From positions 32,001-96,000 of IMG/VR virus record IMGVR_UViG_3300021255_004000: a stretch of DNA of 64,000 nt; one strand, written 5' to 3'. Origin of the DNA: a virus (taxonomy: Duplodnaviria > Caudoviricetes). Shown here one piece after another: positions 1 through 64,000 of the stretch. A program made the position numbers and the translations under genes. How positions within the stretch are numbered: the first letter of the stretch is position 1; each line of letters opens with the position of its first letter. The notes beneath the pieces are model-generated. The model searched no databases. It was not told the origin of the DNA and worked only from the letters and a program-made list of their open reading frames with translations.

Positions 1-237
1 ATTAAGACAGAGAACGGTGACTTCAGATTTGTTTGTCCTGTTTGTAAATGTGATGATCCTGATAAGCAACTTGTAACACGCCGCATCTGTGGTTATATGG
101 GAGTTGTAAATGCGGGTAATGTAAACAAAGGACGAGGTGATGATATTTACAATCGTTGTTTGCATCTTGACAGTGAAAGCAACATTCGTTATGTAAATCA
201 CACAAAACCAATTCCTAAAAATTGTTTATGTTCTTAA
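1..237 (+). CDS. nrdD: Anaerobic (class III) ribonucleotide reductase large subunit, C-terminal part (5' truncated by window)
   Basis: Frame 1 reads ...CPVCKCDD...VTRRICGYMG...: CxxC zinc motif plus glycyl-radical RxCGY loop; nrdG follows. Confidence 0.9.
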   Translation: MKTENGDFRFVCPVCKCDDPDKQLVTRRICGYMGVVNAGNVNKGRGDDIYNRCLHLDSESNIRYVNHTKPIPKNCLCS

Positions 238-256
238 AATGAAACAAGCATAAAAA

Positions 257-284
257 TACCCGCTCGAAATTGAGCGGGTTTTAT
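257..284. terminator. Bidirectional intrinsic terminator
   Basis: ACCCGCTC-gaaatt-GAGCGGGT hairpin with A/T tracts between convergent genes. Confidence 0.75.
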
Positions 285-285
285 T

Positions 286-1098
286 TTATTTACCGTTTTT
301 ACTGTTTAAGTACTTCATTATGTGATTTTCCAATTTCCACATATCGCAGTAAAGACAATCATCAGATAAGATGTAATTTAAGTATGGCAAAACCTGCTCT
401 GGAAGTCCACACCAGTTAGCAGTCTTTAATGCAAGTTCCGCATACTCATCATACAATATGTCCTCGTCTTTGCTTTCACAAGCACTCATATTGTAAACAA
501 AGCGGCGGACGAACTGTCTTAATTCAACAGAAAGACGAACTCTTGTATCTTCACGAAGTGTGTTTTTTGAACTTTGAGCGTCTTCATTCAAAATCTTATC
601 AAAAAGTGCGTTTTTATTTTCACCATATAATTCATTGTACATTCTGTTAAGTCCTTCTATTTTGTAAATCAATTCATAAGTATCTTCTTCACCAAGAGCA
701 TCAACTCTTTCAAGCGTCATTGTTTCATAGGGGCTTAATTCCCAATGTTTGATTTCAGCAATGTCTGCATCGCTTGACAAAACTTTTACAACAAGACGAG
801 CTTCATCAACATTTACATAAGCATCAAGAACTGATGTATCTGGACAAGTTGATAAGTCAAGATTGTCGTTTACAAAGTCTTCAACGCTGTCAGCTTTTCC
901 ATAGCATCCTGCTGTGTCACGATGATCTGCAAGATCAAAGCCCATTCCTTCATAGCCTGAATAATCATTATCTTCGCTGTCATTGCCTTTGAAACAAGCA
1001 ATCACAAACTTTTCAAAAGCATTTGGATTTGTCCAAAAAGCATCAGGCGGGTCAAAGCCAAATGCAACAGGACCTCTATAGTTTTCTGCCATTATCAT
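286..1098 (-). CDS. Hypothetical acidic protein
   Basis: 270-aa ORF with AGGAG RBS. Confidence 0.7.
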   Translation of the reverse strand: MIMAENYRGPVAFGFDPPDAFWTNPNAFEKFVIACFKGNDSEDNDYSGYEGMGFDLADHRDTAGCYGKADSVEDFVNDNLDLSTCPDTSVLDAYVNVDEARLVVKVLSSDADIAEIKHWELSPYETMTLERVDALGEEDTYELIYKIEGLNRMYNELYGENKNALFDKILNEDAQSSKNTLREDTRVRLSVELRQFVRRFVYNMSACESKDEDILYDEYAELALKTANWCGLPEQVLPYLNYILSDDCLYCDMWKLENHIMKYLNSKNGK

Positions 1099-1134
1099 TT
1101 CTCCTGTTAATATAAAATTAGTAAAGAGGATTCT

Positions 1135-1617
1135 ATGGGAAACTACTCAGTCATTAAAGAGTTTTGTACTTCCAACGGCCCAGGCGTCCGTACCTCAATA
1201 TATTTGAGCGGTTGTAACATTCATTGTAAAGGATGTTTTAACTATGATGCTTGGGACTTCACTTCAGGTGAACCTGTCACAGAAGAAGTAATCAATCAAC
1301 TTATTAAGTCGATTGAGCCTGAGTTCATTCAAGGCATTTCTATTTTAGGTGGAGAGCCTATGGATGTAAAAAATCAAGCAACAACACTTGAAATCATAAA
1401 AGCAGTGAAGAAAGCTTACGGTGACAAAAAAGACATTTGGATTTGGACAGGCTATGAAATTGATAGAAACCTGCCGCATACACCTTCAACAAAACAGATA
1501 CTTCGTAATGTAGATGTTATCGTTGATGGCCCTTTTGTCATTGAAGAACAAGATGTAAAACTGCCTTATATGGGCTCAAGAAATCAACGCGTACTTCATA
1601 AAGGCGTTGATTTCTAA
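1135..1617 (+). CDS. nrdG: Anaerobic RNR activating enzyme (radical SAM)
   Basis: NGPGVR...SGCNIHCKGCFN (CxxxCxxC), LGGEP, VDGPF, GSRNQR. Confidence 0.95.
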   Translation: MGNYSVIKEFCTSNGPGVRTSIYLSGCNIHCKGCFNYDAWDFTSGEPVTEEVINQLIKSIEPEFIQGISILGGEPMDVKNQATTLEIIKAVKKAYGDKKDIWIWTGYEIDRNLPHTPSTKQILRNVDVIVDGPFVIEEQDVKLPYMGSRNQRVLHKGVDF

Positions 1618-2030
1618 ACATTTGGTTGTTCTTTGGAAACAACTTTGTTTGGTCCGTCTTCAGTCCAAACCCACAAGACAAGATCTGGGTCGATTGCAAC
1701 ATCATAAACAGCGTTTGGCGCATTTGCTTCGGCATCTGCTGACCAAACCTCACCAGCCTGTGTCTCATCTGGGATTTTGTGACTGTGACTTGAAAATGAT
1801 GAGTCACCAGAGCCACCGCCCACAGACTCTGTTGGCAACTCCTTCCAAGCGCCTTCTTTAGGCTTATAGTAAACAGTTGCGTTTTCTTTGTTAAACTTTT
1901 CCTTTGCATCACGCAAAGATACCATCTTAGTAAGTTGAAACTTATAAGGATTTTCAGCATCTAAAGGCTGTGCACCATCATCGAGAGTTTGAATAAATGT
2001 TTTATATGCGTCTTTGAAATCAACACCCAT
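1614..2030 (-). CDS. Hypothetical protein
   Basis: 138-aa ORF; ACTAA motif just before ATG. Confidence 0.6.
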   Translation of the reverse strand: MGVDFKDAYKTFIQTLDDGAQPLDAENPYKFQLTKMVSLRDAKEKFNKENATVYYKPKEGAWKELPTESVGGGSGDSSFSSHSHKIPDETQAGEVWSADAEANAPNAVYDVAIDPDLVLWVWTEDGPNKVVSKEQPNV

Positions 2031-2095
2031 ATCAGTTAGTCACAGAATGTTAATATAAATAAAGACATACTAGATAATATCAATTTGGAGGATAT

Positions 2096-3370
2096 ATGAG
2101 TTATTTTGGAAAGGTAAGATGGGCAGCATTCCAGCCACTCATTGGCGGCTGCGATATAGGCGCTGAAAAGTCATTTGGCTGTAAACCTACTTGTGTTATC
2201 GACTATGATGGCGTCGCAAACTCTGATCTTTACCTCAACTATATGGCAAATGTCAAAAAGACACCATTAAAACATTTTGTAATTGATGGCGGAGCCTATT
2301 CACTTGCAAAAGACTTGAAGAAAGATGAAGATGGAAATCCTATTTACAGTTGGTCAGATCCTGAACTTCAGAATCTTGATGTTGTTGTAGGCGTTCCTAT
2401 TTGTGCAGGTCTTTCTTCAGCAAACACACAAAACAGTTCATCATCAAAGATGGGCCGCGGTTCTGATGCTATGCAGAACAACAATATGTTGGGTATGCTA
2501 GACATTACACTGAACACAATCAAACCGAAAGTTTACATTTTTGAAAACGCTTACAAGCTTGCAACTCCACTTGGTGCAGGCATTAAAGAAAAGTTGATTA
2601 AACTTGCAAATGAAGCAGGCTACGCAACAAACATCGTTAAGGTAAACACAATCAACCACGGCTTGCCACAGAATCGTACTCGTACTTTCTTTGTTGCTTA
2701 CCGTGGAGATGTTGCTCCTTTGATGACATATGAACCAACACCTTGTCCAACAATTATGGATGTTCTTGAAGGCTTGCCACCTCAGCAGTCAGCATTCCAA
2801 GAAAGAAGCTCTGACGACGGTTGGATTCAGTACTTGAAAGATAAGTGGGGTCCAAATTACCGCGAAGAGTGGGCAAAACACGCAAGCGCTGCTGACTTTG
2901 TCGCCGATGAATGTGGCGATATGGAAATGGCAAAGAAGTACTTTGACGAAAAAGGTAAGAAGATTATCGACTATTGTATCAGCAAGAAAGCTCAGGGCAA
3001 AGGCTGGATGTCAGGTGCTCCACTTTACTATGGTCCTTCAAAACTTCCTTCATTGTATGGCCGCTCAATGGGTCGTTGTTGGCATCCTACTGAAGAGCGC
3101 GGATTCTCATTGCGTGAATGTATGCGTTTGATGGCAATGCCTGATGACTTTGAATGTCCGCCAAAAGGAAAGGCTGGTATGATTGGTCAGAATGTTCCTG
3201 TATGTACTGCAGCTTACTACACAAATCAGGTTTTGAAATATCTTGACGGCGAGTTGAAGATGTCCGAACAGAAAAATGTTGAACAGGATTTCTGCTCAAC
3301 TGGAGCGATTAGGAAAGAAGCAAAGTTAAAGCCTTTACCTAAGACAGGATTTGCTGCAATACTGAAATAA
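2096..3370 (+). CDS. DNA (cytosine-5)-methyltransferase, divergent
   Basis: Catalytic GVPIC, FENA (motif VI), LPQNRTRTF (VIII), RECMRLM (IX), GQNVP (X); atypical motif I FQPLIGG. Confidence 0.8.
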   Translation: MSYFGKVRWAAFQPLIGGCDIGAEKSFGCKPTCVIDYDGVANSDLYLNYMANVKKTPLKHFVIDGGAYSLAKDLKKDEDGNPIYSWSDPELQNLDVVVGVPICAGLSSANTQNSSSSKMGRGSDAMQNNNMLGMLDITLNTIKPKVYIFENAYKLATPLGAGIKEKLIKLANEAGYATNIVKVNTINHGLPQNRTRTFFVAYRGDVAPLMTYEPTPCPTIMDVLEGLPPQQSAFQERSSDDGWIQYLKDKWGPNYREEWAKHASAADFVADECGDMEMAKKYFDEKGKKIIDYCISKKAQGKGWMSGAPLYYGPSKLPSLYGRSMGRCWHPTEERGFSLRECMRLMAMPDDFECPPKGKAGMIGQNVPVCTAAYYTNQVLKYLDGELKMSEQKNVEQDFCSTGAIRKEAKLKPLPKTGFAAILK

Positions 3371-3438
3371 ATTAAAATAACAATAAAGATTAAGTCGGAA
3401 ACCTATGTGGTTTCCGATTTTTTTTTCAACTAAATTAT

Positions 3439-4092
3439 ATGAAAGTTATAATTACAAATGATTCATTGGACAGCTTATTAAGCGTACAAATAAGCACAAA
3501 CGGCGGACAGAGCTATTCTACATATAGTGTTAGCTCTCTTAAAGATGGCTTAACATTTGACTGTAGTCCTAAAGACTTAAAAGTCATTTGTGATGTAAAC
3601 ACATTGAAGTATATTCAAGTTCTTGCTGATGGCGAAAAAGCAAGCAGCAGTGACATTGACTTAAGCAACTACATAAAGATTAAAGACATTTATGTTGATC
3701 TTTATAAAAATACTTATTATGGCAGCAAAGATCTTTCTGATGAGGAAAGACGCAAGTTATCAGACCTTGAACGAATGATGTATGATAATAAAGATTATAG
3801 GTTTTATTGTAATGGTGAAGGTTTTGAACCTGAAATGTGTAGTAAAGATTTGAGAGTTGCTCCTGCTGAAGTAGATGATTATTGGAATTCTGGAATTAGT
3901 TTTGATTATGATTTTCACAATTCTTGGCGTTCAAATAACGGCTACTATTATTACTTCATAAATAATGAAGATATTTTAATTGATGCACCTTATTTTAATC
4001 TAATATGTCCTGATTGTTATGGGTATATTGATGATAACACCAACCATAAGTTTTTGATAAATGAAAGAATTCACTTTATTAAACATTTCTAA
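3439..4092 (+). CDS. Hypothetical protein
   Basis: 217-aa ORF, AT-rich 3' half. Confidence 0.6.
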   Translation: MKVIITNDSLDSLLSVQISTNGGQSYSTYSVSSLKDGLTFDCSPKDLKVICDVNTLKYIQVLADGEKASSSDIDLSNYIKIKDIYVDLYKNTYYGSKDLSDEERRKLSDLERMMYDNKDYRFYCNGEGFEPEMCSKDLRVAPAEVDDYWNSGISFDYDFHNSWRSNNGYYYYFINNEDILIDAPYFNLICPDCYGYIDDNTNHKFLINERIHFIKHF

Positions 4093-4837
4093 TTACATAG
4101 AAAATCCTATAGCAAACTTTTGTATATCTAAGTATGAACACAAAAAGATTTATACTCTTGATGATGTAATGCCAGATATACAAAAGTTGAAGCATTCAAA
4201 ATATATTTTAGAACATAATTGTGGAATGTCTTTATTAGGGGATCAACTCAGATTATATCTTGCATCCAAGCAAGACAACTTTTTATATGTTGATGCAGAC
4301 TGCTACATACCTGATTTTTCAGAAATATTAAGTCATAAAAACTGCACTTGTTACGATGACTTCGGAAGAATAAATAACGGCACATTCTTTTATTCACAAC
4401 ACGACTGTGAGTTTAACAATTACTACTTAAACTTATATGATAAAGTACCTGAAAGAGACTACAGACTTTATAACACAGACTTTTTCAGAAAATATCCTTA
4501 TAAGTTGGATTTAAAAAACAAAAAGTCAGGTGATATGGATTTAATTAAAGTAAAGTATCATCATTTTATGATAAGCAAGTTTTATTATTTCAAAAAGTTT
4601 TATCCTAATGTTGATACAATTTATTATATAAAAGAGCCACATCCACTCTTTAGTGTTCCTAGTGTTTATTGGAGAATGTTTGAAGATTATAAATCTTTCA
4701 TTATGAATACTGCAAACGGGAAAGTTTGGCATTACAACACAGTGAATTGTTTAATACCACAAAATGACTTGATAAGACTCTTTAAAGAGCAAATGAATTA
4801 CACATATCAAAAACAATTAAAATATGTTGAAATGTAA
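4061..4837 (+). CDS. Putative DxD glycosyltransferase-like protein
   Basis: DQLRLYLA...FLYVDADC resembles the GT32-type DxxR...YxDxD signature. Confidence 0.5.
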   Translation: MKEFTLLNISNYIENPIANFCISKYEHKKIYTLDDVMPDIQKLKHSKYILEHNCGMSLLGDQLRLYLASKQDNFLYVDADCYIPDFSEILSHKNCTCYDDFGRINNGTFFYSQHDCEFNNYYLNLYDKVPERDYRLYNTDFFRKYPYKLDLKNKKSGDMDLIKVKYHHFMISKFYYFKKFYPNVDTIYYIKEPHPLFSVPSVYWRMFEDYKSFIMNTANGKVWHYNTVNCLIPQNDLIRLFKEQMNYTYQKQLKYVEM

Positions 4838-4866
4838 AAAAGGCGAGCAGTTGCTCGCCTTATATT

Positions 4867-5427
4867 TTAAGCAAAGTTTTTTATCGCTTCAATAATCTCT
4901 TCGTCTGAGCGTGAACCATCAACAACAGTCCACTTTCCATCTTTGGAAATTGCTTTTGACTGACCACTTAAAACACAAAGTTTTGCAGGTGGCTCATTCC
5001 CAGTTGCTTCTTTCCAAAGTCTTTCAACTTTAGCAAATGGCGTCTCGGCTTTTGCACCTGCATCAGCAGCAACAGAAACATCTTCACTGAAATCATCAAT
5101 GTCGTCCCACTCAGATGGACTGTCTGCTGTTTCAATAGTCATATTATATTTATCACCGTTATCATAACGGAAAACAGCTGAAGTTGAGCCTTCAGAGAAT
5201 GCGTCAGCAACTGCATCATCGATTTCAAGAGTGTTTGTAATAGCACCACAGTCTTTCAACCAACTTCTTAAAACTCCAGTAGCTTCATCGTATGGGATTT
5301 TCTGAATCATATCAAGTGATACATCTTCAGAATCTGAACCAAGGTACTCGCCGCTTCCTGTTGCATAGCCCCAGAGAGTATCCTCTCCATCATCTGCCAT
5401 ATTAAATCTAAAATATTTTGTTTGCAT
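4867..5427 (-). CDS. Hypothetical protein
   Basis: Start moved to MQTKYF (GAGG RBS). Confidence 0.65.
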   Translation of the reverse strand: MQTKYFRFNMADDGEDTLWGYATGSGEYLGSDSEDVSLDMIQKIPYDEATGVLRSWLKDCGAITNTLEIDDAVADAFSEGSTSAVFRYDNGDKYNMTIETADSPSEWDDIDDFSEDVSVAADAGAKAETPFAKVERLWKEATGNEPPAKLCVLSGQSKAISKDGKWTVVDGSRSDEEIIEAIKNFA

Positions 5428-5437
5428 CTTGTCCTCT

Positions 5438-5980
5438 TTATTTTTTGATTTGTCTATTTGACTCCCAAGATGTTTCCTGAGCAAGCTGCTCAAGATAAAT
5501 ATCAAGGTCATTATTGATACGAGCAATAGCAGTAAGGTACAATTTCATTTCATTCTGAGCACGAACGATCATTTTGAAATATGTATCTTTCTGTCCTTCA
5601 GCAACATCATACAAACTTTTTACCTGCTCAATTCTTTGGTTGTCTGCACGCATTGCGTCAAGATCATAAGCACCAGCAGAAGAAGCAAAAACGCCAGGAA
5701 GATTGTATGTACCACCGTTGTTTGCCTTTGAGTACTTTGCAACGATGTCGCTTTTCTCAACAGACAAGTCAACATAATCAGTAATTGAATCACGGTAAAG
5801 TGATACAGCAGATTTAAGAGAGTCGATTTCTTTCAAACATTTTTCAATGTTATCCTTAAGGCCAGTTCTAAGCGCTTCAATTACTTTTTGATTCTTTTCA
5901 TCAATATTCTGAACAGCATATCCTTCTTTCAAAGGCTGATGTTCACAAGCAATGATTTCATCGAAGTTTTCTTTATTCAT
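5438..5980 (-). CDS. Hypothetical coiled-coil protein
   Basis: Start MNKENF overlaps the upstream stop. Confidence 0.65.
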   Translation of the reverse strand: MNKENFDEIIACEHQPLKEGYAVQNIDEKNQKVIEALRTGLKDNIEKCLKEIDSLKSAVSLYRDSITDYVDLSVEKSDIVAKYSKANNGGTYNLPGVFASSAGAYDLDAMRADNQRIEQVKSLYDVAEGQKDTYFKMIVRAQNEMKLYLTAIARINNDLDIYLEQLAQETSWESNRQIKK

Positions 5981-7220
5981 CTTTATTCTCCTCGTCATCT
6001 TCAATATCACTGAAATCAAACTTATCAGCTTCAGAATCGAAGTCTTCAAGTTCGTCCTCAGAAACTTCCTGACCGCCGCTTACAATCATATCACTTGACA
6101 TTGTTTCAAAGCCGTTCCAAGTTGAGTTGTTTGCTTTTGCGTCAGCGTATGTAAACATATCAACTACTTCGTCAGAAAGATCATCTCCGTTATTTTCTTC
6201 TCCATCACGAGGTCCAAGGTAATCTGCAGCTTCTGATGCAGCATCAATATAATCAGCTTCCATAGGCTGGTCAAGAATTGCACGAGCAGCGTTTTTGTAA
6301 TTGATTTCTTTATTCCAAAAGTGGATGTAATCAGAGATAACAGGATCTTCGCTTTCAATATCTTTAAGTGCGTCAATAAACTTTTCTCCGCGGTCCTTAA
6401 GATAATCAACAAATGCAGGCCAAGTAATTGCTTCTTCAGAAACAACTTCCCATTCACCAGCATCACCTGTTTCAACAAATGATTTTATATCGGATATATT
6501 TGCAACTTTTTCACCAGCAGCAATAGCAATTTCTGCTATATCATCTGCTTCAGCAAGTGCTTCATTGTAAAGTTCTTCAGTAATTGCGTGGATTTTATCA
6601 AACTCAGTTCCTGAAGCGTGCCAATGCATAAACTTCAAATCGTTTGCAAAAAGATTGGCGAACATTGCAGCTTTTGCAATATTTCCAATATCTTTTTCTT
6701 CAACATCAGTTGTTTCTGTTGAGGTATCATCGTTGATGTCTGATGTTGAAAGGTCTTCCTCATTTTCGATAAGTTTCAAGAATGAGCCTTTTGGCAAAAC
6801 TCCTCCGTCTTCATCAATACGAAGCAAAAAGCCTTTCTTACCTTCAAGAATTGTTACTCCTTTTACAGGTGACTTAATAACTGTCAACTGAGGAGTAGGC
6901 TGTCCTTCAGGGATTTGTCCATTTGCTTGAATGTGTTTTGGGAATTCTGCAAGTTCAGCCGCTGCCACTTCAGGTACAACATAATTGTCAGAAAAAGAAT
7001 GAGAGAGTTTTGGGTCTTTTCTTTGATAGCGGACTGTCTTATAATTTGGATTGACTTCCTTAACTTCAAAGCCAGAGTTTTCAAGTGTTTTCTGAGCTTG
7101 AGGTTGGCTGTCTTGTTGAATTATGATTTCTTCCACAGACATTCCTGCAGGAGGCACAAAACCTAAAGCCTGCAAAAAGTTGGGGATAGTCAAATTGTCA
7201 CTGTTACTAACTAAGAACAT
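5973..7220 (-). CDS. Acidic protein with internal Dps/ferritin-like domain
   Basis: LKFMHWHASGTEFDKIHAITEELYNEALAEADDIAE matches the Dps HW...H...DxxxE ferroxidase pattern. Confidence 0.6.
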   Translation of the reverse strand: MFLVSNSDNLTIPNFLQALGFVPPAGMSVEEIIIQQDSQPQAQKTLENSGFEVKEVNPNYKTVRYQRKDPKLSHSFSDNYVVPEVAAAELAEFPKHIQANGQIPEGQPTPQLTVIKSPVKGVTILEGKKGFLLRIDEDGGVLPKGSFLKLIENEEDLSTSDINDDTSTETTDVEEKDIGNIAKAAMFANLFANDLKFMHWHASGTEFDKIHAITEELYNEALAEADDIAEIAIAAGEKVANISDIKSFVETGDAGEWEVVSEEAITWPAFVDYLKDRGEKFIDALKDIESEDPVISDYIHFWNKEINYKNAARAILDQPMEADYIDAASEAADYLGPRDGEENNGDDLSDEVVDMFTYADAKANNSTWNGFETMSSDMIVSGGQEVSEDELEDFDSEADKFDFSDIEDDEENKDE

Positions 7221-7259
7221 TTGTATTCCTCTTATATAGTTAGTAACAGCGATATGATT

Positions 7260-8021
7260 TTAATAAATGTTTGAAAGTGTTTTGATTTCGTTATCAAATA
7301 TCTCTTTAATTCCACGCATTTCACGGTGATAATCTTTAGGAGATATCTCCAAGTTTTTACAGATGGTTGCAACAGAGTCACGCTTCCCATCTCCAAACTT
7401 TGCACGAGTATTCCAAATCTTTACCTGTGTTGCATTGAAGCGCTTTGTCAAGCAGTTGTTTACAGCAGCCCAGAAAATCTTTTTCTCTGTCTGTTCTTCA
7501 TAGACTTTTTCTGGAGAGTTTGTTGTCAACTCATCAACAAGTAATGCAGCCTTGTTTTGAGTAAGATACTGACTTGAGTCGCCGTGCAAATCATTGCTGC
7601 CACTTGCCTGATTGTAGTCGGTAAGCATTTCATTTTTTGACTGTTCAATCAACTGCTTTGTGCGGTCACGATTGTAAGTCATCAAATAGCCCCAGTAAGC
7701 AGCATAAAATGTCCAAGTTCTTTTGCCCTGCTTGTTTGTCTTTTTTGGAATCTTTTCAAGTTTGATACTGTCCATAGCTTTTACAAGTTCAGAGTAAACA
7801 TCTGCTTCATAACTTTCAGTGATGTCGAAAATCTGATCTGTTGTAAAGTATGTCTTTTCGAGACGATGAACAAGATCCCACTTCATTTTGTGAGCAAGAT
7901 CAATGTACTGATTGTATGTCTGTTGCTGAAGTTCAACAATCTTTTTTGTGTCGCCTCTCTCCTTTGCAGTTACATAGTCAACTGCCATTTGATAATCATA
8001 AAAATCTTTAGCTTGCGCCAT
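7260..8021 (-). CDS. Putative phage sigma factor (sigma70-family-like)
   Basis: Region-2-like TFYAAYWGYL, SPEKVYE linker, C-terminal HTH (SVATICKNLEISPKDYHREM). Confidence 0.55.
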   Translation of the reverse strand: MAQAKDFYDYQMAVDYVTAKERGDTKKIVELQQQTYNQYIDLAHKMKWDLVHRLEKTYFTTDQIFDITESYEADVYSELVKAMDSIKLEKIPKKTNKQGKRTWTFYAAYWGYLMTYNRDRTKQLIEQSKNEMLTDYNQASGSNDLHGDSSQYLTQNKAALLVDELTTNSPEKVYEEQTEKKIFWAAVNNCLTKRFNATQVKIWNTRAKFGDGKRDSVATICKNLEISPKDYHREMRGIKEIFDNEIKTLSNIY

Positions 8022-8511
8022 CTTCTGTTCCTCCAAGATTGATTGTGACTTCTACAAGACGACTGTTTATCCAGCCATCTTTGTATTCACATGCACAATC
8101 GAATCCTTTGAGTTTCAGAAGGATAACAATCATTTTTCCAAGTTCAATAACGTCCTCTTCAGGAACGATATTTTCCTCAGTTTTCTGAACAACATCGACC
8201 TCTTCATAATGGTCTAATTTGTCTTTTCCTTTTCTGTCTTTTGCATAAACAGGAACTCTTTCTTTCCACTTTTTCTCCACAGGAACTTTTTTCATATTGA
8301 CATAGCCTTCAAGATAGAAGTCATCTTCATTTTCATTGTCAAAGCTAACGGTTAAACCGTTTGGAGAACGAATCATTTTACAAGCGCTTCTTGTGATTGC
8401 TGCATCAAGCTCTTTCAAAAGAGTGTTGTACTCAGGGTGGTCATTGAAAAACTTTTCAACAATCGACCAAGCATTGTTTCTGATGTCAGTTGCTGTGCAA
8501 AAATCAAACAT
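8008..8511 (-). CDS. Hypothetical protein
   Basis: 167-aa ORF coupled to neighbours. Confidence 0.65.
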   Translation of the reverse strand: MFDFCTATDIRNNAWSIVEKFFNDHPEYNTLLKELDAAITRSACKMIRSPNGLTVSFDNENEDDFYLEGYVNMKKVPVEKKWKERVPVYAKDRKGKDKLDHYEEVDVVQKTEENIVPEEDVIELGKMIVILLKLKGFDCACEYKDGWINSRLVEVTINLGGTEDGAS

Positions 8512-8711
8512 TACTCAGCCTCCTCAACAAAAAAGCACTGTGGATTTTCTGCATAATACTCGTATGCAGCAAAAGCTTTATCGCCATAAACTTCATAAGC
8601 AGACTTGCCGTAAGCTTTTTCAACAAGAGCCTCAAAATCTGACCAAGTGAACTCTTCAGCAAATGCAGCGACACTCAAAGACATCAAAATTGCAACGATA
8701 AGCTTTTTCAT
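8511..8711 (-). CDS. Small secreted protein
   Basis: MKKLIVAILMSLSVAAFA-EE signal peptide; GAGG RBS. Confidence 0.6.
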   Translation of the reverse strand: MKKLIVAILMSLSVAAFAEEFTWSDFEALVEKAYGKSAYEVYGDKAFAAYEYYAENPQCFFVEEAE

Positions 8712-8727
8712 TTTTAACCTCGGATTT

Positions 8728-8756
8728 AATATAAAAGAAAAACCAGGGAAGTTCAA
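8728..8756 (-). promoter_or_regulatory. Early-type promoter TTGAAC-N17-TATATT
   Basis: One of 10 copies with an exact 17-nt spacer. Confidence 0.7.
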
Positions 8757-8783
8757 TTTTCCCTGGTTGTTGAAAACTGTTGC

Positions 8784-9092
8784 TTAAGCCTCAACATTTA
8801 CAGTTGCGGTTTTTGCAGCCTTTGTTGCTTTCTTTGCTTTAGGAGCCTTTGCAACAGGAGCAGTCTTTTCTGAGTTGATTACGAGAAGAGTTTTGCCGTT
8901 TGCCATCGGGAAGCGAGAAAGTCCTTCGCGGTCAACTGATGTGTTGATGTAGTTTTTGTACAAGTTGTAGCGGCTTACTCCGAGCTCTGCTGCAGCTTCC
9001 TTGAGGGTAAGGTCATTTTTGTAGTTTCCTGAACCTTCCTGAATTGCGAGTGCTGTGTTGAACTTGCGAACGATCTTAACTGTCTTTGCCAT
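8784..9092 (-). CDS. Small HTH DNA-binding protein with basic K/A tail
   Basis: LTLKEAAAELGVSRYNLYK HTH; KAPKAKKATKAAK tail; GGAGG RBS. Confidence 0.65.
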   Translation of the reverse strand: MAKTVKIVRKFNTALAIQEGSGNYKNDLTLKEAAAELGVSRYNLYKNYINTSVDREGLSRFPMANGKTLLVINSEKTAPVAKAPKAKKATKAAKTATVNVEA

Positions 9093-9165
9093 ATTAGGCC
9101 TCCTTTGTTGTTGCGGATCTTTTCCTTTCCGCTTTTTGTTGGTTTTTTGTCGGTTTGACAATAAT

Positions 9166-9194
9166 AATATAAAAGACCTGATGCAAAAGTTCAA
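9166..9194 (-). promoter_or_regulatory. Early-type promoter TTGAAC-N17-TATATT
   Basis: Conserved repeat. Confidence 0.8.
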
Positions 9195-9214
9195 AAAATA
9201 TGAAAAATTTTCCC

Positions 9215-9242
9215 ACTTTTTTAGCTATATGGGACAATATAA
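9215..9242 (+). repeat. 28-bp perfect repeat ACTTTTTTAGCTATATGGGACAATATAA, copy 1
   Basis: Identical at 30676-30703 (+) and 59861-59888 (-). Confidence 0.9.
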
Positions 9243-9294
9243 AATATAATGAAAAATGGAATTATTTTACTAATTCTATTATAAGAGGATAGTA

Positions 9295-12200
9295 ATGTTA
9301 TCAACAAAGCAAAAATCTGACTTGTTATTTAAGCATTATCTTGGTGCAGGTTCTACTCGTGATAATCGTGAGTTTTTCGAGGAAGCAATTAAGTCTTCTT
9401 TTGTTGTAAGACCTGACCAGTTATGGACTTATTCTGATAGAATTCCTGATGGTACTGAAGCCACAGGTGGAAAGGACAACATTGAGTACATTATCAATAT
9501 GGGCCTTGATGGAAATGACCCGATCTTTTACCATTACATTAGCGAAGATCAAGATAAAGTTCCACTTGTAAAGAGATACATCGACTTGCCTCTTACAATG
9601 ATTGACAAAGGAACTGACAATGCATTCTTGATTGCTGATGAAGATGGAAATCAAATTAAAGACATCATTCCTTTCAACTATTGTGAAGAGTATTACAACT
9701 ATGTTCTCAAGACTGCTGATGGTAAACGCATTCCTTTTGGTGTAGGTGACTGGAATGTTGATACATACTCAGGTATCGTTACTTTCTATGGTGAATTGCC
9801 TGATGGTGTAGATCACGAACATCCGCCTTTAATATCTTTTTACCAGTACATTGGTGGTAACGGATTCCGTCAAGATACTTATGGTTATGATGGTGCAATT
9901 CTTCCTCTTGATAATGTTGAAATTGCTGCAGGTTCTTGTGCGATAACAAATGGTTCTGAAGGTAGAACTCTTTATGAACATATTGTTGATAAAGCAAACG
10001 AAATCCAAAATGACTTCGTTGATGTATTTGGTTGGGACGGCGCAGACAAAAATGAAGGTATTGCTCTTTCATTTGAGAAAATAATTCCTCTTACTTATAC
10101 ATCAAATCAGGATGCAGTTAAAGGTTATGACCAAGCATCTAATTCTGAAATTGGTACATTGCTTTCAAACAAGACAACCAACTTTGAAGCAGATGACAAC
10201 TATGAAATCGTATTTGCTTCTCAGAAACTTGACCCAACTGCTGCTTACAGAATTGAAATTGCTGAAGGTGTTGCAACAGGATTTGAGAATGATGTTGCTC
10301 AAGATCCTGTAAACATTACAGGTAACGAATGGGGACTTTACAAAGTTTGGTTAAATGACCACGCTTTTGTTGTACTTAAAGTTAAAAATCCTGAAGATGA
10401 AACATTGACATTTACAGTTTCATCAAAGAACAAAGTAATTACTGCTTTGCTTTTGTATTGGAGCGACCAAGACAAACAGTATCAGCCATTCCTTCCAAAA
10501 GAGGACTTGCTTGGTAATTTTGGTTTCCCAGTTGTTACTATCAACGGTCGTTTACCTCCATCTGTTCAGTTGGGTACTGCTGCTCTTGCAACATTCTCAG
10601 ATGTTATTACACCTGATTATTATGGTCCTCGTACATTTGCAGTTGTTATCGCAAACGAAGATGGGACTGATGTAAAGTCAGCTGATTACATTGTAAAGAA
10701 CAAAGAAGATTGGTATCTTAATGACATTCTTGAACAGATTAAAACAAAATATGGAAAAGACCTTAAAGGTACAATCTATTTAAGAGCAGGCCATTATATC
10801 ACAAATGGTGACCTTGACATTTCAATGTTCACAAATGCAATTATCGAAGGTGACCATTTTGCGACAACAATCGATCTTGGTGGACACGCTTTGATAGTTA
10901 AACCTGAAGAAGGAAAGATTGCTGAACTTTGCCACACAAAACTTGCTAATGTAGGTAGTGTTGATATTTCTGCAAAAGGTATCGCAATTCTTTCAGATTT
11001 GGATCTTTCAGGTGTTGACATTGAACTTGAAGCTTATAATTCAGGTAAAGTGCTTGTTCGTTCGGTTTCTGCAAACAATGTTCATATCTTTGGTGAACAG
11101 GATGCTGAACTTCCAAATGTTGACATCAAGAGTTCTTACCTCAACAAAGTTACAGTTGAAAAGAACAAAACATATTTGAGCAATAACACAATTAACGAAG
11201 TTTCTGTAGCAATTCCTCCTGCTGATACAGAAGACAACACGATGGTACTTCGTGGAAATGTTATCAACACTTTGGCAACAAAGTATGATGACTTGTTTAT
11301 TGACAACAATATGATCTTCCGCTATAAAGGCATTGCAGGTTCTGCTGCTAATCAGATTCCTGTAGGTACACCTAAAGATCATACAGTTTTGAACAGTAAT
11401 AAAGATGAGTTGACAACTACAGGTCGTTTCCCTATTTTCAGTAAGGACGACTTCTTGCATATGAAATATGCAGAGTTTGCTTCACCATTCAATTACAACA
11501 AAACAGAAAATATAATTGAACTCCTTTATGATACGGGCGTTCTTAAAATAGTTGATGGTAAACTTACAACAGTTATTAAGTCTGACAGAATTGCAATGTC
11601 AGAGGTTGTGTTTGACCGTCACGAAAACTCTGAACTTGACCCAGTAATTTATAACAACTCACATACATTAAATGATGTATTCAAACACATTTATATGTGG
11701 AAGGCAGACCTTGATCCTAACGGTAAAGTACCGCTTCAGGAATTGCCTGACAGTGTCGCTTATGGTGGTTTGTTATTCGTTGGTACTTGGTCATTTGTAA
11801 ATAACAGTGGTAAATATCCAACTTTCAATGATGCACAAATAAGTTTCAGTGAAGACAAAGTTGTAAATGAATTACAACCTGGTTGGTTCTTCATCGTTTC
11901 AGAAGCTGTTGATACATCTGATACAGATGCAGACAATGATACACCAGTTGCAGAACAAATTGCTGAAGATGGTGTTAAGTTTACTGCTGGTGACTGGGTA
12001 ATTTATGAAGGTAAAGAAAAAGCCACAAAGACAGTCGATTGGTCAAAAGCTGTTACATTCAGAATTGGTGATTATATCATCACTAACAAGAATATGCTTG
12101 CAACTCTTGGACAGACTGATATTTTCCAAATCCTTACTGCTGATACAATCGACAGTTTTGATGATGAAACAAACGGCGGTGTTGTAATTAAGAAAGGTAT

Positions 12201-14154
12201 TGTTTCAACAACACTTAATGCAGTTGAAGAAGTTGCAAATGTTTTGAAGAAAGACTTTGACATTACAACTCTTGAACTTGACTGTACATATAACACAACT
12301 GAAGGTAAAGCAAAGTGGGTAAAGATTGACCGTGCATATTCTGATCCAACATACTCACCTTTACCATATTATGCAAAGGTACCTGAGGTTGAAAACCTTG
12401 ATTGGTATTGGAAAAAGAACAGAAAAGGCGGTGCTCTTGACTTAAGCGGCGATACAATTATTGAAGCTTTTAAGAAAGTAAACGATGAGTTGAGAAAGTT
12501 GCAGCCTAAGAAACCAATGTACATTGGTTCTGTTCCTTTTGAAATGATGAAAGAATATGACACTGTTTCTTACAGAAATTACAGAAATGGTGTTATGGGT
12601 TCTGTTGTTACTCGTCTTGATTCTTCAAAAGTAAAATCTTTTGATACTCAAACAAGATGCTTACCTGACGGCACAAGAACATATCAAGAATTGATTTTCT
12701 TTGGTGATGAAGCAAAACTTACAGTAAATGTTGACAACACTGAGTATGAGTTTATTGTAGGTGTTGATAAGCCTGCACAGGAACAAGGACCTGTATATGT
12801 ATCAAAAGCAACAGAGGCAATGACATATGCAGATCACGGCGAAGGTTACTGGCAAGGTATTTATATCGTTGTAAAGAATGATAACCTCAAAGATGGTGTA
12901 CATACTGTTCACGCAACAATCGACGATGTTAAAGTTATATATGATGATAAGACAGATACTTGGCAGTTCCAAAACGATTATGCAGGTTCTTCAAATGTTG
13001 TTACATACAACACATTTACACCATACTTCCCAGCAAGCGTTGTAAAAGTTGATAAGACTTATGTAGGTATTGCTGAAGTTCCTATTGCAGATTTGGCAAC
13101 CGCTGATATGTGTTCAGGTATTCGCAAAATAAACCTTGCAAACTTCAAGAAGATTTCAGGTATTGAACTTCGTCTTGACAAAATATATAAAGATTGGAAT
13201 GTGCCTGCTGAAAAACTTGCTGAAGTTAAAGTTCTTTTGAATGATGACCCAGAAAAAGTACTTTGTGAATCAACTGTTGCTGATGATTATATCGAACTTG
13301 AAGACTCTGGCGATGGCGTATATCAGAACTTGCATTTGGAAAACTTTGAAATCCCAGTTACTTATGAAAACAAAGATGACATCTTGCCTTATTCAACAAC
13401 TTTGGATTTCTACATTACAGTTTATGACTTGTACAATGAGCCACACGAGATAAAGTTTTACTCATACACAGGTGTTCGTTTCGACCCAACAACAGAAGAT
13501 GAAAGATGTAAAGCAGGTAACCTTGATGAAAACTCTTCTTTCAAGGATCTGCCTAATTCATTCGGCGGTCTTTGGTATTCATCAGCAACTTGTGTTGAAG
13601 AACTTACAAAGATTGGTGAACTTGTTGATGGAAAGCCTGTAGGAGTTTATCAGCAGCCACAAGAAACATACTGGGTTGGCACAGGTTCACCTGCTCCTTT
13701 CAATCCAAAAACAAGTTGGAAAGGACATCAGTATGGCGAAGACTTCTATGGTGTTGCTTGTTTCAACATTGGCCACATCGAAGATGCAACAGGATTTGTG
13801 TTCAAAATTGAAGGTCTTGAAAAAGACTTGAAGAATTATACATTTGATAAACTCAGCGGTTCTACTAATGATGTTATTCTTCAGGTTTGTCTTGTTGACC
13901 CTGATGAACTTGAACACGCAAATGCAAAAGTTACTGCATTCCTTGATGCTGATAATCCTTATGATGGCTTCACACCTGTAAAAGAGAATGTATTTGAAAC
14001 ACCAGTTATGTATGCGGGTAACTCAACTGCAACTGAAAAGCGCGTTACATTCGGCCGTAATAAGATACTTTCTGGTGATGTATATGTTCGTATTGGTATC
14101 AAAAAGGATTCAGGACTTCGCTTTACAGGAATTAAGTTGGTAGAGGAAATATAA
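9295..14154 (+). CDS. Large virion structural protein (baseplate/tail-fibre-like)
   Basis: 1619 aa, beta-rich; shares the KADLDxNGKxPL...GxL.F.G.W module with downstream genes. Confidence 0.6.
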   Translation: MLSTKQKSDLLFKHYLGAGSTRDNREFFEEAIKSSFVVRPDQLWTYSDRIPDGTEATGGKDNIEYIINMGLDGNDPIFYHYISEDQDKVPLVKRYIDLPLTMIDKGTDNAFLIADEDGNQIKDIIPFNYCEEYYNYVLKTADGKRIPFGVGDWNVDTYSGIVTFYGELPDGVDHEHPPLISFYQYIGGNGFRQDTYGYDGAILPLDNVEIAAGSCAITNGSEGRTLYEHIVDKANEIQNDFVDVFGWDGADKNEGIALSFEKIIPLTYTSNQDAVKGYDQASNSEIGTLLSNKTTNFEADDNYEIVFASQKLDPTAAYRIEIAEGVATGFENDVAQDPVNITGNEWGLYKVWLNDHAFVVLKVKNPEDETLTFTVSSKNKVITALLLYWSDQDKQYQPFLPKEDLLGNFGFPVVTINGRLPPSVQLGTAALATFSDVITPDYYGPRTFAVVIANEDGTDVKSADYIVKNKEDWYLNDILEQIKTKYGKDLKGTIYLRAGHYITNGDLDISMFTNAIIEGDHFATTIDLGGHALIVKPEEGKIAELCHTKLANVGSVDISAKGIAILSDLDLSGVDIELEAYNSGKVLVRSVSANNVHIFGEQDAELPNVDIKSSYLNKVTVEKNKTYLSNNTINEVSVAIPPADTEDNTMVLRGNVINTLATKYDDLFIDNNMIFRYKGIAGSAANQIPVGTPKDHTVLNSNKDELTTTGRFPIFSKDDFLHMKYAEFASPFNYNKTENIIELLYDTGVLKIVDGKLTTVIKSDRIAMSEVVFDRHENSELDPVIYNNSHTLNDVFKHIYMWKADLDPNGKVPLQELPDSVAYGGLLFVGTWSFVNNSGKYPTFNDAQISFSEDKVVNELQPGWFFIVSEAVDTSDTDADNDTPVAEQIAEDGVKFTAGDWVIYEGKEKATKTVDWSKAVTFRIGDYIITNKNMLATLGQTDIFQILTADTIDSFDDETNGGVVIKKGIVSTTLNAVEEVANVLKKDFDITTLELDCTYNTTEGKAKWVKIDRAYSDPTYSPLPYYAKVPEVENLDWYWKKNRKGGALDLSGDTIIEAFKKVNDELRKLQPKKPMYIGSVPFEMMKEYDTVSYRNYRNGVMGSVVTRLDSSKVKSFDTQTRCLPDGTRTYQELIFFGDEAKLTVNVDNTEYEFIVGVDKPAQEQGPVYVSKATEAMTYADHGEGYWQGIYIVVKNDNLKDGVHTVHATIDDVKVIYDDKTDTWQFQNDYAGSSNVVTYNTFTPYFPASVVKVDKTYVGIAEVPIADLATADMCSGIRKINLANFKKISGIELRLDKIYKDWNVPAEKLAEVKVLLNDDPEKVLCESTVADDYIELEDSGDGVYQNLHLENFEIPVTYENKDDILPYSTTLDFYITVYDLYNEPHEIKFYSYTGVRFDPTTEDERCKAGNLDENSSFKDLPNSFGGLWYSSATCVEELTKIGELVDGKPVGVYQQPQETYWVGTGSPAPFNPKTSWKGHQYGEDFYGVACFNIGHIEDATGFVFKIEGLEKDLKNYTFDKLSGSTNDVILQVCLVDPDELEHANAKVTAFLDADNPYDGFTPVKENVFETPVMYAGNSTATEKRVTFGRNKILSGDVYVRIGIKKDSGLRFTGIKLVEEI

Positions 14155-14157
14155 TTT

Positions 14158-15006
14158 ATGGATAAGAAGTACACATCTAATGTTGAAGACAAAAGATTAA
14201 ACATTGAAGAGCAACCTACAATGGGTCAGCATATTCTTCCCCAGCAAATCTGGAGAGATGGTGCTCTTATCCCCGGTTCACCTGATGATGTAAAGTTTAA
14301 GTCACCTGAACTTATTGATGGTGTTGCTGTTCAAACATCTTACTTTAATGATGGACAAACTGTTCATCAGCTTATACAGAAAATAAATCGGTTGCCACTT
14401 ACAAAAGTAAGAGGAACAAAAAATGTTTACTTCAATGAAGAGTTGAAAAACATAATCGGACGCGAGTTTGACAATGATCCAACTGATAAAAAGAAAAGTT
14501 GGCAGTACATCATTTATTCAAGTAAAGGTGAACTTGCTTATGGTCTTGGTGATCCAATAGTTGATGTTGCAACAGGCCACTTGTTCTTCCGAAATAAAGA
14601 TTTCGTTGAAGCAATCGATTCTGATGAGTCATTTTATATAACATTTTATAAGTATGTTGGTCGCTTCGGCTTTATGGGCTCAGGTGACAATGAACAGGAT
14701 GCATACGGCGGTCTTGACTTGCCTTTCCGTGATGATATAAAACATTTCAAAGATGCTGACAATGATAACCGCACAGCAACAATTCAACTTGAAGGCGCTG
14801 AAGGAAATACAATTTATGTGTTGCCAAATGCTGCAGAAGTTTATAATGATGGTAATGTTGTTATTGATGAATATGGAAAGTCAACTTCAATCAACAAGAA
14901 CTTAGGTACTGTTATGCTTCAGGAAAACTATCAGGAGATCGATTGGAACATTGGCTGGCATAACGGTGGAGTGTGGTTGCCTGATGGGACCGTTAGGAAG
15001 AACTAA
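14158..15006 (+). CDS. Virion structural protein, related to N-terminus of 9295-14154
   Basis: Shared GxG..VD..xG...F, FYxYxG motifs. Confidence 0.55.
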   Translation: MDKKYTSNVEDKRLNIEEQPTMGQHILPQQIWRDGALIPGSPDDVKFKSPELIDGVAVQTSYFNDGQTVHQLIQKINRLPLTKVRGTKNVYFNEELKNIIGREFDNDPTDKKKSWQYIIYSSKGELAYGLGDPIVDVATGHLFFRNKDFVEAIDSDESFYITFYKYVGRFGFMGSGDNEQDAYGGLDLPFRDDIKHFKDADNDNRTATIQLEGAEGNTIYVLPNAAEVYNDGNVVIDEYGKSTSINKNLGTVMLQENYQEIDWNIGWHNGGVWLPDGTVRKN

Positions 15007-15023
15007 TTATCTAAGAGGATAAG

Positions 15024-18008
15024 ATGGCAGCAAAGATTCAAGTAGCAAGAGGTGACTTAGTAGGTAAACAAAGTGAAAAGCCTTTAGTACCTGCTGAATT
15101 ATTTTGGCAAGCAAGAACCTCTGATGATAACAATAAAGATGATTCATATGCAAAATGGGACGAAGGTACTTTATACATAGGCCGTCCTTCTTTGAATATG
15201 AAGAAGATAGCTGAAAAGCCTATCCCTATTGCAGGAGCAAGAACATACTTTTCAGTTGTTCCAAGAGGATACTTATCAGAAGAGTCATCAATAGCAGATC
15301 CTATTTTCAAACACGCAAGTGTAGGTGACCTTTATATTTTTGCAAATGACGCTAAAGAAGGCCAGTTCCATAATGTTGATGACTTCCGTAAAGATGACCT
15401 TTTACTCATTCTCGATATAGGCGAAAGCAATAAATCTCCTTACACAGGTGAAATAATCAATCAGTCATTGATTAAGTACAAAAGAATCAATTCTTCTGGT
15501 GGTTACGCTGATGATGTTTATTTTACTCAGAACGGTAAAGAAGACGGAGACAAATGGGCTGGTTTTGATGCAACAAATGTTCAGGACGCATTGCTTGAAC
15601 TTAACTGGGAAAAAGGACAGTATTGTGGCACAATCGGCTCAAACGCTCAGATTCCTGTATTCCCAAAAGTTGTAATTGGCGGTGTGTATCTTGTAACAGC
15701 TGACCAACTTGCTTTCAACACAGGCATTGAAGGAAAAGAGTTTTCACCTGATAAAGGCGACTTCGTATTCTGGAGACAGCCTGTAAACACTGACCCAACA
15801 TCAGGTTACTGGGTACAGATTCCTAGTGGTTATACAAATGCTGATGAAATTGATTATTATGACCACGATGACGATGTTGACCTTTACATCAGCAAGTTGT
15901 TCTCAACATTCACAGATGATCATAAAACTCATTTCAAAGAAAGCAGCAGCAATGTTCGTGAAATGCTTGACTTCTTGATGGCAGAAAAAGCCCAACTTGA
16001 CGAGCAGGGAAAAATCCCATTATCACAGATGCACGACACAGTTCTTGGTGCTTTGCAGTTTCGTGGCGTTTGGAATCCACTTAAAACAGATATTAAAATC
16101 GAAGATAACTTAGATACAGTTGACGGTAAACAATATGTAAAAGAAGGCAATGAGTCAATAGTAAATCCTTTGCCAATGTTGAAAGAATATACTGATGGTG
16201 ACACAACGGGAATTACATATCAAGGTCTTAATGACGGTGATTATTATGTTGTTCAGACACAGGACGATGTTCTTAACCTTCAATACAAGTTTTATAATGT
16301 TGACTTTGAGTTGAACACTGGAGACTGGATTGTTTGGCAGTCTTCACAAGTTGAAGATACTACTTCTGATGGCACAATCCACACAAATGGCTTCTGGAGC
16401 AAAATTGACAACACAGACCGCATCTCTGCAATGCAGTACAAAATTGATGTTTCAAACAGAAACAACTTCTTTGTAACACGCGCTGTTGATGAAAGCATTT
16501 TGACTTTAGTTGGTACTCCTAAACTTGTAGGACAGAATAAAATTGGTCTTGAGTTCCTTGGCAACAACACAGTTGCAATTACAGGCCGCGGACTTATTGA
16601 CCAACTTGAATATGAAAACCCATTACCAAACTTCCTTGTAAGATATGATAATGCAACTGGTACAGTAAAGAACTCATTCATTGAGGAAATTGGCGGTCAG
16701 TATGACAATCTTCCAAACAATGAAAGAACTGACCACATCAAGGACATCAATTCAGACAACTTGACTTTGATACATTCAAATCTTCAGGTTGGTGATGTTA
16801 ACGAAGTAAGACATCAAAAAGTTTTCGGTAACATTACTTTGGCTCCTCATATTACAACATCTCTCGATAAAGTTACTTGGGAGAAATCTGTGTTCCAGTT
16901 TGAGGTTGATGCTACAGATGAAGATGGTAAAATCAAACGCCGTACTGTAAGTCTTGTTGCGCCAAGCGGACTCCGTAATGATTTGGGCTATGGTGTAAAC
17001 GAAGACATTGCTGATGTTGAAACAAACATCATTCTTCCTGAGCATACATCAACTTTAGTTGGTAAACTTGCAGGCGTTGAGTTTGAAGAAACGCGTCTTC
17101 TTAAGTCAACAACTGAAGGTTACGCTGAAAGTACATCAATCGAAGAACATATCAATGCGGAAGATTCGACTGAAAACTATCACGACAGCATTCATAATAT
17201 CATTGAGTTCCATTCACAGGTTTCTGCACCAATTCAAAACTCTTATGAGTACTACTTTGGTGATTGGAACACATCTGAAGAAGGCGCTTATTATGATAAT
17301 GACGACTTCGATGAAAATGGTAAACTTGCAAGAAAGTGGGCAAAAGAATTCTTTAGCGCACGCCTTGTAAAAAATACACATCAGATAAACAGCAACATAA
17401 CTGTTATGTTACCAACGAAGAGCGGCTCTTTGATTACAGAAGAGTTTGTTCAGGATTTGCTCGGTAAAGACGACGATACTTATTTGACAATGTTTGGTGT
17501 TTCAAAAGTACTTGACACTGGCAATAAGATGAACACTTTGCAGAAGTCGCCTTTGAGACAGATTCAGAATGCACTTCGTACTCGTTTGCTTGCTTCAAAA
17601 GTTGAACGCGAGAATGAAGAAGAAAAAGCAAATCAGCAGCAAATCATTGCAGAAGCAACTGCTGATGAACTTGCTCCTTCAAGAGATGATGGCACATTCA
17701 AGCCTACAACTGATGTAAAGGTTGCAGATACAGTTATTGAAAATGACCTTGTCGCAGGTGTGTTTAATGAAGATGGTTCTATCAAAGAAAAGAAGTCAAT
17801 CTTTGCAACTCGTGCATTGGGTGTTTCTGACCCAGATTATGGTACAGGAATCATTCAGGCAGCAAGACAAAACTTCCCTGATGCAGAACAGTACTTTGAC
17901 CCAGTTACAGGTGAACCTACTGTCCCTACTGATGTTGTGGTTGATATGCCAAATGAAAGCGGCGTAATGTTGACAAGCAACTCAGTTATTTCAGGCGGCG
18001 TTTGGTAA
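15024..18008 (+). CDS. Tail fibre/structural protein
   Basis: IQVARG start, KAQLDEQGKIPLSQM module, GGVW end. Confidence 0.6.
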   Translation: MAAKIQVARGDLVGKQSEKPLVPAELFWQARTSDDNNKDDSYAKWDEGTLYIGRPSLNMKKIAEKPIPIAGARTYFSVVPRGYLSEESSIADPIFKHASVGDLYIFANDAKEGQFHNVDDFRKDDLLLILDIGESNKSPYTGEIINQSLIKYKRINSSGGYADDVYFTQNGKEDGDKWAGFDATNVQDALLELNWEKGQYCGTIGSNAQIPVFPKVVIGGVYLVTADQLAFNTGIEGKEFSPDKGDFVFWRQPVNTDPTSGYWVQIPSGYTNADEIDYYDHDDDVDLYISKLFSTFTDDHKTHFKESSSNVREMLDFLMAEKAQLDEQGKIPLSQMHDTVLGALQFRGVWNPLKTDIKIEDNLDTVDGKQYVKEGNESIVNPLPMLKEYTDGDTTGITYQGLNDGDYYVVQTQDDVLNLQYKFYNVDFELNTGDWIVWQSSQVEDTTSDGTIHTNGFWSKIDNTDRISAMQYKIDVSNRNNFFVTRAVDESILTLVGTPKLVGQNKIGLEFLGNNTVAITGRGLIDQLEYENPLPNFLVRYDNATGTVKNSFIEEIGGQYDNLPNNERTDHIKDINSDNLTLIHSNLQVGDVNEVRHQKVFGNITLAPHITTSLDKVTWEKSVFQFEVDATDEDGKIKRRTVSLVAPSGLRNDLGYGVNEDIADVETNIILPEHTSTLVGKLAGVEFEETRLLKSTTEGYAESTSIEEHINAEDSTENYHDSIHNIIEFHSQVSAPIQNSYEYYFGDWNTSEEGAYYDNDDFDENGKLARKWAKEFFSARLVKNTHQINSNITVMLPTKSGSLITEEFVQDLLGKDDDTYLTMFGVSKVLDTGNKMNTLQKSPLRQIQNALRTRLLASKVERENEEEKANQQQIIAEATADELAPSRDDGTFKPTTDVKVADTVIENDLVAGVFNEDGSIKEKKSIFATRALGVSDPDYGTGIIQAARQNFPDAEQYFDPVTGEPTVPTDVVVDMPNESGVMLTSNSVISGGVW

Positions 18009-18047
18009 GAATAATTAAAACATATACTAATTTATAAGAGGATTAAA

Positions 18048-20207
18048 ATGGATACAAAACACTTTAACAACATAAAGATTGCTCGTGGTACTCGTGCTAA
18101 ATGGTTAGCAGGTGCAAAGCCATCTTATGGCGAAATGTTCTATGATAAAAACACCAAAGGTGTTTACATCGCAATTCCAAATGCTGATGCTGAAAATGGA
18201 ATTGATCTTAAACGCTTTGGTGGTTTTGACTCAGTAGTTCTTAAAGGAACAATTCAGGCATCCAACTTTGCGAATATTTGTAAAATTGCAGAACCTGGTG
18301 ATGCATATATTGTAACAGGTGCAATCAATGTTGTACAGCCTGAAATTACATTTGACAATAAGGGTAATGTTTTAAGAAACACAACAAGCGTAAGAACTTA
18401 CGACGATTACTTTAAGAACGGTCAGGTAATTATTTTTACAAGTGAAGATGTTTCAAACATTCCAAATGCATACATCTTCAATGAATCTGAAATTGCTGCA
18501 AATCCTGAAGGCGCAAAAGGTATCGTTACTTTGGCAGGTACTGCTGAAGCTGCTGACCTTGAATATGATCCATCATTGACAGAAGTTGCTTCTGACAAGG
18601 GAATGGGCACAGGTAAAGCAATCACTGATGTACAGACAGCTCTTGATGCTCTTTTCAATGAAAAGATGGAGTTCATCGGCTCATTCAATGAAATAACAAT
18701 TACAGCAACAGACAACCTTACTGATGCTGACAATTATACTCCTGCAACAGCTGCAGATAAAGCTTGGGCAATCATTGCAAAGCAGAAGCAGTTGCTTATG
18801 GGTCAGTCCATTGTTTACTCAGGTCCTACATCAAAGATTACAACTGTAGATGGTGATGTTACAGTCAGAACAAACACAATGATTGTAAATAACGCAGGCG
18901 TTATTTATACAATTCCTCTTGGTGCTTCTGAAGCTCGTGATATTGCATATACTCCTTCTGGTGATCTTAAAACAGATGAGTCTGTTCCAACATTTACAAC
19001 TGTTCAGACAGACGGTACAATCGTTCAGTTAACTGAAGATCAGATTGCAACTGTACAGCACGCATTGGACTACTTGCACCAGAATAAAGCTGACTTGAAC
19101 AGCAATGGTAAGTTGCCACTTTCACAGATGCCATCAACAATGATTGGTGCTCTTCAGTATGTTGGTACTGTTAAGATTGACGATGATGTAACATCTTTGA
19201 CAGTTGCAGAATTGGCTGGTTTGATGCGTTCTGCAAAAGAAGGTGGAGATTCTTGGGAAACAGAAACTGATAGCAAGGAAGGAAACAAGAAAGCTCAGGC
19301 ATATGAAAACCTTGACTCTGGTGACTATGTAATTATCTCAATTCCACTTTCAACAACTGACGGTGAAGATCACAAACTTTCAAGACAGATTTCAGTTCTT
19401 GATGGTAAAACTGAAGTATTCAAACTCAGCAACGGCGATCACGTGATTGTGAACAAAGCTGATGAAGATGGATATGTGTTTGACCGTCTTGATACATCTG
19501 CTGCTGTTGATGCTATCAACGAAATCATCGGTTCAGTTGAAATCGTTGATAAAGAAAGACTTGTTCCTGAGTCATTCAACGAAGATGGTACAGCAACATC
19601 TGCAACTATTCAGGAAACACAGATTACAACTGATGCAGCAACTCACACAATCAGAGTTGAAGCACCAAACGCCGTTCTTGAAAGCAAAGCAATCCCTGCT
19701 CACAACTTGTCACAGGCTGGCGGCAACCGTTCATTAGTTGAGTCTGACTTGTTCGTAAACGATACAAAGCACAGCTCAAACTACAAAACTGGCGACGATA
19801 AAACACACAACACTGAAATCATCGGAAAGAAGAAAGATGGTACACAGGTTACTGTTGAACTTCCAAACAAAGATGGTATGCTTCAGGTTATCGGCGAAGG
19901 TAACGGTACAAAAGATGTTCTTCCTAAGTTCGATGAAGACGGATCTTTAATCGACTCTGAAGTATCTCAGACAAACGATGCAACAACAGGAAACGGTACA
20001 TTCCACCTTGGCGAAAACTTTGACATCAACTATGATGAACTTGCAAAACTCTTGCAGTATCTTCGCGGAACTGTTAAGATTACTCGCTTGTTCGACCACG
20101 ACGATGCAAACATCAATTCTGAATCACAAACTGCTCGTACACACGATGAAAACACACTTGTTGTACTTGACGAGGATTCTGCTATTGATGGCGGTGAATG
20201 GGAATAA
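18048..20207 (+). CDS. Tail fibre/structural protein
   Basis: IKIARGT...GEMFYD start, KADLNSNGKLPLSQM module, IDGGEW end. Confidence 0.6.
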   Translation: MDTKHFNNIKIARGTRAKWLAGAKPSYGEMFYDKNTKGVYIAIPNADAENGIDLKRFGGFDSVVLKGTIQASNFANICKIAEPGDAYIVTGAINVVQPEITFDNKGNVLRNTTSVRTYDDYFKNGQVIIFTSEDVSNIPNAYIFNESEIAANPEGAKGIVTLAGTAEAADLEYDPSLTEVASDKGMGTGKAITDVQTALDALFNEKMEFIGSFNEITITATDNLTDADNYTPATAADKAWAIIAKQKQLLMGQSIVYSGPTSKITTVDGDVTVRTNTMIVNNAGVIYTIPLGASEARDIAYTPSGDLKTDESVPTFTTVQTDGTIVQLTEDQIATVQHALDYLHQNKADLNSNGKLPLSQMPSTMIGALQYVGTVKIDDDVTSLTVAELAGLMRSAKEGGDSWETETDSKEGNKKAQAYENLDSGDYVIISIPLSTTDGEDHKLSRQISVLDGKTEVFKLSNGDHVIVNKADEDGYVFDRLDTSAAVDAINEIIGSVEIVDKERLVPESFNEDGTATSATIQETQITTDAATHTIRVEAPNAVLESKAIPAHNLSQAGGNRSLVESDLFVNDTKHSSNYKTGDDKTHNTEIIGKKKDGTQVTVELPNKDGMLQVIGEGNGTKDVLPKFDEDGSLIDSEVSQTNDATTGNGTFHLGENFDINYDELAKLLQYLRGTVKITRLFDHDDANINSESQTARTHDENTLVVLDEDSAIDGGEWE

Positions 20208-20225
20208 ACCTTTTAGGTTGAAATA

Positions 20226-20250
20226 AAAAGGCGGGCAAAAAGCCCGCCTT
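20226..20250. terminator. Terminator of the AAGGCGRGC hairpin family
   Basis: AAGGCGGGC-aaaaa-GCCCGCCTT. Confidence 0.75.
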
Positions 20251-20267
20251 AATTTATTTATTGGCAC

Positions 20268-20555
20268 TTATCTGTTCTGTTTGAAAATTCCCAAACTCGG
20301 GATTTCAAATTCTCCCATAGGAACGCCACACCAAGTATGCTCAACAACCTTGTAGCCGTCTCTCTTGTCCTTCTCAAGTTCCTTTGAAAAGATTTCTTCT
20401 TTTCGTTCCTTTGCCCAAATAAAAAGTTTGGCAAACTCGCTCATAGGTACTTGGTGGCCTTTATTGACCATAGACTGCAGTTCGTTTATACCTGTTTTTA
20501 ATGTCTGATTGATAAGTGCCTCATCAGTCATATCCCTTACTTCAGATTCCATCAT
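20268..20555 (-). CDS. Hypothetical protein
   Basis: 95-aa ORF with AAGGAG RBS. Confidence 0.6.
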   Translation of the reverse strand: MMESEVRDMTDEALINQTLKTGINELQSMVNKGHQVPMSEFAKLFIWAKERKEEIFSKELEKDKRDGYKVVEHTWCGVPMGEFEIPSLGIFKQNR

Positions 20556-20608
20556 ATTTGAACTCCTTAAAACTAAGCGGAAGTATTTCTCAACTTCCGC
20601 CTTTGTTT

Positions 20609-22684
20609 TTATCTTACATTGATTACTTTCATCTTCTGTGCAGCGATTTCTTCGCGTTTGTTTGAAGCAGAGCTTATCAAAGCCTGTCCGCCATCAAAAC
20701 CGCCCCAGCAAACAGCGAATGTATCACCCTTAATTCCTGCGAGTTCTTCAGCCCAGTCTCCCAAGCAGTCCTCGAAGTCGGAGATTACGCAAAGTTTGTC
20801 CTGTTCAGATTTCAAGTACTTTTCCTTTGCATAACGGATTCCACGAGCGATTGATGTACCGCCACCACAGCAGATTGCTTCAAGGTTTGATCTTTTCAAA
20901 GGAAGGTCATCAACAAGGCGAGTGTCCCACAAGATGATTCTTGACTTTGTACCAAACTTTGATTTGTATTTAAGTACTTCAGAAAGAAGTGCCTTAACCA
21001 ATTCAATGTTAACCGAACCTGAAACATCGATTAAAGCAACCAAGTTTCCAGGGCGGTATTCCTCAACAGTTGTAATGCGTGTTCTCATTACACCGCCTGA
21101 AGTTTTACCGCGGTTGTAGTTGTACAGCGGATCCTGACGATCTCTCTGAACAGTTTTGCCGATACAGTTTCTCTCAATGAACTTGAGAACAGATTTGTCA
21201 AGGCGCATTGTAGGAGTTGCATCAACCAAGTTTGTTGACTCTCCATCACCAGGAGCGCTCCAGTCATCTGCATCATCTCCGCCTGAACCTGAAGCAGCAA
21301 CCGCTGCCTGACCCTGCTGACCATTTTCTGCATTTCTGCGGTCCTCAGCAGCCTGAGCCATTGCCTGTGCAAGTTGATTGCCTTTGTCACCGTTCTGAGC
21401 ATTTGCTTTGACAACTGAAGCCTTCATCTTGTTTCCGTTTCCGTTGTTTCCGTTTCCCTGCTCAGGCTTTCCTTTGCCGTCGCCTTTTACTTTTGACTTT
21501 CCGCCTTTACCAGCTTCGTCCTGTCCTTTATCGCCGTTCTTGCCGTTGCCATTCTGATCTTTACCGTTTCCGTTCTGACCATCCTGACCCTGCTGATTTC
21601 CGTTGTTTCCTGACTGGCCCTGCTGATTGCCGTTCTGTCCGTTTTGGCCGTCCTGACTGTTGTTTCCGCCTTCGCCATCTTTTGATTTGTGGTTGAAGAT
21701 TGAAGTTGGGTCATCTTTCAAGCCGTTGTTATTATTCTGCTGCTGAGAATTGTTTCCCTGCTGCTGTTGATTTCCACCCTGAGAGTTTCCTCCCTGCTGA
21801 CCGCCACCTGACTGCTGTCCGCCAGCCTGCGAACCACCCTGAGATGAACCCTGGCCTTGTCCCTGGCCCTGACCTGACTGACCCTGCTGTCCAGACTGAC
21901 CTGACTGTCCGCCCTGCTGCTGACCATTCTGTCCCTGCTGTTGCTGAGCCTGCTGTCTCTGCATCTCATCAACCTGTTCATTGAGTTTGTCCATAAACTC
22001 ATTAGGCTGAGTAAGAATCAAGTGGAGATATCCCATCCAAGTCAAACCGTTAGGGAAGCCGAAGTCTGAAGGATGAACTCCGCGAGAGAACTTGTGGATT
22101 TCATCAGGCTTTTCTTCCATCCATTTTTCGATTGACTGAAGTTGTTCTTCGTTTGCGTAAGAAATAAAGCGGGCAAGCGCAGCATCAGAAATTCTTTCGC
22201 GAACTTCCTCAAAGTCCTTTGCTTCAGGCCAGTACTTACCGTTGATTTCAAGGTCCTGGGTAATGTTGCGGATCATATGAATGAAGCTTTCAGAAACATC
22301 GTCCTCTTCATTTCCTTCCATTTCAATATGTTCGCGGAACTTAGGCCATTTTGACTTGATCTGTCGTGAGGCCTGCATATCTTTGTACCAGTTGTCTTTG
22401 AAGTGCTGCAGTACACAATGTCCTGCCTCGTGCATCATCAACTGTTCTTTTGCAAGGCCGTTTGCTGCATCTGTTGCAAAAATATTGTAAACTCCAGAAG
22501 CTGTCTTACAAGAGCAGCCAGGAGCCATTGTCATAGGATCTTCCATTTCTTCCCAAACCAAGGTATTCATCTGATCCATAACTTCTTCGTAGTTTGGGCT
22601 GTGAATTGGGTCGAGGTGAGGAATGCGAGCAAGGAGTTCTGCTTTCTTTTGCTGCATTTCAAGTTCTTCCATAATTTCCTCCAT
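20609..22684 (-). CDS. Metallopeptidase-like (HExxH) plus vWA protein with Q/G/N-rich linker
   Basis: HEAGH; MIDAS DVSGS, GGGT, SD; ~200-aa low-complexity linker. Confidence 0.8.
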   Translation of the reverse strand: MEEIMEELEMQQKKAELLARIPHLDPIHSPNYEEVMDQMNTLVWEEMEDPMTMAPGCSCKTASGVYNIFATDAANGLAKEQLMMHEAGHCVLQHFKDNWYKDMQASRQIKSKWPKFREHIEMEGNEEDDVSESFIHMIRNITQDLEINGKYWPEAKDFEEVRERISDAALARFISYANEEQLQSIEKWMEEKPDEIHKFSRGVHPSDFGFPNGLTWMGYLHLILTQPNEFMDKLNEQVDEMQRQQAQQQQGQNGQQQGGQSGQSGQQGQSGQGQGQGQGSSQGGSQAGGQQSGGGQQGGNSQGGNQQQQGNNSQQQNNNNGLKDDPTSIFNHKSKDGEGGNNSQDGQNGQNGNQQGQSGNNGNQQGQDGQNGNGKDQNGNGKNGDKGQDEAGKGGKSKVKGDGKGKPEQGNGNNGNGNKMKASVVKANAQNGDKGNQLAQAMAQAAEDRRNAENGQQGQAAVAASGSGGDDADDWSAPGDGESTNLVDATPTMRLDKSVLKFIERNCIGKTVQRDRQDPLYNYNRGKTSGGVMRTRITTVEEYRPGNLVALIDVSGSVNIELVKALLSEVLKYKSKFGTKSRIILWDTRLVDDLPLKRSNLEAICCGGGTSIARGIRYAKEKYLKSEQDKLCVISDFEDCLGDWAEELAGIKGDTFAVCWGGFDGGQALISSASNKREEIAAQKMKVINVR

Positions 22685-22694
22685 TTACAGTAAT

Positions 22695-22723
22695 AATATA
22701 AAAGACTTCTGTCAAAAGTTCAA
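22695..22723 (-). promoter_or_regulatory. Early-type promoter TTGAAC-N17-TATATT
   Basis: Conserved repeat; ATG lies 10 nt downstream (probably leaderless). Confidence 0.75.
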
Positions 22724-22794
22724 AAATTCTTAAATTATTTTGAAATAAAAAACGGGAAACAATTCTCAGTTTCCCGTTCTTTTATCTGCTTTAT

Positions 22795-23034
22795 TTAGGC
22801 GCGGCGACCGCGTGTAATCTGCAGGAATGTGTCGATTGTAACAGGCTGGTATGTCTGATCTTTGATAACATAAACCCGTTCAATTTCTGACTGTGAAAGA
22901 ACTTTGGAAATATCTCCTTCCACATAGAATGTTCCTTTGCGGAAACCTGCGGAAACAACTTCGTTTCCTCTTGCATATTTTGAACCTGTTCTCGGCTTAA
23001 CGTTGATGTAGTAATCCATCTTTAATCTTCCCAT
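22795..23034 (-). CDS. Hypothetical protein
   Basis: 79-aa ORF with AAGGAG RBS. Confidence 0.6.
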   Translation of the reverse strand: MGRLKMDYYINVKPRTGSKYARGNEVVSAGFRKGTFYVEGDISKVLSQSEIERVYVIKDQTYQPVTIDTFLQITRGRRA

Positions 23035-23096
23035 AATTATCTCCTTAAAAATTGGTTTTCAAATTATTCCCAGGGACAAGCCCTGGGATTTTTCGA

Positions 23097-24470
23097 TTAG
23101 GCAGAGAACTCTGCGTAGAACTTGTAGTTCTCGAGAACTTTTTCCATTCCCTGCTGAGCGATTTCAACTTCAGGATTCTGTGGAAGAGCCTGAGTGATAC
23201 GGATCAACTGTTCAACGGCAGTTATATCAGCAGTAAGTTTTGCAAAGTTTACAGCGCGTGTTTTTTCATCAACTCCCTGGCCGACCAGAGCAGTCAAAGT
23301 TTCGTGCGGATTTTTGTCAGCGTAGGTCTGCATAATCTGTGTGTAGATTTCTCCCAAACCTTTGCGTGTATCAACCGCATTTGCGTGAGTTCCGTCAAGG
23401 AACAGGCTGAGTTTTGCAACCTTATCTGCGATAGAAGTTACACCCTGGAAAATGTCCTGACCGCCAATTACAGGAGCCTCACCAGACTTAAGTCTCTTAA
23501 GAACCTGACGAGTTCTTTCCTGAACTGCTTTGAGGTAGCTCCGTGTTTGATTAACATCCTCGAAGGAACCTGTACCTGCACCAATCAAACCCTGCACCAT
23601 CTTGTCGATGAACTGATTGCGTTTAGGATTGAGCGGTACATCGAGCGCAGCACAAGCCCACATTGCTCGCTGCATATATTCGTAAGTACGGCCAGAAATG
23701 AAGTTGTAAACTTCTCCAGTTTCGCTGAAGTTTCCTTCAAACATTTCAGCAAAGTTTTTGTTTTTGATGTCAAGCATTCCCTTGCCAGAGTCTCTTTCGT
23801 TTGCATAGCATTCGAAGATTTCCATCATCATATTTTTGACTTCGGCACGAGCATTCTTTTTGAAAGCTTCAGTCATTATCGGGAAAGGATCCTTGAACTC
23901 AGGCCAGTCCGCAATGCGTTCATTTTCATCCTGAGAGAACTCATCAAGGAAGTCCATATAGTTGTCAGGACAAAGGTTGATAACGCAGAAGCGGTTGAGT
24001 GAAGGCGAAGTAATATCGCAGTAAGAAGGCAGGTTGTCTTTGAAGTTACCTGCGGAAATAATTACGCAGTCATCAGGAAGAGTGTTTCCGTTTCCGATTG
24101 TGCGTTCGAAGATCAAGCGGTACAAAGCACCCTGCACCAAAGAAGGACAAACAGAAAGTTCGTCGATAAACAAGATACAAGGAATACCTTCCTTCTGCTT
24201 TTCAAGAATTGTCTGATACCAAGTAGGGTTCTTAGTTGTCAAACATTCCTTTCCAGGCTCGTTAACCTGAAAACCAAGGATTTCGTTATTTTCAAATCCT
24301 GAACCGATGAGTGAAACGACGTGATATCCATAGTGCTCGCCGATCTCATTTACAATCGAGGTTTTTGCCAAACCTGGGTTAGAAAGCAAGAGCATCGGTA
24401 CCTTGTTTTCTGTCGCACGAGTTACCTCAAAAGCTGTAATGATGGTATCTCTGATCTTATTTGTTCCCAT
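23097..24470 (-). CDS. MoxR-like AAA+ ATPase
   Basis: SNPGLAKT Walker A, LFIDE Walker B, SAGN sensor, LNRF; next to the vWA gene. Confidence 0.85.
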   Translation of the reverse strand: MGTNKIRDTIITAFEVTRATENKVPMLLLSNPGLAKTSIVNEIGEHYGYHVVSLIGSGFENNEILGFQVNEPGKECLTTKNPTWYQTILEKQKEGIPCILFIDELSVCPSLVQGALYRLIFERTIGNGNTLPDDCVIISAGNFKDNLPSYCDITSPSLNRFCVINLCPDNYMDFLDEFSQDENERIADWPEFKDPFPIMTEAFKKNARAEVKNMMMEIFECYANERDSGKGMLDIKNKNFAEMFEGNFSETGEVYNFISGRTYEYMQRAMWACAALDVPLNPKRNQFIDKMVQGLIGAGTGSFEDVNQTRSYLKAVQERTRQVLKRLKSGEAPVIGGQDIFQGVTSIADKVAKLSLFLDGTHANAVDTRKGLGEIYTQIMQTYADKNPHETLTALVGQGVDEKTRAVNFAKLTADITAVEQLIRITQALPQNPEVEIAQQGMEKVLENYKFYAEFSA

Positions 24471-24516
24471 ACTATCCTCCGTGGGTTACTTTGTTTTGTT
24501 TTATTGTTACAGTAAT

Positions 24517-24545
24517 AATATAAAAGTAACTTGCGGAAAGTTCAA
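24517..24545 (-). promoter_or_regulatory. Early-type promoter TTGAAC-N17-TATATT
   Basis: Conserved repeat. Confidence 0.8.
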
Positions 24546-24597
24546 AAAATTTTTGAAAATTCCGCATTTTTTTTAATTATTCTGCCATACTCGCTGA

Positions 24598-25200
24598 TTA
24601 AGCTTTAGGGACAATTTCGTTTATCAACATTGAGTTGTTTTCATTGAAGAAAACATCACCAGCTTCCTGCAAAGTTGCAAACTCGCCGCTGCGGTATTTC
24701 TTCAAGAAAATAACCAAGTTTTTATTGTACTTGAAACGGAACTGAGAAGTCGGAACTGTTTCGTCCTTGTTCATAGGTACCCGTTCCATTATAACAATGT
24801 TCTTCCAAAGAATAACTTTGTCAATTCTCCAAAGCTTCTGAGACTTAATTCGTCTTTCATACTTTGGAAGTTCTTTTATCGACTTTCCGCTTTCAACCAT
24901 TGTTGCAAGTTCCTGAGGAGTCAACTGATGTTCCTCATACTCAGTCTCAATTAAAAGTGGATAATGTCGAGGCTTGATGTACTCCTTGATGTCGTGAATA
25001 AACACCTGTGGGTCCTTTGTAAAGTCCCACGGAAAGAAGTACTCGTTTCCAGTGTTCTTATGAATAATAAAAACGCCATCTTGTCCGTTTTGTGATGCAG
25101 TTCTTGTTGCAAGTACACACGGACATTTTTCACAGAAGCTAATCAACTTCTTCATAGTTGTTTGCTTCCATTTATCTCCGTTGAAGTTTTCAGCTATCAT
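24598..25200 (-). CDS. Hypothetical protein
   Basis: 200-aa ORF. Confidence 0.65.
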   Translation of the reverse strand: MIAENFNGDKWKQTTMKKLISFCEKCPCVLATRTASQNGQDGVFIIHKNTGNEYFFPWDFTKDPQVFIHDIKEYIKPRHYPLLIETEYEEHQLTPQELATMVESGKSIKELPKYERRIKSQKLWRIDKVILWKNIVIMERVPMNKDETVPTSQFRFKYNKNLVIFLKKYRSGEFATLQEAGDVFFNENNSMLINEIVPKA

Positions 25201-25494
25201 TTAGGCCTCGCTTGAGTTTTCAGCTGCAACTCCGCCATCAATAAGTACACACAAAGTGAAGAAGTCTTCTGATGCAGCAGCAGGATCGTCCTGTTCCCGT
25301 ACTTCCTTCCAGTACTTGTATGCCTTTGCAATGTCTTTCTTATTTGCTTCGTGGCCCTGAGCGAAACCTTTCTGTCTTTCAGCAATATCAGCCTTAATCA
25401 TCTTAATCTGAGACTGAAGTGCGTCAGCTTTTTCTTCAAGAGCCATCTCTGCTTCAAACTCGCCAACCAATTCATTGTAAGATACATTTGTCAT
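25201..25494 (-). CDS. Small coiled-coil protein (possibly DsbA/GapR-like DNA-binding)
   Basis: 97-aa helical ORF; weak resemblance only. Confidence 0.45.
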   Translation of the reverse strand: MTNVSYNELVGEFEAEMALEEKADALQSQIKMIKADIAERQKGFAQGHEANKKDIAKAYKYWKEVREQDDPAAASEDFFTLCVLIDGGVAAENSSEA

Positions 25495-25507
25495 TTCAAT
25501 TCACCTC

Positions 25508-25927
25508 TTAATTTGATTTCTTTTCTTTTGCTTCCTGATCTCTTACTGCTCTTTTTGCTGAGCTGTAAATGTTGAAAGCAACTTTTTCCCAAGCCTTCAA
25601 AGCTGAAAGCGGGTCAAGGAATAAGCCGATAGAAATATCGTTTACTCTCCAAGCGATTTCTTCTGTCTCTTTGCCATCTTCACCACGATGAACTTTCTTT
25701 GCAAGTTCGTAAGTGCCATCTTCGTTTTCAAGAACAACTTCTGCGTACTTTGCCCATACACCTTTGCTGTTCCCTGGCTGCTTTACATATTCGTCAAAGA
25801 CAAACTTTTCGATAGAAGTTCTGCCACAACCATTGTCATATACAGCAGAATAAAGAACATCGCCTTTTTTAAGGTCTTTCATAATGTCTCTGTCAATTCC
25901 ACTTTTTATGCCTGTGTTTGTTCGCAT
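25508..25927 (-). CDS. Hypothetical protein
   Basis: 139-aa ORF. Confidence 0.6.
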   Translation of the reverse strand: MRTNTGIKSGIDRDIMKDLKKGDVLYSAVYDNGCGRTSIEKFVFDEYVKQPGNSKGVWAKYAEVVLENEDGTYELAKKVHRGEDGKETEEIAWRVNDISIGLFLDPLSALKAWEKVAFNIYSSAKRAVRDQEAKEKKSN

Positions 25928-27033
25928 CTTTTCTTCTCCTCTTGTAGCAACGCTACAGTATCATTTATCAATTTTTCATTGACAAGAATATCTTTTGAAT
26001 TATCAAGCCAATGAGCTTTTCTACATTGTTCAACTGTTCGTCCTGTTTTTACAGGAATGTCACCAACATCCTTTACACCTTGGTCGTGAAACGGCGGTAC
26101 AACAAACTTCCAATCTCTTTTGATAGGAGCTTCTTTTAATGATTCCATCAACCGTCTTAATGAAAGCCAACCTGCCAAATCATTGTCGATTATGTATGTA
26201 AAGTCAAACTGTTTTAAGAAGTATCTTTGTCTTTCAGAGATTGACGCTCCGAAAACTGCAGTTGAGTTCTTTGTGTTAAAGAAACTGTCAGTGCGAAGCA
26301 CAGCAAGATCCATAATGCCTTCAACAAAGTAAAGTCTTCTTGAACTGTCGAGTTTATCAATATCGTAAAGAGTTGATGTTGAAGCGCCTCTTGGATATAT
26401 ACATTTCTTGTATTCGTGTTCGTCAGGATTCAGTCCTTTGCGGCGCAACATATTGTAGTAATATTCTTTACCATAAATGTCACGGCCTTCACAAGAAAGT
26501 AACTTACCTCTTTCATAAATTGGAATTACAAGACGCTTTGTGAAATAAACCATCTGATCTTTATTGTTTGGCTCAAATGTATCAAAAGAGCGTGCCATTG
26601 TTGCAAAAGACATACGCATTGACTTTGCAACAGAGACAGGAATGCATCTTTGCATTAAGTACTTGCAAACATCAGGATCTTTATCAACTGGGATAAAAGC
26701 TCCATCAAGTGCGATATGAACATCAGGTGTTGCTGATAAATCTTCTTTGACTGTTTCTTTGAAAGGATTTACAAAAGTCGCTTCATCTTGAGCTTCCCAT
26801 TTTATACCAAGCTCTTTATTGATTGAATGTCCTGTTATCTCACGAAAGAGACCTCTCAACTTTCCGTTATAACCGCAACTGAAGCAGTGGCAAAGACCTC
26901 TATCTAAGTCAACAGAGAATGAAGGATGTTTATCTGTATGAAAGGGACAATGTCCCATAGTTGAATTGTGCTTGACATTTTTAGATATGTCAAGCCTTAA
27001 AACGATTTGTTCGTTAATCTCTCTTTCAGTCAT
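25906..27033 (-). CDS. DnaG-type DNA primase
   Basis: CPFHTDKHPSF...CFSCG CHC2 zinc finger; TOPRIM VEGIMD and IDNDLAG. Confidence 0.9.
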   Translation of the reverse strand: MTEREINEQIVLRLDISKNVKHNSTMGHCPFHTDKHPSFSVDLDRGLCHCFSCGYNGKLRGLFREITGHSINKELGIKWEAQDEATFVNPFKETVKEDLSATPDVHIALDGAFIPVDKDPDVCKYLMQRCIPVSVAKSMRMSFATMARSFDTFEPNNKDQMVYFTKRLVIPIYERGKLLSCEGRDIYGKEYYYNMLRRKGLNPDEHEYKKCIYPRGASTSTLYDIDKLDSSRRLYFVEGIMDLAVLRTDSFFNTKNSTAVFGASISERQRYFLKQFDFTYIIDNDLAGWLSLRRLMESLKEAPIKRDWKFVVPPFHDQGVKDVGDIPVKTGRTVEQCRKAHWLDNSKDILVNEKLINDTVALLQEEKKRCEQTQA

Positions 27034-27065
27034 TTAGCATTTATACCTGAAATTATATTAACAGC

Positions 27066-27575
27066 TTAGTATGGTCTGTAACCTCTTTGTATTCTTTGTC
27101 CGTAAACAACTGTTGCTGCATATTTGTTTCCAGCGACGATGTTGTTATCAGAACCTCTTCGAAGTTCAGGCTTTACAAAACTGTTTAGCGTGTCGAAGTA
27201 TTTTTCTCGAAGAGCATCATCAGTCTCTCCATTTTCTTTTGCTTTTTGAATGTCATTGTGAAGCTGCTTCAAATTGAGAACACCTTCTTCAGAATTGATG
27301 TTCAATTTTCTTACAGAGTTTTCACAACGGTCAATAACATAATAACATCCGTATGTTTCACAACAGTTCTTTACAATCGTTCCTGCTTTCTCATCCATTG
27401 TTCCTTCAATGATTTTGATAAACTTTGGAATGTTTGTGTACAGTTTTATTGTACCATCATCAATGATAACACGAACATTATTCTTGTTTGGATTTGGACA
27501 AAAAATAAGAAAGAAGAAATCGCTCAGAAGTTCTTCTGTTGTCAACATCTTTTTTGGTTGAATTTCATCACTCAT
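27066..27575 (-). CDS. Hypothetical protein
   Basis: ORF, start MSDEIQ after AGGA. Confidence 0.6.
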   Translation of the reverse strand: MSDEIQPKKMLTTEELLSDFFFLIFCPNPNKNNVRVIIDDGTIKLYTNIPKFIKIIEGTMDEKAGTIVKNCCETYGCYYVIDRCENSVRKLNINSEEGVLNLKQLHNDIQKAKENGETDDALREKYFDTLNSFVKPELRRGSDNNIVAGNKYAATVVYGQRIQRGYRPY

Positions 27576-27692
27576 TTTATAAGTCCTAATTCTTTTGCTG
27601 GGCAATCCTTGTCACAGTCCTCACAAAAACAGTCTGGACAACCTTCATCATTTTGTTTCTTCTCTTTTTCTTCAGTGGTCTTTTCCGCTTTA

Positions 27693-29057
27693 TCAAGCAT
27701 TGCTTGAAACATTTCCTTTTCTGAAACTTCCATAATATGTACCTACCTTATCGTACATATAATTAGCGGCTTCAGCAATAATCGAAGCAATGTCACATTC
27801 TTTATCATAATAGAATTCATCATAAATGTTGTAAGCAGTTATGCCCATCTGTTTCAACTTCCAAACAACATAAAGTTCCAAATAACTTTCAAAATAAAAC
27901 ACTGATGAGGAATGATCTTTTCCCTCAAGGTCCTCACAAATGTTGTAAAGCTTTTTCCAATCTTCAAACATTGCAGGCTTTACAACAGTCAGCCATCTTT
28001 CATAAGCTTCACCACTTGGGTACTTTGCTTTAATCAAATCAGAATTAGAGAAACAAAACTCTGAAAATGATTTGTCAGCGGACTTACCAAAACGCAACCG
28101 CATATGAACAGACTTCATATATTCACGAGGAAGATTAAGACCTGAACGATCTGCCATTTCCTGATAAAAGTCAAAGTCACGGTCCATCCACTCGCCTGTT
28201 GACATTAAATGACTTATACGAGGAACAGCAGACTTAATATCATAACGATACTTCAACCCATTTTGCTGACACCAGACAGTACGATCTGTTTCTCTTGCTT
28301 CATCATTTTCTGTTGCAATATATTTTGAATAGGCGCGGCCTGTAATTTTATTTCCTTCACACTTAAAACGAAGACGCTTTTTGTTATACTCGGACTTGTC
28401 TTCATTATATTCATCAAGCATTCTTTTGAAATCAGAAATTGTTCCTTTTGTGAAGTCAACAACTGCTTGCTTATCAAAATTATCCACAAGCTTATTATTG
28501 AACTGTGTAAGGCCACTTCTTATTGTTTGTTTTTGTTTCTTATTGAACACTTCAACTGTAATGTTGTCGGCAATATCAACAACGGTGTTTGCTGTGGGCT
28601 TGTCTTCGTGTTCTTCAAGATATTTTTGATATTCGTGCGGAAATGATTTTATAATTCCGAGTTGATTAAGACCATAAAGTTTACAAAAGTTTTCATCACC
28701 GTGGCCGAACTGATAGTGTTTATTGATAACATAAATGATTCCACAGTTCTTCATTCCTTTTATCCAATTTGACTGTTGCATACCTGAAATATCAAGGCCT
28801 GCTTTAAGGAATGTATCTTTTGTGAAGTAGATTCCGTGGTTCTGTTTTACATCTCCAATGTTGTAAGAAGATGCAAGAAAGAACATAAGCTCCTTCAATT
28901 TTTTCAATCGCTCTTCAACCTTCAGCTTCAAAGGAAAGTGTTCGATTAAATAATCATCAGTATAAATCTGACCTGAGTATGTCATTATCTCAAGACGCTG
29001 TTTATTTCTTTCAACATCTTTGTCATACTCATTCTTGATAAGAGCATTTAAGTCCAC
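27693..29057 (-). CDS. Putative minimal family-A polymerase-palm protein
   Basis: Motif A-like YDIKSAVPRI, B-like REYMKSVHMRLRFG, C-like NIYDEFY. Confidence 0.45.
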   Translation of the reverse strand: MDLNALIKNEYDKDVERNKQRLEIMTYSGQIYTDDYLIEHFPLKLKVEERLKKLKELMFFLASSYNIGDVKQNHGIYFTKDTFLKAGLDISGMQQSNWIKGMKNCGIIYVINKHYQFGHGDENFCKLYGLNQLGIIKSFPHEYQKYLEEHEDKPTANTVVDIADNITVEVFNKKQKQTIRSGLTQFNNKLVDNFDKQAVVDFTKGTISDFKRMLDEYNEDKSEYNKKRLRFKCEGNKITGRAYSKYIATENDEARETDRTVWCQQNGLKYRYDIKSAVPRISHLMSTGEWMDRDFDFYQEMADRSGLNLPREYMKSVHMRLRFGKSADKSFSEFCFSNSDLIKAKYPSGEAYERWLTVVKPAMFEDWKKLYNICEDLEGKDHSSSVFYFESYLELYVVWKLKQMGITAYNIYDEFYYDKECDIASIIAEAANYMYDKVGTYYGSFRKGNVSSNA

Positions 29058-29081
29058 AATTATAACCTCTATGGAATTATA

Positions 29082-29492
29082 TTAACCTTTTACAAAAAAA
29101 GAAGCCAACATATTTTCTGTTCGACTTTGATGATTTGGTGTACCGTAGTCAGGCTTTTCAAATAATTCATAAACGCCTAATACGATGCGGTTTGGATCTC
29201 CGCCTCTGTCATAAATGTTATCCCTTATTTTGATAAGTTCTTCATCATTTACAGGAATCTCAATTGGGTCAAACTTAAAGCAAGATGTATGTCCATTGCT
29301 TCTTGTATAAGTAATCTCTTCATCTTTTTCTTCAAGAAAATAAACTTCTGAGAAGAAGTCTCTCAAGTGAGCAACTCTATCATTTGCAGCTTGAAAGAAT
29401 GCTTCTTCATCAGCGAAACCCATATCTTCCATTATGTATCGGGGAGTTTTTGACACCAAACTTTTCAATTCATTAAAAGTGATGTCTTTCAT
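29082..29492 (-). CDS. Hypothetical protein
   Basis: 136-aa ORF. Confidence 0.6.
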   Translation of the reverse strand: MKDITFNELKSLVSKTPRYIMEDMGFADEEAFFQAANDRVAHLRDFFSEVYFLEEKDEEITYTRSNGHTSCFKFDPIEIPVNDEELIKIRDNIYDRGGDPNRIVLGVYELFEKPDYGTPNHQSRTENMLASFFVKG

Positions 29493-29502
29493 TTACACCG
29501 CC

Positions 29503-29943
29503 TTATGTTCTGTCAACCATACGACCAAGCGGGTCAGTAGTAAACTCTGTGTTTGCGATTGCTGCCATATCAACATCAACACCGCCAAACTTAGTTTTGT
29601 TTCCTTCTTTGAAAGTAGACTTCCAGTCAAAGGAGTCAGGATTGTTTTCTGGTGTAAGAAGATCAGTAAAACCACCAAGGTCAACACCATAATCTTCCTG
29701 TTCCTGAACGCGCTGCTGTCTCTGTGCAGGGCGTGGGGCCGGAGCTGATTCTTCGATTGAGTCAAAAGAGAACTCAACATCATCATCGCCGTTTATTATT
29801 GATGTAAGTGCTGTATTTACTTTTTTAAGCTGTTTCAAAATTGGCATAACCTGCAACTGGGCAGCTTCACCAGTTTTGATTGCTTTCATCAAGGCAGCTC
29901 CAACTTTTGTAAGTTCCTGCTGCGCTAATTCCAACTGTGCCAT
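29503..29943 (-). CDS. Hypothetical protein
   Basis: 146-aa ORF, GAGG RBS. Confidence 0.65.
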   Translation of the reverse strand: MAQLELAQQELTKVGAALMKAIKTGEAAQLQVMPILKQLKKVNTALTSIINGDDDVEFSFDSIEESAPAPRPAQRQQRVQEQEDYGVDLGGFTDLLTPENNPDSFDWKSTFKEGNKTKFGGVDVDMAAIANTEFTTDPLGRMVDRT

Positions 29944-30033
29944 AAGTCACCTCTATATGTATATTAACAATTTAGTCAGAAATCACAAAAGGTACCCAGA
30001 CGGGTACCTTCAACTTATTCACATGATTTTTGA

Positions 30034-30582
30034 TTAAAATGTTGCGATGATTTTTTCAAGGCGAGCAACGCAAGCAGGATTTACACCGTTGAAAGTTGCT
30101 TTCCAATTTGTTTTCTTTACCTTCTGGAAGCGAGCCTTCATCCAAGCATAGCGTGTAGGATTCCAAATTGAAAGGAGGTGTGGGTTTGAAAGGTAAAGGC
30201 GGAATGTTTCTGCGAAAACTTCGCGGTTATTAGGCTCGTAGTTGCTAACGCTTCTTTCGCCCATTGGGATTGTTTCCCAGTTGAAATAATGTTCGTGAAT
30301 GTAGTGACCAACCTCGTGAAGGATTGCCCCGTAAATTGTATCATCAATTACATTGTAGCGAGCAGATTTTTCATTGTCGAAAATTGTGTTTCCAGGGACA
30401 ACTGCAACCACATCTGTTCCGTGAGTGTAGTAGCCTTCTCTTTTGTAGTTGCAAGCTCTTTTCTCAATCGAAAGTTTTGGAACAGCGTAACCGTTCAACT
30501 GGCAGAAACGAACAACAAGGGCCTTTGCTTCGTCCTTCATAATTTCCTTCATCTGTGCCTTGTTCGTGATTACAACTGCCAT
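30034..30582 (-). CDS. Zincin-like (HExxH) protein
   Basis: LHEVGH...EVFAETF; early promoter upstream. Confidence 0.65.
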   Translation of the reverse strand: MAVVITNKAQMKEIMKDEAKALVVRFCQLNGYAVPKLSIEKRACNYKREGYYTHGTDVVAVVPGNTIFDNEKSARYNVIDDTIYGAILHEVGHYIHEHYFNWETIPMGERSVSNYEPNNREVFAETFRLYLSNPHLLSIWNPTRYAWMKARFQKVKKTNWKATFNGVNPACVARLEKIIATF

Positions 30583-30615
30583 ATTTGTTCCTCCTTGTCG
30601 GTTGTTTACAATAAT

Positions 30616-30644
30616 AATATAAAAGACTCGTGCACGAAGTTCAA
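30616..30644 (-). promoter_or_regulatory. Early-type promoter TTGAAC-N17-TATATT
   Basis: Conserved repeat. Confidence 0.8.
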
Positions 30645-30675
30645 AAATCTAATGATAATTTTTCAAACTTTTGAG

Positions 30676-30703
30676 ACTTTTTTAGCTATATGGGACAATA
30701 TAA
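30676..30703 (+). repeat. 28-bp perfect repeat, copy 2
   Basis: Identical to 9215-9242. Confidence 0.9.
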
Positions 30704-30885
30704 TAATAGGAAATTGAAGGATTTATTTATATTTGGAAGTGTTTCTTTTTGAAAAGTTCATACTAAATAAATATATGGAAAGACCGCTAACCGTGGAAAG
30801 CGGACACCATTATAATTCATTATAATGTGTAAGTTTGACATAAATGCTAATTGAAAAGTCGAACAACACGAGGAGATTAAACATA

Positions 30886-32013
30886 ATGATTAGATTTACA
30901 GAAGCTGTAAAACAGTATTCAGAAGAGAAGAAGGCAAGAGGAATGTCTTCTGTAGTTACAGGTAAAGAATTGGCAAAGATTCGCCAGCTTTACAAAGAAG
31001 GCAAGTTCAACGAAGAAACTGAACCTGGAAAGAAAGAAGACGACAAGAAAGAAGAGATGACTGAAGCTCAGAAAGCTGAGTATAACAAAACTCTCGAAGA
31101 ATTCCGTGTATACAAAGAAAGCAAAGGTCTTGGCCGTGGCGTTTCAACAAAGCAGAAGAAAATGATCGAAAGAACAATTCTTTGCGGCACAATGACTGCT
31201 CCTGTTTCTCTTGACGAAAACGAAAAGACAATTATCGCTGGTCCTTCAACAAAAGTTGAAGAAGGTAAAGAAACAAAAGCTGAAACAAAAGTTCAGGAAA
31301 ATAAAGAACTCGACAAGAAAGCAATCGTTGCTTCTATCCGCGAAGCTCGCAAGCAGGTTTTCAATGCAAAGAGACTTTTGCAGGAAAATGACTTGATGGG
31401 TGCTGCTGATGCAACACAGGCTGCTGGTGATGCAATCAACTCTGCAGATGCTGCAATCGCTCCTGCTGCTGAAGGTGCTGTTCCTCAGAACATCGTTGAC
31501 GCTGTTTCTGCTATCAAGACATCAGTTGATGATCTTGCAACACAGTGTGGTATTGAATCACCTGTAGATACTGCTGCCGATCCTAACGCAGGTGTTCCTG
31601 CTGTTGATGGTACAATGCAGGATCCTAACGCTGGTGCTGTTGACCCTAACGCTGCTGCCGCAGGTGCTGGTGCTGTTATGGAAAGCACAAAGCTTGACGC
31701 TGCTAAAGCTCGCCTTGCAAAACGCGAAGCTATGTTGAAGAAAGTTCAGGAAGGAACTGATGGTCAGGACGCAATCACACAGGCTATTGCTGCAATGACA
31801 AATCCTCAGGAATTCCACGATATTGACAAGAAAGATTCAGAAGAATTGGTAAAACCAACAACAAAGAAATCTCCTGAAGCTGCAAACACTTGGCCTACTG
31901 TAAAAGGTACATACAAGGAATCAGTTACAGAAAAAATGATTTCTGACCGCATCGCTGAATCTGAAAACGCTTGGGACTTCAATCGTATCCTTCGCGAAGG
32001 CATTCTCGGCTAA
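30886..32013 (+). CDS. Probable head scaffold/internal protein
   Basis: Helical, many L/I-x-E sites; AGGAG RBS before ATG 30886. Confidence 0.5.
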   Translation: MIRFTEAVKQYSEEKKARGMSSVVTGKELAKIRQLYKEGKFNEETEPGKKEDDKKEEMTEAQKAEYNKTLEEFRVYKESKGLGRGVSTKQKKMIERTILCGTMTAPVSLDENEKTIIAGPSTKVEEGKETKAETKVQENKELDKKAIVASIREARKQVFNAKRLLQENDLMGAADATQAAGDAINSADAAIAPAAEGAVPQNIVDAVSAIKTSVDDLATQCGIESPVDTAADPNAGVPAVDGTMQDPNAGAVDPNAAAAGAGAVMESTKLDAAKARLAKREAMLKKVQEGTDGQDAITQAIAAMTNPQEFHDIDKKDSEELVKPTTKKSPEAANTWPTVKGTYKESVTEKMISDRIAESENAWDFNRILREGILG

Positions 32014-32072
32014 TAACACAGGTAGGCGCAAGCCTACCTTTAATTGAAGAACAATCAATAGGAAGGATATAA

Positions 32073-33755
32073 ATGAGCGATTTAGTAACAAAAGATACAC
32101 CTTCAATTCTCGACTCAGAGGATATGGTAGGTGAAGCAAAGCAGGTTATAGATGCTGTTCCTACTGCTGATATTGAAGGAATGCACTCTCCTGAAGAACT
32201 TGCTGAAGCAAGAAACACTTTCTGGAAAGCATATCTTACAAATGGAACAGAACTTCAGGAAGGCAATTTTAACATTGGTTCTTTCTTAAAGAATTACATT
32301 CAGACACACGGTAATGCTGACCTTGATGGAATTATTGCTGCACTTCCTGATGAAAAAGCAGGTCTTTACTACAAGACTCACACAGATGCTCTTCAGCAGA
32401 AAGTAAATGAAATGGTTGCAAAACTCGGCGCACAGGGAACTCCTGTAAACGCAGAACCTCCAAAGCCATTCAGTGTTGATGATTTGACAAACGACTTGGC
32501 AAAGGAACTTGCTGGAAGCGAAGATGAGGTTGACGCTGTTCTTACAGCTGCTGATTCTGCTCAGGATAAGTTTGATACAATCCGCTCTGTAGCAAGAACA
32601 ATTCTTCAGGGTAAAGGTATTAAACACCACGCTTTCATCTACGGTGACCCTGGATGTGGTAAGACATTCTCAGTTAAGGAAGCAATGAAATATGACTTCC
32701 CTAAAGGACCACTTGCAAGAAAAGGATACTCAATTGAGTTTAACGCAGGTGATATTGGTAAAGCTGCATCAGCAATCGTTGCTTTCTTCTACAAAAACAG
32801 ACAGAAAAAAGTAATCATTCTCGATGACTGTGACTCATTCGTTCTTTCAAAGGACCAGGCTATTCAGAACCTTCTTAAAGGTATGTTGGACTTGGACAAC
32901 ACTGAAAAGAACCCTAAGATGATTACAGTTGCTCCACAGATTCGTAAACTTGCATCAAAGATTATTGCTGCAGACAATGAAGCACTTGAAGAAGGTGTTG
33001 AGGTTGAAATCAATCAGAACGCTCTTCGTGAAGGCCGCCTTGCTGTTTCAGTAAACGGTGAAGAAGTTTACAATGAAGAAGCTTCTGCTGAAGATCTTGC
33101 ACAGTTCAAACTTGAAGAAGCTGCTCCTGCAAAGAAAGCAATTCGTGAACACACAGATTATTCTGGACTTGGACTTCTTTTCGAAGGCACAGGTGATGAT
33201 GACGAATGGGAAGATATGTCAGAAGATGATGCTGAAGTTGCTGCTCAGTTCGCTGAACTTGACAACGAAGATCCTGAACAGATTCCTCCAAAATGGCGCT
33301 TCGCTTCAAGATTGATTATGATTTCAAACTTGAAGAAAACTGACTTGAATGACGCTGTACTTTCTCGTACACTTTCATACGAGTTGCGCTTGACTCAGGA
33401 AGAGTTTATGGCTCGTCTTGCTCAGATCTTGCCACATATGTTGACAGATGTTGAAACAGAAGATTCAGCTGAAGTTGTTGAATATGCTAAGGAAGCTGCT
33501 TACGCATACTTGCTTGCTGCTGTTGAACTTGCAAACAAAGGCGGCTCAGTTGGTGGTAAACCTGTTCGTATCGTTGGTAAGCTCCAGTTCCGTATTATCG
33601 CAGAACTTGCTGGTAAATGGATGCAGCGTGCTGACGACTACGCTACAAAGAACAACATTGATGTTAGTGACCGTCTTGCATTGGATAGCATTAACAACGC
33701 AATCAAGAGAAAGTTCTTTATGTATGATGTTATGCCATCATTGATTATCGACTAA
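32073..33755 (+). CDS. AAA+ ATPase with acidic insertions
   Basis: GDPGCGKT, IILDDCD, ISN sensor, LSR arginine finger. Confidence 0.8.
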   Translation: MSDLVTKDTPSILDSEDMVGEAKQVIDAVPTADIEGMHSPEELAEARNTFWKAYLTNGTELQEGNFNIGSFLKNYIQTHGNADLDGIIAALPDEKAGLYYKTHTDALQQKVNEMVAKLGAQGTPVNAEPPKPFSVDDLTNDLAKELAGSEDEVDAVLTAADSAQDKFDTIRSVARTILQGKGIKHHAFIYGDPGCGKTFSVKEAMKYDFPKGPLARKGYSIEFNAGDIGKAASAIVAFFYKNRQKKVIILDDCDSFVLSKDQAIQNLLKGMLDLDNTEKNPKMITVAPQIRKLASKIIAADNEALEEGVEVEINQNALREGRLAVSVNGEEVYNEEASAEDLAQFKLEEAAPAKKAIREHTDYSGLGLLFEGTGDDDEWEDMSEDDAEVAAQFAELDNEDPEQIPPKWRFASRLIMISNLKKTDLNDAVLSRTLSYELRLTQEEFMARLAQILPHMLTDVETEDSAEVVEYAKEAAYAYLLAAVELANKGGSVGGKPVRIVGKLQFRIIAELAGKWMQRADDYATKNNIDVSDRLALDSINNAIKRKFFMYDVMPSLIID

Positions 33756-33806
33756 CTTGAAAAGTTGAAATAAATAAAGGCGAGCTTTTTGCTCGCCTTT
33801 TGTTTT

Positions 33807-34127
33807 TTATTTATCTTTTTCAAACTCTTCAAACGGGAGTTCGGGTTGCTTTGGCTCAGGGTCTCCTATAATAGGAACGAAGCCAATTTTACCAACTTGA
33901 CCTGTTTCCTGAAACTTCATAAGAAGTTCATTCAAACAAGCAATGCAGTAACAGTTTCTATCAAGAACTTTGTTACCTCTTATATCAACTCGAGTTGTTT
34001 CAAACTTTACTGCACTATCGGTAATATCGCCGTGTTTTGAGCAGAAAATTGCAATCTTTTTTAATTCCTTTCCTGCAGGGATTGTAATTGTGTTGAGACT
34101 CTGATAGCTTCTTTTGCTTTCTTCCAT
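33807..34127 (-). CDS. Hypothetical protein (possible Zn-binding)
   Basis: CxxH...CxxC. Confidence 0.55.
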   Translation of the reverse strand: MEESKRSYQSLNTITIPAGKELKKIAIFCSKHGDITDSAVKFETTRVDIRGNKVLDRNCYCIACLNELLMKFQETGQVGKIGFVPIIGDPEPKQPELPFEEFEKDK

Positions 34128-34435
34128 TCTGAATAATCCTCATCAATCATATATTTGCCATCTTTTTCAAAGGCGCCTTCTTTCTTCATTTGCTTATATT
34201 CTTTTGGAGTAAGTTCAACATATTCTTGGCCTTCGTGTTCTTTATAAAATTGTTCACGACTTTTTTGCATATCGTTTAACAACTTCAAAGACCAAAAATA
34301 AACTGTTGTGTATATTCCTACAACAATAAGATATGCAGGAATAAAGATAAAAGGATTCTTTGTCAATAAGAACAAACTTGTGATGGCAATCACAATTAAA
34401 AGTCCTATAAAGAACCTGTTATTTATCTGATACAT
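34061..34435 (-). CDS. Membrane protein (2 TM)
   Basis: Two N-terminal hydrophobic segments. Confidence 0.6.
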   Translation of the reverse strand: MYQINNRFFIGLLIVIAITSLFLLTKNPFIFIPAYLIVVGIYTTVYFWSLKLLNDMQKSREQFYKEHEGQEYVELTPKEYKQMKKEGAFEKDGKYMIDEDYSEWKKAKEAIRVSTQLQSLQERN

Positions 34436-34853
34436 CTCTCTCCATTAAAGCAATTTCAAGCTTCTGAATGCCAATCTTGATTTTGTCATAATCAATTTCA
34501 TTACCAAAAAGAATTACATCTTTAGGTAAGTCACCTGCTTTAATAAGCTCGTAAATGTAATGTGGCGCATACCCAACTGCTTCATCGTGTGTTCGGCAAA
34601 TCATTGGTGATGCAAACTCAAAAGGAATAACAGTTTCCTTCTTAAGTAAACCAACTTTTACAGTACGCTTATAAATAATTCTTACCTGCCAATACTCTGT
34701 CTTGAGTCGTTCAGCAGGTTTTGCAATGGCTTGTCCATACTGAAATAAGTCAGAACCTGGGACCTGCCATTCCTTCATTCTTTGACTACTGTTTACCATC
34801 ATTACTCCTGCGTTAACTGCTTTTTCACTATGTATTTTATGGGTTGCTCCCAT
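34419..34853 (-). CDS. Hypothetical protein
   Basis: 144-aa ORF coupled to groEL. Confidence 0.6.
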   Translation of the reverse strand: MGATHKIHSEKAVNAGVMMVNSSQRMKEWQVPGSDLFQYGQAIAKPAERLKTEYWQVRIIYKRTVKVGLLKKETVIPFEFASPMICRTHDEAVGYAPHYIYELIKAGDLPKDVILFGNEIDYDKIKIGIQKLEIALMERDVSDK

Positions 34854-36562
34854 TACTGAATATCTCCATAGCTGAAGTCTGTTCTTTCAGATATTTCATC
34901 ATTTGCTGTCAAACTGATGTTTTCAAGTTCATCAGTTATGATACATTCTGTTGTAATAAAAATGCCTGCAACTGAAGTTGAATAAGCGAGTGCTGTCTTT
35001 TCAACTTTTACTGGGTCAATGATACCTGCTTTGAACATATCTTTTTCAATGCGTTCAGCTTTTGCATCATATCCATATTCTTTTTTACTGTTGTGTTCAA
35101 TATCAGAGATAATGTAAGCATAATCAGTTGATACTGATTGAATAATCAATGTTGCTGGAATGCGGCAAATATCAAGCATCATTTCATAGCCTGCACGATA
35201 TGAATCATTTGGATAGTCGCGAATCTCATTGCGAAGGTCTCTTGCTGCCTTCAATAAAGTACAACCACCGCCTGGGACAATGCCATCAGAAATAGCTGCT
35301 TGTACTGCGTGAATTGCATCTTCATAGCGGTCTCTTAATTCTTTAATACGAGTTGCAGATAAACCACCAACATAAATAGTTGCCATACCGCCAGTAAGAC
35401 GAGCAATACGCTTACGCATAACTGATATTTCTTCCTCAGAGATTCCCAAGTTTTTGTCTGCCTGTCCTTTTTTGATTTCTTCTTCAATTTCATCTGCACG
35501 AGCTTGAATAGCGTCATCGTCACCAGCTCCGCCTTGAAGAATTGTCTTAAACTTTGAAGATGAAATGCGTTCACATCTACCAAAAGGACCTGCATCCTTC
35601 TGATCTTCAATCTTCTTCATTTCAGTTACAAAATCTTTAATGTCGTCAGGATGTTCCACAACTTTTGTACCCAACATAACTGCAAGATCTTTCAACTGCT
35701 CTTCCTGATTATATGCTCCAACACCAGGTGCACCAATACAAGCAAACTTGCACTGTCTTGTAACAACCATATTTACACACATTGAAACAACTGCTTCATC
35801 ATACTCAGGAGCAATCATTACAATGTTTCTGCCTTTTGCAATACAGTAATTCAAGATGTCTTTCAAGTCTTCAAGAACAGGAGAGAAACCAAGAATTAAA
35901 ATGTTTGCATTTTCAAGTTCAAACTTTTCAGTTCTTTTATCTGTTGCAAAGCGGCCATCTTCAATTCCTCTAGGGAACTCAAGCCCATCAGTAAACTCAA
36001 TAGTTGTTTCTTTTGATTTTGTATGAGAATCCTGAAGGTCAACGATACCGCCTTCGCCAATCATTGAGAATGCCTGATGTACAACGCCACCAACAACTGG
36101 GTCATTGTTAGCAGAAATTGTTGCGATTGATAAAATGTCTTTATCACTTCTTACAGACATCTTGTAATTATCAATCTTTTCAATTAAGTCAGCACAAGCA
36201 GCATCCATACCTTTCTGTAGCTCTGTTGGCTGCTTTCCTGCAGCAACAAGTTTAACACCTGCTTTACACATTTCTGACGACAAAAGAACTGTCGTTGTCG
36301 TACCGTCACCAGCAACTGCGTTTGTATTTTCGGCTGCCTCTTTAATCATTGAAGCGCCTGTATTCATATAAGGATTTGAAAACTTAATTTCACGAGCAAC
36401 TGATACACCGTCTTTCGTGATAACAGGATGTGAAGTGCGTCTATCAAAACAAACATTGCGTCCTCTAGGACCTAATGTTGAAATAACTGCTTGTTCGAGG
36501 AGTGAGATACCTTCAAGCATCTTATCACGAGCTTCACTACCAAAGAGTAATCGTTTACCCAA
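34853..36562 (-). CDS. groEL: Phage GroEL-like chaperonin
   Basis: TLGPRGRNV, ITKDGVSVA, GDGTTT, GIVPGGG, GIIDP; TTG start after GGAGG. Confidence 0.95.
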   Translation of the reverse strand: MGKRLLFGSEARDKMLEGISLLEQAVISTLGPRGRNVCFDRRTSHPVITKDGVSVAREIKFSNPYMNTGASMIKEAAENTNAVAGDGTTTTVLLSSEMCKAGVKLVAAGKQPTELQKGMDAACADLIEKIDNYKMSVRSDKDILSIATISANNDPVVGGVVHQAFSMIGEGGIVDLQDSHTKSKETTIEFTDGLEFPRGIEDGRFATDKRTEKFELENANILILGFSPVLEDLKDILNYCIAKGRNIVMIAPEYDEAVVSMCVNMVVTRQCKFACIGAPGVGAYNQEEQLKDLAVMLGTKVVEHPDDIKDFVTEMKKIEDQKDAGPFGRCERISSSKFKTILQGGAGDDDAIQARADEIEEEIKKGQADKNLGISEEEISVMRKRIARLTGGMATIYVGGLSATRIKELRDRYEDAIHAVQAAISDGIVPGGGCTLLKAARDLRNEIRDYPNDSYRAGYEMMLDICRIPATLIIQSVSTDYAYIISDIEHNSKKEYGYDAKAERIEKDMFKAGIIDPVKVEKTALAYSTSVAGIFITTECIITDELENISLTANDEISERTDFSYGDIQ

Positions 36563-36579
36563 AATAAACCTCCAATTTA

Positions 36580-36966
36580 TTATTTAGTCAGCTTTTCAAT
36601 TTCTGAGTCAAACGCCTGTCTTTCATCAGACAAGTCCATATAGTGTTTTGCCGCTGTCTTTGTACCTGCGTCCAAAGCGTGTTCTTTGACTTTGTTTTTA
36701 ATTGCTTCATATCTTTCTTGAACTTCATCAAGTTCAGCTTTGATACTTGCTTGTATTTCAAGCAATTTCAACTCTTCTTGAAAGCCTTTACAATTTTGTT
36801 TGCACTTTAAGCGGAAAACTCCGCCTTCAGAGTATTGTTCTTGCTGACTGCCACAGAATGGACAGTATGTGTGTTCATCATCTTCATAGTATTGAATTGC
36901 AGATATTCTTGCACGGGTACCTGCAGTAAATACTTGTCTTTGAATGTATTCTTTAGGATCGTTCAT
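36580..36966 (-). CDS. Hypothetical Zn-ribbon/coiled-coil protein
   Basis: CPFC...CxxxC then coiled coil. Confidence 0.55.
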   Translation of the reverse strand: MNDPKEYIQRQVFTAGTRARISAIQYYEDDEHTYCPFCGSQQEQYSEGGVFRLKCKQNCKGFQEELKLLEIQASIKAELDEVQERYEAIKNKVKEHALDAGTKTAAKHYMDLSDERQAFDSEIEKLTK

Positions 36967-37031
36967 ATTGATATATTAACTATAAAGGCAACCTTCATTA
37001 GGTTGCCTACTTTTTAATTCTGACTTTTTAA

Positions 37032-38087
37032 TTATCTGTTTTTACTTCTTATTAAGTTTACCTTAATCATTTTTACTTGTTCAGCAAGATTGAGAACTGC
37101 ACCCTGAGTATCTTCAGATTCACGAATTGCTTTTGCAGCGTCTCCGCCAAACTTTCTTGCAAGATGTTCAACAAGTTCATTGCCAAAGCCAATCTCATCA
37201 TAAGACAAAGTGTTCAACTCATCTTCAAACTCATTGTCAACATCATTTGATATGTCAGAATATGTTACGCCGTAAAGATCATATTCATCATTTTGTTCTT
37301 CGGTTGTTACATCATCATCTTCCCAGTCAAGGTCATCCTGTGAAAGATCATTGTACATATTTTCTGCTTCTTCTTTTGCAATTTCAAACTCAGTTTGCAA
37401 GCGGTCAATAATCTTTTCTTTAGGCTCGCCATTTTCAATCATATCCATACAGTCTTCAACTGCATCTTCACGATGGTCAGGACCCATTCCATAATCAGTT
37501 GTTGGCTGTAAATATTCAGCATCTTTGCCAAACTCAACTTCCATTTCTTTCAAAATGTTTTCTTGAATTGCTTTATTATTGAACAACTTTTCAGGAGCAA
37601 TGCCCTTAATATTAAGATTCTCTCCTAATTTTTTATTATCATCGTCGCTGTTTTCTTTTTTGTATTTTTCGAGAGCATCGTCCTGCTTAATGTTGCCTGC
37701 ATCAATTTCTTGTTCAAGAGATTGTCCAATGATCTTACTTTTAATTGTTGACTGAAGTTCATCACTGTCAGCTTTCTGAGCATCACTGTCCAAAGCTCTT
37801 AACTGGTCTGTCAAAGCCTTTGAAACTTTATCTTCATCGTGTGCATCAGTAATTGCAGCAAGGTCATATTCACCAAGAATATCACCAATCTTCTGTTCTA
37901 TATCTTCTTTAATTAAGCGGCCAACTCTTTTGACAAGTTTAAGTTCAGACAACTTTATTGCCTTGTTGTTACTATTAACAACATACTTAATGCCGTTGCG
38001 AGACTTTACATATCCTTCAAAAATCTCATCTTTCTTTGTATAAGCTGAAATCTCTTGTCCCTCTTGATACTTTGAAAGTCCTATCAT
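37032..38087 (-). CDS. Acidic hypothetical protein (possible head internal protein)
   Basis: 351-aa ORF, LxE sites. Confidence 0.6.
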   Translation of the reverse strand: MIGLSKYQEGQEISAYTKKDEIFEGYVKSRNGIKYVVNSNNKAIKLSELKLVKRVGRLIKEDIEQKIGDILGEYDLAAITDAHDEDKVSKALTDQLRALDSDAQKADSDELQSTIKSKIIGQSLEQEIDAGNIKQDDALEKYKKENSDDDNKKLGENLNIKGIAPEKLFNNKAIQENILKEMEVEFGKDAEYLQPTTDYGMGPDHREDAVEDCMDMIENGEPKEKIIDRLQTEFEIAKEEAENMYNDLSQDDLDWEDDDVTTEEQNDEYDLYGVTYSDISNDVDNEFEDELNTLSYDEIGFGNELVEHLARKFGGDAAKAIRESEDTQGAVLNLAEQVKMIKVNLIRSKNR

Positions 38088-38107
38088 TATATATCCTCGT
38101 TATCTAA

Positions 38108-38926
38108 TTAGTTGTTGAAATGTTGATAACAAAGATCGAGACATTTCTTAAATCTTTCTTTTGGACGATACGCTGGAAGCTTATTTTTGCCATAAAGTCC
38201 TTTATTGCAACTTTCATCAGGTGGCAACATTCCATTCATTAAGAAGAATGAGTTGCGATAATTATTATACCAAACACCGTTCCAACCATAAAACCAATAA
38301 GGATTTCTTTTTGTGTAAAAGCCATAACCAACATTATAAATTATGTACATTTCAGTCCAAGAAGTTGCAACTGTTCTGAATTGACTGAAATACCAAGTAC
38401 CAACATCAATATTGACATAAATGTTGTACATATCTTCAAGAGTGTACTTTGTGTTATGTACTTTATTATAATCTTCAATAGCATAAGAAGAAACCTGCAT
38501 TAAGCCTTTGCAGTTAAAGCAAGAGCTTGCTTTATAGTTTACCATCATTACATTTGAGGATGTAATATCTTCAGTTCTATGCTTACCACTTTCTGTTGCG
38601 ATAATTGCATAAATAACATAATGGGGTATTTGATACTTAGCTGATGCAAGATTAACTGCGTGAGCAATATCAACTGCATATTCTTCCTGACATATTGCAA
38701 TCGACTTCTCAAGTACTGTAGGAATTACAACTTCAATTGGTTTTTCATCAAGTTCTTTTTCGATTGATGTTTGTGGTGGAATTTTTTGCTTTGCATAAAC
38801 TTTTGAACACAAGCAGCCTATCAATAAAAAGACTGCAGCCCAAATAATTATACAAGCAATTCTGAGTACTTTTACATAACTTTGGGACTCTGCAGGCATT
38901 TCACCACATAAATTTTTACTAAACAT
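38108..38926 (-). CDS. Lytic transglycosylase (SLT) with N-terminal TM anchor
   Basis: AIIATES, GLMQV, YNVG motifs. Confidence 0.85.
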   Translation of the reverse strand: MFSKNLCGEMPAESQSYVKVLRIACIIIWAAVFLLIGCLCSKVYAKQKIPPQTSIEKELDEKPIEVVIPTVLEKSIAICQEEYAVDIAHAVNLASAKYQIPHYVIYAIIATESGKHRTEDITSSNVMMVNYKASSCFNCKGLMQVSSYAIEDYNKVHNTKYTLEDMYNIYVNIDVGTWYFSQFRTVATSWTEMYIIYNVGYGFYTKRNPYWFYGWNGVWYNNYRNSFFLMNGMLPPDESCNKGLYGKNKLPAYRPKERFKKCLDLCYQHFNN

Positions 38927-38935
38927 TTTAGCCTC

Positions 38936-39376
38936 TTACCACCAAGACATTACATCTTTTTTCTTGGTGTCCTCTTTTTGTTCGGCCATTGCGTGATAAA
39001 GATCTTCATAATCAATGTCTTCATCATATGACCAAGTTTTCTTATAGCGAACCCTAACCCACCAATACCATTGTTCATTTTGGGTCATAGGCTTATTTGT
39101 TAAAGGGTGAATAAGATTATCAAGATGAGTATGATGCCATCTGCACATACAGTAAACATTTGTTGGATCATAAGTCAATGTTACATTATTACCAACAGGA
39201 AGAACATGTGCGTGATCTATTTGTTGCAACATTTGATAAGGTGGACTTAACTCTTCTTGTTGTTTAACCTCCGATGGCAAAAGAATTGCACAACATCTGC
39301 AAAATCGTTGGTCACGAACATCAACTATTGCTTTTGTCTTTTGCCATTCAGCGTCTTCTGAACTTCTTCTATGCAT
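38936..39376 (-). CDS. HNH-like nuclease
   Basis: RD..CRCC...DHAH...N..CMCRWHH. Confidence 0.6.
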   Translation of the reverse strand: MHRRSSEDAEWQKTKAIVDVRDQRFCRCCAILLPSEVKQQEELSPPYQMLQQIDHAHVLPVGNNVTLTYDPTNVYCMCRWHHTHLDNLIHPLTNKPMTQNEQWYWWVRVRYKKTWSYDEDIDYEDLYHAMAEQKEDTKKKDVMSWW

Positions 39377-39794
39377 TTTCTTTAAAGTAGAAATACGGAC
39401 TTACATCAGTATCTTTTTCAAATCCAAGTTTTGTATAAAAGCCTTCGTTTTTGTCTTCTGCATACAATGTTACATAAGGCATTGAACAATACTCTTTCAT
39501 AAACTCATTTAATACTAAAGAACCGAATCCTAGTCTACGATAATTTATATTAACTTCGAAAGAAGAAATATGATCAGAATTGAAAGATTCTTCTTTGCGG
39601 AATCCAATAACAGCCATAGGAACAACACCATCTTCTGTTTCATATTCAGCAACGCACCACTTTATCCATTCATCATCAAGATAGCAGGGGTCTTTTTCAA
39701 ACTGCTCCATAACAAGTTCAAAGCAAGTTGTCAGACCCTGCTCAAAATAGTATGCAAGGAACTCCTCACAAGTATTGAAAAACTTAAAGTTCAT
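39369..39794 (-). CDS. GNAT acetyltransferase
   Basis: V...YRRLGFGSLVL and FYTKLGF motifs. Confidence 0.8.
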   Translation of the reverse strand: MNFKFFNTCEEFLAYYFEQGLTTCFELVMEQFEKDPCYLDDEWIKWCVAEYETEDGVVPMAVIGFRKEESFNSDHISSFEVNINYRRLGFGSLVLNEFMKEYCSMPYVTLYAEDKNEGFYTKLGFEKDTDVSPYFYFKENA

Positions 39795-40288
39795 TATTTG
39801 ATACCTGCCTCACCAAGTACTTTTTGGATTGACTTGAAGAACCAATCAAGCTCACTCGGTTTTACTTTTGCAAAGCCATTTACTTCAGGTCTTTCTCTTC
39901 CATAGCCATCTGTAAATGTTGAATCACAATGTAGTGTTTTAAGATCTGGGATTTCAGTAACAAGTCTGAACAAGTGGATGTTTTTGTAAGATGTATACTT
40001 AAACTCCCCAAGATCCTCAATCTTATCTTTGAACTGAGACGCATCGAAGCCAGTCTCTTCACGACATTCACGAATTGCTGCATCAACTGCATCTGCATCT
40101 GTTGTGTTCAAATGTCCTTTTGGTAAGTCATAAGTTGTCTTACCCCAACCTTTTCCTGTAGAGTGACAAGCAAGTATTTCACCTGCTTCATTTTGAACTA
40201 TTAAAGCACAAGATATTTCCTTTCCATCATTTGAAAGAACATATTGTTCATCTTCACCTTCAATAAGTTTGAATAAGCTTTCCTTCAT
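39794..40288 (-). CDS. Nudix hydrolase
   Basis: LPKG...AAIRECREETG Nudix box. Confidence 0.9.
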   Translation of the reverse strand: MKESLFKLIEGEDEQYVLSNDGKEISCALIVQNEAGEILACHSTGKGWGKTTYDLPKGHLNTTDADAVDAAIRECREETGFDASQFKDKIEDLGEFKYTSYKNIHLFRLVTEIPDLKTLHCDSTFTDGYGRERPEVNGFAKVKPSELDWFFKSIQKVLGEAGIK

Positions 40289-40327
40289 AATATAATTAGT
40301 CATACTAATCAATAATGGAGGACCAAA

Positions 40328-41125
40328 ATGAGAAAAGAAAACGGTCTTATTATTTTTGAATGTGACAAAGACGAAAATGGAAAAGAGATTCTCAACTCAT
40401 CACAGAGAAACAATCAACTTGTTTGGCCATCAGTAAAGAGTAAGCCAAAAGCACAGTATCGAACAGATTGGTCGAATATGTGTAATGTAACATCAATGGT
40501 AATGGGTCTTGAATATGCAGGCTTTACATTCCCAGACGGACCTTACAATCAGCCTGAAGACAACCTTGGCCTTTTCATTTTGACAGACAAAGAGCTTCTT
40601 GAGAAATGGAAGAAACAAGCCCCTGCACAATATGACTTATTCGTCAAGTCTCAGGATGGAAAACTTACAAAAGACCAAGTTAACAAGTATCTTTACTTCC
40701 CAACAGAGTTGCACGACTATTTGAGCTTAGGCGTAAATAGATGGCTTGGTACAAGAGCGACAAAGTTTACAACATCGTTAAGTTTTAAGAAGTTTCTTGA
40801 ACTTGAGATGGTTTTTGGAAACTCGCCTATTGTAATTTCAACAACTTTTGGGGGCTTTGGTCATATTGTTTGTTGCACAGGTGTTGCATATAAAGATGGA
40901 ACTGTGTTCAGCGATAAAGAAGAACTTCCAGGACCTACACCTGAAGGTATTTATGTTGATGATCCTTGGGGAAAGTACAACCCAGCTACAAATAAGTATG
41001 ATGCTCCTAATGGTGGCAATGACATATTTATTCCTTGGGATGTTGTTGTAAAGAGGGTTAAACCTGCCAACTCAGAAGATGTAAAATGGATGCATTTGTT
41101 CTATCACGGACTTGCAGCAGTATAA
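40328..41125 (+). CDS. Peptidase C39-like cysteine peptidase
   Basis: MCNVTS, GHIV, VDDPWG triad pattern. Confidence 0.7.
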   Translation: MRKENGLIIFECDKDENGKEILNSSQRNNQLVWPSVKSKPKAQYRTDWSNMCNVTSMVMGLEYAGFTFPDGPYNQPEDNLGLFILTDKELLEKWKKQAPAQYDLFVKSQDGKLTKDQVNKYLYFPTELHDYLSLGVNRWLGTRATKFTTSLSFKKFLELEMVFGNSPIVISTTFGGFGHIVCCTGVAYKDGTVFSDKEELPGPTPEGIYVDDPWGKYNPATNKYDAPNGGNDIFIPWDVVVKRVKPANSEDVKWMHLFYHGLAAV

Positions 41126-41160
41126 ATTAAAAAGGCGGGCAATTTGCCCGCCTTACTTTT

Positions 41161-42549
41161 TTACTTTAACAGATTTTTAATGTTTGCAATCAGAATTGCC
41201 TTGTCAGTTTTTCCGTTGTTTACCTGATCTTTATGGGCAACTTCCAGAGCCTTGCGGAACTTTTCACTTGGCTTGAAACCTAAAGCAATCAGATCATCAC
41301 CAGTTACAATAGGTGCAGGAATTGGCTGACCAATTAAGCTTACAATTTTTGGAGAAGCCAGAGCTTCGTCTAAAGGCATTTCTTCATCGTCAGCAGCAGT
41401 TTTGATACAACCATCGCTGTCGCTTCTGCACAGCTCGCACAGTAAGTCGAAGTCAGGCAGATTCAGAATACTCATAATTGCAAACTTTTTATCCAGCAGG
41501 CCTAACTGATGCATCTTCATATGATTTGCAACTAAGCCTTCAACACGATGAGCTGTTGCACAATCTAATCTTAAGTCTCTCAGGAACTTGTAAGCAATAG
41601 GAGCACCAACTTCTGCGTGATCTTTAACTGCAGGGAAACCATTTTTGCTTAAGCCATTTTTGCGGCCTGAAGCAGGCTTTCCACAGTCGTGCAGAATTGC
41701 GCCCATTATGAAAACGAAACGGTCAATTTCATTTTCAATTTTAGGAGCACGAGCAACTGCAGCTTTTACAACCAGCATTGTGTGGTTGAAAACATTGCCT
41801 TCACTGTGCCATTTTGGGTTCTGCTCGCAAGTTTTCATATCTTCGAAAATCTCAGTTAAGTGAATTGCATCGAAGATTCCCATTCTTCTCATAATTTCAA
41901 AAACTTCCATTGTGAAGTCTTTACCGCCAAAAGTTTTGATTAACTCAGCACATTGTCTTTCAACAGAAACATCAGCAAAAACAACTTCAGGTGTTATTTT
42001 GTTGATGTGTGCCTCGATTGCAGCAACATCCTTTTCATTTGCCTTGAAGCCTTTTGAAGCAACAAAGCGAACATATCGGAAGATTCTTAAAGGATCTTCA
42101 GTGATGCGGTCAACTGCGTTTCCAACAAAACTTAATGTGTTTGATTTGATGTCAGCAATACCACAACCTGTTGGGTCGATAATGTTTCCATCTTTATCTT
42201 CGTACAAAGAGTTTACTGTAAAATCTCTGCGGAAAGCATCATCTTCAATTTTGTTTGAAAACTTGATTGTGGGATGGCGGCCTCTTGTCAGGTCAGAACG
42301 CCAAGTTGCAATTTCAACCTGTTCACCATTGATGATTGGCATTGCAACTCCGTACAAGTTTGCTTTTCTTGTTTCTGTAACACCAAAGATTTTGTTGATC
42401 TCATCAGGTGTTGCATTTGTTGAAATATCATAATCGTGAGGAGTTCTTCCAGTCAGTTCATCACGAACGCAACCGCCGACAAAGTAGGCCTTAAAACCAG
42501 CATTTTCAATAGGTGTAATAACTTTTTTGATAATTTCCTGCTTTGTCAA
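41161..42549 (-). CDS. cca: tRNA nucleotidyltransferase (CCA-adding, class II) with HD domain
   Basis: VGGCVRD, DYD, RRDFTVN, EDPLRIFR, H...HD; array tRNA genes lack an encoded CCA. Confidence 0.9.
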   Translation of the reverse strand: MTKQEIIKKVITPIENAGFKAYFVGGCVRDELTGRTPHDYDISTNATPDEINKIFGVTETRKANLYGVAMPIINGEQVEIATWRSDLTRGRHPTIKFSNKIEDDAFRRDFTVNSLYEDKDGNIIDPTGCGIADIKSNTLSFVGNAVDRITEDPLRIFRYVRFVASKGFKANEKDVAAIEAHINKITPEVVFADVSVERQCAELIKTFGGKDFTMEVFEIMRRMGIFDAIHLTEIFEDMKTCEQNPKWHSEGNVFNHTMLVVKAAVARAPKIENEIDRFVFIMGAILHDCGKPASGRKNGLSKNGFPAVKDHAEVGAPIAYKFLRDLRLDCATAHRVEGLVANHMKMHQLGLLDKKFAIMSILNLPDFDLLCELCRSDSDGCIKTAADDEEMPLDEALASPKIVSLIGQPIPAPIVTGDDLIALGFKPSEKFRKALEVAHKDQVNNGKTDKAILIANIKNLLK

Positions 42550-42571
42550 TTTGAACCTCCGTTACAAAAAT

Positions 42572-42600
42572 AATATAAAAGACTTGCACGGAAAGTTCAA
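42572..42600 (-). promoter_or_regulatory. Early-type promoter TTGAAC-N17-TATATT
   Basis: Conserved repeat upstream of cca. Confidence 0.75.
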
Positions 42601-43169
42601 ATATTATGCAAAAGTGGATGATTCTTTTTATAGTCGAACTTCAAGCCGTCCTTTACAATTTTGACGATTTCATCGTAGCCTTTTTCATTACCATCAACGA
42701 CAACAAATGGGATTTTATTGGATTCGAGAAACTTGGATGTTTTTCCATCTATCTCTTTAGCTTCGCCTTCAGTTTGATTTCTTCCGTTAGGATTATATGG
42801 CTTCACACGATTGATGACGAAGTTGAAGTTGAAACGATGATACTTTTCAAACTCTTCAAGAGATGCAGCTTTCAACATTGGCTGATCTTCTCTTGCGTAC
42901 AATGCACCAAGAGCAATAGGGCTATCAGTGATAATTACATCGACTTTGCCAAAGCAGCGGCTTATTTTGAAAGACTGCTTTCCTGTAATGTAAAATTGAT
43001 TTTTGAAAACTTCAGAGTTGTTTTCCCAAACTTTATCTTTTGCAAACTCAGAAACATATTCACAGTCAATACCTGCAAGTTTGAGTTTTGCAAAAACATA
43101 AGCGGCGCCTGTAGATTTTCCTGCGCCTGGGCCAGCGAAAAGATTTACAATAATTGTGTTTTTATCCAT
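42597..43169 (-). CDS. P-loop kinase (NadR/nucleoside-kinase-like)
   Basis: AGPGAGKST, EFAK, ITDSP. Confidence 0.75.
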   Translation of the reverse strand: MDKNTIIVNLFAGPGAGKSTGAAYVFAKLKLAGIDCEYVSEFAKDKVWENNSEVFKNQFYITGKQSFKISRCFGKVDVIITDSPIALGALYAREDQPMLKAASLEEFEKYHRFNFNFVINRVKPYNPNGRNQTEGEAKEIDGKTSKFLESNKIPFVVVDGNEKGYDEIVKIVKDGLKFDYKKNHPLLHNI

Positions 43170-43183
43170 AGTTGGATATTAAC

Positions 43184-43207
43184 AAAAAAGGTTGCTAAAA
43201 AGCAACC
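43184..43207 (-). terminator. Intrinsic terminator ending the tRNA array
   Basis: GGTTGCT-tttt-AGCAACC-TTTTTT on minus strand. Confidence 0.75.
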
Positions 43208-43212
43208 AATTA

Positions 43213-43295
43213 CGGAACCTGCGTGAGTCGAACACGCTCAACCCGAAGGTTGTACAGCTTAGCAGGCTGCTGCATTACCGTCCTGCCCAGATTCC
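43213..43295 (-). tRNA. tRNA-Ser(GCT)
   Basis: Cloverleaf, loop CTGCTAA, long variable arm. Confidence 0.9.
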
Positions 43296-43304
43296 AAAAT
43301 ACTT

Positions 43305-43379
43305 TGTGAGTGGCAGGAGTCGAACCCGCCTTCATCTGATCCGTAGTCAGAGGCACCAATTCCGATATACCACACTCAC
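43305..43379 (-). tRNA. tRNA-Arg(ACG)
   Basis: Loop CTACGGA. Confidence 0.9.
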
Positions 43380-43389
43380 ATAAAATATA

Positions 43390-43503
43390 GGCCTGTTGTA
43401 AATAGTGCAAGATTTTCAGTCTCGTGTGTCACCGTTTCACCTCATCAGGAAACCCTGATGGTGGGAGTCGAACCCACTTACGATAATAGGAACAACTTTT
43501 GCC
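43390..43503 (-). ncRNA. Y-like stem RNA copy 1 with circularly permuted tRNA-Phe(GAA)
   Basis: Order T-arm, acceptor hairpin, D-arm, anticodon arm inside the conserved stem. Confidence 0.8.
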
Positions 43504-43510
43504 TTATGAA

Positions 43511-43584
43511 AGCATCATATCGGATTCGAACCGACCCCTACTGCTTGGAGGGCAGTCGTGCTGAGCCGCTAACACTAATGATGC
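43511..43584 (-). tRNA. tRNA-Gly(TCC), C33
   Basis: Loop CCTCCAA; U73. Confidence 0.85.
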
Positions 43585-43597
43585 ATATTAAAGTTTT

Positions 43598-43671
43598 TGG
43601 GACCTCGAGGATTTGAACCCCGCACCCAGACATTATGAGTGTCGCGCTCTGACCCAATGAGCTAAGATCCC
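43598..43671 (-). tRNA. tRNA-CAT (probably Ile2, possibly Met)
   Basis: Loop CTCATAA; GGG acceptor. Confidence 0.8.
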
Positions 43672-43674
43672 ATA

Positions 43675-44050
43675 AAGATTACACAGTACTAAGAATCTGT
43701 ATCGAACGTCGTACTCGGCGGGATCCTTTTCACTGATGAAGTTGAGTGGCTACTGTGTATCACCATTGATATGACCTGCCGTGGGACACGGGCTTCATCA
43801 TCCTTTGAGCAGCAGTTTTGAGTGACGAGTTCAAAACTTTATTGCCTCTAAGTGCCGCAGGTTCTGTCAGTTGTTTGAGAAGGACAGCGTATGTTAGACG
43901 CTTCCTTAATTATTGTACACTTGGTACAACAATCTCTCGTGTTTCCCTTGTCTTTCAAATCAGGCGCAAGTAAGAAACAAAGCGTTATGGAACCACACAT
44001 AATTCACATCATTTGTTGAACTCATAACCCTAGAAATGCCAAAATCCCTA
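43675..44050 (-). ncRNA. Candidate large structured ncRNA (~370 nt)
   Basis: No credible ORF; many hairpins; TGTTAATATA motif just upstream. Confidence 0.45.
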
Positions 44051-44074
44051 TGTTTTTATATTAACATATTCAAG

Positions 44075-44147
44075 TCAGCCACCTGGGATTTGAACCCAGA
44101 ACCTAAGGATTAAGAGTCCCTCGCGCTAACCGTTGCGCCAGTGGCCG
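44075..44147 (-). tRNA. tRNA-Lys(CTT)
   Basis: Loop CTCTTAA. Confidence 0.9.
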
Positions 44148-44152
44148 ATAAG

Positions 44153-44223
44153 TGAGCGATACGGGAGTTGAACCCGTCTCAGCAGATTAAAAGTCTGCGG
44201 CAAAACCGATTTGCTAATCGCCC
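44153..44223 (-). tRNA. tRNA-Lys(TTT)
   Basis: Loop CTTTTAA. Confidence 0.85.
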
Positions 44224-44233
44224 GTAAATTGTT

Positions 44234-44306
44234 TGAGCTTGATGGGAATCGAACCCACGACCCACAGATTAAAAGTCTGTTGCTCTACCTATTGAGCTAC
44301 AAGCCC
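44234..44306 (-). tRNA. tRNA-Lys(TTT)
   Basis: Loop CTTTTAA. Confidence 0.95.
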
Positions 44307-44400
44307 ATAAGATACTCAAACAATTTAACAGGCTTTGTCTAAGGCAGCAATTACTGCTGCCACTTCCGCATTTCCTCTCATAATCATAATTTACTCCTTG

Positions 44401-44473
44401 AGATGAGGATGGGACTCGAACCCACCTGTAACAGTTTTGCAGACTGCTGCCTCACCAATTTGGCTACCTCATC
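44401..44473 (-). tRNA. tRNA-Cys(GCA)
   Basis: Loop CTGCAAA, U73. Confidence 0.9.
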
Positions 44474-44484
44474 ATAATTTTATT

Positions 44485-44556
44485 TACCGCGTGAAGGAGT
44501 TGAACCTTCCTAAGCCGTCTTGTAAGGGCGGTGCACAACCGATGTACCAACGCGGT
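44485..44556 (-). tRNA. tRNA-Val(TAC)
   Basis: Loop CTTACAA. Confidence 0.85.
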
Positions 44557-44566
44557 ATAAAGTTGA

Positions 44567-44649
44567 CGGAAGCGACAGGAATCGAACCTGCGACCTTTTT
44601 AGGGGAGACTGTTTTCAAGACAGTTTGATGCGCCAACCAACTCGCTTCC
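44567..44649 (-). tRNA. tRNA-Ser(TGA)
   Basis: Loop CTTGAAA, long variable arm, G73. Confidence 0.85.
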
Positions 44650-44657
44650 AAATGTAG

Positions 44658-44730
44658 GGTGCCCATCGGGATTCGAACCCGACCCTGAAGATCCACAATC
44701 TGCCGTGCTAACCGCTAACACTATGGGTAC
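44658..44730 (-). tRNA. tRNA-His(GTG)
   Basis: Loop TTGTGGA, C73; no encoded G-1. Confidence 0.85.
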
Positions 44731-44732
44731 AT

Positions 44733-44805
44733 TGCTGAAGGCAGGATTCGGACCTGCTACATCTGCCTTATGAGGGCAGCGTTCAACCGTATGAACTTCT
44801 TCAAC
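44733..44805 (-). tRNA. tRNA-Met(CAT)
   Basis: Loop CTCATAA; T-loop TCCGAAT. Confidence 0.8.
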
Positions 44806-44812
44806 ATAATAG

Positions 44813-44883
44813 CCCAAACTCAGGGATTTGAACCCCGGCTAGATGATCTTCAGTCACCTGTGCTACCGCTACACCAAGTTTGG
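44813..44883 (-). tRNA. tRNA-Phe(GAA)
   Basis: Loop CTGAAGA; atypical G37 and G73. Confidence 0.75.
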
Positions 44884-44888
44884 ATATC

Positions 44889-44962
44889 TGTGGCATCGGG
44901 GATTCGAACCCCGAAAATTTGCGTTCTTAGCGCAACAAGTATGCCAGTTCCATCAATGCCAC
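44889..44962 (-). tRNA. tRNA-Leu(AAG), short variable loop
   Basis: Loop CTAAGAA; Leu-type D arm, 5-nt variable region. Confidence 0.8.
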
Positions 44963-45570
44963 AAAAGTGTATTAGTTCGTTCATCGTATCTAATAAAGAT
45001 ACAATGAAGTCTACTTTTAATGTAGTCCTCTCTGGCTTTATCTTTCATCTTTCCTTTAACAGAATTGTGATAGCCTTTCTTTTCATCATATTCAAAAGCA
45101 ATGTTCAATTCTTTGTCATAGCCATCAAGGTGATATGGTCCAACACAAACTTCTCCGCCATTCATAGCGTGTTGTAAATGCCAACCATATTTTGCGTTCA
45201 GCTCATCAATGAACTTACAAGCATTTTCATTATAATTGCAATAGTTACCAAGATTGTGTCTTTTCCGCATCATCTCAGCAAGTTTTGCTCTTGTTTCAGG
45301 CGTATGAGTGTGGCCTTTCTTAATCTCACGATTAGGATTCAGTCCACAGTATCTCATATGTTGTGTTTTTGACTCCTTATTATTGAAGATTCTTCCGCAA
45401 AAGTCACAAAAACAAGTTTCTTTTCTATGAAGAGACCTTCCCAAGGAGTCAAGTCCTTGTTCTAATCTTTTTTCACAAGTTTTCTTATGTTCAAAATAGT
45501 TTCTTCTACCTTGAACAACACAACCACAATATTCACATTTCCAATTTTGAGCGTTTTTGTATGTTTTCAT
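44953..45570 (-). CDS. Homing-type endonuclease (Zn fingers, NUMOD3-like, Vsr/PD-(D/E)xK)
   Basis: CEYC, CDFC, HTPETRAKL, LDGYD...FEYDE; 3' end overlaps tRNA-Leu. Confidence 0.75.
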   Translation of the reverse strand: MKTYKNAQNWKCEYCGCVVQGRRNYFEHKKTCEKRLEQGLDSLGRSLHRKETCFCDFCGRIFNNKESKTQHMRYCGLNPNREIKKGHTHTPETRAKLAEMMRKRHNLGNYCNYNENACKFIDELNAKYGWHLQHAMNGGEVCVGPYHLDGYDKELNIAFEYDEKKGYHNSVKGKMKDKAREDYIKSRLHCIFIRYDERTNTLLWH

Positions 45571-45622
45571 ATCAATTAGTAAAGATTGGAAGACACACTT
45601 AACATCTCAAACCCATATTAAC

Positions 45623-45692
45623 AAAAAAGGCAACTCCTAAGAGCCGCCTTGAAAGATTTGTAAACTGTTTCTGCTTACAACTTCAAGGCTCT
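45623..45692 (-). promoter_or_regulatory. Attenuator 3: antiterminator/terminator
   Basis: Terminator AAGGCGGCTC-ttag-GAGTTGCCTT-TTTT; its 5' arm can instead pair with GCCTTGAAG spanning the leader stop. Confidence 0.8.
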
Positions 45693-45811
45693 AATACGAA
45701 ATGTTTTCCAAAGAGAGAACGAAGGACCATCTTCGAACACATACCGCATCCCAATACGAAACTAACAAATGAGGAATGTTTAACTATGTTCGACATCTTT
45801 GAAAAATTCAT
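45683..45811 (-). CDS. Leader peptide 3 (42 aa) MNFSKMSNIVKHSSFVSFVLGCGMCSKMVLRSLFGKHFVLEP
   Basis: AAGGA RBS; composition matches downstream tRNAs. Confidence 0.8.
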   Translation of the reverse strand: MNFSKMSNIVKHSSFVSFVLGCGMCSKMVLRSLFGKHFVLEP

Positions 45812-45893
45812 ATTCGTCAATCCTTAGCTATCAGGTTGCTACCCAAAATGTTTTTTCTTATTGAATAGTTAGTAAACAATTCAATAAAGTAAG

Positions 45894-45966
45894 TGGACCT
45901 ACCGAGCATCGAACTCGGACCTCAGGATTGCAGATCCCGTATGCCAGCCATTAACACCTTAAGCCC
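45894..45966 (-). tRNA. tRNA-Ala(TGC), C33
   Basis: Loop TCTGCAA; G3:U70. Confidence 0.85.
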
Positions 45967-45971
45967 ATAAA

Positions 45972-46092
45972 AATCTTCTGTTTATCCGCGAAGGTTGTTA
46001 CCAACTCTTCTTTCCTCTTGGAGGAACTGCTTTGTTTATTCTCCCGCTCCCGCATAACGCGTCGGTGTTGCGTTAGGAATTCACAGAAGATT
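45972..46092 (-). ncRNA. Candidate structured small RNA
   Basis: 10-bp closing stem AATCTTCTGT/ACAGAAGATT with internal hairpins. Confidence 0.45.
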
Positions 46093-46094
46093 AG

Positions 46095-46167
46095 TGGACC
46101 GTAGGGGAGTCGAACCCCTCTTTCCAGCGTGCAAAGCTGGAGTACTAAGCCGATATACGAACAGCCC
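46095..46167 (-). tRNA. tRNA-Ala(TGC)
   Basis: Loop TTTGCAC; G3:U70. Confidence 0.9.
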
Positions 46168-46174
46168 AAAATTA

Positions 46175-46260
46175 AAAGCGGGTTGTAAAAATTTCGCCGC
46201 AATGACGAAATATTGGAGTCGAACCAATAATTTCCGTTTAATAGGAACAACCTTTGCTTT
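46175..46260 (-). ncRNA. Y-like stem RNA copy 2 (T-arm plus acceptor-like hairpin)
   Basis: AGC-AAA-GGTTGT-TCCTA...ATTGG-TTCGACT-CCAAT...ACAACC-C-GCT. Confidence 0.75.
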
Positions 46261-46261
46261 A

Positions 46262-46333
46262 TTCCTCTGCTAGGATTCGAACCCAGAACAACTGATCCAG
46301 AGTCAGCAGTGTTACCAATTACACCACAGAGAA
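46262..46333 (-). tRNA. tRNA-Gln(CTG)
   Basis: Loop CTCTGGA. Confidence 0.9.
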
Positions 46334-46334
46334 G

Positions 46335-46406
46335 TCGGACGAGAAGGAGTTGAACCTTCGAAATCTCGGTCCCAGGCCGAGTGACATACCGCTTGCCGAC
46401 CGTCCG
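46335..46406 (-). tRNA. tRNA-Pro(TGG), C33
   Basis: Loop CCTGGGA; C1:G72, A73. Confidence 0.85.
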
Positions 46407-46414
46407 AAAATGAA

Positions 46415-46486
46415 AGCACCTGAAGGGAGTTGAACCCTCGCCTCAGCCTTGGCAAGGCCGCGTACTAGCCGTTATACTACAAGTAC
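46415..46486 (-). tRNA. tRNA-Gly(GCC)
   Basis: Loop TTGCCAA. Confidence 0.9.
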
Positions 46487-46495
46487 ATAAAATAT

Positions 46496-46570
46496 TGGGG
46501 TGGGTGGAATTGAACCACCGTGTAACCAACTAACCTTTCTGCGGTTTATCAGACCGAGGGTATACACCCC
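46496..46570 (-). tRNA. D-armless tRNA-Ile(GAT)-like RNA
   Basis: Acceptor GGGGTG/CACCCC, CGGT-CTGATAA-ACCG, long variable region, canonical T arm, no D stem. Confidence 0.6.
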
Positions 46571-46587
46571 ATTGTGTTTCAAGTTTT

Positions 46588-46660
46588 CAGGTGCGGAGAG
46601 ATTCGAACTCCCACCGACGGACTTGGAAACCGTAATGCTAAACCTTTACACCACGCACCT
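46588..46660 (-). tRNA. tRNA-Trp(CCA)
   Basis: Loop TTCCAAG; A1:U72, G73. Confidence 0.8.
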
Positions 46661-46668
46661 ATAAATCA

Positions 46669-46721
46669 TTAAAGGCTCAACTTTTAGTTGAGCCTGTAAA
46701 ATCCAAATTTTACTAGGCTCA
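46669..46721 (-). promoter_or_regulatory. Attenuator 2: antiterminator/terminator
   Basis: TGAGCCT-a-GTAAAAT-ttgg-ATTTTAC-AGGCTCA competes with AGGCTCAAC-taaaa-GTTGAGCCT. Confidence 0.8.
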
Positions 46722-46853
46722 CTTGATCTGCCACTGTCCTGAAATTGGGGCAATAGCTGCAACTGGTGCAAAGCCGGCGAAAGAAACTGGAAGACTAATG
46801 TGGCCGGCAAGTTTTACTGACTTAACTGATTTACAAACCATCATTGCTTTCAT
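46719..46853 (-). CDS. Leader peptide 2 (44 aa) MKAMMVCKSVKSVKLAGHISLPVSFAGFAPVAAIAPISGQWQIK
   Basis: AGGAG/AAGGA RBS, TGTTAATATA motif upstream; stop TGA begins the antiterminator arm. Confidence 0.8.
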   Translation of the reverse strand: MKAMMVCKSVKSVKLAGHISLPVSFAGFAPVAAIAPISGQWQIK

Positions 46854-46958
46854 ATTGTCCTTTCTCCTATAATTTTATATTAACAACTTTTCAGAAGTTT
46901 CTGAAAAATTATTTTCAATATTTAGTTAGTACAGTTGCAAAAACTGTAAGAGTTTTAA

Positions 46959-47040
46959 TCGGCCAGGAGAGACTCGAACTCTCAATCCACACGGCGTCCG
47001 ACCTTAATTCGGATGTGTATACCAATTCCACCACTGACCG
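46959..47040 (-). tRNA. tRNA-Leu(TAA)
   Basis: Loop ATTAAGG, long variable arm. Confidence 0.85.
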
Positions 47041-47047
47041 AACAAAA

Positions 47048-47230
47048 TTAACTATCCTTTAAGTATGCAACAGTTTTTCCATTTTCAAACATTTCTTGTT
47101 GAAGTTTGGAAATCTTGTTGTAAAGATCTTGGCAAATGCCTTTTGATCTTCCACTTAAATGGAAGCGTGCCATATGTCCTAGCACGAATGCAAGTTCTTG
47201 CAATCTCTCGTTATCGAGTTTGATTGTCAT
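47048..47230 (-). CDS. Small hypothetical protein
   Basis: AAGGAG RBS before MTIKLD. Confidence 0.55.
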   Translation of the reverse strand: MTIKLDNERLQELAFVLGHMARFHLSGRSKGICQDLYNKISKLQQEMFENGKTVAYLKDS

Positions 47231-47275
47231 ATAGACTCCTTGCACCACCAATTTTTTAATGAAATTGGAAACATT

Positions 47276-47342
47276 GGCGAGCTGTAGCAAATATACATTA
47301 ACAGTGTATTGCCTCATCGGCGTAATAGGAACAACTTATGCC
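47276..47342 (-). ncRNA. Y-like stem RNA copy 3 displaying an Asn(GTT) anticodon stem-loop
   Basis: GGC-ATA-AGTTGT-TCCTA...ATACA-CTGTTAA-TGTAT...ACAGCT-C-GCC. Confidence 0.75.
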
Positions 47343-47351
47343 TAACATGTG

Positions 47352-47433
47352 TGGCCGCAGGAAGTTTTGCCATCTCTTCGTCCCCCGACTTACAAGGTCG
47401 GTGCTCTTAGGGCAGTCTGAGCTACATTTGGCC
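47352..47433 (-). pseudogene. Aberrant tRNA-Thr(TGT)-like element
   Basis: D arm and CCGAC-CTTGTAA-GTCGG intact; T loop and acceptor non-canonical. Confidence 0.5.
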
Positions 47434-47434
47434 T

Positions 47435-47740
47435 TTGCTGCATCATAAAAAGACAACGCAGCGAAATCCGAAGTTTTTCTTTCAGTTGCCACAACCAAGT
47501 ATTTTTCAACCCACGTCTCATTAAGACAACCTACACTGGAGCTTTTGGTAAAACTTTCTACCCATATTCATCATACGGTAACCATTGTAAAGGCCTTTAT
47601 GCTTGTTCCGCCAGGCTCCCCGCTGACCAAGCTGATGTCTCGGTAATTTTTCATACCAGCCTCACCTTGGGCTCATACTTCCTTTCCCCAAGTACTCTTA
47701 GGTTTTCACGCGACCTAAACTATCCCACGAGTTTGAAAGA
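47435..47740 (-). ncRNA. Candidate large structured ncRNA (~300 nt)
   Basis: GC-richer than coding DNA, many hairpins, no credible ORF. Confidence 0.4.
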
Positions 47741-47751
47741 GTTTGCTTTCT

Positions 47752-48054
47752 CTAGTAATAACACCACCATTTGATACGACAAGTTTCACTGTCGAAGCAT
47801 TCAGTAAGAATGTTATCAATTTCCTCTTCCGTTGTATCAATATTAACAGATTTCAGTCTGCTTCTGATAAGTCCACGAGAATCTTTTTTCTTCTCGGAAC
47901 GGTCTCCTTTCATCGCACGGCGAGCGTAACGATCACAAGGATTTCCCCAACGGAACCAGAATCTTCGAGCTTCCTGTGTACCGCGTCTTGCGGTATATTC
48001 ACCGTAGCTGAAGTTTGCCTTATAAAAGGCGCTCTCGCAATAATCATTTAACAT
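47752..48054 (-). CDS. Small basic hypothetical protein
   Basis: AGGAG RBS; 100 aa. Confidence 0.6.
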   Translation of the reverse strand: MLNDYCESAFYKANFSYGEYTARRGTQEARRFWFRWGNPCDRYARRAMKGDRSEKKKDSRGLIRSRLKSVNIDTTEEEIDNILTECFDSETCRIKWWCYY

Positions 48055-48251
48055 CTAGTGTATCTCCTACACTATCCGTAAGTCATACGCGATCCTCCTA
48101 TTATAGCATCATCGTTCACAGGATCGAACTGCAACCGTACAGACCTTTAGAGCCTATCCGTTTTACCCCACACAGGGCGATGTTGCTTATGGTTGAACGA
48201 GATGGCAACAACATTACTTGTACACCAACGTCATCTGCTATAAAACTAAGA

Positions 48252-48333
48252 TGGGCCAAAGGAGAGTCGAACTCCTAATCCTTTCGGCGACTGCTTTTGA
48301 GGCAGTTGCGTATACCAGTTCCGCCATTAGCCC
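48252..48333 (-). tRNA. tRNA-Leu(CAA)
   Basis: Loop CTCAAAA, long variable arm. Confidence 0.9.
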
Positions 48334-48339
48334 AAATGA

Positions 48340-48412
48340 TTGCGGGAGGTGGACTCGAACCACCGACCTTCGGGTTATGGGCCCGATAAGCTGCCAACTG
48401 CTCTATCCCGCG
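48340..48412 (-). tRNA. tRNA-fMet(CAT), C33
   Basis: C1:A72 mismatch, GGG/CCC anticodon stem, loop CCCATAA. Confidence 0.9.
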
Positions 48413-48427
48413 ATGTAACATGTGTTT

Positions 48428-48503
48428 TGACGCTGACAGGACTCGAACCTGCGACACCGAGCTTAGAAGGCTCGTGTTCTTATTCCAGCTGAACTACAGC
48501 GCC
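48428..48503 (-). tRNA. tRNA-Arg(TCT)
   Basis: Loop CTTCTAA. Confidence 0.9.
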
Positions 48504-48685
48504 ATATTGAAAGTACTTTATACGTCGGACCAGTCCGTTCAGCTTTCGCCTAGGGAGTTTCGAGGCTCCCACCTACGCATATCAACTTTCTGTGTGCTTT
48601 TCGGGCTTCTTCTACTAAGCACTTAAACTTTCAGTTCTGCTAGAAACCAAAGTTCTTGACGTTCTCTCTAGCAATGAGAACCGTA

Positions 48686-48760
48686 TAGCTGTTGCAGGAG
48701 TCGAACCTGCTATCGTAAAGGATATGAGCCTCACATATTGAACCGTTCTACCCAACAGCG
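48686..48760 (-). tRNA. tRNA-Met(CAT)-like, initiator-like variant
   Basis: Loop CTCATAT; 1:72 mismatch; weak D stem. Confidence 0.65.
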
Positions 48761-48767
48761 ACGTACA

Positions 48768-48891
48768 AAAAGACGAGTTGTATTATTCGTGCTCTAACCG
48801 CTGAGCTATCCGCCCACGAACGAGCGGAGTTGGATTCGAACCAACGACCCCGTGCTTAAAAGGCAACAAATAGGAACAACTTATGTCTTTT
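48768..48891 (-). ncRNA. Y-like stem RNA copy 4 with circularly permuted tRNA-Lys(TTT)
   Basis: TGC-CTTTTAA-GCACG, T arm, acceptor hairpin, D arm, then CG, all inside the conserved stem. Confidence 0.85.
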
Positions 48892-48893
48892 AG

Positions 48894-48966
48894 CGGTGTA
48901 TGCGGGAATCGAACCCGCCATCTCCTGCGTGACAGGCAGGCGAAATAGCCGATATTCAAATACACC
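48894..48966 (-). tRNA. tRNA-Asp(GTC)
   Basis: Loop CTGTCAC, G73. Confidence 0.9.
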
Positions 48967-49175
48967 AAATAAACAAACCACCTTCCAAACGGAACGCCCG
49001 ATACTTGATCTTAATGTCCGCACTTATCCAAGAGTTTCATTTCGCGCGAGAAACTCTCGGGGGTTAGGGAGCTACAGGTGCCTAGGCTTACTACGATTAA
49101 GCCAACAAATGCGAGCTCGTCTCACAAAGGTTTGTACTTTTTGCCAACTTCTGTCTAGAATGAAGTTGAAAGTAG

Positions 49176-49263
49176 TGGGCCGAGAGGGAGTCGAACCCCC
49201 GATGTTTGCCGTAAAGGTGACGGATTTACAGTCCGCTGACTTCGCCACTGGTCACACCGACCC
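49176..49263 (-). tRNA. tRNA-Tyr(GTA)
   Basis: Loop CTGTAAA, long variable arm. Confidence 0.9.
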
Positions 49264-49329
49264 ATAAAATTGATGGCCGTGCTCATCACACATTTACAAC
49301 ATCGTTTCGAGCAATGTTACCATCAAGTA

Positions 49330-49402
49330 AGCTACTTGTAGGACTTGAACCCACAACATCCTGATTACAGGTCAGGCGCTCTACCATTGGAGCTAAAGTA
49401 GC
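49330..49402 (-). tRNA. tRNA-Thr(TGT), C33
   Basis: Loop CCTGTAA; G1:C72, C2:G71. Confidence 0.85.
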
Positions 49403-49558
49403 ACAATAAAAGATAAATTACATTTTTTCTTTCCATACATCTTTCATTCTAATTTGTCCGCGGTCACTGAACGAAGAAGATGGTTGTATTAGATGTTCTA
49501 TAACTTTTCGGGGCCTTAAGCCCGTATTGAGTGTTTCAACATCAGTCTCTTATCTTTA

Positions 49559-49631
49559 AGCCGCCTGAGGGATTTGAACCCACAACATCCGCATTACAGG
49601 TGCGGCGCTCTACCATTGGAGCTAAGGAGGC
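49559..49631 (-). tRNA. tRNA-Thr(TGT), C33
   Basis: Loop CCTGTAA; paralogue of 49330-49402. Confidence 0.85.
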
Positions 49632-49634
49632 ATA

Positions 49635-49706
49635 CAGTTCCGAAAGGAGTCGAACCTTCGTTCTCTGGATGAAAACCAGATGGCCTAGCCGTTAGCCGAC
49701 GGAACC
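49635..49706 (-). tRNA. tRNA-Glu(TTC)
   Basis: Loop TTTTCAT. Confidence 0.9.
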
Positions 49707-49787
49707 AAAAACTGTGAACTACTTCTAAGACTGGACGGAAGTATAGCAGCTCGTTCAAAAGATATATTGACTTTCAAACTTTTGTCT

Positions 49788-49872
49788 CGTATCAGGCAGG
49801 GCTCGAACCTGCGATGGGCTTTCGCTCGGCAGATTAACAGTCTGCTGTCTTCGACCACTCGACCACTGATAC
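49788..49872 (-). tRNA. tRNA-Asn(GTT) with long variable arm
   Basis: Loop CTGTTAA, G73, class-II-like body. Confidence 0.85.
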
Positions 49873-49879
49873 ATATTTA

Positions 49880-50431
49880 TTATGTTAAAAAGATTTTTAC
49901 TTCTTCTATAAAGATTTTAGGATTATTGAAAATATCTTTCCAAGATTTTCTCAATTCTTTCCATCCTTCTTCATTCAGAAGTTTATCTTTCTGAACATCT
50001 CTTTCTTTTTGCTCTTGAAATCTTTCGTGTTGTTCACCATCAATTTCAACGCAAAGTTTTTTGTCAGGCCAAGCAAAGTCCAAAGAAAACCTATGAAAAG
50101 GAACTTCTCTGTAATAATCTTTATCAATTTCTTGACCAAATTCATTTCTCATCATTGTAATAAACCACTCCTCAGGATATGAAGGTTTATTATTCCAACG
50201 ACAATCTCCAATGTTATGAGCTCGACCTTCAGCGTGAGCTTTTTTCATCGAAGCAGAAATCTTTTGTCTAACATCATCCGACATTGTATGTCCGCAATGA
50301 TCCTTCAACTTCTGTCTTGTTTCTTCTGACAAAACAGGTTTTTCTTTTCCAAGAGCTTTAGCCTTAGTATATTGATTTGTACCGTGGCCTTTTCTTGCGT
50401 GCATTGCATCGTACCATTTTTGACTTTTCAT
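49880..50431 (-). CDS. Homing-type endonuclease (NUMOD3-like plus Vsr/DUF559-like)
   Basis: SEETRQKL, SDDVRQKIS repeats; LDFAW...VEIDGEQH...D..L...GW. Confidence 0.8.
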   Translation of the reverse strand: MKSQKWYDAMHARKGHGTNQYTKAKALGKEKPVLSEETRQKLKDHCGHTMSDDVRQKISASMKKAHAEGRAHNIGDCRWNNKPSYPEEWFITMMRNEFGQEIDKDYYREVPFHRFSLDFAWPDKKLCVEIDGEQHERFQEQKERDVQKDKLLNEEGWKELRKSWKDIFNNPKIFIEEVKIFLT

Positions 50432-50519
50432 ATCAATTAGTACGGTCCTCCGCTCTACATGTGTCCCTATCGTCGGAACCTATTGTCAACATCTTATCGT
50501 CGGTCCCTATTGTCGGTAG

Positions 50520-50593
50520 CGGGATATGCGAGCATCGAACTCGCGACCTCTAGCGTGACAGGCTAGCGTGGTAGCCAACTCCACCAATACCCC
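50520..50593 (-). tRNA. tRNA-Asp(GTC)
   Basis: Loop CTGTCAC. Confidence 0.9.
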
Positions 50594-50807
50594 AAAATTG
50601 TAGGTATAAGAAACCTTTTGCAAGGAAAGGAATTACCCGTATGCCTTTTACCAGCCAACAACTTGTTCAGTAGTTCCATTTCTGTTATCTGACCAATAGT
50701 GTTTCTACTGGCTCTGACAAGTTATCAACCAAGGATTCGAACCTTCCACCGAACGATACCACGAGGTGGCAGCAACCAAGCTGTTATTTTATTCCGTTTA
50801 ACGTTCT

Positions 50808-50880
50808 TAGATCTTGCGGGGATCGAACCCACTCCTCCACCTTGAAAGGGTGGCGACTCAACCTTTTTGTCCTAAGATCC
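50808..50880 (-). tRNA. tRNA-Glu(TTC)
   Basis: Loop CTTTCAA. Confidence 0.85.
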
Positions 50881-50935
50881 ATATTTGAAGTTTCCTTCTT
50901 TTGTTGTAAACCTTTTGTATCGGTTTTACAGAAAT

Positions 50936-50964
50936 AATATAAAAGAAGTTTTTTCAAAGTTCAA
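50936..50964 (-). promoter_or_regulatory. Early-type promoter TTGAAC-N17-TATATT upstream of tRNA block 1
   Basis: Conserved repeat. Confidence 0.8.
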
Positions 50965-50999
50965 AAATTTTTATTTTTTTGCAATTTTTGTTATAAAAC

Positions 51000-51061
51000 A
51001 AAAAAGGCAAACCTTCATCGGTTTGCCTCAGGGAAACATTTCTCAGTTCTCTAAGGCAACC
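51000..51061 (-). promoter_or_regulatory. Attenuator 1: antiterminator/terminator
   Basis: Terminator AGGCAAACC-gatgaa-GGTTTGCCT followed by a T tract; GGTTGCCTTAG (leader end and stop) pairs with CTGAGGCAAACC. Confidence 0.8.
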
Positions 51062-51173
51062 TTGTATCTTCATTATAATCGTATTCATCTGTAGTGATAG
51101 CAGTTCTAACATCATTATTCAATAATGATCTTGTTGTGAGAACTTCTGCTGTCAATGAATACAATGAAGTCAT
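51051..51173 (-). CDS. Leader peptide 1 (40 aa) MTSLYSLTAEVLTTRSLLNNDVRTAITTDEYDYNEDTRLP
   Basis: AAGGAAGG RBS, ACTAAT motif upstream; composition matches downstream tRNAs. Confidence 0.8.
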   Translation of the reverse strand: MTSLYSLTAEVLTTRSLLNNDVRTAITTDEYDYNEDTRLP

Positions 51174-51267
51174 TTTTAATAGCCCTTCCTTAATATATTT
51201 CAATTAGTACAACCCTTAAAAATGTAAGAGTTGTAATTTGTTCCTCGTATATTTATATTAACAGATT

Positions 51268-51867
51268 TTAGTCTTCTGCTGTAGGAATTTCAATTCCAAA
51301 CAGTTTTGATAACTTATCTTTCCAATTAAGGAAATCATCGTTATGGCCGCCATCTGCATAATAAGTTACACCGTCATAAATCTTATCATAATTTGATAAG
51401 AAAGCTTTACAGAACTCTTCGTTCTCAGGATCGCCATCGCTGGCAGTATCATAAAGCTCGTCAATAAGTGTATCAAGCTTCTCAATGCAGTTTGCTGCTG
51501 CTTCATAGTTTGTCCAAACTCTTGAGAGAATTTGGAATAAACTTATCAACTTCATAAACTTATGCTTCAAAGCATCTGTTTTGATTACATCATACATATC
51601 AGAAAGTTCGCCGCCTACAATAACTGGGACGCCATTCAATCTTTCAAATGCGTGACATAATTCGTGTGCAACATATTTAGGCAAGTCCTCTTTGGAAACT
51701 TTTTTCCAAACAGAAATACTCTTTTCTGAAATGTTGTACTTTGCTTTCATTCCTGTGTAGTCAAAGTCGACAACATTTATAGAAACACTTGGACACGGAA
51801 TACCTGCATCCTCAAGCTTATCAAGCAAATTGTCTAAACACGCCTGTGCATCTTCTTGTTTAATCAT
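51268..51867 (-). CDS. Zincin-like (HExxH) protein
   Basis: VAHELCH; AGGAG RBS. Confidence 0.6.
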   Translation of the reverse strand: MIKQEDAQACLDNLLDKLEDAGIPCPSVSINVVDFDYTGMKAKYNISEKSISVWKKVSKEDLPKYVAHELCHAFERLNGVPVIVGGELSDMYDVIKTDALKHKFMKLISLFQILSRVWTNYEAAANCIEKLDTLIDELYDTASDGDPENEEFCKAFLSNYDKIYDGVTYYADGGHNDDFLNWKDKLSKLFGIEIPTAED

Positions 51868-52035
51868 AAACGGTACTCCTAATATTTAGTTATAGGAGAA
51901 AGAGTTCTCGCCGGTTTTAATTTCTCAAACTACAGCCCCGCTACCTGCATTCGATTTTTGCAAGCCATACGAGTAGCATCACTGCTGCGAGGTTGATGGG
52001 ACTTTCACCCATAGTGACGTTTAACGAACTCCTAA

Positions 52036-52124
52036 TTCGGAAGGCGGGATTCGAACCTGCACGACGCTGATATGCGTCACCAGAATCAAAGTCTGGGGAG
52101 ATACCAATTACTCTTTACTTCCGA
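52036..52124 (-). tRNA. tRNA-Gln(TTG) with long variable arm
   Basis: Loop CTTTGAT; GACGC-atatca-GCGTC extra arm. Confidence 0.7.
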
Positions 52125-52244
52125 GTAAAATAGTTTTCTCACTCTTGTTTGCAACGCGACGCAAGATTCCAATAGGTGGACATATCCGATATTCCTATTA
52201 TACGGAAGGCCCTTAAGCGCATCTACTGCCGCGAGAAAACTATA

Positions 52245-52576
52245 GGTGAACCAAGGACTTGAACCTTGCCGTTACTCCAGCCTTGCGAGCTTCACGGATC
52301 CAACAGTGTCCACCATCATTATAAGTGCAGTCGGGAATTGAACCCGCTCTCAGCTGGCGTGATCCGCGTGGGACGAAGCCGTGCCTTTTTCCTTCATCGC
52401 ACTTAACAAGCCTTACGGATTGCTCCTGCTTGTAATGGAGTCTTAGAGGTTTGACTGCCAACCTTTAGAACATAGAGGATTCGAACCTCAGTTTCTGAGC
52501 ATACTACACTCAGCGTTCTAGACCCTGCCCTACTTTGCTGTGCACTGCTTTTTCGAGCTTTCGAACTAATGTTCTC
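52245..52576 (-). ncRNA. Three tRNA-like RNAs with acceptor and T arm but non-canonical interior
   Basis: T arms CAAGG-TTCAAGT-CCTTG, CGGG-TTCAATT-CCCG, GAGG-TTCGAAT-CCTC, each with paired ends. Confidence 0.55.
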
Positions 52577-52706
52577 CTTTGACGGTATCAACTTCATCCT
52601 GCGTCGTCATATACAGGCCTTTACCATCCGGTGCTTCCAGCGGTTGAGTATAACTCCTCATATTTCCCGTTCTCTGTGTAGCCATCTACGTTGAAGTTGT
52701 CAAATA

Positions 52707-52779
52707 TAGTTCCTACGGGGCTTGAACCCATTTTTCGAGCTTGAGAGGCTCGCGAATTAGCCAGTTATTCGAAGGAACC
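52707..52779 (-). tRNA. tRNA-Glu(CTC)
   Basis: Loop CTCTCAA. Confidence 0.85.
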
Positions 52780-52784
52780 AAAAA

Positions 52785-53015
52785 TTACATCTCAGGAATA
52801 AGCGTGCCATCTTTTAACCAAGCTTTTGGAGTAAAGTTTGGCATAGGCTGTAATGTTTCAAAAGACCACCAAGCATTATCATTTTTATCCCAAAGACCAT
52901 AACCAATGCCTTTTGAACCATCACTGTTAAAACCTACAAGAAGAACGACACCTTGATCTTTCCCTGCTTCCAAGTCAAAATTCCAAGTTGCTTCAACTGT
53001 TACTGTCTTTGCCAT
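52785..53015 (-). CDS. Small hypothetical protein
   Basis: GGAGG RBS, early promoter upstream. Confidence 0.65.
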   Translation of the reverse strand: MAKTVTVEATWNFDLEAGKDQGVVLLVGFNSDGSKGIGYGLWDKNDNAWWSFETLQPMPNFTPKAWLKDGTLIPEM

Positions 53016-53047
53016 ACTCGCCTCCTTGTTTGCGTTTTGACAATAAT

Positions 53048-53076
53048 AATATAAAAGAATGTTTGAAAAAGTTCAA
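53048..53076 (-). promoter_or_regulatory. Early-type promoter TTGAAC-N17-TATATT
   Basis: Conserved repeat. Confidence 0.8.
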
Positions 53077-53149
53077 AAATTCTTAAATATTTTTCAAAAA
53101 AAAATACCTGCAGCAACAGCCACAGGTATTATATTAACACTTTAGGCTA

Positions 53150-54337
53150 TTACTGTTGAACCTGCTGTTGAGCTTGCTCCAAAGCTAAGTTTGGATTTTC
53201 CTGAGCAACCTGAATTGCCTGAGCAACAACATCAGGATTGATATTTGCACCAAGCTGATTTCCATATCTTTTATAGAAATTAAGAGCTGCACCAACATTC
53301 TTACAGCGAATTGCTGCTGCTGCGAGAATCATATTCTCGACTCCATTATGATTTTGGAAGAACTGTGGAAGATCATTTCGAAGTCCCTGCTCGCCCTGTG
53401 CATTTGCCTGACCTAAGAACTTGGAAATATAATTTACCAATTCTTTAGCTCCTGCATCAGTACCATCAAAATTGTTAAGTTGCTTTACGATTGCATTTGC
53501 AGTCATATTAGCAGAAGCTTCGTTCATTTGAATAAGACTTTCAAAGAAGTTGGTTTTCTCATCTTTAGCAGGTTTAGCAGCTTCAAGGATTTCATTAAAC
53601 AAACTTTCTTTGAAGCCAAGCTTCTGAAGAATTGAAGATTTTGCTTGTGGCTGCGCAGCAGTTGGCATTACAGTTCCAGTGTTGTTATCAACAACCTGAG
53701 CATTCTTGTTCATTGACATATCAGGCTTTTCAGGAGACCAATCCTGCATTGCTGCTTTTTCTTTTGCTGGAGCAGCAGCGTAAGCTTTCTGAAACTTGTC
53801 AACACGAGCAGCTGCGGCAGGAGACATTGAGTTCTTTGCTGCAACTGGGTTAGCCCAAGCAGTTTTATCAGGTCCCATAGGAACGCCTACATAAACACCT
53901 GTTTTATCAACTTCTGCCTGTCCTCTTCCGTTAGGCCCTGGTGTTATATCACGAATGCCTTTGTTAGCAAGATCACCAGCAAGAGCGCGGCCTGATGCTT
54001 CGCCGTTTGCATACTGCATTGTTCCGCCAATCTGTGCTTCACGAATGTTTACTGACCAGTTCTTTTCGATTTTTGGAAGTATTCCTCTTACCCATCTCAT
54101 CAAACTGTTAAACTGTTCAGGATTTTCTGTTGGATGTTCTTCATCAATCTTTCCTGCGATGTATTCAACAATTCCTATATCTGGGTCATTTACGCCTGCG
54201 TCAACATCTTCGCAATATCTGCCATACCAAAAGTCAACATCAGCTTCAAGACCATCATAAGAATCAAAAAAGTTTCCTTCGCGGAAAGTATCATATGCAT
54301 ATCCTCTGTTAAGGAGGTCCTCAATCATCTTTTCCAT
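53150..54337 (-). CDS. Probable head internal protein
   Basis: ACTAAT motif; IRE, FKES, ILEA, MNEA putative cleavage sites. Confidence 0.55.
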   Translation of the reverse strand: MEKMIEDLLNRGYAYDTFREGNFFDSYDGLEADVDFWYGRYCEDVDAGVNDPDIGIVEYIAGKIDEEHPTENPEQFNSLMRWVRGILPKIEKNWSVNIREAQIGGTMQYANGEASGRALAGDLANKGIRDITPGPNGRGQAEVDKTGVYVGVPMGPDKTAWANPVAAKNSMSPAAAARVDKFQKAYAAAPAKEKAAMQDWSPEKPDMSMNKNAQVVDNNTGTVMPTAAQPQAKSSILQKLGFKESLFNEILEAAKPAKDEKTNFFESLIQMNEASANMTANAIVKQLNNFDGTDAGAKELVNYISKFLGQANAQGEQGLRNDLPQFFQNHNGVENMILAAAAIRCKNVGAALNFYKRYGNQLGANINPDVVAQAIQVAQENPNLALEQAQQQVQQ

Positions 54338-54389
54338 TAAAATGTCCTCTTATAAATTAGTAAAGGCGAGCAAAAAGCCCGCCTTATAT

Positions 54390-54938
54390 TTATTTTATAA
54401 GTTTGTCAAAATAATACAGTTTCCACGGAACAAGAACGATTCGCCCATCTTTACTGTGATATGGTGTATGATAATGGCCCGTTATGTAACGATGTTTGTG
54501 ATGACTTTCAATATACTTGCGTATCTTTACAGTTTTATATGCATCAGGCTCTGCCTTTCGTATTTTTGGCTTAAAATGATTTATTGTTTTATTGAACCAA
54601 TCAGGCGTTTTATGTCCGTGTTCAAGCAGCCAAGTTTTATCCTTTACAAGGATTTTAACACCATCATAATCAGAAATGTTTGGGTCATTGTTTCCTTTAA
54701 CATAAACAGCGTTTCTTTTTGCAAGTTGTTTCATCAAAGACGCGTGGTGCAAATAAAGATCTTCTCTTTTGTAATGTGGTTGAATAAAGTCACCAAGAAT
54801 GATCACTCCATATTCTTTAGGAGCTTCTTTCAGTTCATCAATAAGTTTTTGTTCTTCAGGCCAACAGTGCATACTGCTTAAATGCAAGTCTGCAACAATC
54901 AACCATTTTGTACTGTCTGTCCAAAAGTAATGTTTCAC
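54390..54938 (-). CDS. Calcineurin-like metallophosphoesterase
   Basis: ADLH, LGDF, GNND, HGH, GHYH. Confidence 0.85.
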   Translation of the reverse strand: MKHYFWTDSTKWLIVADLHLSSMHCWPEEQKLIDELKEAPKEYGVIILGDFIQPHYKREDLYLHHASLMKQLAKRNAVYVKGNNDPNISDYDGVKILVKDKTWLLEHGHKTPDWFNKTINHFKPKIRKAEPDAYKTVKIRKYIESHHKHRYITGHYHTPYHSKDGRIVLVPWKLYYFDKLIK

Positions 54939-55405
54939 TTTAATACATATCCTTCGTCTGTGTTATAAACTCTGATAACATCAACGCCTTTGTCAAGAAG
55001 ATACTGACCTAAAGCGCTTGCATTATCTTGCCATAATCTGCGTTTTTGTTTGATATTTGTATCGTCTTCTCTGCCGCGCTTTTTGAAGTCAACATACTGT
55101 CTCTTATCGTGCATCCACATAACAGAAACATCATAGTTGTTCAATCGTTTCAAAACTGCTTCTGCTTGTTCAACATCCTTAAAAGCATTATCAAGAATTA
55201 CGGTGTTCTCAAAATGTTCAACTTCAAGAAGATGGTTAATCGTATTGGCAAGTACTTCAGGACTAACACGAACACCATCAAACTTCTGCTGTCGAAAATA
55301 ATCTCCTAAGTGAATGACACTACAAGGAAACATTCTTTTCAAATGATGTTCAATAAAATGCGACTTGCCGCTATAACATTGTCCCACAAGACAGATAATT
55401 TTCAC
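54935..55405 (-). CDS. P-loop (NMP/polynucleotide) kinase-like protein
   Basis: GQCYSGKS, HLGD, RGREDD lid. Confidence 0.7.
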   Translation of the reverse strand: MKIICLVGQCYSGKSHFIEHHLKRMFPCSVIHLGDYFRQQKFDGVRVSPEVLANTINHLLEVEHFENTVILDNAFKDVEQAEAVLKRLNNYDVSVMWMHDKRQYVDFKKRGREDDTNIKQKRRLWQDNASALGQYLLDKGVDVIRVYNTDEGYVLK

Positions 55406-55662
55406 GATACTCGACTCTCCATTTCAAATTGTTCTCTTTGTTTGAAGATTGGCATTTCAAAGAATCGCTCAACATATTGTACTGCTGACTGCAAAGTATA
55501 ATAATAGTTTGTAATTTCAGACTTATCTTCGCTGCCATCACCTTTTGTAATTTTTACTTGCCACTGTACAAGCTTAGGTTTGTCTGTCGGCTCAACAAAA
55601 GCAACAAAGTCAAGGCCTGTGTAAATTAAGCAATTTTCTTTAATATGCCAATGATCATTCAT
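55402..55662 (-). CDS. Hypothetical protein
   Basis: Coupled ORF. Confidence 0.5.
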   Translation of the reverse strand: MNDHWHIKENCLIYTGLDFVAFVEPTDKPKLVQWQVKITKGDGSEDKSEITNYYYTLQSAVQYVERFFEMPIFKQREQFEMESRVS

Positions 55663-55835
55663 TTTCCATCGTCCTCGCAAATTGATTGCTCAAGCTTGAT
55701 AGCAATTACATCTTTGCTATCACAAACATCACTAATATGATAATCATTACCATAGCGATCACGAATAACCACCTCCGCATTAGGATGTTTTGAAACAATC
55801 GTCCCAAGCTTAATTAACAACTCATTTGCATTCAT
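55659..55835 (-). CDS. Hypothetical protein
   Basis: Start MNANELL after GAGG. Confidence 0.5.
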   Translation of the reverse strand: MNANELLIKLGTIVSKHPNAEVVIRDRYGNDYHISDVCDSKDVIAIKLEQSICEDDGK

Positions 55836-56412
55836 TCTTGTGTTCCTCATATTTGTCAGGACCAGTGTAAGCTTCGAGCATCTTTTCTGTAACAATTTTG
55901 TGTTCTTTGTAAAGGAAATTGAACCAAGATGATGTTGTACTTGGAATAAGTTTTCCTTCAACCTTAAACCAATAAGGCCAATCGGTACCTTTTAATACCA
56001 GCGGCTTCTGTTCTGTTTCAACTGCTTTTTTAATCTTTTTCAAATCTTCAGGCGATACATAATAGTCACCGTGATAAATATGATAGTACTTTACATCCAA
56101 GACGCCAATAAAGTTTTGATAACTTTCTTTGAGCGGAACAAATCCCAAAGCATCAAGTTCACTTTTCAAATAGTATTCATAATTTGAATTGTAGCCTCTT
56201 AGTATGAAGCGTTTCTCTTTCTTGTCCCAATTGTGGGATTCTGTTTCTTCATAATATTCTTCAAGACCTGGGATGTTATGATTCCAAAGTTGAACAAACT
56301 TTTCTTTGAGTTCTTTGTTTGCTTCTGTTTCTTTTTCATACTCGCCGTAAAGGTCGTGACCTTGCATTTTTCTGATTACAAAAGTATCATAATCTTTCTT
56401 CTTTCCAAACAT
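55822..56412 (-). CDS. Hypothetical protein
   Basis: 196-aa ORF, AAGGAG RBS. Confidence 0.65.
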   Translation of the reverse strand: MFGKKKDYDTFVIRKMQGHDLYGEYEKETEANKELKEKFVQLWNHNIPGLEEYYEETESHNWDKKEKRFILRGYNSNYEYYLKSELDALGFVPLKESYQNFIGVLDVKYYHIYHGDYYVSPEDLKKIKKAVETEQKPLVLKGTDWPYWFKVEGKLIPSTTSSWFNFLYKEHKIVTEKMLEAYTGPDKYEEHKNECK

Positions 56413-56422
56413 ATTGACTCCT

Positions 56423-56719
56423 TTAGTCTATATTAACTTTGCGGTCATATTTCATACCCCATTTTATAACTTTTTTGCAATTCTTCCAATAAAGACTTGT
56501 ACAAGAAAATGTAACACAATCTTTTGGAAGTTGTGATTCACTGTCAGTGTAAATCGGATTGAAAGCAACAACAACGCCCATATATTTCATTGTCTTGTGA
56601 AAATGATACACAGGTCTTTTTGAAAAGAAACATTGAAGTGTTTCGTGGCATTTTGTGTTGCCTATCCAATAAACAACTTCAACAGTTTCCCAAGCAGCTT
56701 TCTTGTCGTACTTAGTCAT
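56423..56719 (-). CDS. Hypothetical protein
   Basis: Coupled ORF, GAGG RBS. Confidence 0.55.
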   Translation of the reverse strand: MTKYDKKAAWETVEVVYWIGNTKCHETLQCFFSKRPVYHFHKTMKYMGVVVAFNPIYTDSESQLPKDCVTFSCTSLYWKNCKKVIKWGMKYDRKVNID

Positions 56720-56897
56720 TTGTCACCTCAATTCCCAAATGTTTTAACATCAAGCGGCAGCCCCAAGAAAATGTTTTGAAACGAGATGGATCCATCTGAT
56801 GTTCTTTTTGATAATCTTTTTCCCATTTCTCACCTTCTCCTGTCCAAAGGTCACAGACAAGATTTTGAAAATCTGCAACATTCATTTTCTCAGGCAT
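56712..56897 (-). CDS. Hypothetical protein
   Basis: Start MPEKMN after AAGGAG. Confidence 0.5.
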   Translation of the reverse strand: MPEKMNVADFQNLVCDLWTGEGEKWEKDYQKEHQMDPSRFKTFSWGCRLMLKHLGIEVTND

Positions 56898-57918
56898 TCT
56901 TTTTCTCCTTAAGTAATGGACATTTGTCACCACATACATTGCAAGTTTCCTGAATATCCATTGCCCCGAAAAGATTTATGTGAGCAGAACATTGTGTTCT
57001 TTGTTTTTCTTTCTTTGCGATAATCGGATCTTCTTCCTCGTGAGCTTCCCACCAATCATTTGCAATTCCATTCACAAGTTTTGCAACTCGCCATTTCTGA
57101 CACTCATCTTCAACATCTTCAACGGTTGGCATCTTGATATGTTCACTGCGGGAAAGCATACACTCTGTTGAAATATCAAAACCTTCTTTCAGTGCAAGTG
57201 TGTAACCAATGATTGCGTTCAATTCATCATAACCATTTACAGCATCAGTAAGCAGAGGACCCATTGCACAAATGCGTCTTGTTCCTAAAATGTATTTGTA
57301 AATTGGAAACTCAGAAATTGGGACATGCCCGAATGCTTCGATTTGATAGTCAAGAATTGTTGCATCACTGAACTTATCATAAAAGTCGCAAGCAACTCTC
57401 AATTCATCGATTGTAAGTTTATTTGCTTTTTCACAAGCGCCCGGGCGAAGAGATGTACCCAAAAAGATTGTGTGTACGCCGCAGTCATATGCATAAAGAA
57501 CAAGTTCACTGAAGTTTTTGTAAAATGGATTTTCCCACTGATCATCTTTTTCAATTTGTTCACGAAGGAACTGACCACCGCGGGAATTGATAACATATCC
57601 GCTTCTTTCTGCTTCACGAATAAGATAAGCAGGTGTAATATGAAAAGTCATTGCTTTTACACCATAAGACGCCTGCCGTTTGATTGTATCTTTGATGTCT
57701 TCTTCAAAAAGAATACTTTCATAAATCGGCGCAGAACAAAGAATGACATTTTTGCCAACTTTGTCCCGAACGGATTCCCAAAGAGCTTTCACTCTTGGTT
57801 TGTCAACTGAAATAACACTGACATAATCGATGTTGTACTTGGAAGCGAGCTCGAGTTTTTTCAACTCATCTGTAAATGATTGCTCGGGATATGACAACCC
57901 AATGTTTAATTTAAGCAT
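56890..57918 (-). CDS. ThiC-like non-canonical radical-SAM protein
   Basis: SRGG, LRPG, GHVP, GPLLTD...GYD, EHIKMP, C-terminal CNVCGDKCP. Confidence 0.75.
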   Translation of the reverse strand: MLKLNIGLSYPEQSFTDELKKLELASKYNIDYVSVISVDKPRVKALWESVRDKVGKNVILCSAPIYESILFEEDIKDTIKRQASYGVKAMTFHITPAYLIREAERSGYVINSRGGQFLREQIEKDDQWENPFYKNFSELVLYAYDCGVHTIFLGTSLRPGACEKANKLTIDELRVACDFYDKFSDATILDYQIEAFGHVPISEFPIYKYILGTRRICAMGPLLTDAVNGYDELNAIIGYTLALKEGFDISTECMLSRSEHIKMPTVEDVEDECQKWRVAKLVNGIANDWWEAHEEEDPIIAKKEKQRTQCSAHINLFGAMDIQETCNVCGDKCPLLKEKKNA

Positions 57919-57930
57919 TTATTGCTCTCC

Positions 57931-58119
57931 TTAGTGTGAAATATGTTTGTCTACATATTCAAGATTGAGATGATTTTCAACAACACCAACTTGAACATTC
58001 AAGAGGTCATTGTACAATGAATGCATTCTCAAACATCGTTCAATGCACTGCAATTCATTGTAGTCAAGCTTTTCTTGATTCTTTATTTTGTCAAAAAGTT
58101 TCTGCTCCCAATCACCCAT
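57931..58119 (-). CDS. Hypothetical protein
   Basis: 62-aa ORF, GAGGAG RBS. Confidence 0.5.
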   Translation of the reverse strand: MGDWEQKLFDKIKNQEKLDYNELQCIERCLRMHSLYNDLLNVQVGVVENHLNLEYVDKHISH

Positions 58120-58276
58120 TCAACAGCTCCTCAGCTCTCTCAACTGCTTTTGTATAACTTTTACTCTGATTAAGAGTTTCAACAATATGTTTTGGAAGAG
58201 CTTCATTTAACGCAAGAAGTACTCCTGCAAATAAAGCTCTGTCCTCAACAAGTTGAACAACATCATAGTCCATTGC

Positions 58277-59512
58277 TCACTCCTCAGTACCATCAGTCAT
58301 CTGCATACCCATAAGGTGCAAAGTATCACGGTACAGTGTTCTTGAGTTTTTACCCTTTTCAATGAAAGCATCAAAAAGTTCATCAGCTTTCTTTCCATAA
58401 AGTTGTTTGAACAAAGCAGCATCTTCTGGAAAATCTTCATTCACTGAAGTGTAGAACTCTTTCTTATCTGCATACTTTGCTGCGATTACTGTGTTGACAT
58501 ATTCAACTTTTTCTTCAAGCCATTTACGGTACAGCTGAACATTGTGAGAGATTTCCTCAACACGAGCTTTTACTTTTGGATCAGCAGCGCAAAGGTCATC
58601 AACTTCATTCATACAGTAATATTTGAACAAGCGGTTGTCACCGAAGTCTTCGCCTCTTGACTCAAACTTTACGCGAATGTAATCATCGATTTTGACTTTT
58701 ACACGGTTGAAATATTTATCACATACAACAACGCCTTCACCGTTATCTTTTACATTCCAACCTGCAAGTACATCAAGCATTTCCTTTGCGGATTTGAAGT
58801 TGTACATCTTTGGAGTTTCAAAAGGAAAATGGAATCTTTCTTTTGCTTCAGTGAAAGTTATTTCATCGCCACTTGGCATACGGAAACCAATAAGCCAAAG
58901 TTTTGCATCTTTTACCAAGTCAGTGTGAATTCTGTTCCAAGGTGACTCCAGTTCAAACATTGCTGTTGAACCTTCAGGCATTCTTTTTGCCCATTCACAA
59001 TCAGAGAAAAGGAAACCATCTGAGAAGAAAGCTGATGAAACGTCATTCTTTAATGCCCGCAAAAGAACATCAGACATATTGTTCAATCTTGGCAAGCCTG
59101 GGACATAATCAACAGGAGCGCCTTTCTCATTCTCAGTAATCACACGACCGTTTGACATCCAATAAACATTGCCGTGCCATTTGAACGCTTTGAAAATCCA
59201 GCCGTCACGCTTGTGGGAAACCCAAGCAGAATCCCAGTCAATGTCAGCAGCAACGCCTTCATCTTTGTAATTCCAAAACTTTGTGAATGGAGCACAGATG
59301 ATTTCACCTGTAGTTTTGTCAATTACAGTACCACGACACTGACACATTATATCAAAGATTTCCTTGTCATCAGGCATATCCATAAGATTGTACATAAGTA
59401 CAACCCAGTTGCGGCCTTCAACAGGATAAATGGATTTCATATTTGGTCTGAGGATTTCTTCCCAATTTGGATTTGATTTTACGAAGTTTTCAAGTTTCTC
59501 AAAGTGTTTCAT
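58277..59512 (-). CDS. T4 Rnl1-type RNA ligase
   Basis: CRG...PFTKFWN, HKRDG (motif I), FELESPWNRI, EGVVV, RVKVK. Confidence 0.85.
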   Translation of the reverse strand: MKHFEKLENFVKSNPNWEEILRPNMKSIYPVEGRNWVVLMYNLMDMPDDKEIFDIMCQCRGTVIDKTTGEIICAPFTKFWNYKDEGVAADIDWDSAWVSHKRDGWIFKAFKWHGNVYWMSNGRVITENEKGAPVDYVPGLPRLNNMSDVLLRALKNDVSSAFFSDGFLFSDCEWAKRMPEGSTAMFELESPWNRIHTDLVKDAKLWLIGFRMPSGDEITFTEAKERFHFPFETPKMYNFKSAKEMLDVLAGWNVKDNGEGVVVCDKYFNRVKVKIDDYIRVKFESRGEDFGDNRLFKYYCMNEVDDLCAADPKVKARVEEISHNVQLYRKWLEEKVEYVNTVIAAKYADKKEFYTSVNEDFPEDAALFKQLYGKKADELFDAFIEKGKNSRTLYRDTLHLMGMQMTDGTEE

Positions 59513-59534
59513 TTATGATACCTCCGTATAAATA

Positions 59535-59768
59535 TTAACAAACTTCTTTAAGGAAGTCGAACTTGATAAGATTTTTATAAGATGTTCCTGATGAACCTGA
59601 TCCTTTTGCAATTTTCAAAGGAAGTTCACCATTCTTGTGAATAATTGCATTTCCTTTAGGAGATTCTTCAACACCAAAAACTTCTCCTTCTTTAAGTTCA
59701 ATCGATGTAAACTTGCCTTCCTGACGGCCATAGATGATCCAATTTGAAGTTGTTTTGAATGTTTTCAT
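59535..59768 (-). CDS. Small hypothetical protein
   Basis: AAGGAG RBS, early promoter upstream. Confidence 0.6.
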   Translation of the reverse strand: MKTFKTTSNWIIYGRQEGKFTSIELKEGEVFGVEESPKGNAIIHKNGELPLKIAKGSGSSGTSYKNLIKFDFLKEVC

Positions 59769-59798
59769 AATTTGCTCCTTTATCTGATTTACAAAAAT

Positions 59799-59827
59799 AA
59801 TATAAAAGATTTACATTAAAAGTTCAA
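59799..59827 (-). promoter_or_regulatory. Early-type promoter TTGAAC-N17-TATATT
   Basis: Conserved repeat; upstream of the RNA ligase gene run. Confidence 0.8.
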
Positions 59828-59860
59828 AAATTATAATAAATTATCCTTGTATTCTTATTA

Positions 59861-59888
59861 TTATATTGTCCCATATAGCTAAAAAAGT
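59861..59888 (-). repeat. 28-bp perfect repeat, copy 3 (inverted)
   Basis: Reverse complement of 9215-9242. Confidence 0.9.
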
Positions 59889-59905
59889 CATTTTGACATT
59901 TTCTG

Positions 59906-60115
59906 TCAATCTGTCAACCATTTCTTTTTTGCCCATTTTTTGCCTTCTTCTATTGAGTTGACAATTTTTGTGTCAATTAAGTTTGCGCCGCCCATAACCC
60001 ATACTTCATATTTAGGACTGTTCTTTCTTTGACAAATTGAAATAATAAAGCCATCATCTTCTTCCCAATACCAAGCTTTCAACTTTTTATCATATTCCCA
60101 CATATCTTTTCCCAT
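59906..60115 (-). CDS. Small hypothetical protein
   Basis: 69-aa ORF. Confidence 0.5.
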   Translation of the reverse strand: MGKDMWEYDKKLKAWYWEEDDGFIISICQRKNSPKYEVWVMGGANLIDTKIVNSIEEGKKWAKKKWLTD

Positions 60116-60164
60116 AAAAAAACCCGAGAATTAAATCTCGGGTTCTCGATCTATTTACTGTCAA

Positions 60165-62066
60165 TTACTCAACAAGTTTAATAAGGTCGTTTTTGCTCAT
60201 CTGAGTAAGGTCAATGTCAGGCTCATCTTCAACAAACTCAAAACCTGCGGCAGCAAGTAAGTCGTTCAACTTGATGTAGCTGTTTGCTTTTACCTTGCCC
60301 TGTGCTTCAATAATTTTCATCATTGAAACAGAAGGCACTCGTGCAGCACCAGCTTCCATATCTGACATAAAGATTTTGCCATCTTCAATTTTTGCAACAA
60401 CCTTTTGACCATAAGTATCGTGCTGAAGTTCTGCTTCAAACACAATCTTGTTTGGGTCAACCATCGCGTCTTTAGCGCTATATCTGCGGTTCATTCTGTC
60501 CATATTTGCTTTGTCTGGGTCAACAGCAACGAAAAGTTTGAACTTTGAATGCTCATCTCCTGAGAACTTGTTGATTGAAATTACACCATCAGGAGCGCCC
60601 TTTCCGATGTAAATACATTCGGCAGCTTCAGGATTTGCGCTTGTCATATCACCAGAGTAGATGATCTTGCCATACTTACCACCGTGATAGTCGCCGTTCC
60701 AACCATAATGCTGGCCTGTCTTGCTGACATAATGAAGGTCATAGTCTCTTACGCCCCATTCATCACGCCAGTAAATGCCGAATACATTGTCCTTCTCTGC
60801 GAGAGGAATTGCAGTACCCATAGGATAGTTGCCAACAAAGTTCTTTTCAGAAGTTGGAATTGTCAACTCAAGACCCTTAGGAAGTTTGATTCTTGTTGGT
60901 CTTTCGAGAACAACATCATTTCCTTCAGCATCTTTTGTTGTAACCTTTGTGATGGCTTTCTTTGCCAAGTTGTTGATGTATGAGTCCTTAAGGATTGCAT
61001 ACAACTCAGCAAGGTACTTTTCATCACAAGAAGCCTGATAACCTTCGCGAACGAAAGTCTTTCCGTTTCTGATTACAAACATACGGCCTTTAACATCCTG
61101 ACCGTTCACGCGTTCCATAATGCCCTGCATAAGCTGACCTTTCTTGAAGGCAGTCAAAGAATCAACTTTTTCTGCTGCTTCTTTAAGATAAGCGTCCTGC
61201 TGACCTTCAGGATTGAAACATCTTTCCCAGAAACCAATCTTCATTGGCTTGTGGTTCTTAACAGCCAACTTACGAATGTGGTTGATTGTTGTATGTGTTT
61301 CAGCGCATTTCATTGCAAGAATAAGCGGCTTGTAACGATAGAAGATAGTTGACAGAGCAACATCTCTTTCGCTCAAGATCTTGTTCAAGTCTTTCTTCTG
61401 CTTTGCAGGCAATGCAGCAACCAAGCTTTTGATACGAGCGATTGACTCTCTTGACTTAACAAGCATTGCTGTGTCCTGTGTCAAAAGATACATAACAACA
61501 CGCAATACTGAAATTGGCTGCTTAGGGTATGCGCCCATCTGAACAGCGAAGATAGCCTGAGCTTCTTTGTTTGCAATTTCATCAACATCAACTTTGTTCA
61601 AGAAGTCATAATCTTTGATGTAGTCCATCAAAAGCTGAAGTGTCTTTTCGTTGATTGCAATGCCTGACTTCAACATTCCGTAGCACTCTTCGAAGATTTC
61701 ATCTTCTGTTGCAGGAAGAATGACTTTGTACTTTTTGTACTCGATTACAGGCGGTTCATCGTTCGGAACATAGCCGTTGCCTTCCTGAGTATGGCCTGTA
61801 CCATAAGTTGAAGCATAATGCATCCACTGGTCAAAAGCGAGCTCGAGGCGATCCTTTGATACAACATCTTCAAATGTTTTGTAGAAAGTTGAGTTTGGAT
61901 TGTAAGTCTCATTCTCGAGAAACTTTACAATTTCTTTGCTTCCGCAGCAATCTGGGTGGACAAGGTAACCTGCCTTCATAGCCTTTTCGTTTACTGCTTT
62001 GAATGTTGCAAGGTCACAAGTACAAGAAGGAGCTTTGTTAAAAAGCTGAATAAGTTTCCAGTTCAT
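60165..62066 (-). CDS. ROT/TROVE-like helical protein with C-terminal TerD-like domain
   Basis: N-terminal NSTFYK...DQWMHYASTYG, helical middle, TerD-like FGIYW...DYDLH...YSGDMTSA...AAECIYI. Confidence 0.6.
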   Translation of the reverse strand: MNWKLIQLFNKAPSCTCDLATFKAVNEKAMKAGYLVHPDCCGSKEIVKFLENETYNPNSTFYKTFEDVVSKDRLELAFDQWMHYASTYGTGHTQEGNGYVPNDEPPVIEYKKYKVILPATEDEIFEECYGMLKSGIAINEKTLQLLMDYIKDYDFLNKVDVDEIANKEAQAIFAVQMGAYPKQPISVLRVVMYLLTQDTAMLVKSRESIARIKSLVAALPAKQKKDLNKILSERDVALSTIFYRYKPLILAMKCAETHTTINHIRKLAVKNHKPMKIGFWERCFNPEGQQDAYLKEAAEKVDSLTAFKKGQLMQGIMERVNGQDVKGRMFVIRNGKTFVREGYQASCDEKYLAELYAILKDSYINNLAKKAITKVTTKDAEGNDVVLERPTRIKLPKGLELTIPTSEKNFVGNYPMGTAIPLAEKDNVFGIYWRDEWGVRDYDLHYVSKTGQHYGWNGDYHGGKYGKIIYSGDMTSANPEAAECIYIGKGAPDGVISINKFSGDEHSKFKLFVAVDPDKANMDRMNRRYSAKDAMVDPNKIVFEAELQHDTYGQKVVAKIEDGKIFMSDMEAGAARVPSVSMMKIIEAQGKVKANSYIKLNDLLAAAGFEFVEDEPDIDLTQMSKNDLIKLVE

Positions 62067-62089
62067 TTAAGAACCTCTTAAAAAGTAAC

Positions 62090-62145
62090 AGGCGGGTTGT
62101 AATTTGAAAAACTTTCATATTCCTTGTTAGGAACAACCGTTGCCT
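62090..62145 (-). ncRNA. Y-like stem copy 5, in the 5' region of the ROT-TerD gene
   Basis: GGC-AAC-GGTTGT-TCCTA...ACAACC-C-GCC ending 24 nt before ATG. Confidence 0.75.
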
Positions 62146-62152
62146 TAAATAG

Positions 62153-62420
62153 TGGAATGGGAAGGAGTCGAACCTCCCTAGACAATACATTACTGTACCG
62201 TCTTAATTTCGTGCAGCATCTGATTACTGATGTGAGGTCTTTGCAGTCTTACCTATCAGCCTTTCATAGCAACACCCGACCCTTAGCTTGCTTTCAGTGG
62301 CCTGCATACCCCCTAATAACAAACCCAATCGGAATGCCCAAAGTCTTACTCTGGATTCCACTTTTAGCTAGAAGATACTTGTTCGCGGCCAACGAACTTC
62401 TCTCTAGTCCCGTTCACTCC
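62153..62420 (-). ncRNA. ~270-nt RNA with tRNA-like 3' end (tmRNA-like layout)
   Basis: GGAGG-TTCGACT-CCTTC T arm and CCATTCCA end; possible 5' GGAGTG partner. Confidence 0.45.
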
Positions 62421-62757
62421 ATAATATTTTTGCGTTTCCCCAACTTCCAACCTGAACAGTCTCTAACTGTTCAACTTTGAAAGGAGCAGTGGCCGAACCA
62501 ACTCTGGAAACAACAAGTTCAAAGTTTTTGTATTTTGTTTTAAGACTTTTTGTTATAAGCTTTTTTACATTGTTGTAAAGTTTCTGATTGTAGTCATTCT
62601 TTCTGCCTTTGTTAAGCATTGTGTAATGAACAACAGCAGTTTTCTCTTTTGAAAGGTCTGGGATTCTCAAGTCAGGTCGTTTCCCGGGCTTAAGTTCAAC
62701 ACCGTAGATTTCGCCGTTATAATTGCAGCTTACAACCCAATGATTCTGTAGAATCAT
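62404..62757 (-). CDS. Hypothetical protein
   Basis: GGAGG RBS before MILQ. Confidence 0.55.
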   Translation of the reverse strand: MILQNHWVVSCNYNGEIYGVELKPGKRPDLRIPDLSKEKTAVVHYTMLNKGRKNDYNQKLYNNVKKLITKSLKTKYKNFELVVSRVGSATAPFKVEQLETVQVGSWGNAKILWSERD

Positions 62758-62785
62758 AAAAACCTCCAAAAGATAATGTTTAGCA

Positions 62786-62916
62786 GAGCGGGAATTATTG
62801 AAACCCGTCCTCGGCGGCTTCTCCCCAGCTAGGGAAAGTGTAGCAATCCACTCGCATCCTAAGATGCCCTAGCACTGAAGTATAATTTGCGTTAAGATAG
62901 GAACATTCCTATGCTC
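62786..62916 (-). ncRNA. Y-like stem RNA copy 6 with multibranch cargo
   Basis: GAGC-ATA-GGAAT-GT-TCCTA...ATTCC-C-GCTC. Confidence 0.65.
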
Positions 62917-62927
62917 AGTAAACATGG

Positions 62928-62979
62928 TCGGCGAGAAGTAAAACAAATCCCGATTGTAAATAGGAACCTCTTATGCCGA
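62928..62979 (-). ncRNA. Y-like stem RNA copy 7 (minimal)
   Basis: CGGC-ATA-AGAGGT-TCCTA...ACTTCT-C-GCCG with compensatory changes. Confidence 0.7.
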
Positions 62980-63012
62980 TATTTTATTTAGTTTTAATTG
63001 TCAAAAAGTAAC

Positions 63013-63255
63013 CTACTTTTCAACAAGTGAAACTCTCTGTTTGTGGGCGTCAAAAGTAACAATTAAGTTTGAGTTGGCAACATCATCCTCAATGTCGATT
63101 GGCGTTCCTGCAGCAGTTGAAAGAACCATAATTGTCAAAAGATCTTCAACATCTTTCTTGAGCTCCTGTCGAACCCAACGATTTCCGTTCTTGCGAACCC
63201 AGAAAACTGGACCATCAGAAGTGTTCTCAACTTCAACTTTATATTTATCCATCAA
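63013..63255 (-). CDS. Hypothetical protein
   Basis: GGAGG RBS. Confidence 0.55.
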   Translation of the reverse strand: MMDKYKVEVENTSDGPVFWVRKNGNRWVRQELKKDVEDLLTIMVLSTAAGTPIDIEDDVANSNLIVTFDAHKQRVSLVEK

Positions 63256-63266
63256 GGTCCTCCAAA

Positions 63267-63560
63267 TTAACGGTAGTTTTTTGCAATCTCAATAGCAACA
63301 TTCATTGCATTTATATCGACAAACCAATCCTGTCCTAAGTCAAGACAGAGCGGAACACCGTGTTCGAACTCAGCGATTGAGTCGATTCCATAAGAATATG
63401 TAGGCTGTCCTTTGTCCCAATCACTGCCATCATTCTTTGCATATTTGCGGTCGATGAAAAGAATTGTCTTTCCATAGCCCCAACAAGCTTCGTCCTGAAC
63501 GCGGATTCCCCAGCGCGGTGTACAAGGAATGAAGTTTTCAATGATTGTTGGTTCTGCCAT
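63267..63560 (-). CDS. Hypothetical protein
   Basis: AGGAGG RBS, early promoter upstream. Confidence 0.65.
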   Translation of the reverse strand: MAEPTIIENFIPCTPRWGIRVQDEACWGYGKTILFIDRKYAKNDGSDWDKGQPTYSYGIDSIAEFEHGVPLCLDLGQDWFVDINAMNVAIEIAKNYR

Positions 63561-63594
63561 AATTTATTCCTCCTTTACGGCGTTTTACAGTAAT

Positions 63595-63623
63595 AATATA
63601 AAAGACGCCGTTAAGAAGTTCAA
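63595..63623 (-). promoter_or_regulatory. Early-type promoter TTGAAC-N17-TATATT
   Basis: Conserved repeat. Confidence 0.8.
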
Positions 63624-63883
63624 TTTTCAAAAGCAGAAATTGATAATTTTTTCAACAAAATCCATTCCTCTACTTCAATTCGCCAAAATCCTGATAAGTC
63701 ACGATCTCTTGGACAGTCAAGATTCATATAAAACTTTTTCGTATCAGTACGATAATAAACGATTTGGAACTCAGTCTTTCCTGTGATAGAAGTACCAAGT
63801 ATCAAATACATTCCTGTTTCAGGCGGCTCTGTACAAGACATAGAATTGGGAACTTTTTCGTTTTCAAAAACGCTTAATTCCAT
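63620..63883 (-). CDS. Hypothetical protein
   Basis: 87-aa ORF. Confidence 0.55.
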   Translation of the reverse strand: MELSVFENEKVPNSMSCTEPPETGMYLILGTSITGKTEFQIVYYRTDTKKFYMNLDCPRDRDLSGFWRIEVEEWILLKKLSISAFEN

Positions 63884-64000
63884 TCGCTTTCATCCGATAA
63901 TTCAACAGCTTCCACAAGATTATTTGCTGCGTGAACGAGACATTCAGCATCATATGTTCTTGTTTTTGCACGCATAATTTGTTCAATCAACTTTCTTACA

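Follow-up and report, generated by a model that had tools for sequence, protein, structure and literature searches.

What is a short open reading frame followed by a hairpin doing directly upstream of a block of phage tRNA genes? Why large phages carry arrays of tRNA genes and how these arrays are expressed is debated, and the proposed roles include compensating for codon usage, replacing host tRNAs that have been degraded and evading defences that cleave tRNAs. We addressed the question in the whole 64,000-nt stretch of DNA analysed here (hereafter, the window), which is phage-like (~38% GC), encodes GroEL, a CCA-adding enzyme and thymidylate kinase, and is contained in libraries from bovine and sheep gut (rumen-type). 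Searches of the INPHARED phage collection by blastn and tblastn returned no match to it. ARAGORN predicted 35 tRNA genes in the window, every one of them encoded on the minus strand at 43.2-52.8 kb, and a few further ones were seen by Rfam only. The block of interest (block A, 46958..50881, minus strand) comprises, according to ARAGORN, genes for Glu, Asp, Asn, Glu, Thr, Thr, Tyr, Asp, Arg(TCT), Met, Leu(CAA) and Leu(TAA) tRNAs, to which Rfam adds a CAT tRNA at 48686-48760. It also includes an HNH endonuclease ORF and two other ORFs (100 and 89 aa), and a survey of hairpins in the window revealed no terminator-like hairpins on the minus strand of its interior. The first tRNA gene of the block starts at 50881, downstream of a predicted terminator (51029..50995). 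Based on sequence and folding models, we consider it likely that the region in front of the block is a ribosome-mediated leader-peptide attenuator of transcription.

The candidate leader is an ORF of 40 codons on the minus strand (leader ORF 1, 51173..51051) that starts with an ATG at 51173 and ends with a TAG at 51053..51051. A Shine-Dalgarno motif (AGGAAGG; 51184..51190, minus strand) can be read from the sequence 10 nt 5' of the ATG. The encoded peptide is strongly biased towards the amino acids of the tRNA genes that follow it. The block A tRNA genes serve D, E, L, M, N, R, T and Y, and these eight account for 31 of the peptide's 40 residues and for every residue from 27 to 39 (13/13); the peptide has no F, K, H, C, G, Q or W. 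These counts had been given in a preliminary description of the locus, and our recount returned the same values. The nine residues outside the set (Ser, Ala, Val, Ile and Pro) belong to tRNAs of other blocks. Only 2 of 12,917 forty-residue windows taken from long ORFs of the same DNA reach 31/40, as do 60 of 200,000 permutations of the amino-acid labels (P 3e-4), and the binomial P is 2e-5 for a background of 0.44. Furthermore, the leader has the top block-A score among the 217 small ORFs of the window (ATG-ORFs of 30-60 codons in six frames). The codons used for Leu (TTG four times, TTA and CTC once each) and Arg (AGA, AGA and AGG) also fit the Leu(CAA), Leu(TAA) and Arg(TCT) genes of block A. 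The preference for TTG/TTA (5 of 6) and AGA/AGG (3 of 3) noted in the preliminary description holds, but it is only mildly significant (binomial P of ~0.05 for Leu and ~0.09 for Arg) because TTR and AGR already account for 41% of the Leu and 44% of the Arg codons in the genes of this phage. Control codons of one kind never form a run in the leader, so its sensitivity to any one tRNA may be low; at least eight amino acids are mixed in it. A Pfam search yielded no family for this or the other two leader peptides of the window.

Downstream of the leader ORF we identified a predicted intrinsic terminator (50995..51029, minus strand) with a 10-bp GC-rich stem (51029..51004), a 6-nt loop (GATGAA) and a U-run tail, TTTTTTGTTTT. 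The end of the ORF provides a candidate competitor for this hairpin. The 5' strand of the putative antiterminator, GGTTGCCTTAG (51051..51061, minus strand), is 11 nt long, contains the stop codon and pairs with 51031..51020 in minimum free energy (MFE) folds; the 3' strand, CTGAGGCAAACC (51020..51031, minus strand), holds the 5' arm of the terminator (51029..51020). The GGTTGCCTTAG:CTGAGGCAAACC helix is present in the MFE fold of the entire leader (z -4.3), where it occupies nine of the ten bases of the terminator 5' arm, and the two alternative hairpins have nearly matching predicted stabilities (-16.1 kcal/mol for the antiterminator vs -15.9 kcal/mol for the terminator). When the upstream part of the leader was shuffled, the stability of the antiterminator was equalled in 6 of 2000 sequences. 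We detected 22 terminator-like hairpins in the window, and a strongly non-random upstream competitor is present at just two of them, both leader terminators: the z score of the competing helix is -3.5 at the leader 1 terminator (second of 22) and -4.9 at a sibling terminator at 45650, and the next best value is -1.75. Thus, the earlier suggestion that a leader strand sequesters the 5' arm of the terminator finds support in the predicted MFE fold and in the shuffle controls. The interior of the ORF also folds (z -4.3) and free RNA adopts a mixture of structures; a conserved pause element for a segment 1:2 was not definable.

The position of a translating ribosome on the leader is predicted to decide between the two helices. 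We modelled this effect by masked folding at equilibrium, assuming that the ribosome covers positions -15 to +12 nt relative to the first nucleotide of the A-site codon, and scoring pair probabilities. With the A site at codons 36-41 (41 being the stop), the probability of the terminator was 0.97. With the A site at codons 31-34 (Tyr-Asp-Tyr-Asn), it fell to 0.05-0.29 and the terminator arm was paired upstream with a probability of 0.63-0.84. The free leader RNA was mixed at equilibrium, with a terminator probability of 0.67. However, the antiterminator is transcribed first and kinetics should favour it, so untranslated RNA would probably read through. The switch point in the masked folding therefore lies at the Tyr-Asp-Tyr-Asn codons, which are part of a motif, Glu-Tyr-Asp-Tyr-Asn (codons 30-34; 51072..51086, minus strand), that is the sole stretch kept between the two clades of leaders described below.

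The most economical reading of this geometry is classical attenuation, in which fast decoding leads to termination and slow decoding to read-through. Transcripts arriving from promoter-like motifs of the leader or from an upstream gene for a 199-aa protein would carry the 40-codon leader. If the leader is decoded quickly, the ribosome that reaches the TAG would cover GGTTGCCTTAG, permitting the terminator hairpin to form and transcription to stop at about position 51000. Should the ribosome be held up earlier, the GGTTGCCTTAG strand would stay free; the best stall points are expected to be the Tyr-Asp-Tyr-Asn codons (31-34), and Thr, Glu, Asn, Asp, Leu(TTR) and Arg(AGR) codons farther 5' could work too. 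Pairing of the free strand with the terminator 5' arm would then allow the RNA polymerase to continue into the Glu, Asp, Asn, Thr, Tyr, Arg(TCT), Met and Leu(CAA/TAA) tRNA genes. Such a circuit would be a negative feedback loop, with scarcity of usable tRNA for the leader codons raising the transcription of exactly those tRNA genes. We infer from the sequence that the leader is translated, that the terminator functions as such and that tRNA supply is the variable sensed.

The same architecture is found three times in the window. The array consists of three paralogous units, each with an upstream motif, a Shine-Dalgarno sequence, an ORF of 40-44 codons, a stop codon in or beside the antiterminator strand, and a terminator. 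One sibling leader (44 codons; 46719..46853, minus strand) precedes a Trp/Ile(GAT, unusual)/Gly/Pro/Gln/Arg/Ala block and the other (42 codons; 45683..45811, minus strand) a Leu(AAG)/Phe/Met/His/Ser/Val/Cys/Lys x3/Gly/Arg(ACG)/Ser block. Both have an AAGGA 5-9 nt 5' of the ATG, and their stop-codon strands are complementary to the start of the terminator 5' arm. The antiterminator pairs in sibling units are TGAGCCT:AGGCTCA, GCCTTGA:TCAAGGC and GCTTGGG:CCCAAGC. Across the six units that we compared in the window and its relatives, the predicted antiterminator was at least as stable as the terminator in all six, a stability that 0-13 of 2000 shuffles reached. The match between leader and block also recurs. 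All 44 residues of the leader at 46853..46719 are covered by the two blocks downstream of it, and the leader at 45811..45683 has 37 of its 42 residues covered by its own block, a score that none of 12,841 protein windows attained. Summed over the three leaders, 88 of 126 residues match their own block, which was not reached in any of 200,000 label permutations, and every leader is enriched for the amino acids of its own block and depleted for those of the others. A blind scan of the 217 small ORFs ranked the three leaders 1, 2 and 6, with the siblings in the first two places. Both sibling terminators abut tRNA genes and leave no room for a promoter. In a relative of the window, L019, the third terminator touches a tRNA-Leu gene, and the 205-aa ORF found at this place in the window is an insertion. 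With terminators directly before tRNA genes and no promoter in between, the sibling units must gate tRNA transcription if their terminators are functional.

We recovered relatives of the window from IMG/VR and from rumen metagenome contigs and grouped them in two clades, one with the window (L017, L018 and L019) and the other comprising G001-G004 and L020-L025. All come from one rumen phage group and therefore make a small independent evolutionary sample. A scan of IMG/VR with an exact pattern for the window's own leader gave no match and a search with the CCA-adding enzyme as query retrieved no relatives; a looser pattern hit 23 loci, five of which were leaders of the relatives already known and the others chance matches inside long ORFs. 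The three relatives in the window clade keep all three units, and leader 1 differs in two of them by an in-frame indel of one codon (loss of AAT in L018, gain of GAA in L019). The second clade has two units only, and its first tRNA block has additional genes for Leu(AAG), Pro, Arg(ACG), Ser, Trp, two Gln and an Ile-type tRNA. The leader of this block is homologous to leader 1, yet the peptides are only ~30% identical between clades, compared with 79-85% for the adjacent 199-aa protein. What is kept is the length (39-41 codons) and a Glu-Tyr-Asp-Tyr-Asp/Asn motif (Glu-Tyr-Asp-Tyr-Asp in the second clade) at equal distance from the antiterminator. The homologous pair of C-type leaders similarly shares a Leu-Phe-Gly/Ala-Lys-His motif in equivalent relative position.

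Leader content co-varies with tRNA gene content between the clades, although imperfectly. The first leader of the two-unit clade carries a Trp, three Gln, three Pro and four Ile residues, so that Pro, Trp, Gln and Ile make up 11 of its 39 residues vs 2 of 40 in leader 1 of the window (Fisher P 0.006). Thirty-seven of the 39 residues match its own block (9 of 200,000 permutations) vs 23 when scored against the window's block. Likewise, the second leader of this clade has three Ala codons and precedes a block with Ala tRNA genes, and its homologue in the window has neither. The correspondence is broken in G002/L003, where the first block has no Pro or Tyr tRNA genes yet the leader keeps three Pro and three Tyr codons, and in the G001 clade, where the substitutions Glu8Lys and Thr20Ala fall outside the served set. 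Codons 1-34 of the leader in the G001 clade have five synonymous vs two non-synonymous variable sites. The RNA elements change in concert too: the antiterminator pair GCCTAGT:ACTAGGC of G001 is replaced in G004 by GCCTAGGT:ACTTAGGC, a compensating indel, and the placement of the stop codon in the antiterminator is retained in the relatives despite the change in sequence. At the level of strains, five of the differences listed among contigs from rumen RNA libraries fall in ORF 1, with 88 more along the stretch beyond those listed: three are synonymous (ACA>ACG, ACT>ACA and TTG>TTA) and two non-synonymous (Asp29>Asn and Asn19>Asp), and all five remain block-A codons. As a separate observation on the relatives, L019 has a split tRNA-Asp gene that we considered as a possible group I intron, for which Rfam returned no match.

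The sequences on either side of the unit matter to its regulatory weight. The ACTAAT motif noted in the preliminary description upstream of the leader turned out to be part of a longer element, CTTAC-N14-TACTAA (51204..51228, minus strand), a candidate promoter-like or regulatory site specific to the leaders. It has exactly three perfect copies in the 64 kb (51228, 46950 and 45893), each shortly 5' of a leader ORF, and two copies in the relatives of the two-leader clade, at both leaders. The possibility that CTTAC...TACTAA forms an RNA hairpin was considered and dropped, as this fold fits three units and not sibling units. Farther upstream is a T4-late-like motif, TGTTAATATA (51254..51263, minus strand; core TATAAATA), which could be a promoter feeding leader 1. 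The window contains eight copies of it vs 0.18 expected, most of which stand 26-48 nt 5' of the ATG of an ordinary gene; one copy precedes the sibling leader at 46853. The TACTAA motif is confined to the three leaders and TGTTAATATA is the widespread one. The conditional late boost proposed in the preliminary description would depend on which of the two motifs upstream of leader 1 acts as a promoter, and at what time. Directly 3' of the terminator, at the place where the preliminary description had put an early promoter, there is indeed a sigma-70-like sequence match, TTGAAC-N17-TATATTAT (50934..50964, minus strand), one of 10 near-identical sites in the window, all on the minus strand. A promoter-like site occupies the equivalent position after the terminator in the relatives. 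A consensus promoter at 50964..50934 would give block A a basal input that the attenuator only adds to or insulates, and the regulatory weight of attenuator 1 on block A may therefore be small. In functional terms, the unit would be a conditional input on top of the basal one and also a conditional insulator.

These features have to be weighed against simpler functions for the locus. The leader could report on translation in general, for example on host shut-off, ribosome-targeting toxins or loss of coupling, with the codon match being secondary. Such a sensor would work with a stall anywhere before codon 35 or with zero ribosomes, since either condition frees the antiterminator, and it fits with leader 1 mixing at least eight amino acids with no single-codon runs. 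It has no need, however, for three leaders among which the amino acids are partitioned block by block (0/200,000 permutations) or for a leader content that tracks the tRNA genes between clades, and we regard it as unlikely, though the best placed of the alternatives. A function as a translation-dependent insulator, with the leader ensuring efficient termination of read-through from the 199-aa gene or an early unit, is less probable still. The terminator does close a unit begun at a promoter at 53076..53046 and is followed at once by another consensus promoter, as expected of an insulator. Yet neither an antiterminator nor a codon match is required for that purpose, and the sibling terminators, like the third terminator of L019 next to its tRNA-Leu gene, stand directly before tRNA genes with no promoter in between.

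Marginally less probable again is that the ORF simply encodes a small protein and the terminator ends an upstream unit, the helix and the composition match being coincidental. Phage tRNA genes often have small ORFs among them (T5 has many), and a new promoter just after a terminator is what a boundary between transcription units normally looks like. But the T5 ORFs have no terminator between them and the tRNA genes, the peptide diverges to ~30% identity between clades next to a protein that retains 79-85% and has no Pfam family, the architecture is repeated three times with a block-matched composition, and the competing helix is found only at leader terminators. Taken together, the Shine-Dalgarno-led ORF, the codon match, the terminator and antiterminator, the sibling units and the covariation favour the attenuator reading put forward in the preliminary description, as far as sequence and modelling can speak to it.

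As an attenuator, the unit most resembles the multivalent leaders of enterobacteria, which respond to Thr/Ile (thr leader) or to Ile/Leu/Val (ilvGMEDA and ilvBN leaders). Like these, it combines a short ORF behind a Shine-Dalgarno sequence, in which control codons for several amino acids abound, with an intrinsic terminator and an antiterminator that exclude each other. The position of the ribosome would choose between the two helices, and the stop codon lies at the antiterminator strand, so that a finishing ribosome would favour termination. Unlike them, it precedes tRNA genes rather than biosynthetic enzymes, its control set spans eight amino acids with no long codon runs, its feedback would be on tRNA supply instead of amino-acid supply, it has no clearly established segment 1:2 pause hairpin, and it is phage-borne in three block-specific copies. 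In sequence and in folding models, the unit has the features of the trpL/hisL/thrL/ilvL class (an ORF led by a ribosome binding site, control codons, a terminator, an exclusive antiterminator and the masking geometry), but the genes downstream are neither amino-acid biosynthesis nor synthetase genes. With tRNA genes, an HNH endonuclease and two ORFs behind its terminator, it is placed outside the classical set of attenuators. The pheST attenuator of E. coli, with its Phe-rich leader before the phenylalanyl-tRNA synthetase genes, is a closer functional parallel in that leader-peptide attenuation acts on a component of the translation apparatus, although pheST governs the synthetase for one amino acid and the phage unit would govern the tRNA genes themselves. 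T-boxes also couple tRNA status to terminator read-through via an antiterminator but bind uncharged tRNA directly and have no leader ORF. An Rfam search of 42000-54000 (E up to 1) found neither a T-box nor any other cis-regulatory family at the leader; the matches were of tRNA type, plus chance-level hits to YrlA, Plastid-ycf2, a Tymo tRNA-like element and a tmRNA fragment. The tRNA region of T5 (NC_005859) also has short ORFs between phage tRNA genes, which we evaluated as a precedent and rejected: each of the twelve ORFs examined is followed directly by the next tRNA or gene, lacks a terminator/antiterminator and shows no obvious match in codons. Nor did a full-text search of the literature find leader-peptide attenuation of phage tRNA genes described.

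The three units together suggest a broader logic, which we favour by a modest margin over its negation: that phage tRNA arrays are self-tuning, each block being gated by a leader spelled in its own codons so that the tRNA set in short supply is raised. If so, the phage would gauge host decoding per codon family, for example after turnover of host tRNAs or their cleavage by anticodon nucleases, and attenuator 1 would serve as one of three channels, the one for Glu/Tyr/Asp/Asn/Thr/Arg(AGR)/Leu(TTR). A link to nucleases that target QUN-anticodon tRNAs, raised in the preliminary description, is speculative. The three-unit layout of the window and the two-unit layout of the relatives, with their re-written leaders, amount to a natural experiment that favours this logic. 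Its confirmation would mean that phage tRNA arrays are regulated by demand, broaden classical attenuation to include tRNA supply besides that of amino acids, and yield a small natural sensor of ribosome speed at particular codons that lends itself to direct tests with reporters. The attenuator reading makes both the regulation and the purpose of phage tRNA arrays directly testable.

Contigs assembled from RNA libraries also cover the locus. An 80-nt 'skip' at 50649/50730, seen in three runs, was considered as evidence of splicing and rejected, because it is a strain indel (compare the shorter Glu-Asp spacing in L018). One metatranscriptome contig of 193 nt covers 51207..51017, an RNA-library contig from another study ends at 51012, and a 5.4-kb contig from a third RNA-library study passes uninterrupted through the terminator region. 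As such contigs cannot define transcript ends and may include carried-over DNA, we took them as a weak hint at most and counted them neither way. The extent of the 193-nt contig (51207..51017) is compatible with a short leader RNA.

In the window, between the third terminator (of the leader unit at 45811) and tRNA-Leu(AAG), lies a Cys-rich ORF of 205 aa (44953-45570, minus strand) without a match in PHROG. This ORF is an insertion, as it is absent in L019, a rumen-phage relative of the same clade, where the third terminator abuts the tRNA. The tRNA-Asp of L019 (11670-12459) is itself split: ~720 nt are inserted close to its anticodon loop, leaving halves at 11670-11705 and 12429-12459, and Rfam returned no intron match. 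Further, contigs from three rumen RNA libraries lack 80 nt of the interval between tRNA-Glu and tRNA-Asp (window 50650-50729), an interval that is correspondingly shorter in L018, another member of the clade. This difference is a strain indel, and the segment concerned includes a tRNA-like remnant.

An unusual tRNA-Ile(GAT)-like gene (46495-46571, minus strand) scored 32.9 bits in Rfam, contains a long extra segment and was not called as a tRNA by ARAGORN. At the equivalent position, L019 carries an ordinary tRNA-Ile(GAT), and the sibling leader upstream of the window gene contains five Ile codons. At 48788-48852 (minus strand), a 3' half (T arm and acceptor 3' strand) lies 5 nt ahead of a 5' half comprising the acceptor 5' strand and D arm, with which it can pair. 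The locus resembles a tRNA that is permuted or split; its sole Rfam match was a weak, YrlA-like one. Several additional tRNA-like pieces with the T-arm consensus GGTTCGAATCC / GGTTCAATTCC / GGTTCAAGTCC (52150-52700, minus strand) were not called as tRNAs by ARAGORN or Rfam. Within the arrays of the relatives L015, L023, L024 and L025, ARAGORN predicted tRNAs with four-base anticodons (tttc, atga), for example at L023 10238-10321 and L025 20281-20378.

A conserved RNA-like element of ~130 nt (51900-52030, minus strand; counterpart at 4625-4745 of the relative L001) lies, in the window, ahead of the 199-aa ORF, but follows that ORF in relatives. It contains the motifs GGGTGAAAGTCCCA ... GGCTTGCAAAAATC ... 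GGGGCTGTAGTTTGA, which are reminiscent of RNase P RNA core sequences; an Rfam scan with E values up to 1 returned no match for the element. Promoter-like motifs are also repeated in the window. Near-identical copies of a sigma-70-like promoter, TTGAACTT-N-CTTTTATATTAT, occur 10 times (0.03 expected), all on the minus strand (e.g., 9194, 22723, 42600, 53076 and 63623), and a second motif, TGTTAATATA, is present in 8 copies against 0.18 expected.
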